DNA of 64,000 bases from Candidatus Eiseniibacteriota bacterium (GTDB lineage Bacteria; Eisenbacteria; RBG-16-71-46; JABDJR01), in the NCBI GenBank assembly GCA_963762255.1, contig CAVXKA010000001.1:704001-768000 (forward strand). The letters are read 5' to 3'. The position numbers were made by a program, and so were the translations under genes. Positions 1-64,000 of this stretch are shown one piece after another. Below the pieces are notes generated by a model. That model did not search any database, was not told the origin of the DNA, and worked only from the letters and a program-made list of their open reading frames with translations. How positions within the stretch are numbered: the first letter of the stretch is position 1; each line of letters begins with the position of its first letter.

Positions 1-58
1 GACTTCGCCGGCGTCGACGGCGTGAAGTACGTGGCGCGCTCGGTGGACTGAATCGGCG

Positions 59-2932
59 CTATCGCACGACCACGAGCTTCTGCGCCGAGCTCCGGCTCTC
101 CTCCCCGTTCCGCTCGGTGAGCCGCACCATGTAGATCCCTGCCGGCGCCCGCCGCCCGCGCTCGTCGAGCCCGTCCCAGGACACCGTTCCCGATCCCGTC
201 GCCCCGCGCAACAGCGTTCGTACGCGGCGACCGGCGAGATCGAGCACGTCCACTGAAGCGCTCCACCCCGTCTCCAACTGGAACGCGATCTGCGACGCGC
301 GCGTCAAGGGATTCGGCGCCGGCGGCATGAGCCCTCGGGCGGCCGCGGGGGAGTCCCCGCCCACGCCCACGGCCGTCGGCTGCCCGCAGTCGTGGCAGAA
401 CGTCCGCTCGGGGTAGCTCCCGTACATGGGCCATTTCCACGACGACTCCGCCCCGGGAGCCGCGTTCACATCCATGACCGTGATCTTGGAATGCGTGAGA
501 AACACGACTTCCAGGCTCCCGTCGTTGTCCAGGTCCCAGCTCGCCGCCGAAAGGAAACACGGCTCGCCGAGGCCGATCGGCCACCCGACCGCGTCGAACC
601 CCCACACGTCCCAGGCGTAGACGCTGTCATTGGGGGCGGTAACCAACGCGAACGGGTCGGCGCCGATCATGTCAGCGGTGGCCGGCGCCTCGATCTCGGT
701 CCCCGGCGAGACCATCCGCGGCCACGAGGGAGGCGTCGAGCCGTCCATCTCCAGGAGGTGCACGGTGTCGTCCACGAGCGGCACCACGAGCATCGGGTGC
801 GTCGAGCCGTAGCCGCGCAGGAGAACCGGGGTGGGGGTAAGGGCCGGCGCGCCCAACGAGACCGGCCAGCCCGGAAGATCCGCGCCGGTGTGGTGCATGA
901 GCGTGACCTTGCCCGTCACGGACGAGACCGCGATCTCGAGATCCCCGTTCGCGTCGTCGTCGCACTCGGCGAGAGCCACGGGGCCAAACAACGGATCCGA
1001 GGCGAAGCTGCGCACCATGAGCGCGGTTCCGTCGTGCCGGTCCACGTGTACGGCGTCGGCGAGCGCGGTGACGATCTCGGCGTAGCCGTCCCGGTCCACG
1101 TCGGCGATCGCCGCGGGCCCCGCCACGAACGAAGGCTTGATGAGCGGGAATCCGGGCATTTCCGAACCGAGCGAGAACGCGTGCACTTCCTGGCCGCACA
1201 CCGCCACCACCTGCCACGCGTCGGTGGCGCTCCAGAGGGGGCCGATGCTCACGTAGACGGATTGACCGATGTCGAGATTGATCGGGTACCCGGGCATAAC
1301 CGCACCGCCCTGGTCGTAGGCGCGCACGATCCCGACCGCGGTCCCCACGACCAACTCGGTGGCCCCGTCGCCGTCGATGTCGCCTCCCGCCACCGCCGAA
1401 CCGACCCCCACCTGCCCCACGTACACGGGCCACCCGCTCACTTCGGTCCCGTCGTGGTTGAGCACGTGGAGGTAGCCCGTCGAGTCGGCGAAGAAGATCT
1501 CCATGCCGATGTCGCCGTCCAACTCCGCCACGCCGGGATGCGTGACCGGGGGCGAGGAAAGCGCCACCGGGAAGCCCGCCTCGATCCGCGGGAATCCCTC
1601 GGCGCGGAACCAGTCCCCTTCGAAGAAGAGGCTGTCCGGCGTACCGATCGCGTTGTCCTTGCCCCACAAGTAACCGCGCTGATTCTCCATGGCCGGGTTG
1701 GTCTTGATGTCCGCGGGGGCCGTGGTCGATCCGCTGGTGATGGGAGCATCGGCATAGGGGGACAGACCCGGCATGGCCAGCGGGCTGACATGGCTCGAGG
1801 TGGAGAAGCCGTGCCGCTGGGTCGCATTGTCGATGGCGGTCATGCCGTACCCGCCCTGCTCGGGGACCGTCACGAGGCAGGCTGACTTGGCGCCGGCGAT
1901 GCACATGCTGTCCGCGTACGCCCACGTCGCCCCGTAGTTGTAGGAGGCGCGCAGGGTGGTGCTGATCGGCGAGGACAGGTAACTGATGCTCATGAGCGCC
2001 TTGCCGTCATCCAGAGAGGCGGCGACCGCGGTAAGGTATTCGTCGGTGCCGTTGGACTCGTGGGTGAGCAGGTAGACCGACTGCCAGTCGCTCGGACCGT
2101 TCACCGCCCAGTTGAGGGCGCGTTGGTAGAGTACTTCGGCGTTCTTCGGCGGGCCCCCCGTCGGATATCCCGAGCGTGTCCACGCTACGTGCACGACGCC
2201 CCCGAAGCCGACCGCCATCCGGGGAAGGTGGTATTGGTAGCCGAGAACGGGGAGGGTGGTGATATAGCTCGAGCCCCAGGTCGCCCCCTGGTCCCCAGAC
2301 CGTGCGAATCGGATCTCGCCGCCGTCGGAGCGAGAGGTGACCACGAACACGGAGTAGTTGGTCTGGAACTCCGCGGTGGAGCCGATGTCGAAAAAGTCGA
2401 TCGTGTTCCCCAGGTCGGTCAAGGTCTGGCCGCTCCACGTCGGGCTCGCCGACGAGGGATCGGTGTACGCCACTCCCACCTGGAAGCCGGATATGCCGTC
2501 GATGATGAAGCCGAGGAAGAGGCGGGGGTTCGCTCCTCGAGCCATGTGAAGCGTCGGGGCCAAGTAGTCGGCGGCTAAGACGTAGGCGCCCAGGGTGCTC
2601 CAGAGGCTCCAGGTCTTGCCGTCGTCGAGCGATCGATAGACGCGGATGACCTTGTTCGGCCCCGACACCACGGACACCGCGGCGAACGCGGTGCCATCGT
2701 CTGCGAAGGCCAGGGAGGTCTTCAGCATCGAGGCGTCCATCTCGCGGGCGGTGGCCACGAGCGCGTCAGGTTCCATGTAGACGCTAGCCTGCACGACCGA
2801 TGGGGCCAGGAGCAGGAAGGTGGGCAGCAGAATGCAGCAGACGTGGCCGGGGCCGCGGGTGAAGAGCACGCGCAGTCTAGCGCGGAGGTCGCGAGGCTTC
2901 ACGACACACCTCCCTGACAAAGCGAGGACCAC
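59..2932 (-). CDS. Secreted protein with BNR/Asp-box repeats, FG-GAP/VCBS repeats and a C-terminal FlgD-Ig-like domain
   Basis: Hydrophobic signal-like segment; Asp-boxes SLDDGKTW, SGDQGATW, SYNYGATW; DxDxDG repeats (DIDGDGATE, DVDRDGYAE, DLDNDGSLE); C-terminal PAPNP...DLAGRRVRTL...WDGLDERG...GIYMVRL. Exact start uncertain. Confidence 0.8.
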   Translation of the reverse strand: MVLALSGRCVVKPRDLRARLRVLFTRGPGHVCCILLPTFLLLAPSVVQASVYMEPDALVATAREMDASMLKTSLAFADDGTAFAAVSVVSGPNKVIRVYRSLDDGKTWSLWSTLGAYVLAADYLAPTLHMARGANPRLFLGFIIDGISGFQVGVAYTDPSSASPTWSGQTLTDLGNTIDFFDIGSTAEFQTNYSVFVVTSRSDGGEIRFARSGDQGATWGSSYITTLPVLGYQYHLPRMAVGFGGVVHVAWTRSGYPTGGPPKNAEVLYQRALNWAVNGPSDWQSVYLLTHESNGTDEYLTAVAASLDDGKALMSISYLSSPISTTLRASYNYGATWAYADSMCIAGAKSACLVTVPEQGGYGMTAIDNATQRHGFSTSSHVSPLAMPGLSPYADAPITSGSTTAPADIKTNPAMENQRGYLWGKDNAIGTPDSLFFEGDWFRAEGFPRIEAGFPVALSSPPVTHPGVAELDGDIGMEIFFADSTGYLHVLNHDGTEVSGWPVYVGQVGVGSAVAGGDIDGDGATELVVGTAVGIVRAYDQGGAVMPGYPINLDIGQSVYVSIGPLWSATDAWQVVAVCGQEVHAFSLGSEMPGFPLIKPSFVAGPAAIADVDRDGYAEIVTALADAVHVDRHDGTALMVRSFASDPLFGPVALAECDDDANGDLEIAVSSVTGKVTLMHHTGADLPGWPVSLGAPALTPTPVLLRGYGSTHPMLVVPLVDDTVHLLEMDGSTPPSWPRMVSPGTEIEAPATADMIGADPFALVTAPNDSVYAWDVWGFDAVGWPIGLGEPCFLSAASWDLDNDGSLEVVFLTHSKITVMDVNAAPGAESSWKWPMYGSYPERTFCHDCGQPTAVGVGGDSPAAARGLMPPAPNPLTRASQIAFQLETGWSASVDVLDLAGRRVRTLLRGATGSGTVSWDGLDERGRRAPAGIYMVRLTERNGEESRSSAQKLVVVR

Positions 2933-3086
2933 CAGAACAAGGGTGCGGCCTTCCCCGCATGGGGGTGCGGGAGGGATGGTCCGCAGGGACGGTTCGAGCG
3001 AAATTATAGCGTATTTGTCGTGAATCCGGGCCGGGAATCGGGGGGGCCTTCGGCGAGGGCGACGGGCGAACGCGAAGCGCCGCCCG

Positions 3087-3620
3087 CTACCCCAGCCGCT
3101 CCACCATCTCCCGCGCGCTCGCTGCCTGTACGATGAGTTCTCGGTGGCGCGCGTTCACGAACCCTTCCTCCACCGCGTGATCGAGCAGCCGAACCAATGG
3201 GTCGTAATAACCGGCTACGTTGAGCAGACCGACCGGCTTGGTGTGGATCCCGAGATAGGCCCAGGTCAGCACCTCGAAGAACTCCTCGAAGGTGCCGATC
3301 CCGCCCGGTAGCGCGATGAAGGCATCCGCCTGCGCCGCCATCTGCGCCTTGCGCTCGTGCATGTCGCGCACCACGCGGAGTTCGGTGACTCCTTCGTGCG
3401 CCAGTTCCGGCGTGCGGAGTCGATCGGGGATGATGCCGATCACCGAGCCGCCGGCGGCGAGCACGACATCGGCCAGCACGCCCATGAGCCCGACACGTCC
3501 GCCGCCGTAGACCAGTCCGATCCCGCGCGCGGCCAGCTCGGCTCCCAACTCGCGCGCGGCATCGGCGTACTCGGCGCGCGCACCGGCGTGCGATCCCGCG
3601 AAGACACAAAGCCATTTCAT
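3087..3620 (-). CDS. LOG family (TIGR00730-type) nucleoside 5'-monophosphate phosphoribohydrolase
   Basis: CVFAGS, LVYGGGRVGLMG, MHERK, PGGIGTFEE, KPVGLLNVAGYYD. Start moved to ATG 3620. Confidence 0.92.
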   Translation of the reverse strand: MKWLCVFAGSHAGARAEYADAARELGAELAARGIGLVYGGGRVGLMGVLADVVLAAGGSVIGIIPDRLRTPELAHEGVTELRVVRDMHERKAQMAAQADAFIALPGGIGTFEEFFEVLTWAYLGIHTKPVGLLNVAGYYDPLVRLLDHAVEEGFVNARHRELIVQAASAREMVERLG

Positions 3621-3806
3621 GACCGGGATTCTACGCCTCGTGTCTGCGGCAGCTCGCGGGGTCTCTTCGGTGATTCTGGCAAACGGCGACTGGACAAGCC
3701 CCTTCGAAGGCCGTAAAGTCTGTCCCCTGTAGGGGTTTCGGGTCGGCAAAGATCCCGCCTAAGTTGACGGATTCAGTCTACCTTTCGGTGCTGTATAATG
3801 CATTCC

Positions 3807-4619
3807 ATGACAGATGACCACGGCGCTCCAAAGTCTCGCAAAAGCTCCGCCCTGAAACAGCTTGGGGAAACCGTGCGCGGGTTGCGCCGGGCCCAAGGCC
3901 TGACGCGAGCGGATCTCGCGGGACGTTCCGGACTCAGCCTCCGTTTCCTCGCGCAGCTGGAGGGCGGGGCCGGGAACATCTCGTATCTTCGGCTGCGTCA
4001 GCTTTCCGCCGCTCTCGGCCTGGAGACGGGTGCGTTGATCGAGCGCGCCGAGGCCTCGGCGGGGCGCTCCATCGCGCTCATCGGAATGCGCGGCGCAGGC
4101 AAGAGCGTGGTGGGAGCGATGCTGGCAGAGCGCCTGGGTCTACCGTTCGTGGAACTCGACGAGGCGATCGAGCAGGACGCTGGGATGTCGCTGAGGCAGC
4201 TCTTCGAGCTGCAGGGCGAAGCATCCTACCGCCGGATCGAGCACGAGTCGCTGGCGCGCGTTCTGTTCGACGGCCGCAGGAGCGTGTTCGCCGCCGGCGG
4301 CGGCATCGTCACTGCCCGAGAGACATTTGGCCTCCTTCGCCGCCGGACGCTCACCGTGTGGCTCAAGGCCACACCCCGTGATCACTGGGACCGCGTGTCC
4401 GCACAGGGAGATCTGCGACCCATCAGCCGACCCGACGCGGTGGCCGATATGCATCGTTTGTGGGCGGAGCGTTCGCCTCTCTACGCCGAGGCCGACCTTA
4501 TCGTGGAAACGACGGGCCGCAGCGTGCCGGAAGTGGTGGAAGCGATTTTGGCCGAGCTGCCCCAATCAGAATCCGTGACCGATACCAAGAATCTAGTCCC
4601 CGAGCAACGCCAACCTTAG
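3807..4619 (+). CDS. XRE helix-turn-helix/shikimate kinase-like fusion regulator (BzdR/BoxR-like)
   Basis: N-terminal XRE HTH (LTRADLAGRSGLSLRFLAQLEGGAGNIS) followed by shikimate-kinase fold (LIGMRGAGKS, GGG, R.PLY). TATAAT at 3794-3799 just upstream. Confidence 0.85.
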   Translation: MTDDHGAPKSRKSSALKQLGETVRGLRRAQGLTRADLAGRSGLSLRFLAQLEGGAGNISYLRLRQLSAALGLETGALIERAEASAGRSIALIGMRGAGKSVVGAMLAERLGLPFVELDEAIEQDAGMSLRQLFELQGEASYRRIEHESLARVLFDGRRSVFAAGGGIVTARETFGLLRRRTLTVWLKATPRDHWDRVSAQGDLRPISRPDAVADMHRLWAERSPLYAEADLIVETTGRSVPEVVEAILAELPQSESVTDTKNLVPEQRQP

Positions 4620-4628
4620 GAGAGATAA

Positions 4629-5612
4629 ATGCTGAGAGACTACGCCGGAGAGCGATTGCACCGCCGTGCCCGCACGCCTCACAACAAGCGGGTGCGGTAC
4701 TCGGCGGTGTTCGTGGATTTCGAGAACATTTATCAAGCCCTGGCCCACGACCCCGAGGATCCCGAGCCCCTCGACGATTCCACCGTGGACGAGGGGGCGC
4801 TCGACGACGCGGTGGAGCTGCTTTCGCGCCTGAAGGATAGATTGCGGGAGAAGTACAACTGCGTGATGGCCATCGGTCGGTCCTACGCCGACTTCGACCG
4901 GCTGGGCGGCGATGCGCAGTCGCAGCTCCAGCTCCTCGCGTTCGAGCCGCGGTTCATGCTTTCCACGAAGAAGAAGAGCTCTTCCGACATCCTGCTCTCG
5001 ATCGACGCCATCGAGATGATGCACACCCGTCCGGAACTCGACATGTTCGTGATCGTGGGCGGCGACCGCGACTACCTTCCGGTGGTGCGGCGCATCCGCG
5101 AGCACTTGAAGCGGGTTGTGCTGGTCGGCTTCAAGGGCTCGACGAGCGGCGACCTCAAGCAGGTGGTGGGCGAAGAGAACTTCATCGCCGCCGAGTACCT
5201 GCTGCCGGAGGCCGAGCCGAGCAACGGCGGCGGCGAGCGGCGTAGTTACGAGAGCTATCACCGCGCCGAGGAGCGCGAGCCACGGCCGCCGCGTGCCGAG
5301 ACCGTGGAAAGCCTGGTCGAGGCGCCCCCCGCCACCGAGGAAGACCTGAGACGGTGCATGGAGGAGCTGCTCTCCGCCTACTATCAGTACGGCGAGCGCA
5401 AGGTGTGGCTCACCCCGTTCCTGCGCATGCTCAACGACCGCTTTCCGTACCTGGACAATCGCGGGCGTAAGCGGCTCGTGGAGGATCTCCAGGCCAAGAG
5501 CGCGATCAGCATCGAGAAGATCGAGGGGGATCCATACCCGTACTCGGTGATCGAGATCAACTGGGAAGACACCTGGGTGCGAGGGATGGACGAGGCGCGC
5601 GGGAATACGTAG
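4629..5612 (+). CDS. NYN (PIN-like) domain putative RNase with C-terminal helical domain
   Basis: AVFVDFENI, KSSSDILLSIDA, GGDRDYLPVV and VVLVG motifs of the NYN/LabA-DUF88 family. Confidence 0.85.
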   Translation: MLRDYAGERLHRRARTPHNKRVRYSAVFVDFENIYQALAHDPEDPEPLDDSTVDEGALDDAVELLSRLKDRLREKYNCVMAIGRSYADFDRLGGDAQSQLQLLAFEPRFMLSTKKKSSSDILLSIDAIEMMHTRPELDMFVIVGGDRDYLPVVRRIREHLKRVVLVGFKGSTSGDLKQVVGEENFIAAEYLLPEAEPSNGGGERRSYESYHRAEEREPRPPRAETVESLVEAPPATEEDLRRCMEELLSAYYQYGERKVWLTPFLRMLNDRFPYLDNRGRKRLVEDLQAKSAISIEKIEGDPYPYSVIEINWEDTWVRGMDEARGNT

Positions 5613-5620
5613 AAGCGCGT

Positions 5621-5737
5621 CTAGTCTTCCTCGTCCATCTTTTGCGGCGTCTTGAGCACCTTCCAGAAGAACCGGCCCGTGAAGAAGAGGACCACGCCCC
5701 AGGTGCAGAGCAGCATGAGCACCGCGGCTCGGGTCAT
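5621..5737 (-). CDS. 38-aa single-TM small protein, probable NSS transporter small subunit (MetS-like)
   Basis: MTRAAVLMLLCTWGVVLFFTGRFFWKVLKTPQKMDEED. Its ATG overlaps the transporter stop (ATGA at 5734-5737), with AGGAG upstream. Confidence 0.7.
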   Translation of the reverse strand: MTRAAVLMLLCTWGVVLFFTGRFFWKVLKTPQKMDEED

Positions 5738-7371
5738 CGTATGGCTCCTTTCTTCCGCCGCCACGCGTTCCAGACCAGGACGCCCCAGAATACGAACACG
5801 CCCACGAGGAGCAGGCGGGTCATGTCCTGCACGAATTCGCGGGTGGGGTAGCCGTCTCTGAACCACGCATAGTCCACCACCCCGGCGTGGAGGACCTTTC
5901 CAACCACGCTTTCCGGCGCGAAGGGCCACCCTCCTCCGGAGACGAGGCTTCGGAGGGCCGCTCCCCAGTCTCCGCCGGCCGGCTGAATCATGGATCCCAC
6001 GAAGATGGCCAGAATGAAGATCGGCGTGACGTACTGGATCACGTATCGGAAGACGTACGGGACCTTCATGTCGGCGCCGCGCGTGATCTCCGCCCACGCG
6101 TTCTTCATACCGAAGATATAGGCGAAGATAAACGTCTCCAGGAGCGCGAACACGACCAGCGAGAAGGTGCCGGTCCAGAAGTCGAACTCATCAAACGCGC
6201 CGCCCGGGTAGAGCCACACGCAGACGAAACCGAGCACGAACGTCCACCCTCCGAACAGAAGAGCGGCACGGCTCCGCTTCCACCCGTACTCGTCTTCGAA
6301 GAACGCCATGACCGGCTGACCCATGGCCAGGGACGAGGTAATGCCGGCGAAGAAGAGCAATCCGAACCAGAGCATCCCGGCGATGGGGGCGAACCATCCC
6401 CAGTTGTTGAAGAGGGTGGGCAGCGTAAGGAAGCCGAGGCCGAAACCGCTTCCGCCCGAGGTCGCGGCCTGCACCGCCGCCAAACCGAGATACGCGGTGG
6501 CGATGGGGATCACGATCGAACCGCCGAGGATGACCTCCACGAACTCGTTCATCCAACCCGCCGACGCCGCGTTGAGGGCGATGTCTCCCTTCTTACGGAC
6601 ATAGGACGCGTAGCAGTGGATCGAGCCCATACCGACCGAAAGCGTGAAAAAGATCTGCCCGGCGGCGGCGAGCCAGGTCTTCGGATCGAGCAGTCCGGAG
6701 AGTTGCGGATTCCAGATAAAGTTGAGCCCAACGAGCGGGCTCTCCACGACCCCGGGCGCGTCGGTGCCGATCGTAAGGCCGCGGACGGCGAGGATGACGC
6801 CAAAGAGGATGAGGAGCGGCATGCCGATCTTGGCGGCCGTCTCGATCCCCTTGGCCACACCCCGCGAGAGGATCCACAGGTTGAGAGCGAGCGTGATCAC
6901 GAACCAGAGGGTGGCCTCGCGCGGAAGCGCGAAGATCGACTCCTCGTGTTGGCCCAGATAGTGCGGGAAGAAGTCGGTGGGGGCGGTGTGCCGGAAGGTG
7001 CCGATGAGCGAGTGCCAGACGTAGGCCAGCGTCCACGACTCGATGTAGCAGTAATAGGCGGCGATGGCGAGATTGGTGAAGAGACCGAACACGCCGACGT
7101 ACTTGAGCCAACGGGCGCGACCCAGCTTGTCGAACATGCCGGGAGTGGAGTGATGGCCGAAGAGGCCGCCGTGGCGGCCGATCGCCCATTCGACCCATAG
7201 GAGCGGAATCCCGAGCAGCACGAAGCTGACCAGGTAGGGGATCAGGAAGGCCCCGCCGCCGTTCTGGGCGGCCTGAGCCGGGAACCGGAGGAAATTGCCG
7301 AGGCCGACCGCGTTCCCAGCCATGGCGAGAACGAGGCCGACTCGGGAGCCCCAACTCTCGCGAGCAGACAC
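5734..7371 (-). CDS. Sodium-dependent transporter, NSS/SNF (LeuT-like) family
   Basis: RESWGSR...AGNAVGLGNFLRFP, GGGAFLIPY, AAGQIFFTLSVG, FFAGITSS; about 12 TM segments. Confidence 0.95.
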   Translation of the reverse strand: MSARESWGSRVGLVLAMAGNAVGLGNFLRFPAQAAQNGGGAFLIPYLVSFVLLGIPLLWVEWAIGRHGGLFGHHSTPGMFDKLGRARWLKYVGVFGLFTNLAIAAYYCYIESWTLAYVWHSLIGTFRHTAPTDFFPHYLGQHEESIFALPREATLWFVITLALNLWILSRGVAKGIETAAKIGMPLLILFGVILAVRGLTIGTDAPGVVESPLVGLNFIWNPQLSGLLDPKTWLAAAGQIFFTLSVGMGSIHCYASYVRKKGDIALNAASAGWMNEFVEVILGGSIVIPIATAYLGLAAVQAATSGGSGFGLGFLTLPTLFNNWGWFAPIAGMLWFGLLFFAGITSSLAMGQPVMAFFEDEYGWKRSRAALLFGGWTFVLGFVCVWLYPGGAFDEFDFWTGTFSLVVFALLETFIFAYIFGMKNAWAEITRGADMKVPYVFRYVIQYVTPIFILAIFVGSMIQPAGGDWGAALRSLVSGGGWPFAPESVVGKVLHAGVVDYAWFRDGYPTREFVQDMTRLLLVGVFVFWGVLVWNAWRRKKGAIR

Positions 7372-7549
7372 GCTTATGCCCTCCCTGAGTCCGGCGGGAG
7401 CATAACCGCTCGGAGGGTTGCGTCAAGCGAGAATCTTGATAGGATTGTGGTCTTCGTTGACTACGGGGCGCGTTTTTGTTCCTTTGGCTTCTGTGCCGCG
7501 CTCCGATCCAATCACTCTCGACCCGACCTCTTCAACAAGGAGATGCCCG

Positions 7550-8137
7550 ATGAAGCGCGCGCTCTTGGTATTCGTCGCCGCGTTGGCTCTGTGTCTGACC
7601 GCCCTGTCCGCCGTGGCCGGCGATGACAAGCCGATGGACGAGCACATGATGAAAGCCTGGATGGACGCGTCAACCCCTGGGGCGCAGCACAAGATGCTGG
7701 AGTCCATGGTCGGGGTGTGGAACGTGGTGAACTACTCGTACGAGACCGGCCAGAAGGTGGAAGCGGGCAGTGGCATCTCCACCCGCAGCATGATCCTGGG
7801 CGGCCGCTTCCTGCAGGATCACACCGAGGCCCAGATGATGGGCGTGCCGATGGACGGTTGGGGGCTCACCGGCTACAACAACACGACCGGCGAGTACGAG
7901 AGCACCTGGATCGACAACATGGGCACCGCCATCTACCTGAGCAAGGGGAAGGCAAACGCCGACAGCAAGCAGATCATCCAGACCATGGACTACGTCGATC
8001 CCATGACCAAGAAGGCGACCAAGGTGAAGACCGTGCTCTCCGTCGATGGTCCCGACAATGCCTCGTTCGCTTGGTACGCCCTCGACGGCGACAAGGAAAC
8101 GAAGAGCATGGAGATGATCTACACGCGGAGGAAGTAA
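7550..8137 (+). CDS. Secreted DUF1579-like protein
   Basis: Signal peptide; PGAQHKML..MVGVW, ILGGRFL, GYNNTTGEYESTWIDNMGT, MEMIYTR; AAGGAG RBS. Confidence 0.82.
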   Translation: MKRALLVFVAALALCLTALSAVAGDDKPMDEHMMKAWMDASTPGAQHKMLESMVGVWNVVNYSYETGQKVEAGSGISTRSMILGGRFLQDHTEAQMMGVPMDGWGLTGYNNTTGEYESTWIDNMGTAIYLSKGKANADSKQIIQTMDYVDPMTKKATKVKTVLSVDGPDNASFAWYALDGDKETKSMEMIYTRRK

Positions 8138-8138
8138 G

Positions 8139-8681
8139 ACGTCGCCTCTCGTCCTCTACACCATCGGGCATTCCAACCGCTCTGCGGATGAGTTGATCGC
8201 ACTTCTTCGCGAGCACACTGTTCGCCGGCTGGCCGACGTGCGCCGCTACCCGGTCAGCCGGCGACATCCTCAGTTCTCCCGCGAGCCGCTCGCTGCGGCC
8301 CTCGCCGGCGCGGGGATCTCCTACCGCCACGCGGAGGATCTGGGCGGACACCGAGACGCGCTTCCCGACTCCCCGCACCAGGCATTGGATGAAGCTTGGC
8401 GGCGCGGATATGCCGATTACATGGAAGGCGCGGCGTTTCGTGCCGCGTTGGGGGAGTTGGTGAAGTGGGCGGCCGACGCGCCGACCGCGGTGATGTGCGC
8501 CGAGGCCTCGCCCGCCGACTGCCACCGAGGACTTCTCTGTGACGCGCTGCTCGCGAGCGGGGTGCAGGCGGTTCACATTCTCGCCCCGGGGCGCACGCTT
8601 GAACACGTGTTGACTGCGAACGCTCGCGTGGACGGCAGTCGCGTGATCTACGACGTCGGTATGCTTCCGTTCGGACGCTGA
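8139..8681 (+). CDS. DUF488 family protein (possible non-canonical ACG start)
   Basis: LYTIGHSNR, LADVRRYPVSR, LGG.R, MCAE...CHR motifs. The conserved N-terminus lies upstream of the track's TTG at 8193. Confidence 0.8.
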   Translation, partial: TSPLVLYTIGHSNRSADELIALLREHTVRRLADVRRYPVSRRHPQFSREPLAAALAGAGISYRHAEDLGGHRDALPDSPHQALDEAWRRGYADYMEGAAFRAALGELVKWAADAPTAVMCAEASPADCHRGLLCDALLASGVQAVHILAPGRTLEHVLTANARVDGSRVIYDVGMLPFGR

Positions 8682-8682
8682 G

Positions 8683-9495
8683 TCAGGGGAGAAGGATCGC
8701 CTTCGCAGCGCGCACGCCGTCGGCGGTGCTGAGCCGCACGTAGTAGACGCCGGCCGGCGCCCGCACGCCGCGCTCGTCACGGCCGTCCCAGGTCAGTGCT
8801 TGCGAGACGCCCGACTCCATCCACCCATCGAATAGCGTCCGCACTTCGCGGCCGTCCGGTGCGAACACGCGCAGGCGCGCCTGGCCGGCGGTTCCCACCG
8901 TGAAGGCAATCCGCGCCCGGGCCCGGAACGGGTTGGGGGACGCGGGGCTCAGCGCCGAGACGCCGGAGCGCGGGCCGTCGGGCACGGCGGTGACGTCGCC
9001 GACCTGCACGTGGCCGCTCGTGGGTCACGACCGGAGAGAGGGAACACCCGCGTTGGCAAAGCGCGCGCGGACGAATCGGATGTCGGTCATGGCGGGCGCC
9101 GAGGGGGCCCGGAACCGGAGCCGGTAGATGACGCCGGGGCCGGTCACTTCCACACCGGCGCACAAGAGGCTGTAAGTGATGCGTATCGTGTCTCCCACCG
9201 CGCTGAAGAGATGAAAGCCGTTCGGGCAGGCGGCCGACATGAGCGGTCCCACCTGAAGTGAGACCGGCGACCGCTGAATGAAGGTCAGTTTCGCGGGGTC
9301 ATAGACGATCGTGAACTCGAACGCATTGAAGGTGTCGGGCGAGGCCGGCACGAAGATGTCGTAGTCGAACACCTCGTCCAGGGTGACGATCCTGGTCGAT
9401 GGATCGAATCGTACGTCGATGGCGAGGACCGGCGCGGCCGCGCTCAGGATCAGGATCGCGAGCAGGAGCGCGCCACAGCCGCGGGCCGATCGCAT
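8683..9495 (-). CDS. Secreted cohesin-like + FlgD-Ig protein, interrupted by an in-frame TGA at 9025-9027
   Basis: Track ORFs 9025-9495 and 8683-9009 share a frame. Signal peptide, FEFTIVYDPAKL, G.GVIYRLRFRA (cohesin-like), then SPNPF...WDGRDERG...GVYYVRL. Confidence 0.75.
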
Positions 9496-9511
9496 GGAAA
9501 CCGTCCCTTCT

Positions 9512-10085
9512 TCAATCCCGATAGCGGGCCTTGAGCAGCCCCCAACTCGTGGGCTCTGCGGGTACCGCCGCCTCGTAGGTGAGGAGACCGCTGACGCAGG
9601 TGCTGTCGAGGGTCTGGTTGAGGGAATCTCGCATGAGAAGGCTGACGCACGCGAGCGGGCTGCTCCCCGGACTCACGCCGGTGAATTGCAGGTGGATGAT
9701 CGTGCCGGGACCGTCCACCGAGCACCCGAGGCCGGCCAAGTCCACGTCGATGTGGCCGACGCCGGGGGTGGGCTCGTTGAGCCACGTGAAGAACCAGGAA
9801 CATCCGGAGCCCGCCAGGAGCGCACCCGGCTCCACCGTAACGGGGTTCACAATGCTCGGATCGAACTCAAGCGAAAGAGTGGTCCCGCGCAGATCATCCG
9901 TGGCCGCGTCGACGTTCTACGTATACGTCGAGGATCTGAGAGCCGGCGAAGACACAGCTCGGCGGATCGCAAGAGAACGCGAGTTCCGCCGCCATTGCCG
10001 TGACCGTCGTCACCGACAGCATGAAGAGGGCGGATAGTAGGGCCGACACAGCGGCGCGAACCTGAGGTGCTGAAATATGGGTCAC
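9512..10085 (-). CDS. Secreted cohesin-like protein with SWGxxKxxY C-terminal tail, frameshifted near 9915
   Basis: AGGAG RBS plus GTG at 10085; signal peptide. Removing one base near 9915 gives VDVDAATDDLRGTTLSLEFDPSIVNP and joins ORF 9512-9850, which ends EPTSWGLLKARYRD. Confidence 0.72.
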
Positions 10086-10205
10086 GGTTAGTCTCCTCTT
10101 CGCGTGTATCGAAGGTACCACTTCCGCGGCTCGGGAAACGGCCGGGAGCCGCGCGTGGCGCGACCCCCGGCCTGCCCAGCCGCCGTCTCGGGCGACTGGA
10201 TCTCG

Positions 10206-13200
10206 CTACCTCACTCTCATGACCCGCTGCGATTGGGTCTGATCCGAGACCCGGAACTGCACGATGTAGCTTCCAGCGGCCACGCTGCGACCCATCTCAT
10301 CCCGTCCGTCCCACGTCAGGCTCTTCTCTCCCGCGGGGAGTGCGGCATCGAGTAACGTGCGCACCAGGCGACCGTCCAGCGCGTAGATGCGCACCGCCGC
10401 CTCACCCGGCTCCGCCAGCGCGAACCGGATCTGCGTCGACCCCAGGAACGGGTTCGGCGCGCTCGGCAGCAACCGCGTCACCACCGGCGTCACCGGCAGG
10501 TCGCGGCTCTCCACCGTCGTCCCCATCTGCACCGGACGGTTCTCGCCGTCGCGCGCGATCACCTCGCCGAACCGGATCCCCGGATCCCCGGAGCCGATCA
10601 CGCGGAAGGTGACGGTGGCCAGCTCACCCTCTCCCGCTGAACGTCGAGCCGAACACCGCCGCGTCTACCGTGCCCGGCTCCGGCGAGAGCACCAGCGTCT
10701 GGCCGGCCTGACGGTTCACCAGCTCTCCGCTACGGTACGCGATCGGCTCCACCGCCTCCGCGTTCCAGAGAAGCGGCAGGCTCACGCCCTGCACCGCACC
10801 GGTCGAGGACAGCGTCACCGTCGCATCGATCCCGTCCGCGCTCGGCGCCACTGCCAGCGCCACCGCGTTCCGGTCCGCGCCCGTCGTCGCCGGCATCGGC
10901 TTGCTCACCCCACCGTAGTTGATCGCCAGGATGATCAGATCCTCGAACTGGATCTTGTTGTCCGTCGTCGGACGCCCGTTCGTGCTGCTGTCCGTCGTCG
11001 GACCGATGTCCAGGATGTTCTCGTAGAGCGGGTTCGGTCGAGAGCACCCCGTAGTGGTTGCCCAGGAACGACACGTCCAGGAACTCCACCTGGTTGTCCC
11101 CGAACGGCGGTGTCGCCGCCGACGGCATCACGTCACCGAGGTGGTAGTTGAGCGTCCCGCTCGTCTGGTTCGACACCGCCGACACGTTCCCGCACGCGTC
11201 GGTCACGAACGCCACGTAGTAGTAGAAGTCCCGCTCCGTGGCGATCTCGTCCGCGTAGGGCGAGACCTGTGTGCCCACCGACGTCCACCCCGCGATCAGC
11301 GCCGCCGCCGGGTCCGCCGGGGCGCTCGGCACCACTCCGCCCAGGTCGTCGTATTCGGGGTAGTAGCCGAACCCCTTGCGGAACAGCTCCACCGTCGCTC
11401 CGGCTTCCACCGCCGGCCACGTCAGCGTGATCACCGTCGTCCCGTCCGCGTCGTTGCCGCTCTTGAGCTGCGCCGCAGCCAGGCTTGCGATCGCCGCCGG
11501 CGGAGCGTTGTCGATCGTGATCTCCGCCGGAGCACCCGCCATCGCCGGGATCGCCACGAACGGGTTCCCGCAGTCGCGCGCATCCACCGACACGATCGTG
11601 ATCGTCCCCACGTCCTCCGGCGACGCAGTCCCGCTTGCCGCCACATCGATCGTGAACAGCTCACCGCCGGTGGTCGGACCGCAGGGCTCGCCCAGGATCG
11701 AGTAGTCCACAGTGTAGGATCCGCCGCCGTTGTCGGTGACGTAGAAGTACGGCGTGAGCATGCCGTACGTGTCGAACAGCGTCCCCGGCTGCACGCCGTC
11801 ACCGCAGAGTTCCAGCTCGGAGCTAAGCTCGAACGCTACCGATACCGCACGCAGCGGCGTCGTGTCCGTGCGATTGAACATCACCGGCACCGTCGCGCAC
11901 GGATCGCTGAGGTGGATGCAACCCAATGCCGACACGTCCGCTACGACCTCGTTGGTCCCCACGCACGGTCCGGTCGGCGAAACCAGCCAGGGCGAGAAGG
12001 TCGCGTCGCCTTCGAGCGCGACACCCGCCGGATTCGAGTAGACCGGCGGCGCATCGGGGCCGCTCGCGCTGCCCCACCAGTTGCACGTCGCGTCGGCGGT
12101 CACCGCGGCGTTCGTGGAGAAGCCGAAACCCGTGTTGCCGGCAAGGTTATTCTGGTTGGCAACGATACTCGTGAAGACACCGGAGTCGCAGTCGCTAGTG
12201 CACGGCCAAAAGCCCATTCCGTAGTCGAAACCGGTCACGGTGTTGTTGTTGGCGGTGACTGCGAGGTCATCCGGACCATACCCTGCGTCGGCCTCAATAC
12301 CGACGGTGTTTACGTTGTCCGGGCCGCCAAAGACAACCGAGTTGCCGGAGATGTCGATGACGAGCAATGAGGCCGTGCCGGCCAGGCCGAGCACGCCGGT
12401 TCTCGGCGCTTCCACGGACTCCTCACCGAACGGTGAGGGCTTCGCGGCCGGAGGATCGGTGGCAATGATGCCGTAGCCGTATCCCCCTGTCTTGATGACG
12501 GCGAGGTGGTTGTTGGTGATGTCGCAGTCACCGTCGACGTTGTAGATGCAGGTGTGGCCATCGGTGACGGTGTTGTTGTCCACCATGACGTCGGCGTAGA
12601 AGACGAGGATGCTGGTGGCAACCCATCCGGTTCCGGAGTAGGCGATCCCCGAAACGTCGTTGTAATCGATGGTGCCGGTGATCCGGTCACCCCAGGTCTG
12701 GATGCCGTTTTGCGCGGTGACCGTGGTTGGCCCTGCGCCAGTCACCTCGTTCCCGGAAACGTCAACGGTCATGGGCGTGGTGTCCGCGGCATTCAGGGCC
12801 ATGGCGTTCTTCTGGAAATCGACGACCGTGCAGCCCTGAACCGTGACCGCTCTAGCGATCCCGTCATCGTTGTATGCGTAGATTCCGACACCGTGTTGCG
12901 CGCCACTGAACGGCGTGTCGCGAATGCCGGTCACCGAGCAGTTCTCAACGGTGCCGCCCGCGTTACGGAAGGCAACGCCGATGAACTTGTTGTTGGTGTT
13001 TCCTCGTCCGGCCCCGTCCACGGTCAGGTTCTTGAGGGCCATGGTCGCGGTGTCGTGCACGTAGACGACGGCTTTGTTGGTCCCGAAGGCGAGGGGAAGG
13101 GTCACGGGCGACTTGATGATGGACGAGGGGCCACTACCCTCGATGGTCACGTCGCTGGCGACTTCGACCTGCTCCTCATAGATCCCCGGCCCCAGGTGCA

Positions 13201-14140
13201 CGGTGGATCCCCCCACCGCCGCGAGGCCGTCGAGGATGGTGGCAAACCGTGTCACGCCCCACCCCGGGGTCACCGGCGGCTCACCGCCGGCGTAGTCGTC
13301 GTCCACCCAGACATGGGTGGGCTTGGGCTGATCGGCAAGAGACACCATCGGACCGAGGTGCGCCGTGTACCAGCGGAACGTGCTCGTGTCGGCGGGCAGG
13401 GCCTGGCTCGAATGCCAGAGCACGGTCTGAAGCCGGACGCTGTTGAAGTTGAACGCGCCAGGGTCGACTGTGATGGACCCGACCAGCCACCACTTGTTGC
13501 CCGGGGTGGAGTTGTTGGAGGTCGGAGGCGCCGCTCCGCCGGCATCGCCGTTTCCGAAGGCGTAGAGCGTGAACGTCCGCGCCACGGGATCGGCCACCAA
13601 CTGGACGTAGTAGACCTGATCGGTCGGATAGACGGTGTAGCGCCCATTCGAGCAGGTGCCCGTTCCGTAGTCCGTGCACCCCCCCTCACGGCAGTAGAAC
13701 TCCTGACCATGGGGCGTGCTGCTGGGCCATCCGGGCACGTTTCTCGTCTCGATCGAAAGCCGCTGCCACACCTGCGGCGCAATGCCGTGCCACATCCCAA
13801 GCTGGGTATCGACGGCGCCGCAGTACACCATGCGGCCGCTGTCGTCGACCATGCGCAGCTCGCCCAGGAACTTGAACCAGTCCGCGGGGGCAACCTGCGC
13901 GCAGTCCTGCAGATCGACAAACGCCCGGAAGGCCACTGGGGCGCCGCCGTTGTAGGTCGTCAGGTCGACGGGCGACCCGCCCGGAGTGACCCACTGCGAA
14001 ACCTGGACCCAGTTGTTCCCGGTGACGGTGAGTACTCCGTCGCCGATGTTGCCGGGTCCGACGTTGACAGGCGCCGCTTCGGTCTGGGCATACAGCCCCA
14101 TCGAGAGAAGAGCGCACAGCAGGAGAACTAGACTTCTCAT
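10206..14140 (-). CDS. Large secreted modular protein (beta-helix/pectin lyase-like, cohesin-like, dockerin-like, FlgD-Ig); frameshifts near 11033 and 10634
   Basis: AGGAGG RBS plus ATG 14140 and signal peptide; FATILDGL...GIYEEQV beta-helix entry, NWWG motif, GELFTIDV, paired dockerin-like motifs, SAPNPF...WDGRDEMG. Deleting two single bases joins three ORFs into about 1310 aa. Confidence 0.75.
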
Positions 14141-14636
14141 GGTTCCAACACCTCCTGGGTGGCGGGCAACGGCGCTTCGGGAGGATGTCCCGGGCGCCCA
14201 ACCGGTGGAAGGCAGAATCCACGCGATCCGGGGGCTTTGATCGGCGTCGATCCGAGCGAGGAAGACAGGGGAAGGGCGCTGGCGCAGCCGCTCGGCGTGA
14301 GTCTTCGGGAGACGCGAAGGCCTGTTCGTGATGCCGCGAGCATAGATGCGCATGAGGCAGCCTTCTCCAAAGCGGAATTCGCCAGTGCGCAGGGGGGGGA
14401 TCCGGGCGCGCCAACTCGATGCGTGCGACCGCGGGAGGGGGAACTCCTGCGCGTGAAACCCTGCGGTGAGCGATCAGGCGGGGGACTCGACCGAACTCGC
14501 CGCGGATCCTCGCCGCCTCGGGGGATGAGGACGATGAGAGGATCGATGGGCAAGATTATAGACAGAACAGCAACGAATTCAAAGCGAGGGTTGATACCAA
14601 TCGCACAAATCGGCGGACAAAGAAATGCAAATACGA

Positions 14637-15083
14637 CTAATGAGGTGTGGTTATCGCTGCGGCAACCGCGAAGAAGCCCGCGCTCAACCACTCCAGCGGC
14701 TTGAGCCAGCGGCGCTTGGGGACCGACTCCGGTACCGGGCCCTCGTTGTATTCGAGCGTCACGTCGGTTCCCAAGGTGATCTTGTCGCCGCTCATGAGCA
14801 GCCACTCGCCGTTCACGCGCTCCCCGTTGACGTAGGTCCCCGCGCGGCTGGCCAGATCCAGAAGGTAGACGCCGCGGCGTGGGCGTCGAACCAGGGCGGC
14901 GTGCAGCCGGGAGATGGATGGATCGTTGATCCGCCAGCAGCACGACGGCGAGCGGCCGAGCGTGGCTTGATGAATGTTAATGGGGAACTCGAGAACGCGT
15001 CCGCGTTCCCAGAACCGCGCCTCACGAAGCACTAACCACTGACTGGGCACGGACTTGGGGGAGTTCACGGGGCTCGTCGGCAT
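14637..15083 (-). CDS. FHA domain protein with short C-terminal hydrophobic tail
   Basis: TLGRS, ISRLHA, LLDLASRAGTYVNG, GDKITLG; AAGGAGG RBS before ATG 15083. Confidence 0.85.
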   Translation of the reverse strand: MPTSPVNSPKSVPSQWLVLREARFWERGRVLEFPINIHQATLGRSPSCCWRINDPSISRLHAALVRRPRRGVYLLDLASRAGTYVNGERVNGEWLLMSGDKITLGTDVTLEYNEGPVPESVPKRRWLKPLEWLSAGFFAVAAAITTPH

Positions 15084-15223
15084 CCCAACCCTCCTTGGGC
15101 GGCCTCGGACCCGGACGGGAGGATCCATCAGCTATGAAAAAACGCCGCGCGCGCCTGGACGGAGGCGGCCGAAGCCGCAGCGCGCGCGGCGCAATAGGAT
15201 AGAACCTAACGTCACCGTAGAGT

Positions 15224-15240
15224 TGCAACCCGCGTGCCAG
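15224..15240 (-). promoter_or_regulatory. Sigma54 (-24/-12) promoter for the FHA gene
   Basis: Minus strand CTGGCACGCGGGTTGCA matches TGGCACG-N4-TTGCW exactly. AT-rich IHF-like tract at about 15270-15292 upstream. Confidence 0.8.
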
Positions 15241-15420
15241 TCGCAGCGATACGGCGGCGAACCCCGCAATTCGTTATTTGAAAGAAAGTTACAGCCCAAG
15301 TCCGCGCCAGCTCGTGTCCCTGGGCACCACCGCGCCGCCCTTTCCGATCCGGTCATTATTACCGACCATTACCTTTTTACTTGGTCGTCGGGCGGGGCCC
15401 GCTCTACACTCCGGGCCAGC

Positions 15421-16794
15421 ATGAGCCACCAGCAACGCATCCTCGTCGTGGATGACGAGGAGTCCACGCGCACCGGTCTCACCCGCCTGCTGGAGTCGTG
15501 GGGGCACCAGGCCCACTCCGCGCCCAGCGCCGAAACCGCGATTGAGCTGGCGCTCACCCACCAGCCCGACCTCATCGTCACCGACCTGCGCATGCCCGGC
15601 CGCGGCGGCATCGAGCTGATCAACGACCTCAAAGAAGCGGGCATCGACGCCACGGTCATCGTCATCACCGGGCACGCCAGCATCGAGACTGCGGTGGAAG
15701 CCACTCGCGGCGGCGCCTACGAATACCTCACCAAGCCCCTCGACATCGAACGACTCCAGACCGTCATCAGCCGCGGACTCGAACGCTCCACGATGCTCCG
15801 CGAAGTGAGGCTGCTGCGGCGCGAGTTGGAGCGCGACGGACGCATGGGCACGCTCACCGGAAAGTCGCCGGCGATGCTGCGGCTCTACCAGCTTCTCGAT
15901 CAGGTGGGACCCTCCAACGCCTCGGTGCTCCTGACCGGCGAAAGCGGCACCGGAAAAGAAGTGGTGGCCCGTACGCTCCACCAGTTGAGCCCGCGCAAGA
16001 ACGCCCCGTTTGTCGCACTCAACTGCTCCGCGATCCCCGAGTCGCTCTTGGAGAGCGAGCTCTTCGGCCACGAACGGGGATCGTTCACCGGCGCGACCGG
16101 CGCACGGCAGGGGTGCTTCGAACTGGCCACCCACGGCACCATTTTCCTCGACGAGATCGGCGAGATGCCCGCCAACCTGCAGAAGAAGCTCCTGCGGGTG
16201 CTGGAGGACCGCCGGGTCCGCCGCATCGGCGGCCGCGTCGAGATCGAAGTGGACGTGCGCATCATCAGCGCCACCAATGCCGACATCACCGCGATGCTCG
16301 AGGCCGGGCAGTTCCGCGAGGACCTCTACTACCGGCTCAACGTGTTTACGATCGATCTGCCGCCGTTGCGGGACCGGCTCGGCGATGTCCCGCTTCTCGC
16401 GCATCAGTTCCTGCGCGAGTTCGCCGCGGCGAACGACAAGCCGGTGCACGCGTTCTCCGACGAGTCGCTCGCGCTTCTGAACGAGTACGACTGGCCGGGA
16501 AACGTGCGCGAGTTGCGCAACGCCGTCGAACGCGCTGTGGTGGTGTGCCGGGGGGAGGACATCGAGGTCCATCATCTCCCCTCGACCCTGCGCCCGCGCC
16601 CGCGCGGGCACGCCATGGACGAGATCGGTGTGGCGGTGGCCCCGGGTACGACCCTGGATGACGCCGAGCGCACGCTCATCCTCCAGACGCTGGAGCAGAC
16701 CGGCGGCAACAAGACCCGCGCCGCGGGGCTTCTCGGGATCAGCGCCAAGACCCTGCACCTGAAGCTCAAGCGATACGCGCGAGGCGAGGCGTGA
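15421..16794 (+). CDS. Sigma54-dependent response regulator (NtrC/AtoC family enhancer-binding protein)
   Basis: Receiver (ILVVDDE, TDLRMP, KP), AAA+ (GESGTGKE, GSFTGA, FLDEIG, FREDLYYRL, WPGNVREL) and Fis HTH. Confidence 0.95.
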   Translation: MSHQQRILVVDDEESTRTGLTRLLESWGHQAHSAPSAETAIELALTHQPDLIVTDLRMPGRGGIELINDLKEAGIDATVIVITGHASIETAVEATRGGAYEYLTKPLDIERLQTVISRGLERSTMLREVRLLRRELERDGRMGTLTGKSPAMLRLYQLLDQVGPSNASVLLTGESGTGKEVVARTLHQLSPRKNAPFVALNCSAIPESLLESELFGHERGSFTGATGARQGCFELATHGTIFLDEIGEMPANLQKKLLRVLEDRRVRRIGGRVEIEVDVRIISATNADITAMLEAGQFREDLYYRLNVFTIDLPPLRDRLGDVPLLAHQFLREFAAANDKPVHAFSDESLALLNEYDWPGNVRELRNAVERAVVVCRGEDIEVHHLPSTLRPRPRGHAMDEIGVAVAPGTTLDDAERTLILQTLEQTGGNKTRAAGLLGISAKTLHLKLKRYARGEA

Positions 16795-16846
16795 CCGTGC
16801 CTGCCGTGAGCGCGGGCCGGCGTCCCTTCGGGAGCGGGCACTAGCC

Positions 16847-18703
16847 ATGCTCGGGCTCCGCGCGCGGCAGATCCTTGCCCTGGCCGCGGTGGTGTTCGCC
16901 ATCGCCTTCATGTCGCTCGTCATCGAGATCACCACCGTCACTCGGCGCGCGGTGGAGGATGCGCGCCGGGAAGCCAACTTCACCACCCGAACCCTCGTCC
17001 TGCAGATCGGCCAGGTGGTGGCCAATCATCCCGGGCAGGATCCCTTGGCGGTCATCGCCGAGGATCCCTCTCTGCAGGTGAGCCTCGACGCGGCCACGCA
17101 GTTCGCCCCCACCGTGCTCTACGCCGCCTTCAGCGATTCCGCGGGACGCGCGGTCATCCACTCCGATCCCACCCAGGTCGGCCGGCTCCTCACCGCGCAG
17201 GCGGCGATGCCGGAGCTGGGCGGCCCGATCGCGGCGTGGCGGTTTCTCTGGCGGCTCTTCCGCGGCGGAGAGATCCACGAGGAGATGACCCCGTTGCGGA
17301 TCGGCGAGACCCGCTTCGGCGCGGTGCGGATCGCCCAGAGCGCGACCTTCATGCGCCAGGAAGTGCTGCGGGTTTTCCACCGCGGCCTCTACCTGGCGCT
17401 GGCCTACATCGCGTTGGCCATGGTGGCGGCGGTATTCCTCACCCGCATCGTGCTGGGGCCGCTCGGGGAGGTGCGCCGAGGCATCGAAGCCCTGCGCGCC
17501 GGCGATTTCAGCTATCGCATCCCCCACCAGAACATTCAGGAGTTCGGCCTGCTCGCCCAGGCGTTGAACGAACTGGGCGCGCAGTTCCACGCGCGGGAAC
17601 TCACGCGCGGCAACGAAGGCAATCTCCGCCGCGCGGTGGAGTTGCTCGGCGACGGGCTCCTGGTGATCGGGTCCGACCGCGAGATTCACCTCATCAACGG
17701 CATCGCCGCGCATTTCCTTGGCGTGGATGCCGCGGTCGCGCAGGGGCGGCCGCTGGCGAGCCTGCTTCCCGCCGAGCACCCCGTCCTCCGGCTTGTGGAC
17801 GAAGTGCTGAGCGGACGGCGCGAACGCATCTCGGTGCGCGCCGAACTGCCCGGCGAGACGGGCGAGCGCGCGGTGATGGCGCTCGGTCATCGCGTGCATG
17901 ACGAGACGGAATCGCTCGGGGTGCTGATCGAACTCAAGGACCTCACCGTGCTGCGCGACCTTCAGGCGGTGATGGATCACTCGACGGTGCTCTCGCGGTT
18001 GGGCGAGATGGCCGCCGGGGTCGCCCACGAGATCCGCAATCCCCTCAACGCCATCACGCTTCACCTGGAGCCCCTGCGCCATGCGGAGCGGCTCGATCCG
18101 GCCCAGGTCCGCGAGGCGGTCGAGACCACCCGGCAGCAGATCGCCCGCCTCGATCGCGCGGTGTCAGGGTTCTTGAAGGTAGCGCGGCTGCGCCGACTCA
18201 CGCTCGTGCCGCTGGATCCGGCGGGCTTGGCCGGGGAGGTGGCCGATCTTCTGGCCCCCGAAGCCACGATGGCCGGACTCCAGATCGATCTCGAGTGTTC
18301 AGGGACGGTGCGCGACGTGCCGGGAGATCCCGAGGTGCTTCGCCAGGCCCTCATCAACGTGGTGAAGAACGCGCTCCAGGCGCTTCCATCCCGGGACCAT
18401 CGCGTGACGATCGCGGTTCGGGAAGAGGACGGGCGAGTGGCGTTCTCGGTCCGGGACAGCGGGCCCGGTATGAGCGAGGATATCCGGCGTCGGGCCTTCG
18501 ATCTCTACATGACAACCAAGGAGAGCGGTACCGGAGTCGGGCTGGCGTTCGTGTTGCAGGCGGTCGAGATGCACGGAGGCACGGTGACGCTGGAGAGCGC
18601 GCCGCAGCAGGGTACGACCGTCACCTTGAGGCTGCAGGGTGCGGACGCGGCGCGCCTTGCCGAGCACGCGGCGATCGCCGCGCGAGGGGAGCGGGCGAGA
18701 TGA
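16847..18703 (+). CDS. Membrane sensor histidine kinase (2 TM, HAMP, PAS, HisKA, HATPase)
   Basis: AHEIRNPL H-box, NALQA N-box, DSGPGM, TTKESGTGVGL. Confidence 0.93.
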   Translation: MLGLRARQILALAAVVFAIAFMSLVIEITTVTRRAVEDARREANFTTRTLVLQIGQVVANHPGQDPLAVIAEDPSLQVSLDAATQFAPTVLYAAFSDSAGRAVIHSDPTQVGRLLTAQAAMPELGGPIAAWRFLWRLFRGGEIHEEMTPLRIGETRFGAVRIAQSATFMRQEVLRVFHRGLYLALAYIALAMVAAVFLTRIVLGPLGEVRRGIEALRAGDFSYRIPHQNIQEFGLLAQALNELGAQFHARELTRGNEGNLRRAVELLGDGLLVIGSDREIHLINGIAAHFLGVDAAVAQGRPLASLLPAEHPVLRLVDEVLSGRRERISVRAELPGETGERAVMALGHRVHDETESLGVLIELKDLTVLRDLQAVMDHSTVLSRLGEMAAGVAHEIRNPLNAITLHLEPLRHAERLDPAQVREAVETTRQQIARLDRAVSGFLKVARLRRLTLVPLDPAGLAGEVADLLAPEATMAGLQIDLECSGTVRDVPGDPEVLRQALINVVKNALQALPSRDHRVTIAVREEDGRVAFSVRDSGPGMSEDIRRRAFDLYMTTKESGTGVGLAFVLQAVEMHGGTVTLESAPQQGTTVTLRLQGADAARLAEHAAIAARGERAR

Positions 18704-19299
18704 CGCCGGCGCGACGGAGTCGGCGCGCCGCATCGGTGTTGGTCGCGGCGGCCGCACTGCTGGCTACGCTCGGCGGGTGCGGCGCGGTCTGGACCTACAA
18801 CGACGCCATGGACCTGCGGCGCGCCACCTACGGCTTCCAGTTCGACCCGCCCGACAGCGTCGCCTATGCGCTTCCCACGCCGCCGCCGGTTTACGCCGCG
18901 ATCTTCGACGAGCGAACGTACGTGCCACCCGCCCCGGTGGTCCTTCCGCCGACGAGGGCGTGGCGCTCGCGCAGCGGAACCGCCGCCGACACCCTCGCCA
19001 CCACACCGCCTCTCATCACGCTGGCGCCGCCGCCCCCGGTGCAGATCGATCTCACCCCCGCCCAGGAGTCCGCGCTGCGCGGGCGCGCACAGCGCGACAT
19101 GACCGCCGCCGACGACCTCATCGCGCTCCACGCGCGCTCCGCCGCGCCCACCGCCGGGGAATCCGAGCAGATCCGGGTCGCCCAGGGGCTTCTGGTTCAG
19201 GCGCGCGCCGCGTTGGATCGGCGCGACTACCAGGGCGCGGCCAATCTCGCCGAGAAGGCTCGGGTTCTCGCGGAGCGATTGGTCGAGAGACAACCGTGA
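18700..19299 (+). CDS. Hypothetical lipoprotein, translationally coupled to the kinase
   Basis: ATGA overlap; lipobox LGGC; Pro-rich linker and helical C-terminus. Confidence 0.7.
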   Translation: MTPARRSRRAASVLVAAAALLATLGGCGAVWTYNDAMDLRRATYGFQFDPPDSVAYALPTPPPVYAAIFDERTYVPPAPVVLPPTRAWRSRSGTAADTLATTPPLITLAPPPPVQIDLTPAQESALRGRAQRDMTAADDLIALHARSAAPTAGESEQIRVAQGLLVQARAALDRRDYQGAANLAEKARVLAERLVERQP

Positions 19300-20216
19300 T
19301 CGCGCCCGCATCCGACAGCCCGCTCCTCGGGGCGCACATGTCGATCGCGGGCGGACTCCACCTCGCCGCTCTGCGCGGCGTCGAAGTCCGGTGCACCGCG
19401 CTTCAGCTCTTCTCGCACAACTCCAATCAATGGGCGATGAAGCCCCTGGCCGACGAGGAGATCGCGCTCTGGAAAGAAACTCTCGCTTCCCATCCCATGG
19501 TGACGATGGTGCACGACTCGTACCTCATCAACCTCGCCTCGCCGGACGAAGCGCTGTTTCGGAAGTCGCGAGAGGCGTTTCTTGGGGAAGCGCTCCGATG
19601 CGTCGCGCTCGGTATCCCGCGCCTCGTGTTCCATCCCGGGGCGCACATGGGCGCAGGAGAGGACGCGGGGCTCGATCGCGTGGCCGCGGCGTTGGATTGG
19701 GTCGACGAGCGCCTCGGCGGGGCCCCCGTCATGTTGCTCGTGGAAAACACGGCCGGGCAGGGGAGTTCACTCGGCCACCGATTCGAACACCTGGCCGGAC
19801 TGCTCGATCGTGTGCGGCGACCCGCGCTTCTGGGCTTCTGCATCGACACCTGTCACCTGCTCGTCGCCGGTTATGACTTCCGTGATGCGGAGGGATACCG
19901 ATCGGTGGTCGCGGAGTTCGACGGCCTGATCGGCGTTGAGCGCATCCGCGCGTTTCATCTCAACGATAGCAAGAAGGACCGCGGATCCCGGGTGGACCGC
20001 CACGAGCACATCGGCCGCGGCTTCGTGGGAACTCCCGCGTTCGCGCGCATCCTTCACGATCCCCGATTTCGTCTTGTGCCCAAGGTGCTGGAGACGCCCA
20101 AGCTCGACGACATGGATCGCAAGAACCTCGCCCTACTGCGCCGACTTGCGTCTCTCCCTCCGCCCTCGGACGCTGCGGACGCCGGTGCCGCGCGCCGCCG
20201 GGCGCGCCGCTCGTAG
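19296..20216 (+). CDS. nfo: Endonuclease IV (AP endonuclease)
   Basis: LGAHMSIAGG, HDSYLINLAS, FHPGAH, ENTAGQG, CIDTCH, HLNDSK, DRHEHIG, LETP; GTGA overlap start. Confidence 0.95.
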   Translation: MIAPASDSPLLGAHMSIAGGLHLAALRGVEVRCTALQLFSHNSNQWAMKPLADEEIALWKETLASHPMVTMVHDSYLINLASPDEALFRKSREAFLGEALRCVALGIPRLVFHPGAHMGAGEDAGLDRVAAALDWVDERLGGAPVMLLVENTAGQGSSLGHRFEHLAGLLDRVRRPALLGFCIDTCHLLVAGYDFRDAEGYRSVVAEFDGLIGVERIRAFHLNDSKKDRGSRVDRHEHIGRGFVGTPAFARILHDPRFRLVPKVLETPKLDDMDRKNLALLRRLASLPPPSDAADAGAARRRARRS

Positions 20217-20228
20217 CGGAGCGGGTCG

Positions 20229-22655
20229 ATGACCCCCTCGCTCTTCGCCCACGGCGCCACGCACTGGGGAGCGCCGTTTGTGGGGCGTCGCCGAGAACTC
20301 GGCATCCTCACGCATCTCATCGAAGACGGCCTGTCGAGTTCATGGTGCCTGGTGCGGGTGGCGGGCGAACCCGGCTCGGGGCGCCGGCGGTTGATCGCCG
20401 AGGCGCTGCGGCGCGGGCCCGATGCGGAGTGGGTGCATCTCGCTCCCGGCGAGACGACGTCCGATCTCCGTCGTTGGCTCTGTACGGAACTCCCCGACCT
20501 GCTCGATGGATACCCGGAGGCCCCGTATCCGTCGTGGGCGCTGCACGTCCTCGCGCGATGGGAGCCGGGGATTCGCCGCTGGGCGCGGATCCCGGCGTGG
20601 ACGCGCGAAGAGCTTCCCGCGGGATCGGAACCGGAGCTCGTCGGGTCCGCGATCGGGGCGCTACTCGCGGCGCTCGCCGCGCAGACGCAAGTCATCGTGG
20701 ACGCCGGACTCTGGCCGCCCCCGCACGACGCGGGGCGCCGCGTGCTGACCAGCATGTGCCGATGCCTCGGCGTTCCCGGCGTAGTCGTGATCGCGGCCCT
20801 CGACCCCGACCCGCCGGGCATGGTGGATGCCGAGGGTACGCGCACGCTCGCGCTGGGGCCGCTCTTGCCGGACGACGTGGCCGAGCTGGCGGCGCGGTGG
20901 ATTCCGGGCGTGCCGTCCGCGGAGTTTGCGGCATGGCTGCACCGAGTGACCGGCGGCCGCCCTCACTTCATCAACGAAACGGTGCGCTGGCTCGAAGAGT
21001 TGGGCCGCGTACGCGTGGACGACGATCACGGTCGCGTGGAGTTGCTCCACCCGCTCGATCGGTTCCCGCTCCCGTTCAATCTCCATGCGGTGATGGACGC
21101 GCGCTACCAGAGACTCCCGACGGGCGCGGCGCGGCTCCTCGCCCTGATCGCGCGCGAGGACGGACGGTTGGATCGCGAAGCGCTGCGCGAGCGCCTGGGC
21201 CTCGACAGCGAGGCCTTCGAAGAAGCGCTGGCCACCCTGCGCCGCCGCGAACTTCTGTTGCGCAGGACCACTCGACGGCCGGTGGCGTCGACGAGCCCCT
21301 TGTGGGGCGGCGTGGTCGAAGCGGCAGGTGTGCGGCGTCCGCGCCAACGACGCGGTTCTCGTGAGCCGCGGGGGAAGACCGCGACAGGCACGTCGAGTGC
21401 GCCGCTGGCGCAGGGGCTGGCTCGGCTGGAGCGCCTCACCACCGCCGGCGCCGACGAGATGGGGCGGGACGCGGCGCCGGAACTCGCGGGGCTCGCGCGT
21501 CTCGCGCGCGGCCGGACCGGGCCGGGCTGGGATGCTCTGCGCGGGCGGCTCGCCGAGGCCGCCGCCCGGCATCGTCGGCAGCGAATGCGCGACCGCGCGG
21601 CGCAGCGATGGATCGCGTGGGGGCTCGCGCACACATCTCCCGATGTGCACCCCGCGCTGCGCCGCTCGCTGCGGCGATTGGACGCCGAGATCCTCGAGAC
21701 GGGCGGTCGGCTTCGCGAAGCGGCGGCGGTGCGCGAGCACGCGCTCGCCGAGAGCCTCGATGCGGGTCATCTCGTTTCCGCCGCGCTGCTCAAGGCCGCC
21801 CTTGCCGAGACGATGGGGCGTCTCGACGACCCGGCGCCCGCTCATCGCCTGGCACGCGAGGCGGAGATCGAGCTTGGCTCCATGGGGCTCGTCGCGGATG
21901 CGAAGCATGCGCGCGAGGCGGGCGAACGCACGGCCCCGGACCCGAAGAACGCGCAAGGCGCACATCCTCCACTTCGGGCTGCGCCGCCGCGCGGCAAGCC
22001 GGAGTTCACGGGGGTGGAGCTCAGGCTGTTGAACCGGCCGAGCGTGGTGCGAGCCGGATCGTTCTGGCCGCGATCTCTTTGGCCGCAGTGGTGGCTCTCG
22101 CTATGGTGCGGCGCGGTCAGCGCAAGCCTGCTCGGACGCGGCTTCGCTCGTGCCGCCGCCGATCGCGCGGCGGCAGAGGCGGGGGATGCGCCCGATGCGG
22201 ATCTGGAGCACCTCCTCGTCCTGGCCAATCAACTCCTGCGCGGGCGAGAGACCGTGGCGGGGGGACTGCGTCTCGATGGCGATCGGATCGCAGTGGCGTG
22301 GTCGGGCATCCGCTGCGATGTGCGCGAGTTGTTCGCGCTTGTGGAGCGCGCGACAACCGAGCGCGGTTCGGACGCGGCGGCGCTCCATCGCCGGATACTG
22401 GACCTCGTCCAGGGGGCCTATCTTCCAGGCATCGCCGGCGAAGAGCACGACGCGGTGCGGGAGCGATTGCGGGAGACCATCCGCTTGGCGCTGGCGGCCG
22501 TGCTCGCGGATGGCGGGGAGATCACCGCGGCCGAGCGGGCGTGCTGGCTGGAGAACGCGGGGCGTGCGGGGCCGGTGGCGGTCGTGTTCGCCGAACTCAG
22601 CGAGGCCTCTGGGCGACCGCGCGCGGCCTTCGTGCTTCGGCGCGAGTCACCATGA
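20229..22655 (+). CDS. Degenerate AAA_16/STAND-like ATPase with TPR/BTAD-like C-terminal region
   Basis: FVGRRREL, GEPGSGRRRL (Walker A with K replaced by R), TGGRPHFINE, LP.NL..VMDARY.RL; C-terminal CDVREL...LDLVQGAYLPG. Confidence 0.6.
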   Translation: MTPSLFAHGATHWGAPFVGRRRELGILTHLIEDGLSSSWCLVRVAGEPGSGRRRLIAEALRRGPDAEWVHLAPGETTSDLRRWLCTELPDLLDGYPEAPYPSWALHVLARWEPGIRRWARIPAWTREELPAGSEPELVGSAIGALLAALAAQTQVIVDAGLWPPPHDAGRRVLTSMCRCLGVPGVVVIAALDPDPPGMVDAEGTRTLALGPLLPDDVAELAARWIPGVPSAEFAAWLHRVTGGRPHFINETVRWLEELGRVRVDDDHGRVELLHPLDRFPLPFNLHAVMDARYQRLPTGAARLLALIAREDGRLDREALRERLGLDSEAFEEALATLRRRELLLRRTTRRPVASTSPLWGGVVEAAGVRRPRQRRGSREPRGKTATGTSSAPLAQGLARLERLTTAGADEMGRDAAPELAGLARLARGRTGPGWDALRGRLAEAAARHRRQRMRDRAAQRWIAWGLAHTSPDVHPALRRSLRRLDAEILETGGRLREAAAVREHALAESLDAGHLVSAALLKAALAETMGRLDDPAPAHRLAREAEIELGSMGLVADAKHAREAGERTAPDPKNAQGAHPPLRAAPPRGKPEFTGVELRLLNRPSVVRAGSFWPRSLWPQWWLSLWCGAVSASLLGRGFARAAADRAAAEAGDAPDADLEHLLVLANQLLRGRETVAGGLRLDGDRIAVAWSGIRCDVRELFALVERATTERGSDAAALHRRILDLVQGAYLPGIAGEEHDAVRERLRETIRLALAAVLADGGEITAAERACWLENAGRAGPVAVVFAELSEASGRPRAAFVLRRESP

Positions 22656-24111
22656 GGAGCGGGCGCAAGCCGGCCTCCCAGTGTGTTCTTGGTGCGTTCC
22701 ACACACCGTCCGGTGATGCCGCCCCCGAGGCTGCCAGCGCTTCTTCCACCCGCGCGGTGAGCTCGGGATCCGCGGTGAGACCGTCGTGCGCGCGTTCCGC
22801 TTCAAGAGCCTCCAGGGCCTGCACCCAGCGCTTGCCCTGAGCCGCCGGGAGTTTGGCGGGGTTGGCTCGCATCCAATCGAGGAGCCGTTCCGCCTCCTCG
22901 TACTCGGCGAGGAGCCAGCGGAGCGGAGCGCTCGCCTCGGCGGGCGCCCGAACCAATACCGCAGAGAGGTATCCGCGCCGCTGCAGCAGAAATTCCGAAG
23001 GAGACGCCTCGTGATACGGGAGCAAGTTGGCGCGGGCGAGCGCGGCCGCCGCCACGACATACTCCAGCTCCGCGCGCCGGAGCCAGTAATCGCGCGCCCA
23101 GGCCTCGGGCCGGTCCCTCCGCGCGTCGCGCCCCATATCGGCGGCCTGGCGTAGCTCGATCAGGGTCTCCGACCAGACCGGGAGCGCGTTCTCTCGCACC
23201 GGCAACGACTCCGCGCGGACCAGATACTCCTCCGCGGCAAGGAATCCCGGCGCGGTCCAACTCCACGCGGCGGCGGCAAGCCCCGCGGGCGCATCCTGGT
23301 CGGGGGGCGCGAGCCCGAGCGAACGGGCGCGCAGGCGCTGGCGAAGCAGGACGCCGGCCGCATCCCACGCGCCGGTCACACCGTCCGGCGACGGGAACGA
23401 CGAGGCGATCTCCGCCGCTTCGCGCGCGCGCGCCGCCGGACCGAGGCTGTCGAGCGGCGCGTTCTCGAGAAGGGCGAGGCGCGTGAGAAGAATGCTGGCC
23501 GCCCGCTCGCGAAGCGCATCGTCATCGCCGCCGAGAAGCGAAGCCAACTGTTCGTCGTCCTCGAGGGTCCAGCCGAGGGGACCGGCCCATCCGGGCGCCG
23601 GCCCCAAGCCGACGAGCGTCTCCATCAAGCGGGCTTCCGACTGGGCGAGCGCCAGCGGGCGCAGGCGCGCCACATCGCGCTCCAATCGGGCCACGCGCGC
23701 GGTCAGCGAATCGGGACTCGCCGCGCCGGAGCCGATACGGCCGGCCGTTCCCGGCCTCAGCACAACCACGGCGACGACCAGAGCGACCGCGCCGAACAGC
23801 GCGCCGGCGACCATTCGGCGCACGCGGCGCAGGCCGGAGTCGAGAGCCGCGAATCGTTCGCTTTGGCCGCGCTCCAGCGCGAGCACTCGTCCCGCGCGCG
23901 TCTCAGGGGGGAGAAAATTCAGGTAGTGGAGCGCGGCGAGCCGTTCCTCCGGCACGCCGATCCGCCGAGCCAGGGGCCCGCGATGCTCGTCGCTGGCGAT
24001 ACGGGACTCGAGATCCCGCCGCGTGCGCACACCGGCGCCGTAGAGACGGGCGAGCAAGTCCTCGTCCATCCCCTCCAGCAGCGACAGTTCAAGACCGGAT
24101 GCATCGTCCAT
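22597..24111 (-). CDS. Hypothetical membrane-anchored protein with N-terminal HhH/DUF4332-like region
   Basis: 504-aa ORF; LEGMDEDLLARLYGAGVRT N-terminus, one TM segment, helical C-terminal part. Confidence 0.55.
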   Translation of the reverse strand: MDDASGLELSLLEGMDEDLLARLYGAGVRTRRDLESRIASDEHRGPLARRIGVPEERLAALHYLNFLPPETRAGRVLALERGQSERFAALDSGLRRVRRMVAGALFGAVALVVAVVVLRPGTAGRIGSGAASPDSLTARVARLERDVARLRPLALAQSEARLMETLVGLGPAPGWAGPLGWTLEDDEQLASLLGGDDDALRERAASILLTRLALLENAPLDSLGPAARAREAAEIASSFPSPDGVTGAWDAAGVLLRQRLRARSLGLAPPDQDAPAGLAAAAWSWTAPGFLAAEEYLVRAESLPVRENALPVWSETLIELRQAADMGRDARRDRPEAWARDYWLRRAELEYVVAAAALARANLLPYHEASPSEFLLQRRGYLSAVLVRAPAEASAPLRWLLAEYEEAERLLDWMRANPAKLPAAQGKRWVQALEALEAERAHDGLTADPELTARVEEALAASGAASPDGVWNAPRTHWEAGLRPLLMVTRAEARRPRAVAQRPR

Positions 24112-24175
24112 GGTTGCTCAAGCAGTCTGCCGCGGGGCTGGCTGGGCGGCGACAACGCGTCGTCCCGAACCGGCC

Positions 24176-24676
24176 TCAGTGGCCGAAGGCCCAGATCGCG
24201 AGAAGCTTCACGCCCGGCGCGTCGATGATCGAGAACTTCACCTCACCCGCGAATCGGCCCGTGCCGCTGATCACCTTCTCGATCCCGAAGATGCCGGACA
24301 TGACCATGCGGGTGTCGTCATCCTCCTGGTTCATGTTCTCGAAGAAGAACCCGAGTTCGCCGCCCACGTAGGGAGTCCATGCCCCCCAACGGTCGCGGAA
24401 GCGGAACAGGAGATCGCTCGCGATGAGGGTCGTGGTGCGGTTGTTGCCGAGTCCGATCTCGACGACCGGAAGCAGGAGATTGGTGTGCGTGAAGGGGTCA
24501 CCGAGGTCGGCGTGCGCGCCGAGAATAAGTTGGTTCGGATCGATGGAGAGCCCGACCCGGGGACCGATGCCGTGGAATCGCACCCCGCGCTCGGTCTCCG
24601 CGGCGGCGGAACCCGCCAGGACCGTGCAGCCAAGAACAAGCAGCAGAAGGGTTAAGCGTCGCACGACCACCTCCAT
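24176..24676 (-). CDS. Small outer-membrane beta-barrel protein
   Basis: Signal peptide, alternating beta-strands, TPYVGGELG, aromatic C-terminal strand IWAFGH. Confidence 0.7.
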   Translation of the reverse strand: MEVVVRRLTLLLLVLGCTVLAGSAAAETERGVRFHGIGPRVGLSIDPNQLILGAHADLGDPFTHTNLLLPVVEIGLGNNRTTTLIASDLLFRFRDRWGAWTPYVGGELGFFFENMNQEDDDTRMVMSGIFGIEKVISGTGRFAGEVKFSIIDAPGVKLLAIWAFGH

Positions 24677-24775
24677 CGAGCCGGACCGGCCGGCTGCGGA
24701 CTGGAACCGATAACTACCCGGTGATTCTCGCCCGTTCGCCGGCTCGGCACAAGGGGGTCGCCGCCGGGAGAGGTC

Positions 24776-25423
24776 TCAGGCGCCGGCCCGGGGGGCCGGA
24801 CGGACCTCGGAGAGCGCACGCGACAGCGACCGCTCGGCTTCCTCCAGCGCGCGCCATCCGGCGGAGGCAAGTGCGTTCGAGACGGACTGCTGGGTCACCC
24901 CGAGCGCCTCCGCCACATCGCGCTGCCGGTGAAGGCGCCGGTAGAGCCGGACGACCTGGCACTGCCGCGCGGTCCAGAGCTGGAGGTTGCGGTAGAGAAC
25001 CAGCGCCAGCGTGTTGGCGAGAAGGTCGAGGCTCGGGTCCACCCCGCTCACGAGCAGGAGCCGATCCTCCTTGCGCGCGCGATACAGCAACTCGGCGGCG
25101 GCGTCGAAGGCGGGTCCATCCTGCGCGGTCTCGGACGAGACCTCGCCCACCACCGCGGCGACGCGCACGGGCAGGGGGTGGAACTCCTCGGCGAGGCGCC
25201 TCGCCACGGCGTACGCCTCGGCGAGATCCAGAAGGACGCCGCCGAACTCGGGAAAGCCTCCGGTGGTGCCCAATGGCGACGCCACCGAGGCGACGCGCTC
25301 CCGGTTGAACTCCTCCAGCACTCCTCCGAGACGCTTCTGGAGATCGTCCATACGGAGAATCGCGGGGTTCTCCTCGACCTCTCCGAGCAACGCCACCAGA
25401 CCAGTCATCGAAGGCACCCGCAT
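24776..25423 (-). CDS. SatD family protein
   Basis: DGPAF motif, WTARQ, C-terminal HTH QRDVAEALGVTQQSVSNAL..AGW. Start at 25423 or 25408. Confidence 0.78.
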   Translation of the reverse strand: MRVPSMTGLVALLGEVEENPAILRMDDLQKRLGGVLEEFNRERVASVASPLGTTGGFPEFGGVLLDLAEAYAVARRLAEEFHPLPVRVAAVVGEVSSETAQDGPAFDAAAELLYRARKEDRLLLVSGVDPSLDLLANTLALVLYRNLQLWTARQCQVVRLYRRLHRQRDVAEALGVTQQSVSNALASAGWRALEEAERSLSRALSEVRPAPRAGA

Positions 25424-25657
25424 GGAAGGAGGTTCGTTTGCGTGGGCGGCCGGTTCACGCCCGCCGGTCCGCGAAGTGTAGCCCAAGGGCTCGTCTCCCG
25501 CTTCCGCGCGCTTCGGCCACCCCGCATGGGAGCCTTCCCCGGACAGACTGGCCGAGCTTGTGAGTGCAAAATGCAATCTTGGCGGCCAACAATGCCGTTT
25601 TGGTCCTGTTTCGTGTGCTGATGATATCGAATAGCTGCACAAACGGCGTTTTTTAGC

Positions 25658-25686
25658 TTGCACCGCGCGCAGTGCCGGCGTAGGCT
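25658..25686 (+). promoter_or_regulatory. Probable sigma70 promoter of glnA
   Basis: TTGCAC-17 nt-TAGGCT within an AT-richer intergenic segment. Confidence 0.5.
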
Positions 25687-25755
25687 TCTTCGCATGCTTT
25701 CGCCGGCTCCGCACGCGATGCCGGCGACATCTCTCCATCCCGAAGGAGCCATCAG

Positions 25756-27078
25756 GTGACCAAGGCCGAAATCCTCAAGATCTGCAAGACGGAAGGCGTC
25801 CGCTTCATGCGGCTCCAGTTCACGGACATTCACGGAGCCAACAAGAACGTCGAGCTGCCGGCCAGCCAGTTCCAGAAGGCCTTGGACGGAGAGATCATGT
25901 TCGACGGATCCTCGATCGAGGGGTTCACCCGCATCGAGGAGTCGGACATGCTCCTCCACCCGGATCTGACCACGTTCCGGATCTTCCCGCTCGACGGCGG
26001 TCGCGGGAAGGTGGCGCGGCTCGTCTGCGACGTGAAGATGCCGGACGGAGCCGACTTCGACGGCGATCCCCGCACCTGCCTCCGACGCATGACGGAGAAG
26101 GCGAAGAAGCTCGGGTACACGCTGATGGTCGGTCCCGAAGTGGAGTTCTTCCTCTTCCTGTTCGACGCGGACGGCGCGCCCTCGGTGAAGACCCACGACG
26201 CAGGCGCCTACTTCGATCTCGCCCCCATCGACAAGGGGGAAGAGTGCCGCCGGGACATCGTGCAGGCCCTCGAGGCGATGGGCTTCGAGGTGGAGGCCGC
26301 GCACCACGAAGTGGCCCACGGCCAACACGAGATCGACTTCCGCTACGGCGAGGCGCTGCACACCGCGGACAACGTAGCCACGTTCCGCTTCCTGGTGCGG
26401 CACATCGCCCGTCAGCACGGGCTTCACGCCACGTTCATGCCCAAGCCGATCTTTGGCCAGAACGGCAGCGGCATGCACTGCCACCAGTCGCTCTTCAAGG
26501 GGGACAAGAACTCCTTCTACGACCCGAAGGGCGACTACGAGCTGAGCAAGGTGGCCCTCCAGTACATCGCCGGCATCCTGCGGCACGCCAAGGGGTTCGT
26601 GGCCATCACCAACCCCATCGTCAACTCCTACAAGCGGCTGGTTCCGGGCTACGAGGCCCCCACCAACGTCGCGTGGTCGGAGCGCAACCGTAGCCCGATG
26701 GTCCGCATCCCCGCGCGCCGCGGTGTCGGCACCCGGTGCGAGGTGCGCCTCCCCGATCCCTCCTGCAACCCCTACCTCGCCTTCGCGGTGATGCTGGCGG
26801 CGGGTCTCGACGGGATCGAGAAGAAGATGGATCCCGGCCCCCCCGTGAACAAGAACGTCTTCCGGATGAGCGAGCGGGAGAAGCGGCGTCACAAGATCGA
26901 CGACCTTCCTTCGACGCTTTCGGAAGCGATCGACGAGCTGGAGAAGGACAAGGTGATCCTGGACGCGCTGGGCCCGCATCTCGCCCAGAGCTACGTCGAC
27001 GCGAAGAGGCAGGTCTGGACGGAGTTCCTGGCCCAGGTGCATCCTTGGGAGCTGGATCGGTATCTGGCGTACTACTAA
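25756..27078 (+). CDS. glnA: Glutamine synthetase type I (GSI-alpha-like)
   Basis: FDGSSIEGF, GPEVEFFLF, HHEVAHGQHEI, ATFMPKP, NGSGMH, NSYKRLVPGYEAP, NRS, EVRLPDP.CNPYL. Confidence 0.96.
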   Translation: MTKAEILKICKTEGVRFMRLQFTDIHGANKNVELPASQFQKALDGEIMFDGSSIEGFTRIEESDMLLHPDLTTFRIFPLDGGRGKVARLVCDVKMPDGADFDGDPRTCLRRMTEKAKKLGYTLMVGPEVEFFLFLFDADGAPSVKTHDAGAYFDLAPIDKGEECRRDIVQALEAMGFEVEAAHHEVAHGQHEIDFRYGEALHTADNVATFRFLVRHIARQHGLHATFMPKPIFGQNGSGMHCHQSLFKGDKNSFYDPKGDYELSKVALQYIAGILRHAKGFVAITNPIVNSYKRLVPGYEAPTNVAWSERNRSPMVRIPARRGVGTRCEVRLPDPSCNPYLAFAVMLAAGLDGIEKKMDPGPPVNKNVFRMSEREKRRHKIDDLPSTLSEAIDELEKDKVILDALGPHLAQSYVDAKRQVWTEFLAQVHPWELDRYLAYY

Positions 27079-27141
27079 AGGAGGCGCGCGTGGGTCGGGG
27101 GGCGATGGATCGGTTCGTATCGCTCGGCTATCGCGCGCTGA

Positions 27142-27900
27142 TCAGGGAGGGGTGAGCGGGGAGAACATCTCCGGCGCGATCTCCGGGTTGGTCTTCACGG
27201 ATCGGAACCGCACGATCGCGGTCTTCACACCCCCGGCGTAGCTGTCCTCGCGGAACGGGAAGAGGACTCCGTGCACCCACCGGAACTCGCTCAGGTCCAC
27301 CGCCGAGTCCGTGGGTGTGGGGCTCGAGAGCCGCATGGAAACGCGCTCGATGCGGTGCTTCCTGGGGTCCACGTGGTACTCGAGCGACGTGCCCCCACTG
27401 AGCGGCAACTGCAGGACCACGCGCTCCTTGTCGTCCGGATCCATCCGCACGAGGCTGCTCTCCTGCTCGGCGAGGCGCAGCGGCAGATCCAGCCGTGCGG
27501 CCTCCAGCCGAAGCGTCTCGAGGAACACGCCTGTCACCGGTTGCAGGTGCCGGTCGTCGGGGCCGCCCCAGCCCTCGTCGCCGCGCACAACCCGTAGCTC
27601 GCCGCGGTCGGGGTAACGCAGTTCAATCCGAAGCCCGTCGGATCGCTCGCGCCAGCGCACGATGTGCCCCTGCTCGCGATGCCCGGTCGCGGTGAGGATT
27701 CCCTCGGCGCGGTAGGCGCGCACCTTGCCGAGCGCGGCGGCGCCGCCGTACGCATCGAGGATCTCCTGCACCAGGTCGTGCACGTCGGCGCGCGCCTTCG
27801 CCTGCGAATCGGCGGAGCCCCGCCCGCCCTGACACCCCACGGTGGCAAGGAGAATCGCCACGGCAAAGCCCGTCTGTGTTGCGCGGCGAGCGAGTTGCAT
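27142..27900 (-). CDS. Hypothetical lipoprotein (LolA-like fold possible)
   Basis: Lipobox TVGC; AYGG..AL, EFRWVHGVLFPF, NPEIAPEMF. Confidence 0.65.
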   Translation of the reverse strand: MQLARRATQTGFAVAILLATVGCQGGRGSADSQAKARADVHDLVQEILDAYGGAAALGKVRAYRAEGILTATGHREQGHIVRWRERSDGLRIELRYPDRGELRVVRGDEGWGGPDDRHLQPVTGVFLETLRLEAARLDLPLRLAEQESSLVRMDPDDKERVVLQLPLSGGTSLEYHVDPRKHRIERVSMRLSSPTPTDSAVDLSEFRWVHGVLFPFREDSYAGGVKTAIVRFRSVKTNPEIAPEMFSPLTPP

Positions 27901-28007
27901 GGTGCACATCCTAGCGCGTCGGGACGGGATCGCGCCTCTCCTATGGTACGATCTTCGCGTCGCACGGAACCGCCACCGGCAGGACGTCCTGGACCGATCA
28001 CCAACCG

Positions 28008-29360
28008 ATGAACCACCGCCTGACCCTCCTTCTCATCCTTCTCATCGTCGTAGCGGCGCTCGCCTCCAGCGGGGCCTTGCGCGGACAAATGCGGCAGGGC
28101 GAGAACCTCACGATCTTCTTCACCGGAGACGACGCGGGCGAGATCGCCCCCTGCGGGTGACCGGTCGAAGACTACGGTGGGGTGTCCCGGAGGGCCGCCT
28201 TCTTCGACACGTTGCGAACCGCGGGCTGGGAGTTCCTGGTGGTCTCAACCGGGGATCTGGCCCCGTTCGAAGGGATGAATTCGCAGGGGTTGCTCCGCAC
28301 CGAGACGCTGGCCAAGGCCATGGCGCTCATGCGCTACGACGCGATTGCGCTGGGAGACCACGATCTCGAGCCCGGCCCGACCTTTGTGAAGGACTTGGTC
28401 GGGTGGCTCGGCCAACCCGTTCTCGCCACCAACTACGCGCTGCCCGATCCGGCGGCCAGCGTGCGAACCCGCCTGACTCAAGTGCGAGGCAAGAAGGTCG
28501 GGCTCCTCGCATTCCTCGATCCCGACTTGGCCGAAGACCGCGCGCCGTGGGTCACGGTGGAGCCGTTCGCGAGCGCGCGGGCCGTGGTCGACTCGCTGCG
28601 GGGCCGTTGCGACGTGCTGGTCGCGCTGGCCCACCTCGGCGACGAGAGCAAGGTGGCGGAGCTTCACGCGCTCTACCCCGGCATCGATCTCTTCCTTCTC
28701 GGCCACGAGGGCGCGATGCCGGCCAGGCTCTATCGGCTGGACCGTTCGGCGGTGATGGGGGGCGGGGCGCGCGGCCGGCACCTGGGGCGGACCGACATCT
28801 CCTTCGGCGCGGACGATTCGATCCAGAACTTCGAGGGGGCCTATCTTCCCGTGATCATGGCCTGGGGTCGCCGCTCGTGGGTTGACACGTTGCTCGACGA
28901 TTACTACGAGCGCGTCAAGCGGCTCACCATGACCGCGGAGTTCGAGCAGGAAATCCTGAACTCGCTGGAGGAGCCTACGGTCGAGTACGTCGGGAACGAG
29001 GCGTGCTCATCCTGCCATGAGGCCGAAACCCGGCAGTGGGCCTCGACGCCGCACGCGCGGGCTCGCGAGACGCTCGTGAAGGCCAAGTCCGACCACGACA
29101 CGCAATGCCAGTCCTGCCACAGCACGGGGTTCGGCTATCGCACCGGGTTCGCCACCCCCAAGAGCACGCCCGCACGGTACAACGTGGGATGCGAGGCGTG
29201 CCACGGCGCGGGGGCGGAGCACGCGAAGAATCCGGCCGCACCGTACGGGGCAACGGGTGAGGCCCTGTGCGTCACCTGCCACGACGCGCACAACAGTCCG
29301 AAGTTCGACTACGCAACCTATCGCCCCAGGATCGTGCACGGCACCGCGAAGACGAAGTAG
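28008..29360 (+). CDS. Selenoprotein: secreted UshA/5'-nucleotidase-like metallophosphoesterase domain with CxU motif, fused to tetraheme cytochrome c (c554-like)
   Basis: ATG 28008 gives a signal peptide and LTIFFTGDDAGEIAPCG-UGA(28158-28160)-PVEDYGGVSRRA, in frame with track ORF 28182-29360. Motifs STGDL, LGDHD, LAHLG, LGHE; four CXXCH (CSSCH, CQSCH, CEACH, CVTCH). Confidence 0.85.
28161..28190 (+). promoter_or_regulatory. Candidate bacterial SECIS hairpin
   Basis: CCGG...GAC(U)AC-GGUGGG-GUGUC...CCGG. Upper stem has a bulged U; the G-rich loop starts at the 16th nt after UGA. Confidence 0.65.
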
Positions 29361-29377
29361 GCGCGGCGCCCCGTCGG

Positions 29378-29629
29378 CTAGTGCTTCTTGAGCGCGCGGT
29401 AGACGATAAGCAGCAAGATCGCGCCCCCCACCGCCAAGGCAAAGCTGCGGAAGTCGAGCCCGCTCACCGTGCCCCACCCGAGGCGCGAGCCGATGAACCC
29501 ACCGATCAGGGCGCCGGCGACGCCAAGAAGCATGGTGATGATGCACCCGCCCGGGTCCCTGCCCGGCATGAGGAGCTTGGCCACAGCGCCCGCCACGAGC
29601 CCCAAGACGATCCAGTAGAGAATGTTCAT
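29378..29629 (-). CDS. GlsB/YeaQ/YmgE (transglycosylase-associated) membrane protein
   Basis: WIVLGLVAGAVAKLLMPG, LGVAGALIGG, AVGGAILLL. Confidence 0.92.
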   Translation of the reverse strand: MNILYWIVLGLVAGAVAKLLMPGRDPGGCIITMLLGVAGALIGGFIGSRLGWGTVSGLDFRSFALAVGGAILLLIVYRALKKH

Positions 29630-29766
29630 CGTCGCGCCTTCTACCTCGCCGGCCCCGCGGCCCAGGGTGAACTCGGGTCACTCCTTCGCGCACCCGACCG
29701 GGGCGCGCCGATCACGACGGAGGATCCTGTCGCCTATACTAACGCCGTGAGCGCCCTCGTGCATTC

Positions 29767-31068
29767 ATGCTATCCGCGAGCCGACCGGCTCGCAGGAGAT
29801 CCTTCGTGACCGGTATCTGCATCGCGGTCATGGCCGCGTTTCTGCTCGGGCCCGGCCCCGGCGCACTCGCCGACACCGCTCAGGTGCGCACCTTCCCGGT
29901 CACCGTGGTCGCGGACGCATCGTTCCGCTCGGTGCGCGATTGGGACACGCTCGCCCGCACCACTGTCGAAAGGGCCTCGCGCGAGATCTTTACCCTGACC
30001 GGTATCCGCTTCACCGTGCGCGAGCAAGTCGTGTGGGACCGCCCGGACGACTCCACCGCGCTCGACCGGATCCTCGATGACGGCCGCGCGGCGTTCGGTG
30101 GCCGCGACGAATTGGTGGCCATCTTTTGCGGCCCGCGCGCGGAGGAGGGTGACCTCGTCACGATGGGCTACGCGTATCTCGGCCGGCAGATCCTGGTCGT
30201 CGCGCCCCACCGCTCGGACGACTTCATCCCCGGCTACCGCATGGCGGACGACCTCACCCGTACGTTTCTCCACGAGTTCGGCCATGTCCTCGGCATCCCT
30301 CACCTCAAGGGTCGCAACATCATGTCGGGACGATGGGACGAGGTGACCGGCGATTTCAACGAACTCTCTCTCGATGTGCTGCGCGCCAATCGATCGATGC
30401 GCTTCAGCGCCGACGAGCCGTTTCTAGGTTGCGACCTCGGCGTCCTGCGCGATGTTTATCTCTTCTGGGACGACCGCGGCGAGTGCGAACCGACACTGCT
30501 CGTCAATCTCGGCATCGCTCTGCTTCGGGAGGGCCGGCCGCGGGACGCGCGTGCGCCGTTCGAGAGGGCCCTTCGCGCGAAGCCGCTGGCCGCGTCGGCC
30601 CGCCTGGGTCTTTCGCGTTGTGCGCTGGCGGAGGGCGACACCTCTCTCTCTCGCGGGTTCGCCGCCGAGGCCTCGGCGGACACCACGCTGAGACCGGATC
30701 TTCTTGGCGCGCTCGGCAATCACTGGCTGGCGCTGGGGGACACCGTTCAAGCGGACCGCATGTTCACCCGGAGCATCGCCGCGGATTCGCTGCGCTTCAC
30801 ACCTTGGTACAACCGGGGCGTGACCCGTTACCGGCAGGGTCGCTTCGCCGAGGCGGCAGAGGACTTGCGGCGCGCCCTGACCCTGGAGGAGCGCCCCGAG
30901 GCGTGGTTCAATCTGGGGCTGGCGCTTGAGATGGACAAGGACTTCGGAGACGCGCAGGCGGCGTTCGAGCGCTATCTGGAACTCGTCCCCGAGGGACCGC
31001 GCGCGGAGACCGCCCGGAGCCATCTGACGTGGCTGCGTTCCATCCGGGATCCGGCCGCCGATCGCTGA
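29767..31068 (+). CDS. Secreted zinc metallopeptidase (metzincin) with C-terminal TPR repeats
   Basis: Signal peptide, HEFGHVLGIPH plus Met-turn NIMS, TPRs (WYNRGV, AWFNLGLA). Confidence 0.8.
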   Translation: MLSASRPARRRSFVTGICIAVMAAFLLGPGPGALADTAQVRTFPVTVVADASFRSVRDWDTLARTTVERASREIFTLTGIRFTVREQVVWDRPDDSTALDRILDDGRAAFGGRDELVAIFCGPRAEEGDLVTMGYAYLGRQILVVAPHRSDDFIPGYRMADDLTRTFLHEFGHVLGIPHLKGRNIMSGRWDEVTGDFNELSLDVLRANRSMRFSADEPFLGCDLGVLRDVYLFWDDRGECEPTLLVNLGIALLREGRPRDARAPFERALRAKPLAASARLGLSRCALAEGDTSLSRGFAAEASADTTLRPDLLGALGNHWLALGDTVQADRMFTRSIAADSLRFTPWYNRGVTRYRQGRFAEAAEDLRRALTLEERPEAWFNLGLALEMDKDFGDAQAAFERYLELVPEGPRAETARSHLTWLRSIRDPAADR

Positions 31069-31130
31069 CGCCTCGCAGCAGACGTAATGCACGGTTTCTG
31101 CCCTGAAGCCGCACCCGGAAGGAGGTCCGC

Positions 31131-31406
31131 TTGATCGACTGGAAGATGCTTGCGTCCACCTTCGGCCTCATTTTCGTGGCCGAACTCGGCGACAAGACTC
31201 AGCTCGCGACCTTCGGGCTCGCGGGCTCGGGGAAGTCGAAGCTGTCGGTGTTCCTCGGCGCGGCTCTCGCCCTTGCCGCGACATCGGCCATCGCTGTGCT
31301 GCTTGGCAGCGCGCTTTCGCGCGTCGTGCCCGCCGAGTGGATCGAGCGGGGAGCGGGCGTGCTCTTCATCGTGATCGGGATCTTCTACCTGCTGGGCAAG
31401 GCATGA
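31131..31406 (+). CDS. TMEM165/GDT1 (UPF0016) family protein, single-repeat half transporter
   Basis: IFVAELGDKTQL motif, three TM helices, 91 aa. Confidence 0.9.
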   Translation: MIDWKMLASTFGLIFVAELGDKTQLATFGLAGSGKSKLSVFLGAALALAATSAIAVLLGSALSRVVPAEWIERGAGVLFIVIGIFYLLGKA

Positions 31407-31438
31407 GGTCCGGGTCCGCCGCAGCAGGAGTGTGAACG

Positions 31439-31738
31439 GTGAACGAGGACGACTCGGTCGATCTGCCCATCGACGGCACCCTCGACCTGCACGCGTTCCA
31501 CCCGCGTGAGGTGAAGGATCTTGTGGCGGTGTACCTCGCCGCCTGCCGCGAGCGAGGAATTCTCGAAGTGCGCATCGTCCACGGCAAAGGGACCGGGGCG
31601 TTGCGGGAAACCGTGCACGCCGTGCTGGCGAAGCTCCCGGAGGTGCGGGAATTCAAGCTGGCGGGAGAGGATCGCGGAAGTTGGGGGGCGACCCTGGTTT
31701 GGTTGCATCCCCAGGGTCGCCCCGAACCGTCGAACTGA
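31439..31738 (+). CDS. Stand-alone Smr (small MutS-related) domain protein
   Basis: LDLH, VRIVHGKGTGALR, SWGATLV. Confidence 0.92.
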   Translation: MNEDDSVDLPIDGTLDLHAFHPREVKDLVAVYLAACRERGILEVRIVHGKGTGALRETVHAVLAKLPEVREFKLAGEDRGSWGATLVWLHPQGRPEPSN

Positions 31739-31756
31739 GCGGTTGCCGCGAGAGGA

Positions 31757-32578
31757 TTACTCCTCGTCCTCGGGCGCCGCGGGGGGCGCCGGCGGCGCGG
31801 GCGCGTCGTCGTCATCCATCCACCACGGTCCGGGCCCCATTGGAGCGAAGCCGGGAAGATCGCCGCCCGGACACCCCATCCCCATCAGCGGGGCCTGATC
31901 GTCAACTGGAGATCCCAACCCCGCGCCAAAGCCTCGGCCCATGCCACGGCCACGGCCGACGCCCTGGCCCGCGCAGCAGCCGGGCTTGCAGGACACGCCC
32001 GCGCCGGGCCCCTGGCCCATGCCGGGTGCGCAGCTTCCCTGACCCATGCCGCGCCCCTGACCCATCCCGGCACCGCCGCGCCCTTGCATCCGCCCATGCC
32101 GGGAGTGCATGCCGTTGCGCGGCGCATCGCGGCGCATCTGCTTCAACTGCTCGCGCTGCTCCGTCGTGAACACCTCGCGGGTGGAGAGCCGCGCTTCCAG
32201 CCTCGCGTCGGCAGCCGCGGCCTGCAGGGCGCTCATCTCGCGATGCAGCGTGCGGATCTTGTCCTTGTCGAGGTTGTCGTTCATGAACTCGACGCGGATC
32301 TGCGCTTGAAGATCCGCCATCTTGCCGTGGCGCAGGACCTGCTGGCGCTGCGTGTCCTCGCGGATCGCGGCCAGCTTCTCCTTCTGCGCATCGGAGAGGT
32401 TCAGCTTTTCGGCCGCCTGCTCGCGCATCCCCATCTGGCGCATCTCCATCTTCGGCGCCGGCAACCCGTCGCGGACCCGTCCCCGCCGCGGTTGCGCATC
32501 GGCGATGGAAATCGCGGCAATGCTTGCGACGATCGCCAGCGCTCCTACCGTCATCATTCTTCTAGTCGTGCGTGTCAT
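31757..32578 (-). CDS. Spy/CpxP-like periplasmic protein with Gly/Met/Cys-rich tail
   Basis: Signal peptide, LNLSDAQ and FTTEQR (LTxxQ) motifs, GMGQG repeats. Confidence 0.8.
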   Translation of the reverse strand: MTRTTRRMMTVGALAIVASIAAISIADAQPRRGRVRDGLPAPKMEMRQMGMREQAAEKLNLSDAQKEKLAAIREDTQRQQVLRHGKMADLQAQIRVEFMNDNLDKDKIRTLHREMSALQAAAADARLEARLSTREVFTTEQREQLKQMRRDAPRNGMHSRHGRMQGRGGAGMGQGRGMGQGSCAPGMGQGPGAGVSCKPGCCAGQGVGRGRGMGRGFGAGLGSPVDDQAPLMGMGCPGGDLPGFAPMGPGPWWMDDDDAPAPPAPPAAPEDEE

Positions 32579-33105
32579 GGTCTTTCGTTCCTTTCGTTCA
32601 TCCGGCCCGGACTCTCGGTTTCCGGCCCCCATTCCATCTCGTGAATCTTGCGGCGCTGTTCGGGGGTGAAGATCGCGCCTTCGCGGAGCATGGCCTCCGC
32701 CACCAAACTGTCGAGCTGTGCTTGCAGCATGTTCACCATCCGCGCCTGCCGGTGGACCAACTCCCGATCCTCCTCGAGAAGCGCCTTGCGCATGAGCGTC
32801 CGCTCGCGCAGGAGGTCCTCGCTGCGGGCGCGTATGGCCTCGCGCAGCTCCTCCAGCGAAGCACGCAACTGTGTTTCCTGCTCCGGCGTGAGATCGAGAG
32901 CCTGGCTCAGCCGATCCACCCGCCGCTGCGGCCACTGGCGCATGAGGCCCATAGGCCTCTGCCCGAACCGATGAAGAGGGCCGGGCGAGATCGCCGGCGG
33001 GGGGGGCGCCCGGTGCACATCCGACCAATGCACGATCGCGCCCGAGACGAATCCCACGTTGAGGGCAATCGATACGACAAGGAGGATCCACAGCCCGCGT
33101 CTCAT
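32575..33105 (-). CDS. Periplasmic heavy-metal sensor/ZraP-CpxP-like protein
   Basis: LLVVSIALNVG N-terminal anchor, LDLTPEQ and FTPEQR; ATGA overlaps with both neighbours. Confidence 0.8.
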   Translation of the reverse strand: MRRGLWILLVVSIALNVGFVSGAIVHWSDVHRAPPPPAISPGPLHRFGQRPMGLMRQWPQRRVDRLSQALDLTPEQETQLRASLEELREAIRARSEDLLRERTLMRKALLEEDRELVHRQARMVNMLQAQLDSLVAEAMLREGAIFTPEQRRKIHEMEWGPETESPGRMNERNERP

Positions 33106-33626
33106 CGCTGCGCCTCCTCGCCCGTCGACTCGGTGTTGGCGCCGAGATCCTCGTCGAGATACGCGGCGGCGAGCGATCCCGACGGGGTGTCCAGAAGCGC
33201 GGAGAGGTCGAGCGCTTCCGCGCCGTTGCCGGTGTCGCTGACGACCGTATCCGACCCCGCTCCGAGCAGCGCGCGTCCCGCTACATGTCCACCCACCAAC
33301 GCGATCGCCATGAGACCCAATCCCGCGTAGGCCACGGGGGTGTGCAGGGCCTCGCCCATCGCGATCCGCCAGCGGGGCCGCAGCACCGGCACCGTGGTGC
33401 CGCCGCGCGGGCGGTCCAAGGCTTCCGCGACCCGCGGCCACAAGGGCGTGTCGGGTAGGGTCGAGGCCGGGTCGGTTTCCAGAACCGCCCACATGACCCG
33501 GGTCGCGGAAAGGAGATTGCGGCAGCGCGCGCATTCGGTGACGTGGTCCTCGGCTTGCCGGGCCTCCTCGGGGGAGGCCTCGCCAAGGGCCAATCGCGCT
33601 GCCTGTGTGTCGTTGAAGTGCTTCAT
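33102..33626 (-). CDS. Zinc-finger (zf-HC2) transmembrane anti-sigma factor
   Basis: H...HVTECARC (HxxxCxxC), one TM helix, directly downstream of the ECF sigma gene. Confidence 0.85.
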   Translation of the reverse strand: MKHFNDTQAARLALGEASPEEARQAEDHVTECARCRNLLSATRVMWAVLETDPASTLPDTPLWPRVAEALDRPRGGTTVPVLRPRWRIAMGEALHTPVAYAGLGLMAIALVGGHVAGRALLGAGSDTVVSDTGNGAEALDLSALLDTPSGSLAAAYLDEDLGANTESTGEEAQR

Positions 33627-33771
33627 GTTCCTTCACCCGCGCGCTCGCCCGACCGGTGGGGAGCGCTCTAGGTACACCCGGCATAACCCGCCACCGGGGA
33701 GAATCCTGCGGGGCGGGAGGATCTTTTTCGGAGAGGGCGACATCGGGCGCCGGACCCGCCGCCGCCCGGGA

Positions 33772-34347
33772 TCAGCCGGCGCCCAGTCCCTTGCGCAGCG
33801 CTGCCATGCCGCGGACCAGGAGCGACTCGACCGCCGAGACCGAGATTCCCATCGCCTCGGCGATCTCGTCCTGCGTGAACCCCTCGAATCGTTTCAACAT
33901 AACCGCCACGCGTTGTCGCTCGGGGAGCTTGAGCAGAGCGTGTCGCACCCGCTCGGCGTCGCGGGTGCGCGTCCACACGATGTCGGGGCGATCCGCGTCC
34001 GCGGCTTCCACGCTCAGGACCGCGTCCTCGTCGCCCTCCACACCCGATTCGCCCCAAGTCAGGAGCCTACGCACGCTACGGCGTCGAATCTCGTTGCGGG
34101 CCAGGTTTCCGGCGATCCGAAAGAGAAACGGGGCGAACCGACCTCGGGAAACGTAGGTGGGCGCGGCGCGATGGAGCCGGATGAACGTCTCTTGCGCCAG
34201 GTCGGCCGCGTCATCCGCGGAGCCCAGGCTCCGGAAGAAGAACGCGAGCACGCGACGCTCCCAGCGCTCGACCAACACCCGAAACGCCGCTTCGTCTCCG
34301 GTGGCGGAGGCGCTCATCAGGGCATCGTCGTCGCGCAGATCGGTCAT
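33772..34347 (-). CDS. ECF (sigma70 family) RNA polymerase sigma factor
   Basis: GDEAAFRVLV, DLAQETFI, FLFRIAGN, LPERQR, EIAEAMG..SAVESLL.RG. Confidence 0.93.
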   Translation of the reverse strand: MTDLRDDDALMSASATGDEAAFRVLVERWERRVLAFFFRSLGSADDAADLAQETFIRLHRAAPTYVSRGRFAPFLFRIAGNLARNEIRRRSVRRLLTWGESGVEGDEDAVLSVEAADADRPDIVWTRTRDAERVRHALLKLPERQRVAVMLKRFEGFTQDEIAEAMGISVSAVESLLVRGMAALRKGLGAG

Positions 34348-34441
34348 GATCGAGCGAGCATACTATCTGCACACCGCCCCCTGACAAGGACGTCGCCAAG
34401 CCGGTGACAGCGTGCGATGGCCTGGGCTATGCTCCGCAGCC

Positions 34442-35446
34442 ATGAAACGCACCGGATACCTCATCGCGCTCCTGGTCGTGCTCGTCGTGGTCGTCCTGGC
34501 CGTTCTCGTCGCGCGCAAACCCCGCACGGGGGCGCCGTCGCAAGCGGCCATGCAATCGACCGCCCTCTATCGCGAGGCGGCCGGCTTCGTGTCTCCGGAC
34601 AGCCTCGGTCCCGCCTGGCCCGGCGAGGATGTCCTGCGCGCGGTGCGCGGCGAATGGCGCGCGCTCGGCTTCCGCGACTCGATGATCTGCGAAGAGCTGA
34701 CGCGAGCGGCGATGTATCCGGACGACGGGGAGCCCCTCATCGTGCCCAACGTGTCTCAAACCCCCACCGGATCGAGCGTGGAACTCACCGAGCGGCTCCG
34801 CTTCGGGGAACGCCTGCTCGCCCACCCGCGCTGGCGCATGGGATCGCTGCGCCACTTCCCGGTATTGGCAGCCACGCTTTCCTCGACCGAGAAGAGCGTG
34901 CTCGCCTATCTCTCGGGGCCCGGCCGCAAGCCGACGAAGCTCGACTCTCTGGCGATGGCCCTCGACCTTCCGCGAGAAGAGGTCGCGCCCGTGTTGACGA
35001 CCCTCCAGTCGGTCGGTTGGGTGCGCGCCGACGTCGCCGCGGATTCGACGCTCTACACGATCGCCGATCCTTCGATCGCGAAGGGGGGCGCGTTACAGTT
35101 TGTGGAGATCGCAGCGGGCGCGGGGAGGCCGATGGACATGGTGTCGATCGCGGCCGTGTTCGCCCGCACCTCGCCGACGCTCTTCGCGAGCCGGGTCGTG
35201 CTGCGCGGACCCTGCGCCGCCACCGGACGAACCGTCGTCATCGAAGTGGGCGCGGGCAAGCTCTTCCGAGGCCGCCCCGGCAGCGCGTGGGCCGCGGAGA
35301 TCCGGCCTCCCGGTCGCAGCTCCGGACTCTTCGTGTCCCAGCGAGCCTTCGAGCGGTGGCGGGCCGAACATCCCGACGTGCAGGTGGGCGCGCAGAGCAC
35401 CGTGCTCGATCTGTATCGAATCGAGCGAAGCGGCGTGAGCGAATAG
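34442..35446 (+). CDS. Membrane-anchored protein with winged helix and MerB (organomercurial lyase)-like C-terminal domain
   Basis: N-terminal TM; wHTH (LDSLAMALDLPREEVAPVLTTL); C-terminal VLRGPCAATGRTVVIEV...LFVSQRAFERWRAEHP resembles MerB as recalled. Confidence 0.6.
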   Translation: MKRTGYLIALLVVLVVVVLAVLVARKPRTGAPSQAAMQSTALYREAAGFVSPDSLGPAWPGEDVLRAVRGEWRALGFRDSMICEELTRAAMYPDDGEPLIVPNVSQTPTGSSVELTERLRFGERLLAHPRWRMGSLRHFPVLAATLSSTEKSVLAYLSGPGRKPTKLDSLAMALDLPREEVAPVLTTLQSVGWVRADVAADSTLYTIADPSIAKGGALQFVEIAAGAGRPMDMVSIAAVFARTSPTLFASRVVLRGPCAATGRTVVIEVGAGKLFRGRPGSAWAAEIRPPGRSSGLFVSQRAFERWRAEHPDVQVGAQSTVLDLYRIERSGVSE

Positions 35447-35507
35447 ACGGTTCCTCGGCGCTGCTGGGTCAGACCGCGTTTCCCTCGGCCGAAACCAGCC
35501 ATGGAAT

Positions 35508-35532
35508 TAACTCATTTATTTTGAATGAGTTA
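35508..35532. promoter_or_regulatory. AT-rich inverted repeat, IHF-like or regulator binding site
   Basis: TAACTCATT-tattttg-AATGAGTTA: perfect 9-bp arms about 160 bp upstream of a sigma54 promoter. Confidence 0.55.
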
Positions 35533-35690
35533 GGGCCCTAAACACCCCCGCTTGCGGCCACCGGGGACGCCGGCACTCGTCGATTTCCCCAGGGCGGCGC
35601 CCGGGCGCCGCTGACGTATCCCGGGCCAGCCAGACATTTAACGTGTTACCGCACAATGGGTTGCAACTGGATCCGCTGCGCCGGAAACGC

Positions 35691-35707
35691 TTGGCACGAC
35701 CCCTGCT
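35691..35707 (+). promoter_or_regulatory. Sigma54 (-24/-12) promoter
   Basis: TTGGCACGACCCCTGCT: GG(35693-4)-N10-GC(35705-6), perfect TGGCACG; predicted +1 near 35718. Confidence 0.75.
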
Positions 35708-35715
35708 CTTTACCC

Positions 35716-36018
35716 GGGCGAACGCCCTCGCAAGGGGATCACCGAAAGGTGAAGCGGTTCGCCCGTCGGAGCGGGGCTAGGAGCCAACCCTCTCCAGTCC
35801 AACTCCCCTCCTCGCCGGCTTTGACTTCGCACCGGCGGGCGGCCGATCCCCTGGAAGGCGCCAGACTTGGTGGCCGGTTGCAGTGACACTGTGTTCCCGG
35901 AAAGCGCCCCTGAGGTCTATGGGCCGGCCACCAGATCTTCGAAGCGCACGAGCGTTGCTGAGCGGGGCCCGGCAAGGGACCTGGGTGATTCCTCCTCCTC
36001 ACCCGGGTCCCTCTTTTT
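35716..36018 (+). ncRNA. Candidate sigma54-dependent structured small RNA (about 300 nt)
   Basis: Lies between a sigma54 promoter and an intrinsic terminator. 5' three-way junction with GCAA and GAAA tetraloops, long stem TGGTGGCCGG/CCGGCCACCA, CCUCC-rich segments; no credible ORF. Confidence 0.65.
35975..36018 (+). terminator. Rho-independent terminator with CU-rich loop
   Basis: 14-bp stem AGGGACCTGGGTGA/TCACCCGGGTCCCT (one G-U), loop TTCCTCCTCC, followed by CTTTTT. Confidence 0.8.
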
Positions 36019-36045
36019 GTGGGGCGGGAGGGGAGAGACCGCCGG

Positions 36046-36903
36046 CTAGACCTTCGGCTTCGCCGCCACTTCGTCGACCTCGATGATGCGGTCGAGGCGG
36101 AAGTCCCGATCCTCTTTGCGCAGGTGGCAGTACGCCCGCATGTTCATCCCCTTGATGTTCTTGGGGGTCACGCGCCGATACGTCTGGCCGCCGCTCCCGC
36201 GGTAGGTGATCTCGAGATCCATGTGCGTCTCGATCGCTCGCCGGATGCTCTCCACCACCAACTGAAAGCTGTTCTCCTCGCGCCCGTGCCCCCCGATCGA
36301 GAACTGGTACGAAGTGCGGTAGCCGGGAACGCGCGTAATGTCGTCCTGGCCGCGCTGGTGGTACTCGGCCAGGTAATGGAGCAGCACGCGTCCGGCCATG
36401 CGCGCATCGTCGAGCGCGCGGTGGGCGTGCGGACCTTCGATGCCCAGCCGGTTGGCAAGAACTCCGAGCGTGAACGGACCGGTGTCGTCCTGCGCCCGCG
36501 CCAACTCCAGGGTATCGAGCACGGGGTTCCCCACCTGATTGCGGCCCATCTTCTCGAGCTTGTACTGGAGGAACCCCATGTCGAACTCGGCGTTGTGGGC
36601 CACGATGATGGCATCGGAAAGGAGCGGCAGGAACTGATCCGCCAGATCCTCGAAGCGCGGCTGCCCCGCGAGCATCTCGGGTGTGATGCCGCTCACTTGC
36701 GCGGCGGCCGGATCGAGCGGCCGGCCCGGATCGACCAGCGCGCTGTACTCCTTGACGATCTCTCCGTCTTCGAACCGCGCCAACCCGATCTCGCAGATCT
36801 CGTCGCCGACAGCGGGATAGAGCCCCGTGGTCTCGAAATCGATGACCGCGAACGCGCGCGCCAGAAGAGGATTGGGCAACTCGCTGAACAGATCGAAGGA
36901 CAT
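36046..36903 (-). CDS. DEDDh 3'-5' exonuclease (DnaQ-like) fused to a C-terminal WYL domain
   Basis: VIDFETTG, VAHNAEFD, LDTL, HRALDDA; C-terminal IRRAI...LEITYRG...RRVTP...AYCHLRKEDRDFRLDRI. Confidence 0.88.
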   Translation of the reverse strand: MSFDLFSELPNPLLARAFAVIDFETTGLYPAVGDEICEIGLARFEDGEIVKEYSALVDPGRPLDPAAAQVSGITPEMLAGQPRFEDLADQFLPLLSDAIIVAHNAEFDMGFLQYKLEKMGRNQVGNPVLDTLELARAQDDTGPFTLGVLANRLGIEGPHAHRALDDARMAGRVLLHYLAEYHQRGQDDITRVPGYRTSYQFSIGGHGREENSFQLVVESIRRAIETHMDLEITYRGSGGQTYRRVTPKNIKGMNMRAYCHLRKEDRDFRLDRIIEVDEVAAKPKV

Positions 36904-37061
36904 CCGGAATCCTTTGCGGAGGGGTGTGACTCGATACGATGTCGCTATCTTAGCGGCTCGGAGGGCGTTGCGAAACCCACGCGCGGCTCGCCGCCACCGG
37001 ATGCGCGCGCGGCCCGTGGTACACTCCTCGCCGCCGCAAGACATGGGAAAGGACCCCAAAC

Positions 37062-37445
37062 GTGTTCGAAATCGTCAAGAGTGCGGAGTTCGCCGCGGCG
37101 CACGCGCTACGGGATTACGACGGCCCCTGCGCCCGCAACCACGGCCACAACTACAAGATCGAGATCGTGATTCGGGGGGAGCGGCTCGACAAGCAAGAGA
37201 TGCTCATCGACTTCGCTCACCTGGACCGCGTTTTCGCCCCGCTGATCGAGCGGGTGGACCACCGAAACCTCAACGACATGCCTCCCTTCGATCGCGTGAA
37301 CCCCACGGCGGAGGCGGTGGCGGCGTGGTTCTACCGCGAGATGCGGCCCCGGATCGCGGAGGTGAGCGGCGGGCGCGCCGCCCTGAACGCGGTGCGCCTG
37401 TGGGAGACGCCCGATTCCTGCGTGACCTACACCGAGGAGTCGTGA
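37062..37445 (+). CDS. queD: 6-carboxy-5,6,7,8-tetrahydropterin synthase
   Basis: FAAAH, CARNHGHNY, IDF, DHRNLND, NPTAE, LWETP. Confidence 0.92.
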   Translation: MFEIVKSAEFAAAHALRDYDGPCARNHGHNYKIEIVIRGERLDKQEMLIDFAHLDRVFAPLIERVDHRNLNDMPPFDRVNPTAEAVAAWFYREMRPRIAEVSGGRAALNAVRLWETPDSCVTYTEES

Positions 37446-38086
37446 ACCGGTTGAAGGTCACCGAGATCTTCCTCTCCATCCAGGGCGAGTCGTCACAGGC
37501 CGGGCGGCCGTGCGTGTTCGTGCGGCTCACCGCCTGCGATCTGCGCTGCCGCTGGTGCGATACCACCTACGCCTTCACCGAGGGGCACCCGATGACGACG
37601 GGGGCCGTCCTCGACGCGGTCCTCGCCCACGATTGCCGGCTGGTCGAGATCACGGGAGGCGAGCCGCTCTTGCAGGAGGAGACGCCCGATCTGTGCCGGC
37701 GTCTGCTCGCCGCGGGCCGCGAGGTGATGATCGAGACCGGCGGTCATCGCGACATCTCCCTGTTGCCCGATGGAGTGAAGGTGATCCTCGACGTGAAGTG
37801 CCCAGGGAGCGGGGAGTCGGAGCGGGTGCGTTGGGAGAACCTCGATCGTCTCGGATCGGACGGCGAGGTGAAGTTCGTCATCGCCGACCGGCGGGACTAC
37901 GACTGGGCGCGAGAGGTCGTGCGAGCCCGCGGGCTGGCGGAGCGCTTCGCGGTGCTCTTCGCCCCCGTCTTCGGCGAACTCGATTACGCGGATCTCGCGG
38001 CGTGGATCCTCGAGGATCGCCTCGATGTCCGCCTCCAACTGCAGATCCACAAACACATCTGGGAGCCTTCCCGTCGTGGCGTCTGA
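37442..38086 (+). CDS. queE: 7-carboxy-7-deazaguanine synthase (radical SAM)
   Basis: EIFLSIQGE, CDLRCRWCDT, ITGGEPLLQ, KFVI, QLQIHKHIW. Confidence 0.92.
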   Translation: MNRLKVTEIFLSIQGESSQAGRPCVFVRLTACDLRCRWCDTTYAFTEGHPMTTGAVLDAVLAHDCRLVEITGGEPLLQEETPDLCRRLLAAGREVMIETGGHRDISLLPDGVKVILDVKCPGSGESERVRWENLDRLGSDGEVKFVIADRRDYDWAREVVRARGLAERFAVLFAPVFGELDYADLAAWILEDRLDVRLQLQIHKHIWEPSRRGV

Positions 38087-39020
38087 ATCGGATCACGCGC
38101 CTCGCGCCGGCGTCGATTCCTCGCCGGGCGCGGCCACCCAGGCCGTCGTGTTCGGCATCCTCACCCTCATCTGGGGCACGACGTGGCTCGGCATCAAGAT
38201 CGGCCTCGAGTCGTTCCCCCCGTTCTTCTCGCTGGCATTGCGGTTCGGACTGTCGGGGCCGATCTTTCTGCTCATCATGAAGCTGCGCGGCGTGAAGATC
38301 CCCTGGGAGCCGCGCTACCAGCCGTTCTTCCTGACCATCGGGTTTCTCTCGTTCGTCGTCTCCTACGGGGTCGTCTACTGGAGCGAGCAGTACATCACGA
38401 GCGGCCTCGCCGCCGTGCTGTTCGCGCTGCTGCCACTCCTCACCGCCGTGTTCGCGCACTTCATGCTGCACGAGGAGAAGCTGGGGACGTGGAAGGTGGC
38501 GGGACTGGGGCTGAGCCTGGCGGGGATTGCGATCATCTATTCGGAGGACCTCCGCCAGATCCATCCGCTCGCCCCCGTGGCCGCGCTGGTCATGTTGATC
38601 TCACCGGCGGTCACGGCGCTTTCCGGAGTTCTCAGCAAGCGGCGAAGCCGCGAGATCTCGCCGCTGGCCATGGCCGGCATCCCCATGACCTACGGCGCCA
38701 TCGCGCACACGATCCTCTGGTTGCTACTGGAGCGCGGTGAGCCCATTGCCTGGACCTGGCCCGGGGTGATGTCCGTGCTCTACCTCACCCTCTTCGGGTC
38801 GGTCATCGCATTCGGCGGCTATTACTGGCTCCTGCAGCACATGCCGGTCGGCCGACTCGCGCTCATGGCGTATCTCACGCCGATCGTCGCGCTTCTCCTC
38901 GGCATCTTCGGCGCCCACGAGCACATGACCGCGCGCATCATGATCGGAGCGACGCTGGTTCTGGCGGGGGTGGCGGGGGCGGAGCTGATGCGGGGGCGCA
39001 GGCCGCAGGCGGCGCCATGA
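38076..39020 (+). CDS. EamA/DMT family transporter
   Basis: IWGTTWLGIK, ITSGLAAVL, YLTLFGS, AYLTPIVA; about 10 TM; overlaps the queE stop. Confidence 0.9.
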   Translation: MASESDHAPRAGVDSSPGAATQAVVFGILTLIWGTTWLGIKIGLESFPPFFSLALRFGLSGPIFLLIMKLRGVKIPWEPRYQPFFLTIGFLSFVVSYGVVYWSEQYITSGLAAVLFALLPLLTAVFAHFMLHEEKLGTWKVAGLGLSLAGIAIIYSEDLRQIHPLAPVAALVMLISPAVTALSGVLSKRRSREISPLAMAGIPMTYGAIAHTILWLLLERGEPIAWTWPGVMSVLYLTLFGSVIAFGGYYWLLQHMPVGRLALMAYLTPIVALLLGIFGAHEHMTARIMIGATLVLAGVAGAELMRGRRPQAAP

Positions 39021-39599
39021 TCAAAGCCGGCGCATCGCCCGAGCAAGTCGGTGCATCGATTCCGGGCTCATCTCCGCGGTGCGGTTGAGGCCCAATGCCG
39101 CAAGCGCCGCACCCAACGTGAAGACCGAGAGCAGGGTTTCCCCGGCGCCGCCCGGCAGGAAGAACCACAGGATGGCGCCATAGGTCAGCCCAGCGCCCAG
39201 CACGAAGAGCCGCACGCCAAGCAACGCGCGCGCCGCCTTCTCCGCGCCGACCCGCCCCATCATGTCCAGCGCGAACCTCAACGAGGCCGCGGCCAAGCCC
39301 ACCGCCAGCACGACGAACGCGAGCAGGATCTCGGCGCCAACCAGGATGCCCCAGTGGAGGCGCGCCCACGCGGTCACCCCCCACGCAATCACGGCCGGAA
39401 CCTGGAGCGCCAACCCGACCTGGGCGGCTCTTCCCAGCGCGGCAAGCAGGTGATCGCGCACGTTTCTCGAATCGCGCAGCTCGTCGTGGGCGCCTCGGCG
39501 GGCCAGCTCCTGAAATGCCACCCACTGCATGGCGGGGAGCATCAGGAGAAAGAGGACAACGGCGAGGCGAAGGAGGTCTCGAAAAATGTCGGCCGGCAT
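39021..39599 (-). CDS. Hypothetical integral membrane protein
   Basis: About 5 hydrophobic helices; directly downstream of rex. Confidence 0.6.
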   Translation of the reverse strand: MPADIFRDLLRLAVVLFLLMLPAMQWVAFQELARRGAHDELRDSRNVRDHLLAALGRAAQVGLALQVPAVIAWGVTAWARLHWGILVGAEILLAFVVLAVGLAAASLRFALDMMGRVGAEKAARALLGVRLFVLGAGLTYGAILWFFLPGGAGETLLSVFTLGAALAALGLNRTAEMSPESMHRLARAMRRL

Positions 39600-39606
39600 C
39601 GCCGTC

Positions 39607-40236
39607 TCACTTCAGCGCGTAGGAAAGACTCTCCAGCTCGATGGCCAGGTTCACGTTGCGCAGGTTCACGTGATCGGGCAAGAACAGCTTCTTTGGCGCG
39701 AAGTTGAGGATCCCGCGCACGCCCGCCCGGACGAGACGGTCGGCCACATCCGCCGCCGCGGCCGCGGGGGTGGTGATGATGCCTATCTCGATGCGCTCCT
39801 TGTCGACGGCATCCGAGAGCTCGTCGATCGACCGCACCAGCATCCCATTCCAATCCTGGCCGATCTTGTCGGGATCGTTGTCGAAGACGGCCATGATCTC
39901 GAATCCCTCGCGCGCGAATTCCCGGTACGCCACCAGCGCGTGGGCGAGGTTTCCGGCGCCGACCAACCCCACGCGCCAGCTTCGGTTGAGACCGAGGATC
40001 GTGCGGATCTCGATTTCGAGCTGGGACACCGAATACCCGGTGCCGCGCTTGCCGAAGTGCCCGAAGAGCGAGAGGTCCTTGCGCACCTGCGCCGGGGTGG
40101 CGCCGGCGCGGCGCGCGAGTCCGTACGAGGACACGGTCTCTTCGCCCGCGGCGCGCAGGTCACCGAGGATGCGGTAGTACCCCGAGAGCCGGCGCACGGT
40201 GGGATCCGAAATGCGGAGCTCCTCCGCTGCGTTCAC
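39607..40236 (-). CDS. rex: Redox-sensing transcriptional repressor Rex
   Basis: [40 protein letters not shown]. Confidence 0.95.
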
Positions 40237-42869
40237 TCGTTCTCCTCGCCGTCATCCTCGTCTTCTTCGATGTCGATGTCGTCGTCGAGGTCGACGTCCT
40301 CCTCGTCTTCGGTCAGGTCGTCGTCCCCCGCGCCGTCCCCCTCGATCGCCTCGTCGTCCTCGGCGACGTCCTCCAACCCCTTGACGGCGCCGGCTGCGGC
40401 CGCCCCGCCACCACCCACGACGCCGGCCTCCTCTTCGTCGTCCTTCACGATGCGGGCGACATCGGCCACGGTATCGCCGGCCTCGAGGTTGATCAGGCGG
40501 ACCCCCTGGGTGTTGCGGCCGAGCACCGAGACGTCGTGGATGGGGAGCCGGATCACGATGCCGTTGCGACTCGTGATCATGAGTTCATCGTCGGACTTCA
40601 CCTCGCGGATCGCGATCAGCGTGCCGTTCCGCGTGGAGGGCTTGATGGTGATGATGCCCTTCCCGCCGCGGCCGGTCACGCGGTAGTCCTCGACCCGACT
40701 CCGCTTGCCGAACCCGTTGGCGGTCACGGCGAGGATCTCCGAGTCCTCGCGTTGCAAGACCACCATTCCGATGACGTCGTCCTGATCGGTGTCCAGGGTC
40801 ACGCCGCGCACGCCGCGCGTGTTGCGTCCCATGGACCGTACCTTGGATTCGTTGAATCGGATGGCCCTGCCGAGGCGCTTGGCCAGCACGACCTCCCTGC
40901 GCCCATCTGTGAGGACGACGTCGATGATCTCGTCCCCCTCGTCCAGCGCGATCGCGATGATGCCGTCGCGGCGGACGTTGGCGTACGCGGTGAGGTTGGT
41001 CTTCTTGACCTGCCCCTTCTTGGTCGCGAAGAGGAGGAAGTAGGCGGGATCGAAGTCCCGCACCGCGGCCACCGAAGCGATACGCTCGCCCGCCTTCAGC
41101 ATGACCAGGTTCACGATGGCCTTGCCCTTGGCGGTGCGGCCTCCCTGCGGAATCTCGTGGACCTTGAGCCAGTAGACGCGGCCCATGTTCGTGAACACGA
41201 GCACGTAGGAATGCGTCGACGCGATGAAGAGGTGCTCGACGAAGTCGTCCTCGCGGGTGGTCTGGCCGGTGACCCCGCGGCCGCCGCGGCGCTGGCGGCG
41301 GTAGGTGTTCACCGGGAGCCGCTTGATGTAGCCGAGGTGGCTGATGGTGATGACCATGTCCTCGTCGGCGATGAGATCCTCCACCGAGAACTCGCCCTCC
41401 GCCGACCGGATCTCCGTGCGGCGCCGGTCGCCGTACTTGGCCTTGAGTTCGACCATCTCCCCCTGGATGAGATCGAGCACCCGCCGCTCGCTAGCCAGGA
41501 TCGCCTTGTACTCGGCGATCAGGAGTTGCAGCTCCGCGTACTCCGCCTCGATCTTGCCGCGCTCGAGGCCGGTGAGGCGCGCCAGACGCATGTCGAGGAT
41601 CGCCTGAGCTTGCAGGTCCGAAAGCCCGAACTGCCGCATGAGGCCGTCCTTGGCCTCGGCGGGGTCCTTGCTGGCGCGGATGAGATGGACCACCGCGTCG
41701 ATGTTGTCGAGGGCGATGCGAAGCCCTTCCAGGATGTGGGCGCGCTTCTCCGCCTGATCGAGGTCGTACTGGGTCCGCCGGACGATGACCTCCCGGCGGT
41801 GCTCGATGAAGTGCCGGATCATCTCCTTCAGGGTCATGGTCACCGGCCGGTTGTTCACGAGGGCCAGCAAGTTGGCGCCGAAGGTCTGCTGCATCTGAGT
41901 GTGCTTGAAGAGCTGGTTCAGGATGACCTGGGAGGCCACGTCGCGCTTCAGCTCGATCACGATCCGCATGCCGTTGCGGTCGGACTCGTCGCGCAGATCG
42001 GAGACGCCGTTGATGGCGCCGGAACGCACGAGGTCGGCGATCTTCTCGAGGAGCGCCGACTTGTTGACCATGTACGGGATCTCGGTGACGAGAATGACCT
42101 CGCGGTTGTTCTCCATCACATCGATCGTGGCCCGCGCGCGAACGGTGATGAGCCCGCGGCCGGTGGCGTACGCACTGCGAATCCCATCCCGCCCCATGAT
42201 GATGCCGCCGGTGGGGAAGTCGGGGCCCGGCACGATCTGGAGCAGCTCCTCGTCGGTCAGGTCGGGGTTGTCGATCAGCTCCGACACCGCGTCGGCCACC
42301 TCGTTGAGGTTGTGCGGCGGCACGTTGGTGGCCATGCCCACCGCGATCCCGGCCGCGCCGTTGCAGAGCAGATTGGGGAAACGTCCGGGGAGCACCACCG
42401 GCTCCTCGCGGACGTTTTCGTAGTTGGGACGGAAATTGACGGTCTGCCGGTCGATCTCCGAGAGCATCTCCATGCCGACCGGGGAGAGGCGCGCCTCGGT
42501 GTACCGCTCGGCCGCTGCCGAATCGCCGTCGACGCTGCCAAAGTTCCCCTGGCCGTCCACCAGCGGGTAACGCAGCGAGAAGTTCTGGGCAAGACGCACC
42601 ATCGCGTCGTAGATCGCCGAGGTGCCGTGGGGGTGATAGTTACCGTTGACGTCCCCGGTGATCTTGGCGCTCTTGCGATACGGCCGATCCGGGGAAAGGT
42701 TGAGGTCGTTCATCGCGACCAGAATCCGGCGCTGCACCGGCTTCATACCGTCGCGCACATCGGGAAGCGCCCGGTTCACGATGACCGACATCGAGTAGTC
42801 GAGATACGCGGTGCGCATCTCATCTTCAATGGCCGCGGGAATCACGCGCTTCCCTGCTTCGTCTGCCAT
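40233..42869 (-). CDS. gyrA: DNA gyrase subunit A
   Basis: [35 protein letters not shown], GyrA-box QRRGGRG, acidic tail. Confidence 0.97.
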
Positions 42870-43133
42870 TCCAACTCCTTGGTCTTCAACGGGTTGCTAA
42901 TCGCGCCGAGCGGGTGGGGGCGGCCGTCGGGCCCGCGAGACACACGCCTGCCGGTGGGGGAATAAGCAGGGGTCGAAACGCTGAACCGAATCGTGGCCAG
43001 GACGGGTTGCCCCCCCGTCGCACAAGTCGGAATTGTATAGAGTTAGGCCGATTTCAACCAGCCTGTTTCTCGGGCCGGAGCGAGGCCGCGCCGGGGGCCG
43101 CGCAGCCCGCCTGAAGGCCGCGGGTCATCGTCC

Positions 43134-44297
43134 CTAGAGCGCGACCTTCGCCGCCCACCGCACCAGCGGGTAGCTCAGGCTGATGCTCTGCGACACACGG
43201 CCGTCCAGCTCCAGGAAGCGCCACTTCCATCCCAGGCCCAGGCTGATCTCCGGCTCGCGCAGGGAGCCCGCGGTGTCGCGACTTCGGGATGTATCCCCGG
43301 AAGAGATCCCCATGCCGAGCCGACGCTCATCGGTGATCGTGAAGGTCGCGGGCGCCACGACGCCTGCGCGTACGATGAGATCCTTGGACACTTCTTTCTC
43401 GCCGGACAGGAAGAGGTTTCCGCTGTAGACCGTCTTGCTGCTGGCGCGAATCTCGGTGGAGCTGTACCCGCCGCCCAGCGTCATGGTGGTCCGGTCGGAC
43501 CAACTGACGCTGGCCCCGATCACGAGATCGTCCAGCTTCTCGTGGCGCAATCGCCACCCGAGGTCCAGCGAAAGCGTCTTGCGCACCAGATCGACCGAAT
43601 ACGGCCCGCTCCATTTCGGCCGCAGATCTTCATAGGAGAACCGGGCCGCGGCGAGAAGCCCGGAGTCCACGGCGAGGGTGCGCAGGCCGATCTCTCCGCC
43701 GAGCCCCGAGTCGCCATCGAATCGCACCGACCCGGAATCGATGTCCCCGCCACTACCGAGCTGGTAGAACCTCGACTCGCCCTCGCTCTGGATCAGGGAG
43801 CCCGCCGTCGCGATCTCGAAGATGCGCCCGTTTTCGTCCCCGGCCCGCCATCCCAGACCCAGCCGAAACGCCCGTTCGGCGTTCTCGGAACGATTGGCAT
43901 TCTCGGAATTCACTTCGAGCCCCGTGCCGGTTGCGCCACGGTGGAAGTAGACCCTGTCATCCTCACTGCTCGAATAGCCATCCCGAAAACCGAGGGTCAT
44001 TCCCCATCGCGAAGGCCCGCTCACGATCAGGTTATGGGTCTTGCCGTCCACGAGGTAGCCGTAACGAAAGCTCTCTCCCATCAGAACCAGGGCCAGGTCG
44101 TCATCCAGTAGCACCTCGGATCCGTTCATTCCCGCAAGGGCCGGGTAGAGGAACAGCACCGAGGCGTCCGAGGCAAGACCGCCCGGAAGCGCGCGGGATT
44201 CGAGCGCCGCTCGCGATGCGCGGGCCGGTGCCGCCGCGAGAAGAACGCCCACTGCCAGGACCCAAACCATCATCCATTGCCGCATTGTCGTCATCAT
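43134..44297 (-). CDS. Putative outer-membrane beta-barrel protein (paralog of neighbour)
   Basis: Signal peptide, beta-strand pattern, C-terminus LGLGWKWR...PLVRWAAKVAL. Confidence 0.6.
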   Translation of the reverse strand: MMTTMRQWMMVWVLAVGVLLAAAPARASRAALESRALPGGLASDASVLFLYPALAGMNGSEVLLDDDLALVLMGESFRYGYLVDGKTHNLIVSGPSRWGMTLGFRDGYSSSEDDRVYFHRGATGTGLEVNSENANRSENAERAFRLGLGWRAGDENGRIFEIATAGSLIQSEGESRFYQLGSGGDIDSGSVRFDGDSGLGGEIGLRTLAVDSGLLAAARFSYEDLRPKWSGPYSVDLVRKTLSLDLGWRLRHEKLDDLVIGASVSWSDRTTMTLGGGYSSTEIRASSKTVYSGNLFLSGEKEVSKDLIVRAGVVAPATFTITDERRLGMGISSGDTSRSRDTAGSLREPEISLGLGWKWRFLELDGRVSQSISLSYPLVRWAAKVAL

Positions 44298-44308
44298 CCC
44301 GCGCTCCT

Positions 44309-45556
44309 TCAGAAGGACACCCGCGCAGCCCATCGCATGAGGGGTGCGTCCCAAGAGAAATCGTTCTGGACCCATGCCTCCACGTCGAGTGATCGCCATC
44401 GCCAGCCGCCCCCCAATCGGATGTCCGGCCCAAACATCGCCTGCATCACCTTGCGTGTGTTGACGACCTCCCACTCGGGGTCGCCGAGTTTGTAGGGTTC
44501 GACCGGGGAGGCATACTCCCGCTCGGTGACATCCCTCATGAACGGGGTACGCACGCCGCCTCGGAGGGTGAGGAAATCGCCCACGCGCTCTTGCATGGAG
44601 ATGAAGACCACCCCCGTCCAATCGGTCGAGACCGTGTGGTCCACCGTTACGGCTTTGGGTTCCACCCGGGGCTTGGATTCCTCAGAACGAGAGCGCAGCA
44701 CCTCGATGCCCACCAGCACCTCATCCACCGCGCCCGGACGCATACGCCAACCCGATTGCAGGACGCCTTGCTCGAAGGAATCCGTCCACCCCGGCCGCCC
44801 CGAGTTCCGAGCATCCCATCGATCCCGACGATAGTGCGCGGCGAGAAGAAGCCCGGGGCGCGAGGTCGCCGTGCGCGCGGCCACCTCGAATCGGACCCCG
44901 CCGCGCAGGTCCCAGGTTTCGGGTTGCCTGGTGGCGATCGAGTCCGTCGGGTCCTCCCCCCACCACTCGGTGGTCCCATCCACGACCCCGCCGGCCATCG
45001 CCACCTCGAAGGTGCGTCCCGAGGGGCTCCGCATCATCCACTCGGCACCCACCCGCGCTTCTCGGGTCTTGAGTTCATTGCCGTAATGCGAGCCCCACGT
45101 CAGCGAGTCGTGCATCCAGACGCTTTCGTACTCGTTTCCGGCCACATACTGCCGCCATCCAAAGGAGAGCCCCCAACCGCCGACACCGGCCAGAAGGAGC
45201 GTGTGCGTGTCCCCGTCAAGAAGGTAGCCCGCACGGAGCGCCCCGCGCCCCGCCAGAGCAAGCGCGAAGTCTTGCCGCGCCGTGTCCTCGACGTACCACG
45301 AGTCTTCCCCGCCGACATTCGCCACAAGGCTTGAACCCCAGACCTCCCGCCGGTCATAGAGCAGGCACGCGGCAAATCCGGACGCGGAAGCAGGAAAGAG
45401 CGCCAGCGATCCCTCATCCGGGGCGAGAAGATCCGGAAGGGCCTTGGCGGCCAACGCAGTCGGCGTTGCCCCGACTCGACGCGCGGGGCCGGCCAGACTC
45501 GACACCATCGTCAGGAGGCCGACCACCCCGACGACGATGCCCCTGCCCAGCCTCAT
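44309..45556 (-). CDS. Putative outer-membrane beta-barrel protein (paralog of neighbour)
   Basis: Signal peptide, shared GYL.DG.TH.L motif, C-terminus LGGGWRWR...PLMRWAARVSF with terminal Phe. Confidence 0.6.
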   Translation of the reverse strand: MRLGRGIVVGVVGLLTMVSSLAGPARRVGATPTALAAKALPDLLAPDEGSLALFPASASGFAACLLYDRREVWGSSLVANVGGEDSWYVEDTARQDFALALAGRGALRAGYLLDGDTHTLLLAGVGGWGLSFGWRQYVAGNEYESVWMHDSLTWGSHYGNELKTREARVGAEWMMRSPSGRTFEVAMAGGVVDGTTEWWGEDPTDSIATRQPETWDLRGGVRFEVAARTATSRPGLLLAAHYRRDRWDARNSGRPGWTDSFEQGVLQSGWRMRPGAVDEVLVGIEVLRSRSEESKPRVEPKAVTVDHTVSTDWTGVVFISMQERVGDFLTLRGGVRTPFMRDVTEREYASPVEPYKLGDPEWEVVNTRKVMQAMFGPDIRLGGGWRWRSLDVEAWVQNDFSWDAPLMRWAARVSF

Positions 45557-45566
45557 ACCGCCCCTC

Positions 45567-46529
45567 CTATACATGATTACGGAGCATCAACTCTTTGGGG
45601 TGTGGATCGAGGTACGCCTGACCCAGAAGATACTCCTGGTTCCCTGCCCGTGCGTGATGCCGGATCAGCGTGATGGGGACGATGAGCGGCACGAGACCGG
45701 TTCGGTAGTCGTCGACGACCTGGGTCAGCTCCGCGCGCGAAGCCGCATCCAGGTCCCGCTTGAAGTAGCCCGCCATGTGCTGCAGCACGTTGGTGTGCTT
45801 GCGCACGGTCGTGCGCTCGGCAACGGCCTGCATGAACGCGGTCCCGTACTGCGCCTTCGCCGCAGCGGCCCCCAGTTCCTTAGCCCGCGCCACGAGGCGC
45901 CCGAGTTCCACGTATCGCTTCGGACTGTGGGAAAGCAGGAGCAGCTTGTGTGCGGTGTGGAAGGCCACCAGCCGCCCCGTCGTGTACCGCTCATTCAGGA
46001 AGTCCATCCATCGGCGGTAGGCGAAGACGCGCTCGATGAAGTTCTCGCGCAGCACGGGGTCGTTGAGGCGCCCCTCCTCCTCAACCGGCAGAAGCGGGTA
46101 TCGCTCCATGAGGGCGCACGCAAAGAGCCCCACGCCGCCGCGGCCCGGCACCCGCCCCTCGGCGCCGTACACCTTCACCCGCTCCATGCCGCAACTCGGG
46201 GAATTCTTCTTGAGGATGTACCCGCAGAGCCCCGCCGAGTCCAGCTCCTCTGCGCGCCGGCGCGAGTAGGCTTCCATGGCCCGCGTGTGATCCGTGCCGG
46301 ACCGCGTTCCCACCATGCGCGGTGAGGCGGGCTCTCCCTGCAAGCGCACCGGCTCTCGGGGAATGCCCATCCCCACCTCGACCTCGGGACAGACGGGGAC
46401 GTACGTGACGAAGCGGCCGAGCGTGTCGGTGAGAAACGGATCCCGCTTGTGGCCGCCGTCGAAGCGCACCTGCTCGCCGAGAAGGCACTGCGAGATCCCG
46501 ATGCGGATCGCCTGCCCCGCGGCCTCCAC
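45567..46529 (-). CDS. DUF523 (2-thiouracil desulfurase-like) + DUF1722 (YbgA) fusion protein
   Basis: GISQCLLGEQVRFDGGHK, CPEVEVGMGIPRE, LKKNSPSCG, EEEGRL, NVLQHMAGYFK, YL..Q.YL.PHP. Confidence 0.92.
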   Translation of the reverse strand: MEAAGQAIRIGISQCLLGEQVRFDGGHKRDPFLTDTLGRFVTYVPVCPEVEVGMGIPREPVRLQGEPASPRMVGTRSGTDHTRAMEAYSRRRAEELDSAGLCGYILKKNSPSCGMERVKVYGAEGRVPGRGGVGLFACALMERYPLLPVEEEGRLNDPVLRENFIERVFAYRRWMDFLNERYTTGRLVAFHTAHKLLLLSHSPKRYVELGRLVARAKELGAAAAKAQYGTAFMQAVAERTTVRKHTNVLQHMAGYFKRDLDAASRAELTQVVDDYRTGLVPLIVPITLIRHHARAGNQEYLLGQAYLDPHPKELMLRNHV

Positions 46530-46538
46530 GCCAGTCGC

Positions 46539-48786
<2,248 letters not shown>

Positions 48787-48860
48787 GCTTCGATGTCACT
48801 TGCGGACGAGCGCCCGCGGGCCGCGTGGCCGACCGGACCGCGATACGCCGTCGCCGGTGA

Positions 48861-49973
48861 TCACGCCTCCTGGAGCCGCAGCGGCATGACGAGGCAAAGC
48901 AGATCCTCGTTGGCCGCCTGTTGCACCGGTCGGAGAATCCCCGGGCTCAACGCAGTGTTCAGTTCGAGCTGCACGTCGGTGCCATCCATGGTCCGCAAGG
49001 CTTCCAAGAGGTACGCTGCGTTGTAGCCCACCGCGAGCGGCTCCCCGGCGTACTGGACCGTCACCATCTCCTGGCCTTCCCCGACGTCGGCCGTGCTCAC
49101 GCTCAAGTCCATCCGATTGGTGTTCACGCTCACCTTGATCTGGCGAGTCACGCTGTCGGAGAGTACGGCCACGCGGCGGAGGGCGGCGATGAGCTCGTCG
49201 CGGCGAATCGTGAGCTTCTTGGGGTTGTCCTTGGGAATGACCTGTTCGTACTGGGGGAAGTTTCCGTCGATGAGCCGCGAGAAGACGGTGGTAGGCCCCA
49301 CTTCGAAGACGGCGAAGTTCTTGCTCACGGCCAGGTTGATCGTCGCCTGACCGGCCGCCAATCGGACCACTTGTCCCAGAGCCTTCGGCGGAATGAGCAG
49401 GTCGCGGCCTTCCAGACCCTTGAACTCACCCTTGAAGGTAGCCTTGGCGAGCCGGTGCCCGTCGGTGGCGATCATTCTCAACTCGCCGCCCTTGAACTGC
49501 AGCAGGGCTCCGGTCAGGTTCTGGCGGGTCTCGTCGGTTCCGACGGAATACGTGGTCCGCCGAACCGCCTTATCGAGAGTCTCCGTCGGAAGGGTAACCA
49601 TCTTCTCCGCATCGACCTGGGGAAGGTGGGGAAAATCCTCCGGTCCCATGCCCACGATGGAGAACGTGCCGTTGGCGCAGGAAAGCTTCATTTTGGCGTC
49701 TTTGACGGTTACCTTGATGTCCGCATCGGGCAGCTCGCGAACAATCTCTCCCATCCGCTTGGCGGGTACGGTGACCCGACCGGTCTCCGTGACTTCGGCT
49801 TCGCCGCGGGTGCGAATCGAGATATCAAGGTCGGTCGCGACAAGCGTCAGGCCTTCCTTGTCGGCTTCGATGAGAATGTTCGAGAGGATGGGGAGGGTGC
49901 TCTTGGCCGGCACCGCACTGACTACGATTTGCAGGAGCTCCTGCAGGGCTCCCTTGGAAATGGAGAACTTCAT
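48861..49973 (-). CDS. dnaN: DNA polymerase III beta sliding clamp
   Basis: PILSNIL, ATDLD, ATDGHRL, RLIDGNFPQY, LVMPLR. Confidence 0.97.
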   Translation of the reverse strand: MKFSISKGALQELLQIVVSAVPAKSTLPILSNILIEADKEGLTLVATDLDISIRTRGEAEVTETGRVTVPAKRMGEIVRELPDADIKVTVKDAKMKLSCANGTFSIVGMGPEDFPHLPQVDAEKMVTLPTETLDKAVRRTTYSVGTDETRQNLTGALLQFKGGELRMIATDGHRLAKATFKGEFKGLEGRDLLIPPKALGQVVRLAAGQATINLAVSKNFAVFEVGPTTVFSRLIDGNFPQYEQVIPKDNPKKLTIRRDELIAALRRVAVLSDSVTRQIKVSVNTNRMDLSVSTADVGEGQEMVTVQYAGEPLAVGYNAAYLLEALRTMDGTDVQLELNTALSPGILRPVQQAANEDLLCLVMPLRLQEA

Positions 49974-50057
49974 TCTGGATTCCCTTCACTCCGATCGGAA
50001 CGAACCTGACGAGCCTGGTGCGTTCGCATGAGGCGGGGTCACTAAACTCGAACCGGG

Positions 50058-50087
50058 ATTATAGCCCCCGTTTCCGTCGTTTCACAA
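50058..50087 (-). promoter_or_regulatory. Candidate sigma70 promoter of dnaN
   Basis: Minus strand TTGTGA-18 nt-TATAAT. Confidence 0.45.
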
Positions 50088-50179
50088 GGCTCCTTCCCCT
50101 CAATAACGCGTTGTCACGAAGCCAGATGAGTCACCTCCGCGTATGCGGGAAACAACCCTTCCCCTCTCGTGCATCGCGG

Positions 50180-50395
50180 TCCTGGGGAGAACAGGTCTCC
50201 TTCTTCCTATAGGTATTAGAAAGGTAGTTGTAGTAGTAGGGAACCAAAAACGGTGGAGAACCGACAGGGTCTCAATGAAAGCGTTGCTGCTTGCCGTGTT
50301 ACCTGTTCGGCACCTGTCACCGCTTCTCCCCAGCTTTCCGGACTTCTCCCCGGAGACTCGGTCCAACCCGAGCTCCGGGGAGGTTGTCCACGTCT
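50180..50395. other. oriC downstream sub-region: unwinding element with DnaA-trios and degenerate DnaA boxes
   Basis: TAG-TTG-TAG-TAG-TAG at 50225-50239 beside box-like GGTGGAGAA (50252-50260). Further box-like sites at 50183, 50324, 50344 and 50384; dnaA-dnaN intergenic region. Confidence 0.75.
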
Positions 50396-50406
50396 TTTCC
50401 GGAACG

Positions 50407-51765
50407 TTACGACCTTCCGCGCAACCGCTCTTCCAGCTCTTCCACCGTACGCTTGTATTCGGGATCGACATCCATCATCTCGCGCACGCGCTCGCACGCG
50501 TAGAGAACGGTCGTGTGATCGCGACCGCCAAATGCCTTGCCGACATCCGTGAGAGCCATCTCGGTGAGACTGCGACAGATATACATCGCGGTCTGCCGAG
50601 GGACCACGATCACGTTCGTGCGTCGCTTTCCCTTGAGCGATTCCACGGTGGTGTGGAACTGCTGGGCGACCGCTTTGCTGATCGCGGCAGCGTCGGGACG
50701 GGAGGCCTTGCCGCCGCGCATGAAGTCGGTGAGGACATGGTTGGCCAGATCCACCGAGATCGTGCTGCCGGTCAGGGTGGCGACCGCTACCAGCCGGACG
50801 AGAGATCCCTCAAGTTCACGGATGTTGGAGCGGACGTTTTCAGCGATGAGGAGTGCGACATCCTCGGGGAGGTGGACGCTTTCGGTTTCCGCCTTCTTGC
50901 GGAGGATGGCCACCCGCGTCTCGAGATCGGGCGGCTGGAGATCGGCCACCAGGCCCCAGTGAAAGCGGCTCACCAGCCGCTCTTCCAGCATCCGGATCTC
51001 CTTCGGCGGCCGGTCGCTGGTCATGACGATCTGCTTCTTGGACTCGTACAAGGCGTTGAAGGTGTGGAAGAACTCCTCCTGCGTGCTTTCCTTGCCGGCC
51101 AGAAACTGGATGTCGTCGATGAGGAGAAAGTCCGCGCTGCGGTACTTGCGCTTGAAATCCAGCGTCTTGTTGTTCTGGATCGAGTAGATCATCTCGTAGG
51201 TGAACTTCTCGCTGGACACGTAGTACACCCGGGCAGTGGGGCGGCGGGCGAGGGCTGCGTTTCCGATGGCCTGCATGAGATGGGTCTTGCCCATCCCCAC
51301 TCCGCCATATAGGAAAAGGGGGTTGTAGGAAGTAGCGGGATTCTCCGCTACGGCCTTGCATGCGGCGTGGGCGAGTTGGTTGCTCTTGCCGACCACGAAG
51401 CTCTCGAACGTGTACTTCGGGTCCAGCCGAGGCGCCTCCTCGAACACTCGCGGGGGGCGGGGCGCGCCGGGGCGAGGGGCCGGCGACTCGTGCACCGAGT
51501 GCACCTCGAGGAGGGGATCCACTTTGAAGCGAATGTCGCGGCCGTCGCCGTAGGTCCGTGTCGCGGCGCGACGTAGTACGTCGAGGTAGTTCTCGGAGAG
51601 CCATTCAGCGGCGAACTGGTTGGGCACCCCGATGGTGAGCTTCTCATCGTCGATGGAATCGAAACGAATGGGGCGGAACCAGGTCTCGTAGGCCTGGTCC
51701 TGGACGCGAGATCGCACCTCCTGCAGGAACATCCGCCAGTCGGGAGACAGGGGCTCTGTTGCCAT
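50407..51765 (-). CDS. dnaA: Chromosomal replication initiator DnaA
   Basis: [60 protein letters not shown]. Confidence 0.98.
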
Positions 51766-51789
51766 GGACGGGGGACTCCTTCATGCGTG

Positions 51790-52260
51790 TTATCCACAGC
51801 GCCGCGCACAAGCCGAGCGCGCAGGCGCCGGACGAGTTAGGTCTGCTCGGGGGGCGTTCAGCGAGGCACAGGGGCCCGGTGAGCGCCACCCCCTTTCCAC
51901 AGCTGTGGAAAGGGCCACAACGTGAAGCCGTGTTTGCGTTTAGGTCTTGATCGAGGGTGCCGGGGGCTCGGGGTTGTCCACAGGTGCGAGTGACCCCGGA
52001 GGGGGATTCCTGAGTCACACCTTAAACCCTTGTGCTCCAGAAGCTTAGAAGCAATGAAACCGTGGCTGAACCTCGGTTTCGAGCGTTGCGGCAGGATAGC
52101 ACAGGCCCCTGGGGCCCTCAACTCGAAATCCGGGGGGTGTGCGCAGCACTTAACTCATTATGTATGAATAGAATACATCGTTATTTTCGCGTTCAGTCTT
52201 ACGCGAGCCGCAGAGAAGTCCAGAATGTGGAATATTCACCAGATGACCGGGATTCCACAA
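51790..52260. other. oriC upstream sub-region/dnaA promoter region with DnaA boxes
   Basis: Perfect TTATCCACA at 51790-51798; palindromic pair CTTTCCACAGCTGTGGAAAG at about 51892-51911; TTGTCCACA 51974-51982; more boxes near 52226 and 52252; AT-rich tract 52150-52190. Confidence 0.8.
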
Positions 52261-52307
52261 CGCGGGGGTGGGCTTGAGATTAACCTCGTGGACCACCCGC
52301 TCGCGGC

Positions 52308-52336
52308 TTGACTCGAGCGCGCCCGAATCGTACTCT
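52308..52336 (+). promoter_or_regulatory. Sigma70 promoter of the rpmH operon
   Basis: TTGACT-17 nt-TACTCT. Confidence 0.6.
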
Positions 52337-52428
52337 CTTTCGTCCTGTCCCGAATCAGGCACTTTGTGCCGCCGAGGACCCGCCCCGGGGTTCTCCGAAC
52401 CCTACCACCGAACTTATGGGGGAGCATC

Positions 52429-52563
52429 GTGAAACGCACCTTCCAACCGCACAATCGCAGGCGCAAGAAGAAGCACGGCTTTCGTGCGCGCATGAAGACG
52501 AAGGGCGGACGCCTTGTCTTGAAGCGCCGCCGCGCCAAGGGCAGAGCCCGGCTCGTCGTGTAG
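52429..52563 (+). CDS. rpmH: 50S ribosomal protein L34
   Basis: [44 protein letters not shown]; GGAG RBS. Confidence 0.97.
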
Positions 52564-52976
52564 TGTCCCTTGACGGGGCACGTCGAGGGGATCGCGATCT
52601 AGGCCTCGATCGGAGCCAGCGGCTTCACCGAACCGGCGAGTTTCAACGCGTTTACCGCGAAGGTGTCTCCTTCCCCGGCCGGTTCCAGGTTCTCTTCGTT
52701 CTGCGCGCCCCTGAACTCCAGCGCAAGGCCGGCTTCGTGGCCGGTCGCAGGGTGGGCAACGCGGTGCGGCGCGCGCGGTCCAAGCGACTCATGCGCGAAG
52801 CCTACCGGCGCCTCAAGGTCGAACTCCCCGAGTCAGGTCTGAATTTGGTGCTCGTGGCCCGGGTCGGGTGCGCCCAAGCCGGCGGGGCCGCTGTTGCGAC
52901 AGACCTCTCCGCCCTTCTGCGGCGGGCCGGCCTGTCGCCCCCCTCATCGGGCTCGGCTGAGCCCGGGGGACGCTGA
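52563..52976 (+). CDS. rnpA: Ribonuclease P protein component
   Basis: RL...[30 protein letters not shown]; synteny. Confidence 0.92.
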
Positions 52977-52978
52977 GG

Positions 52979-53233
52979 TTGAACGGACACGCATTGGATC
53001 GATTCCCTGACTCGTTCCTCTCCCGAGCCGCGATCACGCTGCTTCGCGCTTACCAGCGGCTGGTGTCCCCGCTCTTCCCTCCGTCCTGCCGCTTTTCCCC
53101 GAGTTGTTCGCAGTACGCCGTGGAGGCGATCCAGCGGTTCGGAGTGTTCCGAGGCGGCTGGATGACTCTGCGGCGCCTTCTGCGTTGTCATCCCTTTCAT
53201 CCCGGAGGCCACGACCCCGTCGAGGGGCCCTAG
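52979..53233 (+). CDS. yidD: Membrane protein insertion efficiency factor
   Basis: [34 protein letters not shown]. Confidence 0.95.
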
Positions 53234-53255
53234 CCGCGAAGCCCCGAGGAGATCC

Positions 53256-54893
53256 ATGGATCGCCGATTCTTCATGGCCATAGTTCTCTCCGCCCTCGTG
53301 CTGATCACGTTCCAGATGTTCCTGGCTCCCAAGCAGCCGACGGAACCGGTTCCGACGCCCCCGGTGTCTCGGGCCGAGCCGGGTGACGACACGCCCCCCG
53401 AGGTACGAGCGGCTGAAACCGCCGCTGGTGTGGTGGGTGGCTCCGTGCAGCAGCCGGGGCCCGCCTTCAGTCGGGCCGCGACTGAAACGACGGTGAGTTT
53501 CCGAACGGATGACTACGCGGTGACCCTCACGAACCGCGGGGCCCGAATCCAGAGTTGGCGGCTGCTGAAGTACGCGGGCAAGACCGGCGAGCCGGTGGAG
53601 CTGGTCGGCGGGGACCCGGAGCTCGATCTTGAGCTGGAGACGGAGGCCGGCCCCATCGACTTGGGGCAAGCCCTGTACGACACAAGGGAGGAGACCCTCT
53701 CCGACGGCGGTCGCCGCATCGTGTTCAGCGCCGGGTTGGAGGAAGGCGTCCGGATCACGAAGACCTACTCATTGCCCGCCGAGGGCTATCTTGTCGATCT
53801 CAGCGTGGACATCTCCGGCGCCGCGGACGCGGTCGGTTATCGGCTGATCTGGAGAGACGCCGTTCCCCCCGCCGAGAAGAGCCCCAAGCTCGACGAGCAG
53901 GCCTCGGGGACGATTGCCCTTCTCGGCAATCAACGGGAGACGGTGCGCCCCGGCTCCTTCAAGCGATCGCCGGAGAAGGTGCTCGAAGGAAACGTCCGTT
54001 GGGTGGGGGTCCGGAACAAGTACTTCATGGCGGTGGTGGTCCCCCCCGACGGCGCCACCAGCCGCGTGGTGGCCACCGGGGACGCCGTTACCCGCGCCTC
54101 GGGCGCCGAAATCGTGATGCCGCTCCTGCGCGGCACGGGCAGCGATCAGTTCAAGGTATACCTGGGCCCCATCGACTACGACGGCCTCAAGTCCGTCGGC
54201 CACGAACTCGAGCGCGCGGTCGATCTTGGGTGGAACATCTTCCGCCCGATCTCGAAGGCGCTGCTTTGGCTCATGGTCTGGCTACACGGCATCCTCCCCA
54301 ACTACGGGGTAGTGATCATCATCGTGTCCGCCCTGACCAAGGTGATCTTCTACCCGCTCACCCGCACCAGCATGCGCAGCATGAAGGCGATGCAGCACCT
54401 GCAACCGCAGATCAAGGCGATGCAGGAGAAGTACAAGGGGGATCCGCAGCGCTCGCAGGCCGAGATGATGAAGCTCTACAAGGAGAACAAGGTCAACCCG
54501 ATGGGCGGCTGCCTGCCGATCGTGGTGCAGATGCCGGTGTTCTTCGCCCTCTACTCGGTCCTCGCGAACAGCATCGCGATGCGCGGGGCCGGTTTCATGC
54601 TCTGGATCAACGATCTGTCCGTTCCCGACACCGTGGCGACCATCAGCGGCTTTTCCATCCACGTCCTGCCGTTTCTCCTCTTCGTCACCACCATCCTCCA
54701 GCAGAAGTTGACGCCGATGTCTGCCGATCCGCGGCAGAAGATGATGGGATACATGATGCCGGCGGTGATGCTCTTCATCTTCTACTCGTTCCCCGCGGGC
54801 CTGAACCTGTACTGGACCGTGAACAACATTCTGACCGTGGCGCAGCAATGGTGGGTCCACCGCGAGGGGAGCGAGGCGCCGTCGCGCGCGTGA
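53256..54893 (+). CDS. yidC: Membrane protein insertase YidC
   Basis: NYGVVII, LYKENKVNPMGGCLP, WINDLS.PD, PAGLNLYW. Confidence 0.96.
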   Translation: MDRRFFMAIVLSALVLITFQMFLAPKQPTEPVPTPPVSRAEPGDDTPPEVRAAETAAGVVGGSVQQPGPAFSRAATETTVSFRTDDYAVTLTNRGARIQSWRLLKYAGKTGEPVELVGGDPELDLELETEAGPIDLGQALYDTREETLSDGGRRIVFSAGLEEGVRITKTYSLPAEGYLVDLSVDISGAADAVGYRLIWRDAVPPAEKSPKLDEQASGTIALLGNQRETVRPGSFKRSPEKVLEGNVRWVGVRNKYFMAVVVPPDGATSRVVATGDAVTRASGAEIVMPLLRGTGSDQFKVYLGPIDYDGLKSVGHELERAVDLGWNIFRPISKALLWLMVWLHGILPNYGVVIIIVSALTKVIFYPLTRTSMRSMKAMQHLQPQIKAMQEKYKGDPQRSQAEMMKLYKENKVNPMGGCLPIVVQMPVFFALYSVLANSIAMRGAGFMLWINDLSVPDTVATISGFSIHVLPFLLFVTTILQQKLTPMSADPRQKMMGYMMPAVMLFIFYSFPAGLNLYWTVNNILTVAQQWWVHREGSEAPSRA

Positions 54894-55597
54894 CGCCCAT
54901 GAACAGCATGTCGCCGGTGGCGGCACAGACCGCGGATGCGCTGGAATTCGTCGGGGACACCATCGAGGACGCCCTGGCCTCGGCGCTGCGCGCTCTGGGG
55001 CTCACCGCCGAAGAGGCCGAGGTGGACGTGCTCGACCGCGGAACGCGCGGGTTCCTTGGCTTCGGTGGCCGCCCCGCCAGGGTGCGAGTGGCTTCGCGGG
55101 CGCGGCTTGAGCCGACGGTTCAGAAGATGGCCGAGGAGTTGTTGCGGCTGATGCGTATCCCCGCCGAGATCGCGGTCACCCGCACCGGCGGCGGCGTGAC
55201 GGTGGAAATTCGCGGCGGAGAAGCGGACGGGCTGCTCATCGGTCGCAAGGGAGAGACGCTCGCCGCGCTCCAGCACCTCCTGGTGCGCATGGCGGCGCGG
55301 CGCGTGAACGGGGACGCCGGGGTGATTCAGGTGGACGTAGCCGGCTACCGCGGCCGCCGCGAAGACCATCTGCGCGAACTGGCCCGCGAACTCGCGGACC
55401 GCGTTCGTCGTACCGGCCACCGCACCATGACCGAGCCCCTCTCGCCGGCGGAACGACGGGTCGTTCATCAGGCCCTCGTCGATGAGGGCGGCGTGGAAAG
55501 CCACGCCGCGGGTGCGGGACTGCACAAACGGGTGGTTCTCCTGCCCGCGCGACACGGCGGACAGAGCGAGACCGCACCTGACAACGGCCGCGCGTGA
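54890..55597 (+). CDS. jag: Jag/EloR (KhpB) RNA-binding protein
   Basis: Jag_N (GFLGFG), KH (LIGRKGETLAALQ), R3H (ERRVVH). Start 54890 or 54899. Confidence 0.92.
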   Translation: MTPMNSMSPVAAQTADALEFVGDTIEDALASALRALGLTAEEAEVDVLDRGTRGFLGFGGRPARVRVASRARLEPTVQKMAEELLRLMRIPAEIAVTRTGGGVTVEIRGGEADGLLIGRKGETLAALQHLLVRMAARRVNGDAGVIQVDVAGYRGRREDHLRELARELADRVRRTGHRTMTEPLSPAERRVVHQALVDEGGVESHAAGAGLHKRVVLLPARHGGQSETAPDNGRA

Positions 55598-56976
55598 GCG
55601 CCGGCACGTCTGCCGACACCATCGTTGCCCTGGCCACGCCTCCCGGCGGTGGAGCGCTTGCCGTCGTCCGCGTGAGCGGCCCCGGCTCCATTGCTGCGGC
55701 GGGGCGCGTCTTTCGCGGACATCGCAGCCTTGAGGATGTCGCCGGATTCGAGGGCGCGCACGGGTGGATCGAGGGGCGCGAGGGTCCGGTGGACGAAGTC
55801 GTGGCGTGGGTGTACCACGCGCCGCGTTCCTATACCGGCGAGAACATGGTGGAGATCTCGTGCCACGGCGGGACGGTTTCGGCCGGTCGGGTGATCGAAT
55901 CGCTCTGGGCCCAGGGGGCGCGACCCGCGGAGCCGGGAGAGTTCACCCGGCGCGCGTTCTTGAACGGCAGGATGGATCTGGCGCAGGCGGAGGCCGTGGC
56001 GGATCTGATCGCCGCCCGCGGGCGGCGCGCGCACGATCAGGCGCTGGCGAATCTGCGCGGAGGCCTGTCGCGGCGCGTGCGGGAGTTAGCCGCGGATATC
56101 CGCGGAACGCTGGCCCGCATCGAAGCGCATCTCGATTTCGGCGACGATGTGCCCGAAGCGCCCGATGCAGAGGAGCTGGCCCGCGATCTCGATCGCACAC
56201 AACGCGAGCTGAACCGCCTGGCCGACAGCTATGCCAGATCCCGCGGGGCTCGCGATGGACTGGTCGTGGCCATCACCGGGCGCCCCAATGTAGGGAAGTC
56301 GTCGCTGTTGAACGCGCTTGCCGGGTTCGATCGCGCCATCGTGCACGAGGCGCCGGGGACGACGCGAGATGTCGTCGATGCCGTGGTCGAATGGGCCGGG
56401 GTGCCGGTGCGGATCGTCGACACCGCGGGGCATCGGGGGGACGCCGGCGAAGTCGAGCGTGCAGGGATGGAGCGAAGTCGGCTGGAGGCGTCTCGCGCCG
56501 ATCTGGTGCTCTGGGTGGTGGAGGCGACAGAACCCCCGGGTGCCGAGGACCATGCCGCGGTTGCGGAGCTCGACGGCGCGCGCGTTCACCTGGTCATGAA
56601 CAAGACCGATCTTGGGCCTCCCCACTCCGACTGGTCGGCGGCGGGAAACGTGAGGGCGCGCCACGTGACTTCCGCGCGCACCGGGGAGGGCATCGGAGAT
56701 CTTGCCCTCGCGCTCGAGGCGGAACTGAGAGGAGACATCGTCACCGCCCCCGAAGAGGAACCGGCCTGGGTGGCCAACGAGCGCCACGCGCACGAGCTGG
56801 CTCGCGCGGCGCGAGCCCTCGATCGCGCCCGACAAATCCTGGAGCGCGGTGAACCCGTGGAGCTCGCCGCCGCGGATCTTCATCGAAGCCTGGAGAGCTT
56901 GGCCTCCATCACCGGCGAGCGCGCCGGCGAGGATCTGCTGAACGAGATCTTCCGGCGCTTCTGCATCGGCAAATGA
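55594..56976 (+). CDS. mnmE: tRNA modification GTPase MnmE
   Basis: [51 protein letters not shown]. Confidence 0.97.
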
Positions 56977-58877
56977 CCGGCGACATCTACGACATCGTCG
57001 TCATCGGCGCCGGACACGCGGGTTGCGAGGCGGCCTCGGCATCCGCGCGTCTCGGCATGCGGACCCTCCTGCTCACGCTGAACCTGGACCACGTCGCCCA
57101 GATGTCCTGCAACCCGGCGATCGGCGGGGTGGGCAAGGGACAGATGGTGCGGGAGATCGACGCCCTGGGCGGACTCATGGCGCGCACCATTGACGCCACC
57201 GGTATTCAATTCCGCATGTTGAACCGCAGCAAGGGCCCGGCAGTCCATTCTCCCCGGGCGCAGGCCGACAAGCGACGTTATCAGCACGCGATGCGCCGCG
57301 CGGTGGAGAGCACGCCGGGGCTCGATCTTCGGCAGGGGCAGGTTGTCGAGATCGTTCTCGACGGCGAGCGCATCGCCGGCGTTGTTCTGCAGAGCGGCCG
57401 GCACGTCGCCTGCCGAGCCCTCGTCATCACCCCCGGCACGTTTCTCAACGGGCTCATCCACCTGGGCGAGTCGCACTATCCGGGCGGCCGCAGCGGCGAG
57501 ATCTCGGCGCCCCTGCTATCGGAATCCCTGCGCGCGCGCGGGTTCCGGCTGGGGCGCATGAAGACCGGCACGCCCCCGCGACTACACCGGCGCAGCATCG
57601 ACTTCGAGCGGCTCGCCGTCCAGCGCGGGGACGAACCACCGGAACCGTTTTCGCATTTCACTTCCGCGCTCGACGTGGACCAGGTGACCTGCTGGGTGAC
57701 GCGCACCACCGAGGCCACCCACGCCGTGATCCGCGAGAACATGCACCTGTCGCCGCTCTATTCCGGCCGCATCCGCGGTGTGGGCCCTCGGTATTGCCCG
57801 TCCATCGAAGACAAGGTCGTCAAGTTCCCCGATCGAGACGGCCATCACCTGTGGATCGAACCGGAGGGGCGCGACACCGACGAGATGTATGTGAACGGTC
57901 TCTCCACCAGCCTCCCCGAGGATGTGCAGATGCGCATTCTCGCCACGGTGCCCGGGCTCGAGGAAGCTGAGATGCTGCGGCCGGGCTACGCGGTGGAATA
58001 CGACTTCGTATTTCCGGACCAGCTCCACGCAAGCCTGGAGACGAAACTCGTGCGGAACCTGTTCCTCGCCGGACAGATCAACGGCACCACCGGATACGAA
58101 GAGGCAGCGGGACAGGGGCTACTAGCCGGCATCAACGCCGCCCGGTCGCTGCGCGGCGAGCCTGCGGTGGTCCTGCGGCGCTGGGAAGCTTACGTCGGGG
58201 TCATGATCGACGATCTGGTGACCCTGGGGACCGAAGAGCCCTATCGGGTATTCACGTCCCAATCCGAATACCGCCTATTGCTTCGAAACGACAATGCGGA
58301 TGAGCGACTCATGCCTCTGGGCGCGGAGCTGGGGCTGGTCGCGGCGGCGGAGCGCGCAGTGTGGCTGGACAGGCGCGAACGCATCCGCGTCGAGCGGCGA
58401 AGACTTCGTGACACCACGGTCTCCGTCCATCGAATCCGTGCTGCGCTGCCCGCTCTCGATCTTCCCGAATTCGGGGGCGCGAGCCTCGAGGAATTGCTCC
58501 GCCGCCCGGGTGTGGCCTATCGCGACCTGGTCGCGTTCTCGGACGGCGGGCTCCTACCGGAAGATCTTGGCCGGCGCGTGGAGATCGAAGTGAAGTACGC
58601 CGGTTACATCCGCCGCGAGGAAGAGAGCCTTCAGAGGCAGCAGACCATGGAGGATCGCGCCATCCCGAGCGCGTTCTGGGCGGGGCCTCTCCGCGGAGTG
58701 TCCAACGAAGGCCGTGAGGCGCTTCTACGCGTGCGGCCGGAAAACGTGGGGCAAGCCGCTCGAGTGCGCGGCGTGTCGCCGGCGGATCTCGGCGTGCTCT
58801 TGATCCGGCTCGAGGAGTTTCAGAAGATGGGCGCCGACGGCCACGGTCCGCCGCGCGAAGGAGGAGGCGATCGGTGA
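56973..58877 (+). CDS. mnmG: tRNA uridine 5-carboxymethylaminomethyl modification enzyme MnmG (GidA)
   Basis: [50 protein letters not shown]. Confidence 0.97.
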
Positions 58878-59506
58878 ACGATAAAGAACAATTTCTAGCA
58901 TGGATTGATGATAATATAGTCGATATATCAGAGTCGGCCCGCGAGCGACTTCTGCAGTTCGCGGACATGGTTATCGAGGGGAGCGAGCGAATGGGGCTGG
59001 TCGCGCGCGGCGACCTCCCGCGACTGTACATGCGACACCTACGGGAGGCGGTCGCCCCGGCCCTCTTGGCCGCGATCCCAGCCGGGGCAAAGGTGCTGGA
59101 TGTGGGTAGTGGAGGTGGTTTTCCGGGGGTGCCATTGGCTATCTTGCGCAATGATATAGAGATAACGCTTCTGGAGCCGCGCCATCGGCGGGCGGCCTTC
59201 CTCGAACGCGCGGTCCTGGTCTTGGGGCTTGGAGAAGTGAAGGTCCACACGGCGTCCATGGATGCCTTCTCGCTGCAACCGGGAGGTCCGCGATTCGATT
59301 GGGTCGTCTCGCGAGGTGTTGCGTGGACGGCGCCGATGATCCGGTGCCTCGGGAGCGTCACGCTGGACGATGCCGTGCTGATTCGCTTTGGCTCTCCAGG
59401 GTTCGAACATCCGGGGGTACAGGTGATTCCGATAGATGGCGAAGCACCTCGATCGATCCAGATTTGGCCGCGCCCCACGTGGGAGGGGCTCCCGCAGGCG
59501 CGATGA
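58874..59506 (+). CDS. rsmG: 16S rRNA m7G527 methyltransferase RsmG (GidB), divergent
   Basis: [30 protein letters not shown]; synteny. Confidence 0.9.
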
Positions 59507-59555
59507 GCCAGGAGGGTGCACTGCTGGCGGGCGGTCCGCCCCCAGTGGATGCGAA

Positions 59556-59571
59556 TGTTTCACGTGAAACA
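59556..59571. promoter_or_regulatory. parS site
   Basis: Perfect palindrome TGTTTCACGTGAAACA. Confidence 0.95.
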
Positions 59572-59761
59572 GCGGTTCCCCGCGGCCTCCCGACAGGCGC
59601 ATCGTTTGTACAGTTGTATTGAGTTGTTTTGTTGGTTGCGCCCCGGCTCCCCATGAGGTTTTCGGGGGTTGCCACCTTGGGAATCTGCAAGAGGGCCGGC
59701 CGGGCTCCAGCCCGCTCCAGGGAGCCGGGGCGCGCGCTGGCGCCCCCTCCGGTCAGCCCTA

Positions 59762-59777
59762 CGTTTCACGTGAAACA
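59762..59777. promoter_or_regulatory. parS site
   Basis: CGTTTCACGTGAAACA. Confidence 0.93.
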
Positions 59778-59852
59778 GGGGCGGCCCAGAGAGCGCCACG
59801 TCGTGATCCTTGAACCGACCCGCGGTCGCTTCACGCGAACGATGGGCACAGT

Positions 59853-59868
59853 AGTTTCACGTGAAACA
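59853..59868. promoter_or_regulatory. parS site
   Basis: AGTTTCACGTGAAACA. Confidence 0.93.
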
Positions 59869-60066
59869 TAGACGCAGCGCCCCTCCCGCAAGACCAGGGG
59901 CCCGCTGCGGAATGAAACCGGCGCGAGCGGTTTCAGGGGGCGCTTCCGGATTGACACGGCGGCTGTCTCGGGCGCAGTATTGCGCCCTGGCCGGCGGGTC
60001 ATCGTATGTGTCGGCTCTGTTAACTGAATACAAAATACGAGGTTGATGGCTGGTGACCCCGCTGGG

Positions 60067-60195
60067 GTCCAGTTCCGGAGTCCAGTTCCGGAGTCCAGTT
60101 CCGGGGCCCGGCTCCTGGGTCCAGCTCCTGGGTCCGGCTCTCGGTCCGGCTCCCGGGTCCAGCTCCTGGGCCCGGTTCCTGGGCCCGGCTCCGGG
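60067..60195. repeat. Ten tandem about 13-bp repeats (consensus GYCCRGYTCCYGG)
   Basis: GTCCAGTTCCGGA x2, GTCCAGTTCCGGG, GCCCGGCTCCTGG, GTCCAGCTCCTGG and further variants, upstream of parA. Confidence 0.9.
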
Positions 60196-60249
60196 GTCCC
60201 CCGCGATGTTGCCCGCCGGGTCCTCACCCGTTCGGAAAGGAAGCCGGTC

Positions 60250-61044
60250 GTGCATCGGTTCATTGCAATCGCCAACCAGAAAGGCGGCGTCGGCAAGACC
60301 ACTACCGCAGTGAATCTCGCCGCCGCGCTCGCCACCCTTGGCCGGCGGGTCCTCCTGATGGACATGGACCCGCAGGGAAACGCGGGAAGCGGGTTCGGAA
60401 TCTCGGCCAATCAGGTCGAGAAGGGGATCTATGAAGTCCTGACTGACAGTTGCCCGCTGATCGAAGCCATCTCGCCCACGGTGATGCCGGGCGTGGATCT
60501 GGTTCCATCTGGGCAACGTCTTATTGGGGCTGAAGTTGAGCTGGTTTCCACTCCCAATCGGGAGCACGTGCTCGCCGCGCATCTTCAGGGTGTTCGAGAA
60601 CGGTACGACTTCATCCTGGCGGATTGCCCGCCATCCCTCGGTCTTCTCACCGTGAACACCCTCACCGCTGCCGACGCCGTTCTGGTCCCGATCCAGTGCG
60701 AGTACTACGCCCTCGAGGGGCTGACTCAACTTCTGAACGCCATCCGCCTCATCCAGCAGTCGCTCAATCCCGGGCTCGAGATCGAGGGGATTCTCCTCAC
60801 GATGTACGACTCGCGTCTGAACCTCTCCCAGGAAGTGGCCCAAGAAGCCAGAAAGTTCTTCAGTGGAAGGGTTTACGAGAGCGTGATTCCCCGCAATGTC
60901 CGGCTGAGCGAGGCGCCCTCCTTTGGGATGCCCGTCATCCAATACGATCGCGCCTGCGCCGGCGCGCAAAGCTACATCAACCTGGCCCACGAGATCTTGG
61001 CCCACGAGGCCGAGCGCGAAAGAGAGACGGTGACCCATGAATAG
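60250..61044 (+). CDS. parA: Chromosome partitioning ATPase ParA (Soj)
   Basis: IANQKGGVGKTTT, DMDPQGNA, DCPPSLG, QCEYYALEG, IPRNVRLSEAPS; GTG 60250 with AAGG upstream. Confidence 0.96.
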   Translation: MHRFIAIANQKGGVGKTTTAVNLAAALATLGRRVLLMDMDPQGNAGSGFGISANQVEKGIYEVLTDSCPLIEAISPTVMPGVDLVPSGQRLIGAEVELVSTPNREHVLAAHLQGVRERYDFILADCPPSLGLLTVNTLTAADAVLVPIQCEYYALEGLTQLLNAIRLIQQSLNPGLEIEGILLTMYDSRLNLSQEVAQEARKFFSGRVYESVIPRNVRLSEAPSFGMPVIQYDRACAGAQSYINLAHEILAHEAERERETVTHE

Positions 61045-61924
61045 GAAAGCTCTTGGCCGCGGACTGGAGGCGCTCATCCCGGCGGCCCCGACCTCGGCGC
61101 CGACTCCGGCCACCCCGTCGCCTGAAAGCGAAGCTTCCGGCAGTCGCGCGGTGCCGGTGGAGCGCATACGACCGAATCCCTATCAACCCCGAACCCAGTT
61201 CGATGCGGAGGCCTTGAGAGAGCTGGCGGATTCGATCCGCGAGAACGGGCTCCTGCAGCCACTTCTGGTGCGAGACGCCGGCCACGGGGAATTCGAGCTC
61301 ATCGCTGGCGAGCGAAGGTTCATCGCCGCGAAACAGGCGGGCCTGCGCGAGGTTCCGGTGGTTGTGCGCACCGCGTCGAAACGGGAGATGCTGCAGATGG
61401 CGCTCGTGGAGAACCTCCAGCGCCAAGACCTGAACGGGATCGAAGAGGCAGAAGCCTACCAGCGCCTCGCCACGGAGTTCGGGCTGACCCAGGAAGTGAT
61501 TGCCGATCGCGTGGGCAAGAGCCGTGTCGCCGTGACCAACGCGCTCCGCCTCCTTTCGTTGGAGGAGGAGTACCGCGACATGGTTTCACGTGGAACGCTC
61601 ACCGCGGGGCACGCACGCGCACTGCTCTCGGTCGCTGAGGGCTCGGCGCGCCGCCGCCTGGCGAACGACATCGTGAAGCAGGGGCTCTCTGTGCGGCAGG
61701 CCGAGGTGCGTGCGCAAGGTCAGCGGCCAAAATCGGCGCGCCCCGCAGCGCGTCGCCGATCCCATCCCGCGCTCGGAGAGTGGGAAGATCGGTTGCGTGC
61801 CCGCTTCGGCACGCAGGTGCGCATCGCCGGGGGCATCGCCCGCGGCCGCGTCGAGATCCACTACTTCAGCGAAGAGGATCTGGAGCGGATCCTCGAATTG
61901 AGTGGGGTTGGGTCTGGACTCTAG
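61037..61924 (+). CDS. parB: Chromosome partitioning protein ParB (Spo0J)
   Basis: LGRGLEAL, PNPYQPR, IAGERR, ENLQRQDLN, GKSR..VTNALRLL, GHARAL. Confidence 0.96.
   Translation: MNRKALGRGLEALIPAAPTSAPTPATPSPESEASGSRAVPVERIRPNPYQPRTQFDAEALRELADSIRENGLLQPLLVRDAGHGEFELIAGERRFIAAKQAGLREVPVVVRTASKREMLQMALVENLQRQDLNGIEEAEAYQRLATEFGLTQEVIADRVGKSRVAVTNALRLLSLEEEYRDMVSRGTLTAGHARALLSVAEGSARRRLANDIVKQGLSVRQAEVRAQGQRPKSARPAARRRSHPALGEWEDRLRARFGTQVRIAGGIARGRVEIHYFSEEDLERILELSGVGSGL
61582..61597. promoter_or_regulatory. parS site within parB
   Basis: GGTTTCACGTGGAACG. Confidence 0.8.
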
Positions 61925-61933
61925 GACACTCCG

Positions 61934-62713
61934 GTGACTCAGGAAGCGGAGCACGCATACCACATCTCCATCGTCATCCCCCGCTCGCGGGGGCGGAAGC
62001 CCGTGGTGCTGAGCGTGGCTCGGGCCTGGGCCTGGGTCGCCACCCTCCTGTTCATGGGGCTTCTTGGCGCGGCGGTGGTTGCCGTGGTCACCTACGCACA
62101 GGCGATGCGGCGACTTCACGAGTACTCCGCGCTGGCGGTCGAAGTAGAGACGCTCCGGCGTCAGAATCAAGCCGTGAAGGAGCTGGAGTCCGAGTTGAAA
62201 GATCTGCGTGCGCTGCAGCAGCAGATGCTCCACTTGGCAGGCATTCGCCCCGCGCTAGGGACCGACGGAGGCCTAACTTCCGAGCTCCCGGGGTCGGGTC
62301 GCGCCTTCGATGGCGACGCACCGAAACTCGTCTTCTGGCCGGTGGAGGGAGAGATCGTTCGGGTTTACGATCGTACTCATGCCGCAGTCGATATTGCGGC
62401 ACCGCGCAAGCGCTCCGTCATGGCCGCGGGCTCCGGTGTCGTGACGGAAGCGAACCGAGACAAGCGGCTCGGATTGCGCCTCGTAATCGCCCATGGCGAT
62501 TCTCTGATGACGGTCTATGCAAGCAACGAGGTGAACCTCGTTGCCCCCGGTGATTCGGTGGAGGCCGGGCAGGTGATTGCCCTGGTCGGGGTCTGTGCAG
62601 AGAGCGCGGTGCCCCATCTCCACTTCGAGGTGAGGAAAGGGAGTTTACCCATGAGGCCCCGGGATGCCATCCCGGACCTCTTCCCCGACGAAGAGACTTC
62701 GGGGAGCCAATAG
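61934..62713 (+). CDS. M23 family peptidase (TM anchor, coiled coil)
   Basis: WPVEG, HAAVDI, V.AGQVIA.VG, PHLHFEVR. Confidence 0.88.
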   Translation: MTQEAEHAYHISIVIPRSRGRKPVVLSVARAWAWVATLLFMGLLGAAVVAVVTYAQAMRRLHEYSALAVEVETLRRQNQAVKELESELKDLRALQQQMLHLAGIRPALGTDGGLTSELPGSGRAFDGDAPKLVFWPVEGEIVRVYDRTHAAVDIAAPRKRSVMAAGSGVVTEANRDKRLGLRLVIAHGDSLMTVYASNEVNLVAPGDSVEAGQVIALVGVCAESAVPHLHFEVRKGSLPMRPRDAIPDLFPDEETSGSQ

Positions 62714-62721
62714 GAGGAGCC

Positions 62722-63183
62722 ATGGCAATGTTCGGATCCAAAGAGAAGGAACAGGTGGTTGCGGCTCCGAGCAGCGGCACCAAGGACAAGCGAGTCAACA
62801 GCGTGCTCGGAGAGGGCGCTACCTTCAGCGGGACGATGCGCGTGGACGGCAGCCTCGTCATCCACGGCGAATTCGAGGGAACCCTCACCTGTACCGAGGG
62901 CCTCGTTGTGGGAAAGACGGGCCGACTCAAGGCGGAGATGGACGTCCAGAACGCCACGATCGGCGGCCGTGTCGAGGGCCGCATCTTCGCCAAGGAACGC
63001 GTCGAACTCCAGACGGGGAGCCACTTCCTCGGAGATGTGCACTCCCGCTCATTTGTCATCCAGGACGGCGTCTTCTTCCAGGGCAACTGCACGATGGGGG
63101 AGACCCAAAGGGGCGGTCCGGCGGCCAAGGAGCCGGCGGGGGCACCCCCGCGACAGGAGTTGGGGATTCTCAAGCAGCCATAA
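62722..63183 (+). CDS. Bactofilin (polymer-forming cytoskeletal protein)
   Basis: SVLGEGATFSG, LVIHGEFEG, IGGRVEG, GVFFQGNC; AGGAGG RBS. Confidence 0.92.
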   Translation: MAMFGSKEKEQVVAAPSSGTKDKRVNSVLGEGATFSGTMRVDGSLVIHGEFEGTLTCTEGLVVGKTGRLKAEMDVQNATIGGRVEGRIFAKERVELQTGSHFLGDVHSRSFVIQDGVFFQGNCTMGETQRGGPAAKEPAGAPPRQELGILKQP

Positions 63184-63392
63184 ACCGTCAACGAATGTGT
63201 CAGGTCGGGGCTGTGGAGAACAGGCCCTGCGGTGTGGAAAACACACAACTCATTGCATTACAAGTTATTGCGAAAACAACACCCGCTGTCGGGGGTGTCT
63301 TTTCAACATGACAGGTGCGGCGAAACCGCTGAACCGCCGCGGGCGTCGGCGCCCCGCGGGCGGAACCCGGGCAGGCCGGCAGGGAGATTCAC

Positions 63393-63617
63393 GTGAGCAT
63401 TTCACCCAGAGCCAAGCAGATCCTCGCGGCTGTCGGCGTGCTTCTGGTGTTCATCATCACCGTGCAGAACATGGGTCAGGTGCGGCTGCGTTTTCTGGTG
63501 TGGAGCGCGACGATCGACCAGCTCTTCCTCATCCCCTTCCTGTTCCTTTGCGGGGTGGGCGTGGGCATGATCCTGCAGTGGGGCCTTCGCCGCAAACCTC
63601 GAACCGCGCGCAGGTAA
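63393..63617 (+). CDS. LapA (DUF1049) family small membrane protein
   Basis: FIITVQNMGQVRLRFLVW pattern, two TM helices. Confidence 0.75.
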   Translation: MSISPRAKQILAAVGVLLVFIITVQNMGQVRLRFLVWSATIDQLFLIPFLFLCGVGVGMILQWGLRRKPRTARR

Positions 63618-63647
63618 GCCCACCGCGCCGGGGAATCCGCGGCGCAC

Positions 63648-64000
63648 TCACTCCAACATCGCGAGCGTCGCCAAGCCATGTGGGATGACGAGCACGCGCG
63701 CGCGGTCTCCGAGTCGGTCCAGCACGTGCGCGACCGCAGCGTCGGCGCCCTCGGCGGATTCCATGTGACAGGCTGCTGCCACGGACGGAAGCTCGGAACC
63801 GACCAGAAGGCAGCGGTATCGCTCCAGGGCGCGGGCCACCATGAACGCGCGCTGCCCGCCGACGCCGAACCCCGTCTCGCGCAGACGCCGCACCACGTCC
63901 GCCGGGGAAGTACCGGCGCGCATCCGAGAGAGGAACTCCTCCTCGCCGGGGCCTCGGCCCGCCCCCTCCTCGCATCGTGCCACGAGCACGACCCACCCGC
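63648..64000 (-). CDS. C-terminal fragment of a LarA-like (nickel-dependent lactate racemase family) protein, partial at window edge
   Basis: VLVARCEEGAG...VLVIPHGLATL; the 5' part lies beyond the window. Confidence 0.6.
   Translation of the reverse strand, partial: GWVVLVARCEEGAGRGPGEEEFLSRMRAGTSPADVVRRLRETGFGVGGQRAFMVARALERYRCLLVGSELPSVAAACHMESAEGADAAVAHVLDRLGDRARVLVIPHGLATLAMLE

Follow-up and report, generated by a model that had tools for sequence, protein, structure and literature searches.

The locus and its reading frame

The window, the whole 64,000-nucleotide stretch of DNA that was analysed, carries a coding sequence of 450 codons followed by a TAG stop, with a single Sec-UGA at codon 51 (Table 1). 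This TGA, at 28158-28160, is the only one in frame within the gene and lies in the motif Cys49-Gly-Sec51. Under translation table 11, two open reading frames are obtained, one of 50 codons (28008-28160) and, in the same frame, one of 392 aa that begins with GTG (28182-29360); the TGA alone stands between them. An earlier note on this DNA had held that the frame starting at 28182 lacks a signal peptide and that an in-frame segment from 28008 is split off from it only by the UGA, an arrangement that was recovered in our open reading frame map. Position 28008 is the earliest start codon past the upstream in-frame stop. The read-through frame yields a protein of 450 aa with a hydrophobic N-terminus (MNHRLTLLLILLIVVAALASSG...), in which the context of the UGA is APCG-U-PVEDYGGVSRRA. 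The public gene call for the same genome is shorter (P0002, 373 aa, 100% identity, 83% query coverage).

The upstream 50 codons show 55-60% identity in the orthologs and are conserved from residue 1. The signal peptide call rests on inspection by eye and on the conserved hydrophobic N-terminus, which is found in most of 19 homologs, a few being N-terminally truncated. In the AF2 model (pLDDT 89.2, pTM 0.86), a helix spans residues 3-20 at the putative signal peptide, and the CGU motif falls within a lower-confidence loop (residues 40-58). Judged from sequence, gene callers truncate a genuine exported selenoprotein gene at its Sec-UGA. The public calls (373-392 aa) drop both the signal peptide and the sole invariant catalytic motif. 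The same truncation is found in nearly all copies of the class, and therefore the annotations systematically hide what is possibly the most numerous selenoprotein family of these genomes.

Table 1. Features of the selenoprotein gene, in window coordinates.
Feature	Position	Strand	Basis or detail
Complete CDS	28008..29360	+	Frame reading; ortholog N-termini align from residue 1
Probable Sec-type signal peptide	28008..28088	+	About residues 1-27; basic n-region, 15-residue hydrophobic core
UshA/5'-nucleotidase-like calcineurin-fold domain, incomplete metal site	28104..28907	+	About residues 33-300; profile matches
Cys49-Gly50-Sec51 motif (TGC GGG TGA)	28152..28160	+	C-G-C invariant in 20/20 aligned sequences
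SECIS hairpin (comparative support)	28180..28200	+	5' arm 28180-28188, loop GGA 28189-28191, 3' arm 28192-28200
c554-type tetraheme cytochrome c domain	28968..29357	+	About residues 321-450; Pfam and PDB matches
Four CXXCH motifs	29004-29018, 29106-29120, 29190-29204, 29268-29282	+	At C333, C367, C395, C421

Decoding of the TGA codon

How is codon 51 read? The earlier note proposed that homologs should place Cys opposite the UGA (PCGC), and we found Cys in every Cys-form homolog and Trp in none; in the protein alignment, all 19 full-length homologs carry Cys at this column. At the level of codons, 41 genomes of the window's class provide 56 copies, with TGA in 47, TGC in 7 and TGT in 2, and the 71 copies from other lineages and phyla have TGA in 27 (plus two shifted by the aligner), TGC in 26 and TGT in 16, which amounts to 29 copies with TGA and 42 with Cys. 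The TGA is present at all four orthologous loci in separately assembled genomes. A global reassignment of TGA to Trp or Gly was considered and rejected: the column holds Cys, never Trp or Gly, in the homologs, and long frames end in TGA more often than in either other stop codon, 1883 of the 3156 open frames of at least 400 codons doing so, and therefore the codon has undergone no global reassignment.

A hairpin of eight pairs with one U.C mismatch (28185/28195) begins 19 nt past the UGA, within the codons for a conserved G-G-x-x-R-R-A, and 28 nt separate the UGA from its loop; the usual distance in Bacteria is 16-37 nt. In the 47 Sec copies of the class (alignment A2), its positions are paired in 90.6% of cases, compared with 28.6-55.6% after sliding of the 3' partner. 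Covariation in these copies is 0.343, against 0.185 in shuffles, and none of 500 shuffles reaches 0.343. Pair 9-21, for example, occurs as GC in 23 copies, CG in 13, GU in 5, UG in 2 and AU in 1. The compensatory synonymous changes are confined to the Sec copies; in the nine Cys copies, pairing is 54.3%, which is not above the controls. Folding of the single sequence gave -10.7 kcal/mol for 28180-28200 (z 0.26), not stabler than shuffled sequence, and z 0.21 for the 63-nt window after the UGA; at 67% GC, single-sequence folding past the UGA is uninformative in this genome. An Rfam scan of 28100-28300 returned no relevant family, the sole match being a chance one to mir-23 (E 3.6). On comparative rather than thermodynamic support, we take the hairpin at 28180-28200 to be the SECIS. 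A SECIS after the UGA had been anticipated in the earlier note, and a conserved hairpin does exist there, but it is not the one drawn at that time: folding did not recover the hairpin drawn then, placed at about 28165-28190 with a bulged U and a GGUGGG loop (MFE -4.2 kcal/mol, z +1.05), and in the four orthologs its stem positions vary uncompensated.

The genome is a metagenome-type assembly of 3 contigs that is 93.6% complete. It contains selA (541 bits), selB (366 bits) and selD (386 bits), all over their cut-offs, with selD itself carrying a TGA, as well as a tRNA-Sec gene (selC; 67.5 bits), which ARAGORN calls tRNA-SeC with anticodon TCA. All four genes of the Sec machinery that had been predicted for this lineage are thus present. 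From the sequence evidence, we estimate a probability of roughly 85% that the gene encodes a genuine Sec protein of UshA-like PCGU type.

A competing explanation takes the TGA for a genuine stop or for the result of a nonsense mutation, so that the locus is a pseudogene or two genes and only the 392-aa (or 373-aa) product is made. The two frames obtained with table 11 and the public calls that begin downstream (P0002, 373 aa; P0003-P0004) fit such a view. Against it, 47 of the 56 copies share a TGA at exactly this column and the other nine have Cys; downstream lies a hairpin whose covariation is specific to the Sec copies; orthologs retain the upstream 50 codons at 55-60% identity; and the downstream product would have no signal peptide even though its four CXXCH motifs require export. 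We consider this explanation very improbable. An assembly or sequencing error that conceals a true TGC or TGT, a general possibility for a metagenome-type assembly of 3 contigs, is hardly credible given the TGA in four orthologous loci of separately assembled genomes, the contigs of three independent runs that cross the site with no difference among those listed, and the presence of the Sec-specific hairpin.

Of the three runs behind these divergent contigs, which cross 28158-28160, two are DNA runs and one is an RNA-library run; the contigs are 85-99% alike, derive from relatives, and speak to presence only, with no bearing on expression. The highest share of sampled words in any one sequencing run is 0.21. 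Among the differences listed, none lies between 28140 and 28217, against 25 between 27965 and 28139, which is weak evidence. The RNA-library contig that crosses the UGA (X20) is not proof of transcription.

Domains and family membership

The profile of alignment A1 matches the 5'-nucleotidase structures 7d0v (1.5e-29) and 2z1a (7.2e-29), UshA (1ush, 1.1e-18) and, less closely, SoxB (2wdc, 6e-12). Homology of the N-domain to UshA, CD73 (4h2f) and the bacterial 5'-nucleotidases (2z1a, 7d0v) extends over about 275 residues (E 1e-18 to 1e-29). They have in common the GG-x-ARRA helix start, the G-D motif and the Asn of 'ATN', and the profile alignment sets the Sec column against the first Cys in the C..C loop of a venom 5'-nucleotidase. 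The metal motifs are altered as the earlier note had read them, with TGDDAG for TNDxHG and GDHD for GNHE, in both the translation and the PDB profile alignment. If the columns are mapped at the level of motifs and given the ligand roles that we assume for them, D41, D83, H210 and H233 are kept; in contrast to UshA, CD73 and the 5'-nucleotidases, the His of motif I is replaced by Ala43, the Asn of GNHE by Asp117 and the last ligand (His/Gln) by Gly235. The protein thus has an incomplete version of the full ligand set (D, H, D, N, H, H, H/Q) with catalytic His, three ligands being replaced and H118 kept. Unlike most of the family, the query's clade keeps four of the seven canonical ligand positions together with His118. 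Family-wide, the ligand positions are not conserved: of the 47 Sec copies, 23 have D41 and 4 have H118, column 210 is mostly Leu or Met, and no His occurs among the residues listed for column 43. The features that are invariant across the family copies are CG(U/C), GG, R61, the four CXXCH motifs, H349 and H405.

The C-terminal substrate-binding domain of 5'-nucleotidases (PF02872) has no match at E<=0.1 in the 450-aa protein, and a tetraheme domain stands in its place. The four CXXCH motifs that the earlier note reported are present in the translation, and the domain matches PF13435 (50.1 bits, cut-off 20.8), PF09699 (31.3 bits) and the structure of cytochrome c554 (1bvb, 7.1e-20). All 119 copies (54 + 65) have the four motifs, H349 and H405, and H444 is conserved in at least 90%; H349, H405 and H444 are the only further conserved His residues and hence the candidate distal ligands. 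Three such residues would be consistent with one heme that lacks a distal His, as in c554. The four CXXCH motifs in a c554-type arrangement are shared with cytochrome c554 of Nitrosomonas (1bvb; PF13435), whereas here the module is a domain of a larger enzyme instead of a free electron carrier and has no link to hydroxylamine oxidation. The genome encodes three CcsA/CcmF-type and two DsbD/CcdA-type proteins.

Which family does this protein belong to? The top match is NCBIfam NF041198 (UshA_like_PCGU, 'UshA-like (seleno)protein'), with 224.2 bits, below the curated cut-off of 275. Positions 15-271 of that profile match the N-domain (111.4 bits) and positions 399-519 the heme domain (105.6 bits), whereas its middle part, positions 272-398, has no match in the 450-aa protein; the profile has 519 positions. 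The agreement is extensive. First, the P-C-G-U/C motif is present as A-P-C-G-U at residues 47-51. Second, a signal peptide and UshA-like N-domain are joined in one chain to a C-terminal domain with four CXXCH motifs. Third, relatives that score above the cut-off are similar in length and architecture; of 20 relatives of equal length (27-34% identity), 5 do so. The query differs in its score under the cut-off and in the larger number of ancestral metal ligands that its clade retains relative to most of the family. Family 2 of the UshA-like selenoproteins (NF049981), which has a CxxU motif, scores 56.9 bits against a cut-off of 140, and the motif here is CxU. The tetraheme domain attributed to a UshA-like CxU protein in the earlier note is thereby borne out by the c554-type domain and the NF041198 and PDB profile matches. 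By the same matches, the heme fusion is part of the catalogued family and not a new architecture, because the NF041198 profile already includes the four-CXXCH C-terminal domain.

The same family appears as the COG0737 UshA-like CxU selenoprotein in the list of Zhang & Gladyshev 2008 (PMC2398784), and a UshA-like selenoprotein is also entered in the tables of PMC9312934 and PMC13188914, in line with the statement of the earlier note that such proteins had been reported with function unknown. Within the literature searched, these proteins occur as table entries only, with no function found for them. That search returned no paper joining selenocysteine, multiheme and nucleotidase, and none joining Eisenbacteria with selenocysteine or selenoprotein. 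The query matches 603 clusters (50% identity) at E<=1e-30, partial matches included; the family is spread over many phyla and is found in all 41 genomes of the window's class, in many copies. A large family of many phyla, present in selenoproteome tables since 2008, now has a covariation-backed SECIS model.

Possible chemistry of the Cys/Sec centre

The comparative data show that decoding of UGA-51 is SelB-dependent and directed by the short hairpin that begins 19 nt downstream. For what follows, we propose a mechanism. The 450-aa precursor would be exported via the Sec pathway, and the genome-encoded cytochrome c maturation system would attach four hemes to the C-terminal c554-like domain. 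The conserved chemistry would then reside in Cys49-Gly-Sec51, in the loop past the first strand, at the site of metallophosphoesterase motif I. The Cys49/Sec51 pair could alternate between a selenol/thiol form and a selenenylsulfide and could trade electrons singly with the four-heme wire, which would link it to the periplasmic cytochrome pool. Our best guess at the reaction is a heme-fed one of the reductase or peroxidase type or, in reverse, thiol oxidation. A periplasmic redox enzyme with a Cys/Sec centre and a heme wire had been suggested in the earlier note; this redox reading becomes more plausible because the metal ligands are lost family-wide, and it is one that we still infer. We hold two propositions jointly and tentatively, at somewhat short of an even chance: that the dimetal phosphoesterase site has been abandoned in this family while the 5'-nucleotidase fold is kept, and that a thiol/selenol redox mechanism wired to the hemes has taken over. 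A metal site that includes the Cys/Sec pair is conceivable as well. What is new here is evidence that the family conserves something other than the phosphoesterase metal site, together with fusion partners of the DsbA-like and DUF1573 types and the finding that a search of the window's genome turned up none of the classical enzymes of disulfide formation.

Fusions of a c554-type module with peroxiredoxin or redoxin domains (P0028, P0029, P0043, P0052, P0058, P0059) offer a parallel, in that a heme module is joined to a thiol redox domain. Their heme modules are 31-42% identical to the matched segment of the query, and four of the six matches cover only its C-terminal 26%. Their catalytic domain differs in having a thioredoxin fold, and the proteins are uncharacterised. 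By analogy, they suggest a general design in which a heme wire feeds a Cys or Sec centre.

One alternative retains the selenoprotein and assigns to its N-domain a metal-dependent hydrolase activity like that of SoxB, namely the cleavage of a sulfur ester. In that case, Cys49/Sec51 would be a metal ligand or a nucleophile replacing the lost His, and the hemes would take the electrons of a coupled oxidation. The query's clade does keep D41, D83, H118, H210 and H233, the Sec column lies in the loop adjoining motif I, and there are weak matches to SoxB (TIGR04486, 5.9e-5; PDB 2wdc, 6e-12; relative P0088, 73.9 bits), a periplasmic enzyme of sulfur redox metabolism in the same superfamily. Nevertheless, the query scores only 21.5 bits against the TIGR04486 cut-off of 550, and SoxB has an intact dimanganese site, a C-terminal domain, no hemes and no CxU motif. 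The ligand columns vary across the family while CG(U/C) is invariant, the protein lacks the substrate-binding C-terminal domain that 5'-nucleotidases and SoxB possess (no match to PF02872), and no sox or other sulfur-oxidation genes were seen next to the gene. We regard a hydrolase as unlikely.

A further alternative is a periplasmic thiol oxidase that forms disulfides and passes the electrons via its hemes to the respiratory chain, as a stand-in for DsbB or VKOR. A dead phosphoesterase scaffold would then have become a thiol/selenol:cytochrome c oxidoreductase supplying the missing DsbB/VKOR-like arm in the Eisenbacteria-type class, and the use of Sec would reflect its tolerance of one-electron steps to heme. 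The 93.6%-complete genome yielded no match for DsbB, VKOR, DsbA (PF01323) or Thioredoxin_4; in the 41 genomes of the class, DsbB was found in none, VKOR in 7 and the UshA-like family in all. DsbA-like thioredoxin domains are fused in 4 of 18 long relatives, and a thioredoxin-HEAT neighbour occurs at 6 Planctomycetota-type loci. However, two of the four DsbA matches are below the Pfam cut-off, and the gene counts come without a background rate from genomes that are kin and not independent. VKOR or DsbB is present in 17 of 40 carriers from other phyla, and therefore there is no mutual exclusion with the family. Many anaerobes, moreover, simply do without oxidative folding, and the presence of several paralogs in one genome speaks for a variety of substrates. 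A role of this kind in disulfide formation seems to us quite improbable.

The genomic context does not single out a partner for the proposed redox mechanism. Around the gene in the window lie glnA, an unknown gene of lipoprotein-like type that matches nothing in Pfam or NCBIfam, a Transgly_assoc gene and the gene of a TPR protein, and no redox partner was seen among them. In other phyla, the neighbours vary (LptD, HU, DciA, Maf, DUF1573). Clustering of 1778 neighbour ORFs from 81 loci revealed no shared partner and only lineage-specific neighbours, namely LptD, HU, DciA, Maf, a T2SS ATPase, DUF1573, DUF4159 and Trx-HEAT. The order of glnA, the lipoprotein-like gene and the selenoprotein gene is syntenic at all four orthologous loci, which belong to close kin.

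The in-frame UGA

How should the UGA that interrupts this gene be read? As the earlier note had claimed, two ORFs lie in one frame, split by a single TGA, and read-through across it yields 450 residues with a hydrophobic N-terminus upstream of the UGA. The UGA falls in the motif stretch F-F-T-G-D-D-A-G-E-I-A-P-C-G-U-P-V-E-D-Y-G-G-V-S-R-R-A, which is followed by a 5′-nucleotidase-like body and by the four C-terminal CXXCH motifs that had been described, found at C333, C367, C395 and C421. The public-collection protein of this genome at the locus (P0002) has only 373 aa.

Features in and around the target gene (window coordinates)
Feature	Position	Strand	Remark
glnA	25756-27078	+	beyond lipoprotein-like gene
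Lipoprotein-like gene, 255 aa	27142-27909	-	divergent, 98 nt upstream of target
Read-through frame	28008-29360	+	
ORF, table 11, 50 aa, ATG start	28008-28160	+	ORF call
Glu45 codon	28140-28142	+	
In-frame TGA	28158-28160	+	
SECIS hairpin	28180-28188 paired with 28192-28200; loop 28189-28191	+	one U.C mismatch
ORF, table 11, 392 aa, GTG start	28182-29360	+	ORF call
Transgly_assoc gene	29378-29629	-	downstream, convergent; then TPR protein
Candidate ORF	31757-33091	-	
Candidate ORF	32575-33684	-	

Cys was expected to align with the UGA, and does so in 19 of 19 full-length homologs (25-55% identity to the target), in all of which C49-G50-C51 and G57-G58 are invariant. A six-frame search found the family in all 41 genomes of the class (40 relatives and the window's own genome). 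Among the best 20 class loci, 19 reach the UGA column, 16 with TGA and 3 with Cys; after 36 more loci were fetched, the 56 copies reaching the column (locus L027 falls short of it) carry TGA (47), TGC (7) or TGT (2). A scan with one genome per species gave 80 loci from many other phyla, in which the 71 copies reaching the column have TGA (27), TGC (26) or TGT (16), the remaining two being shifted by the aligner at an insertion directly after a TGA. The predicted Sec machinery is present in the own genome (three contigs, 93.6% complete): selA (541 bits), selB (366 bits), selD (386 bits) and a tRNA-Sec with anticodon TCA (67.5 bits). Elsewhere in this genome TGA is a stop, closing 1883 of 3156 open frames of at least 400 codons. 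The earlier interpretation, a hidden selenoprotein joining a UshA-like CxU domain to a tetraheme cytochrome, is supported, and we put the probability that the gene encodes a real selenoprotein at about 95%.

The selD gene (G000:C2:841489-842421 (-), on contig 2 of the own genome) itself contains one in-frame TGA, so that SelD is probably a selenoprotein as well. Four residues N-terminal to Cys49, Glu occupies column 45 in 41 of 47 class Sec copies and in 12 of 24 from elsewhere; for Cys forms the corresponding figures are none of 7 and 10 of 41. This bias may reflect function, or only ancestry.

The hairpin downstream of the UGA

The observations behind that interpretation were only partly confirmed, because the hairpin described, with a GGUGGG loop, was the wrong one: folding does not find its stem, and the stem positions vary among orthologs without compensation. 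In Sec copies, the codons of G-G-(L)-(A)-R-R-A-x fold as a hairpin with the loop G-G-A/C. Our nucleotide alignment spans 39 nt, begins at the first Gly codon and was anchored on the protein alignment, independently of structure.

Pairing in the aligned hairpin region
Measure	47 Sec copies	9 Cys copies
Share of cells paired in nine-pair helix	90.6%	54.3%
Same share, 3′ partner slid by 1-3 columns	28.6-55.6%	25.9-51.9%
Covariation, observed vs shuffled	0.343 vs 0.185	no higher than shuffled
Shuffled sets attaining observed value	0/500	244/500 (paired share)

Pair 9-21, formed between the third positions of the Leu and Ala codons, is G-C in 23 Sec copies, C-G in 13, G-U in 5, U-G in 2 and A-U in 1. 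Pair 12-18 is C-G in 41 and U-A in 3, and neither change alters the amino acid (GCC to GCU, paired with CGG to CGA). The difference in pairing between Sec and Cys copies, and these compensatory silent changes, mark the hairpin as a feature of Sec copies alone that is preserved through such changes. Its spacing from the UGA is nearly fixed: in 43 anchored Sec copies the GG anchor lies 18 nt (37 copies) or 15 nt (6) downstream of the TGA, and four close orthologs added by hand likewise show 18 nt. Single-sequence folding gives only a weak hairpin for the window (-10.7 kcal/mol, z 0.26), and Rfam gave no match for it. Contigs 85-99% alike, from two DNA runs and an RNA-library run, cross the UGA; among the contig differences listed, 25 fall in 27965-28139 and none in 28140-28217, which is only a hint of extra constraint on the latter stretch.

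Family, domains and genomic setting

The target adds a new member, one scoring below threshold, to a known family; it is no new kind of protein. Its best NCBIfam match is NF041198, 'UshA-like (seleno)protein' (UshA_like_PCGU), at 224.2 bits, below the cut-off of 275, which 5 of 20 same-length relatives pass (275.6-363.4 bits); the target's own clade scores 214-224 bits. When the halves were scanned separately, residues 1-300 matched profile positions 15-271 (111.4 bits) and residues 301-450 positions 399-519 (105.6 bits), so the heme domain is already part of the curated family. Pfam detects the cytochrome only (PF13435, 50.1 bits; PF09699, 31.3 bits), and the target differs from 5′-nucleotidases in that Pfam finds no C-terminal substrate-binding domain. 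Against PDB sequences, the family profile matches 5′-nucleotidase N-domains over residues 34-308 (7d0v, 1.5e-29; 2z1a, 7.2e-29; UshA 1ush, 1.1e-18; SoxB 2wdc, 6e-12) and cytochrome c554 over residues 327-427 (1bvb, 7.1e-20). An AlphaFold2 model from 36 sequences (pLDDT 89.2, pTM 0.86) places CGU in loop 40-58, which links the first strand to the first helix and has a lower confidence of 68-80.

A search of 1.84 billion cluster representatives gave 603 hits at E<=1e-30, partial matches included, and 4283 at E<=1e-10. Carriers include Candidatus Eisenbacteria (with a 59%-identical ortholog), Krumholzibacteriia, Scalindua and other Planctomycetota, Acidobacteriota, Nitrospirota, Fibrobacteraceae, Myxococcota and others. 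UshA-like CxU selenoproteins had, as the earlier note stated, been reported: Zhang & Gladyshev 2008 (PMC2398784) lists one under COG0737, with 76 Sec sequences in GOS data, among the few major selenoprotein families without thiol-oxidoreductase homology. Reviews of 2022 and 2026 tabulate it (PMC9312934, PMC13188914), and the word 'heme' is absent from the latter. Searches of openly accessible article texts yielded nothing on its function or on Eisenbacteria selenoproteins.

The target gene stands alone. The lipoprotein-like gene (N-terminus ...LLATVGC; no Pfam or NCBIfam match) lies beside it in 4 of 4 orthologous loci at 50-58% identity, and the order glnA, lipoprotein-like gene, target is kept in all four, which are close kin; no neighbour common to family loci across phyla was found. 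The two candidate ORFs 2.4 kb downstream, partly overlapping, carry LTXXQ / Spy-CpxP-like periplasmic chaperone motifs.

Metal site, redox residues and possible function

What might the protein do? Metal-site columns were assigned by aligning with 2z1a and venom 5′-nucleotidase, and we take D41, Ala43, D83, Asp117, H210, H233 and Gly235 to occupy the ligand positions of UshA, and H118 that of its catalytic His. The target keeps D41, D83, H118, H210 and H233; Ala43 stands in for the motif-I His and Asp117 for the Asn of GNHE, as in the altered motifs noted earlier, and Gly235 replaces the last ligand. Conservation of these columns does not extend to the family: of 47 class Sec copies, 23 keep D41, 35 keep H233 and 4 have His at column 118, column 210 is mostly Leu or Met, and the residues listed for column 43 include no His; the remaining copy sets are similarly variable. 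The 54 + 65 copies spanning the protein show no variation at C49, G50, G57, the four CXXCH motifs, H349 or H405; U or C fills column 51 in all but two insertion-misaligned copies, column 58 is Gly in all but one, and the R61 column is always Arg or Lys.

From these alignments, the family appears to retain a redox pair, Cys-x-Sec/Cys, together with a heme wire, and no phosphoesterase site. The pair would probably cycle through a selenenylsulfide, trading electrons with the hemes; as a general mechanism for the family, such Cys/Sec-heme chemistry is proposed tentatively. Hints toward thiol chemistry come from fusions of the c554-type heme module to peroxiredoxin/redoxin domains in six database proteins, from DsbA-like thioredoxin domains in 4 of 18 long relatives scanned (P0082, P0096, P0139, P0167; two above the Pfam cut-off), from DUF1573 Ig-like domains in 8 of the 18 (P0093, P0100, P0135, P0136, P0150, P0173, P0180, P0219) and from a thioredoxin-HEAT neighbour in six Planctomycetota-type loci. 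Retained metal-dependent, SoxB-like chemistry is unlikely, though four ligand residues and the catalytic H118 persist in the target. Neither DsbB, VKOR, DsbA (PF01323) nor Thioredoxin_4 was found in the 93.6% complete own genome, and of the 41 class genomes none gave a DsbB match and 7 a VKOR match. That the protein is a DsbB-like thiol oxidase is nevertheless improbable; VKOR or DsbB is present in 17 of 40 carriers from other phyla, which speaks against a simple replacement. The own genome encodes cytochrome c maturation genes and, twice, DsbD/CcdA.

Outside the window, the own genome has four further family members (G000:C3:533784-535118 (-), G000:C1:592966-593782 (+), G000:C1:306770-307612 (-), G000:C2:125639-126340 (+)): a second full-length one with PCG-TGA, another with PCG-TGA seemingly lacking the heme domain, and two Cys forms, TCGC and PCHC. 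In two genomes of the same taxonomic family, the nearest relative of the target (L028, G002:C77; L030, G003:C8; 41-42% identity) is a Cys form (CGC, CNC) whose match stops around residue 310, short of the heme domain. No other genome among the seven in that taxonomic family gave a VKOR match, whereas both of these did; as the two are close kin and n=2, a link between these Cys forms and VKOR is only a lead. In many relatives, a full-length copy adjoins a second UshA-like gene, sometimes without the heme domain and sometimes with its own TGA (for example, G007:C29:1230206-1232693, G005:C263:341-2815, G003:C14:3119670-3122081, G013:C1:2986680-2989572 and G020:C72:3137-6133).

Follow-up and report, generated by a model that had tools for sequence, protein, structure and literature searches.

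The 600-bp gap studied here lies in a 64,000-nucleotide stretch of DNA from a Candidatus Eiseniibacteriota bacterium (GCA_963762255.1); this whole stretch is called the window below. The gap is bounded by a plus-strand gene ending at position 35446 and by a convergent gene at 37059–36046, called exonuclease-WYL after the RNase_T and WYL domains found in its product (5.5e-34 and 6.2e-07, respectively). The upstream gene, at 34443–35446, encodes a membrane protein in which winged-helix and MerB-like signals are weak, and farther upstream, on the other strand, there is an ECF sigma/anti-sigma/LTXXQ cluster. A first-pass annotation had proposed that the gap holds a gene, so far unannotated, for a structured non-coding RNA, with a promoter of the sigma54 type and an intrinsic terminator. 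All the sequence elements that it listed are present where it had seen them, and comparison with homologs supported the gene as such while altering parts of its fold. The features are as follows.

35508–35532, no strand assigned: distal AT-rich palindrome TAACTCATTT-N5-GAATGAGTTA, containing an IHF-like box 184 nt upstream of TGGCA
35639–35663, no strand assigned: proximal double IHF-like box, TAACGTGTTA at −53 and CAATGGGTTG at −38 from TGGCA
35692–35707, plus strand: sigma54-type −24/−12 promoter TGGCACGACCCCTGCT, with GG at 35693–35694 and GC at 35705–35706
35718–36019, plus strand: predicted transcript of about 300 nt, its start taken from the promoter geometry and its end from the terminator
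35726–35752, plus strand: two small 5' hairpins, CCUC-GCAA-GGGG at 35726–35737 and UCACC-GAAA-GGUGA at 35739–35752
35755–35785, plus strand: 5' arm of the long helix P2, CGGU-U-CGCCCGUCGG-A-GCGGGG-CUA-GGAGCC, pairing with 35817–35845
35786–35816, plus strand: C-rich terminal loop of P2, AACCCUCUCCAGUCCAACUCCCCUCCUCGCC, with CCUCC/CUCC motifs resembling the anti-Shine–Dalgarno sequence
35817–35845, plus strand: 3' arm of P2, GGCUUU-GA-CUUCGC-A-CCGGCGGGCG-GCCG
35864–35937, plus strand: long helix P3, in which UUGGUGGCCGGUU at 35867–35879 pairs with GGGCCGGCCACCAG at 35922–35934
35891–35917, plus strand: apex of P3, the most conserved element, GUGUU-CCCGGAA-AGCGC-CCCUGAGGUC, with two CCCUGA-like repeats
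35938–35974, plus strand: variable linker with a weak hairpin, shortened in genomes G003 and G002
35975–36019, plus strand: intrinsic terminator with a 14-bp stem reaching to 36012, loop UUCCUCCUCC at 35989–35998, and tail CUUUUUG

Homologs and Gene Neighborhood

A blastn search against 41 related genomes found the RNA at 86% identity in G001 and at 73–74% identity in G004, G006, and G007; a 29-nt match in G029 was taken as chance. A first covariance model, built from these four homologs and the window, added G003 (78 bits) and G002 (61.7 bits). Across the models, the homologs scored 61.7–304 bits, and a model containing the P2 structure described below raised the divergent members from 78 and 61.7 bits to 85.2 and 77.5 bits. 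The RNA is thus found in 7 of the 10 genomes of the order, all of them in a single family (f1), of which it occupies 7 of 8 genomes; the family member without it, G005, is an assembly in 440 contigs.

Wider searches added no members. The covariance model matched 7 of the 151 genomes of the class sample, and the revised model (R2) gave nothing credible in the 151-genome phylum sample or in G005, G008, and G009. Four weak R2 matches (17–22 bits) were rejected as two terminator-type hairpins, a coding sequence, and a repeat-rich stretch. A model restricted to the 3' half and derived from the seven sequences (R3) scored these at 109–164 bits and nine other genomes at 24.7–33.8 bits; the six of these nine matches that were inspected are gene-end terminators that lack the sigma54 element, the IHF-like box, and the C-rich motif. 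The sigma54 element is absent from all ten inspected weak model matches outside the family (17–34 bits). Pattern scanning of every species-representative genome yielded 14 stretches. Five of them were validated, each in a genome already known to carry the RNA, and the remainder, in Mesorhizobium, Lachnospiraceae, and others, were dismissed as chance; in JGI metagenome contigs, a pattern scan gave 8 stretches, and validation failed for every one. The model, blastn, and pattern searches together place the RNA in one family of Candidatus Eisenbacteria only, among the genomes searched.

The homologs bear out the claim that the gap holds no credible open reading frame. Of the variable alignment columns, 45, 48, and 42 fall on the three codon positions, showing no codon periodicity, and 39 of 41 indel runs in five pairwise comparisons, the closest pair included, are 1–2 nt long. 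Stop-free frames of 55–106 codons occur on both strands, as is expected at 67% G+C.

The genes around the RNA vary. The upstream gene adjoins it in four of the six relatives and is not found within 1.5 kb of it in two homologous loci (L012 and L015); the exonuclease-WYL and PTPS genes lie beside it in three of the six and are absent from this place in the genus represented by three genomes. As the neighbors are not constant in all seven genomes, the RNA is tied to neither of them, which argues against a role in cis. In the window, the RNA lies about 245 nt beyond the stop codon of the upstream gene, and the sequence between them is not conserved.

Secondary Structure

The plus strand of the locus folded at −164.9 kcal/mol (z −3.67), with 1 of 100 shuffled sequences folding equally well; the minus strand gave z −1.33, with 8 of 100 shuffles equally good. 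On the model-fitted alignment, which leans towards the structure, 89.4% of the pair cells were paired in comparison with 40–50% when the partners were slid, and both-sided changes were seen in 29 of 93 pairs in comparison with 5–11 after sliding; none of 500 shuffles reached the observed values. A structure-blind MAFFT alignment of the 3' half gave both-sided changes in 11 of 34 pairs. The compensatory base-pair changes are specific to strand and to helix.

Covariation supports a predicted fold of two long helices and a terminator hairpin. In P2, GUUCGCCCGUCGG pairs with the downstream CCGGCGGGCGGCC and the helix continues inward through GCGGGG/CUUCGC and GGAGCC/GGCUUU, making 25–30 bp around a C-rich terminal loop of 29–40 nt. 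This helix is kept in all seven homologs despite largely different sequences, and only 0–1 of 200 shuffled 3' arms fold equally well. A hairpin with AGGA at its tip, drawn in the first-pass annotation, competes with this long-range helix and was given up in its favor. P3 (helix 7) shows both-sided changes in 9 of 17 pairs, and the same helix was obtained on an independent MAFFT alignment; the consensus of its apex, GUGUU-CCCUGAY-AGCGC-CCCUGAGGUC, is invariant or nearly so in all seven. The hairpin in the linker (helix 10) is only 79.5% paired.

The terminator stem has both-sided changes in 4 of 13 pairs, and its 14-bp hairpin followed by CUUUUUG has the form of a Rho-independent terminator. 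A U-run follows the hairpin in six of the seven homologs, the exception being G006. A simple terminator scan missed this element because it limits the loop to 8 nt and the loop here has 10.

The 5' end is less uniform. Its GAAA hairpin covaries (CACC/GGUG to CGCC/GGCG), and G003 and G002 have a different number of hairpins at this end. The first-pass annotation had enclosed the two hairpins in a three-way junction closed by GGGCGAAC/GUUCGCCC. This closing stem is intact in the window sequence only: it retains six contiguous pairs in G001 and, on our reading of the alignment, is broken in the second genus, represented by three genomes; moreover, half of the stem would precede the predicted +1. 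The position of +1 likewise makes the outermost consensus helix (columns 1–6) doubtful. Of the elements in the first-pass annotation, the promoter, the C-rich stretch, the long stem, and the terminator were thus recovered in all seven homologs, with the GAAA hairpin, long stem, and terminator upheld by compensatory changes, and the closing stem of the junction was not.

Promoter and IHF-like Boxes

The motif TGGCACG at 35692–35698 and the GG-N10-GC geometry predict a +1 near 35718. The pattern TGGCAY-N5-CTGC is present in all seven homologs, 10–12 nt ahead of the conserved RNA body; in G003 and G002, the element was recognized only after the flanks were read. In the flanked alignment, conservation begins exactly at TGGCA, and the sequence farther upstream cannot be aligned. 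The sigma54-type promoter proposed earlier is a conserved −24/−12 element standing at the very edge of conservation. No sigma70-like site was found in 35300–36300 by a simple promoter scan, which does not cover sigma54.

The genome contains rpoN, which together with the conserved GG-N10-GC at the proper distance is the configuration expected of a sigma54-dependent sRNA gene. It also has 26 matches to PF00158, of which the 23 strong ones are candidate enhancer-binding proteins. None is encoded next to the RNA, the nearest lying about 19 kb away at 15055–16794, and the upstream gene, considered as a candidate regulator, encodes the membrane protein described above and not an enhancer-binding protein. 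Genome-wide, the strict promoter pattern has 24 sites, about the number expected by chance in our own estimate from base composition, so that the promoter call rests on conservation and on the box described next, not on the match alone.

A 10-bp box, YAAYNNRTTR, stands at −53/−54 or at −37 to −39 from TGGCA in all seven homologs and at −183 to −190 in six of the seven promoters. We counted 15 such boxes in 7 × 300 nt, where 0.28 were expected, and none of 1,000 shuffles reached 15; across the genome, the density is 0.018 per 300 nt. Among the 64 sigma54-like sites of the genome, seven others have the box at −37 to −39 or −52/−53. The core CAA-N4-TTR agrees with the IHF consensus, and the genome has two genes of the HU/IHF family. 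We interpret the box as an element that bends DNA at sigma54 promoters of this organism in general; as such, it lends support to the promoter call and gives no clue to which activator acts.

C-rich Loops and the Anti-Shine–Dalgarno Sequence

Besides the apex of P3, the nearly invariant single strands of the RNA are its C-rich motifs. In the P2 loop, with the core consensus CCCUCUCC-AGUCC-NN-CUCC(U)CCUCCUCGC, the AGUCC and CCUC/CUCC motifs are invariant or nearly so in all seven homologs, and the terminator loop has CUCCUCC in all seven. The 16S rRNA of the organism ends in CCUCC, its 3' end reading ...CACCUCCUUUCU / ...GGAUCACCUCCUUUCU. At −9 to −14 of crude start codons, GGAG is 4–6-fold enriched, with 94–120 occurrences per position at −9 to −12 in comparison with 13–26 at −40 to −21 (3,037 open reading frames). 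This enrichment and the 16S end indicate that the organism uses Shine–Dalgarno sites. The predicted loops of the RNA are copies of the core of its anti-Shine–Dalgarno sequence.

The display of CCUCC-type motifs in loops, another claim made from the window alone, held up in the comparison. The motif in the terminator loop is predicted to be unpaired with a probability of 0.78–0.97 in all seven homologs, and the P2 loop with 0.33–0.93; the lowest values, 0.33–0.43, belong to the genus of the window, because there GGAG in the 5' arm of P2 is able to pair with the loop. With the RNA starting at +1, opening the C-rich loop by force costs 0–3.6 kcal/mol in six of the seven and 8.8 kcal/mol in G001. 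When the whole genome was searched for similar hairpins bearing C-rich loops, 62 hairpins of at least 8 bp were listed, and no other among them joins a stem longer than 13 bp with a run of five T.

In the genome of the window, which is 93.6% complete, Hfq was not found and CsrA (PF02599) had no match. We accordingly dropped an Hfq-dependent reading of the RNA. A CsrA sponge of the CsrB/Rsm type was rejected as well, as no CsrA was found and the few GGA motifs lie inside helices or are not conserved.

Comparison with Known RNA Families

At the gathering score, Rfam 15 had no matches in the 64-kb window and none in four homologous loci. Permissive thresholds gave matches at chance level only; the best of them, to Caulobacter CC3664, scored 23.6 bits where the cut-off is 60 and owed this score to the long stem and the terminator. 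6S RNA, which the first-pass annotation had left open, can be ruled out: RF00013 has no match at this locus and matches elsewhere in the genome, at C2:243811–243989 and C1:103435–103588 (87.3 and 49.6 bits, respectively). The RNA shares with 6S a comparable size class, a high degree of structure, and long imperfect helices; however, 6S is a single rod with a central bubble, and the RNA described here has several domains. A sigma54-type promoter also stands in front of the second 6S-like RNA of the same genome. A literature search on Eisenbacteria and small RNA together yielded a single paper, a survey of CsrA. The earlier suspicion that the RNA is undescribed was borne out to this extent: as far as the Rfam and literature searches reach, it is an undescribed family.

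Known regulatory RNAs nevertheless offer parallels. Qrr, CrcZ, GlmY, and NrsZ are sigma54-dependent sRNAs, and the RNA resembles them in being a stand-alone RNA gene with a −24/−12 promoter and an intrinsic terminator. Genes of such sRNAs commonly adjoin the gene of their own activator; here, no activator is adjacent, none of the Rfam models of these RNAs matches, and the effector motifs differ. By analogy, the RNA is presumably switched on by one enhancer-binding protein. RsaE/RoxS, cuckoo/CcsR, and sX13 are sRNAs with C-rich loops that target G-rich ribosome-binding sites. The RNA shares with them C-rich single-stranded motifs repeated in one molecule but has no Rfam homology to them, is much larger, and occurs in one family of an uncultured phylum only.

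A further parallel is NfeR1/alpha-r14 of the alpha-proteobacteria, from which the RNA differs in length, being about twice as long as alpha-r14. There is no homology in sequence or structure, and the Rfam 15 scan, including any alpha-r14 model, gave no match. NfeR1/alpha-r14 has three hairpins, whereas here there are two display sites, one of them a cluster of motifs in a 29–40-nt loop on a 25–30-bp helix; the RNA also has the additional conserved apex element and the sigma54-type promoter, and it belongs to a different phylum. NfeR1 is reported to carry CCUCCUCCC in three loops that act redundantly and pair at the translation initiation region in rhizobia, silencing mRNAs at the ribosome-binding site independently of Hfq (PMC10746234). 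The likeness lies in several unpaired copies of CCUCCUCC(C) on hairpins, with the motif fixed and the stems varying, and in Hfq, of which NfeR1 is independent and which we did not find in the genome here. The nfeR1 promoter is stated to lack a sigma54 signature, and NfeR1 expression is tied to a stress or nitrogen regulatory circuit (PMC10746234). The resemblance is best read as one of function and not of membership.

Expression and Target Searches

Six RNA-record runs contain part of a 701-nt query from the locus, and the contigs of four were compared with the window over 1,101 nt. In two runs from different studies, the contigs cover only 35661–36120 and neither of the flanking genes. One RNA-library contig starts at 35661, already 31 nt ahead of the promoter, and another extends as far as 36120, which is 100 nt beyond the terminator and inside the end of the exonuclease gene. 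A third run has a 1,178-nt contig of a relative that resembles the window from 35692 onward, and the fourth has no contig matching the 1,101 nt. These data are contigs that carry no strand and no mapped ends and may include DNA, and the parts left uncovered are uninformative; we take them as a weak hint of expression at best.

Candidate targets were sought in two ways. In a duplex-energy ranking of 31,396 candidate start regions, any G-rich sequence dominated, the genome having 67% G+C. A genome search for exact and near complements of the loops and the apex returned the locus itself and otherwise matches with one or two mismatches in a chance-like number. Two complement matches lie just before start codons, at C1:818779 and C2:1235762 (minus strand), and are leads only. 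The syntenic upstream gene has no G-rich ribosome-binding site.

Discussion

The sequence comparisons give good support to the view that the locus at about 35718–36019 on the plus strand is a real and conserved gene for a non-coding structured RNA with its own promoter and terminator. At about 300 nt, the RNA has an unusual architecture, in which one long helix bears a very large C-rich loop and the other ends in the invariant apex. The principle by which it works is likely to be one already known, namely sigma54-dependent expression combined with the display of anti-Shine–Dalgarno motifs.

We consider the chances even that the gene encodes an Hfq-independent, trans-acting RNA that is controlled by sigma54 and an enhancer-binding protein and pairs with G-rich ribosome-binding sites, as the analogy with known sRNAs suggests. 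RNA polymerase with sigma54 would bind the −24/−12 element and require an enhancer-binding protein, with DNA bending at the IHF-like box 38–53 bp upstream assisting activation. Transcription would run from near 35718 to the hairpin and U-run near 36019, and the RNA would present 16S-like CCUCC/CUCCUCC in the 29–40-nt P2 loop and in the terminator loop. Without the help of Hfq, these C-rich motifs would pair with ribosome-binding sites of the GGAG type or with mRNA segments that are otherwise G-rich, and the pairing would block initiation of translation for as long as the presumed sigma54 signal is on.

Several observations sit uneasily with pairing of this kind. The apex of P3, the most conserved element of all, is no CCUCC motif and is left unexplained; the RNA, with its 300 nt and about 90 pairs, is large if it acts simply by base pairing; no target emerged from the duplex ranking or the complement searches; and the P2 loop is predicted to be unpaired with a probability of only 0.33–0.43 in the genus of the window. 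Because pairing leaves the invariant apex unexplained, a protein-binding or scaffold role stays the main rival. The RNA would then be a sponge or a component of an RNP, the apex and the C-rich loops being sites for a protein that it sequesters. Such a role would account for the apex, GUGUUCCCuGA..AGCGCCCCUGAG, being the best conserved part in all seven homologs, for a size and helix content that recall 6S or RNAs of the CsrB type more than the usual base-pairing RNA, and for the failure of an mRNA target to emerge. Yet it has no candidate partner, with neither CsrA nor Hfq found; by our own reading of the alignments, the GGA motifs are few and either paired or not conserved; the neighboring genes are not constant across all seven genomes; and loops identical to the 16S anti-Shine–Dalgarno core are more simply explained as pairing modules. 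We regard a protein-binding role as unlikely, though not to be disregarded.

The low opening of the P2 loop in the genus of the window, just mentioned, could also mean that the RNA switches and displays its C-rich loop conditionally, for example co-transcriptionally or in response to a ligand or to temperature. In that genus, GUUCGCCCG would be contested by the 5' end GGGCGAAC and the downstream GGCGGGCG, and GGAG of the 5' arm would compete for CUCC; the minimum-energy fold of the window sequence is the junction drawn originally when bases upstream of +1 are included, and the conserved P2 fold comes within 0.4 kcal/mol of the minimum when the RNA starts at +1. However, homologs outside the genus do not keep the alternative 5' stem, which lies partly upstream of the predicted start, and no conserved pocket of the ligand type is evident; we judge such a switch improbable. 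An element linked in cis has a slimmer chance still, whether as the 3' untranslated region or processed end of the gene at 34443–35446 or as an antisense or termination element for the exonuclease-WYL gene. The adjacency of these genes in four and three of the six relatives, respectively, and the RNA-library contigs that begin upstream of the promoter or reach the end of the exonuclease gene would fit it, but conservation begins at the sigma54 element after the unconserved spacer, neither neighbor is constant in all seven, and the RNA has a promoter and terminator of its own. A small protein gene, or a DNA-level regulatory region without an RNA product, is barely credible: the stop-free frames that might suggest a protein are those expected from the base composition, the codon-position counts and the short indels between the closest relatives speak against coding, and compensatory changes confined to one strand and to particular helices speak for an RNA product.

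Pairing in trans with ribosome-binding sites, in conceptual terms, would extend known kinds of regulation and not found a new one. As a candidate RNA family the locus is well defined: seven sequences share a fold supported by covariation, together with a promoter and a terminator, and the family could be submitted to Rfam. The locus also opens a way into the sigma54 regulon of the group, with its common IHF-like promoter box, in a candidate phylum of which we know of no cultured member. As read here, it would be a case of anti-Shine–Dalgarno mimicry beyond the proteobacteria and firmicutes, in a genome where Hfq and CsrA were not found. A more far-reaching reading, which we think rather doubtful, is that the RNA would be no ordinary base-pairing sRNA but a large global riboregulator under sigma54 and IHF control, in a lineage in which Hfq and CsrA were not found. 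It might serve as a decoy whose 16S-like anti-Shine–Dalgarno sequences titrate the Shine–Dalgarno sites of many mRNAs simultaneously, or as an RNP assembled on the P3 apex. If this were true, the RNA, together with the sigma54-type promoter at the second 6S-like RNA, would point to a layer of RNA-based control commanded by sigma54 in Eisenbacteria.

Genes around the structured RNA

The predicted structured RNA lies between a gene of the same strand and a convergent gene, the end of which is 27 nt from the terminator of the RNA.

34443-35446, + strand: upstream neighbour, with an N-terminal membrane helix
36046-37059, - strand: exonuclease of the DEDDh type (RNase_T/DnaQ-like) that carries a WYL domain as a C-terminal fusion

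The upstream gene is syntenic with the RNA in four of the six relatives, and the exonuclease-WYL gene adjoins the RNA in three of the six. No Pfam family scored above cut-off for the upstream gene, which shows a weak winged-helix signal and a faintly MerB-like C-terminus. Farther upstream, window 31757-34347 (- strand) holds a cluster of ECF sigma, anti-sigma and LTXXQ genes:

31757-33091, - strand: LTXXQ/Spy-like protein
33102-33626, - strand: anti-sigma factor with zf-HC2
33772-34347, - strand: ECF sigma factor

An arginine-rich open reading frame at 33340-34407 (+ strand) overlaps genes of this cluster and is probably spurious. Elsewhere, the window contains glnA (25756-27078) and, across 40233-51765 (- strand), a neighbourhood of replication-origin type:

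40233-42869, - strand: gyrA
46539-48536, - strand: gyrB
48861-49973, - strand: dnaN
50407-51765, - strand: dnaA

Sigma54-related elements in the genome

The whole genome (three contigs, 93.6% complete) contains one rpoN and 23 strong matches to enhancer-binding proteins, and searches of it found neither Hfq (PF17209) nor CsrA (PF02599). Among its 64 sigma54-like sites, 8 have a YAAYNNRTTR box whose position relative to TGGCA is either -37 to -39 or -52/-53, namely the RNA's own site and seven others, including one in the window:

15239, - strand: box-bearing sigma54-like site, adjoining an enhancer-binding-protein gene (15055-16794)

The box looks like an IHF-type element at fixed distance.

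The weaker of the two 6S-like matches in the genome (49.6 bits) lies outside the window, and its counterpart was found in a relative of the same genus, G001:

G000:C1:103393-103588: 6S-like match (locus L008)
L047:600-789: counterpart in G001

Upstream of the L008 match, we observed TTGGCATCACCCCTGCAA, a sigma54-type -24/-12 element. The identical 18 nt and the same RNA are retained in G001, whereas the flanks of the two loci differ. L008 may encode a 6S-like RNA that is sigma54-driven.
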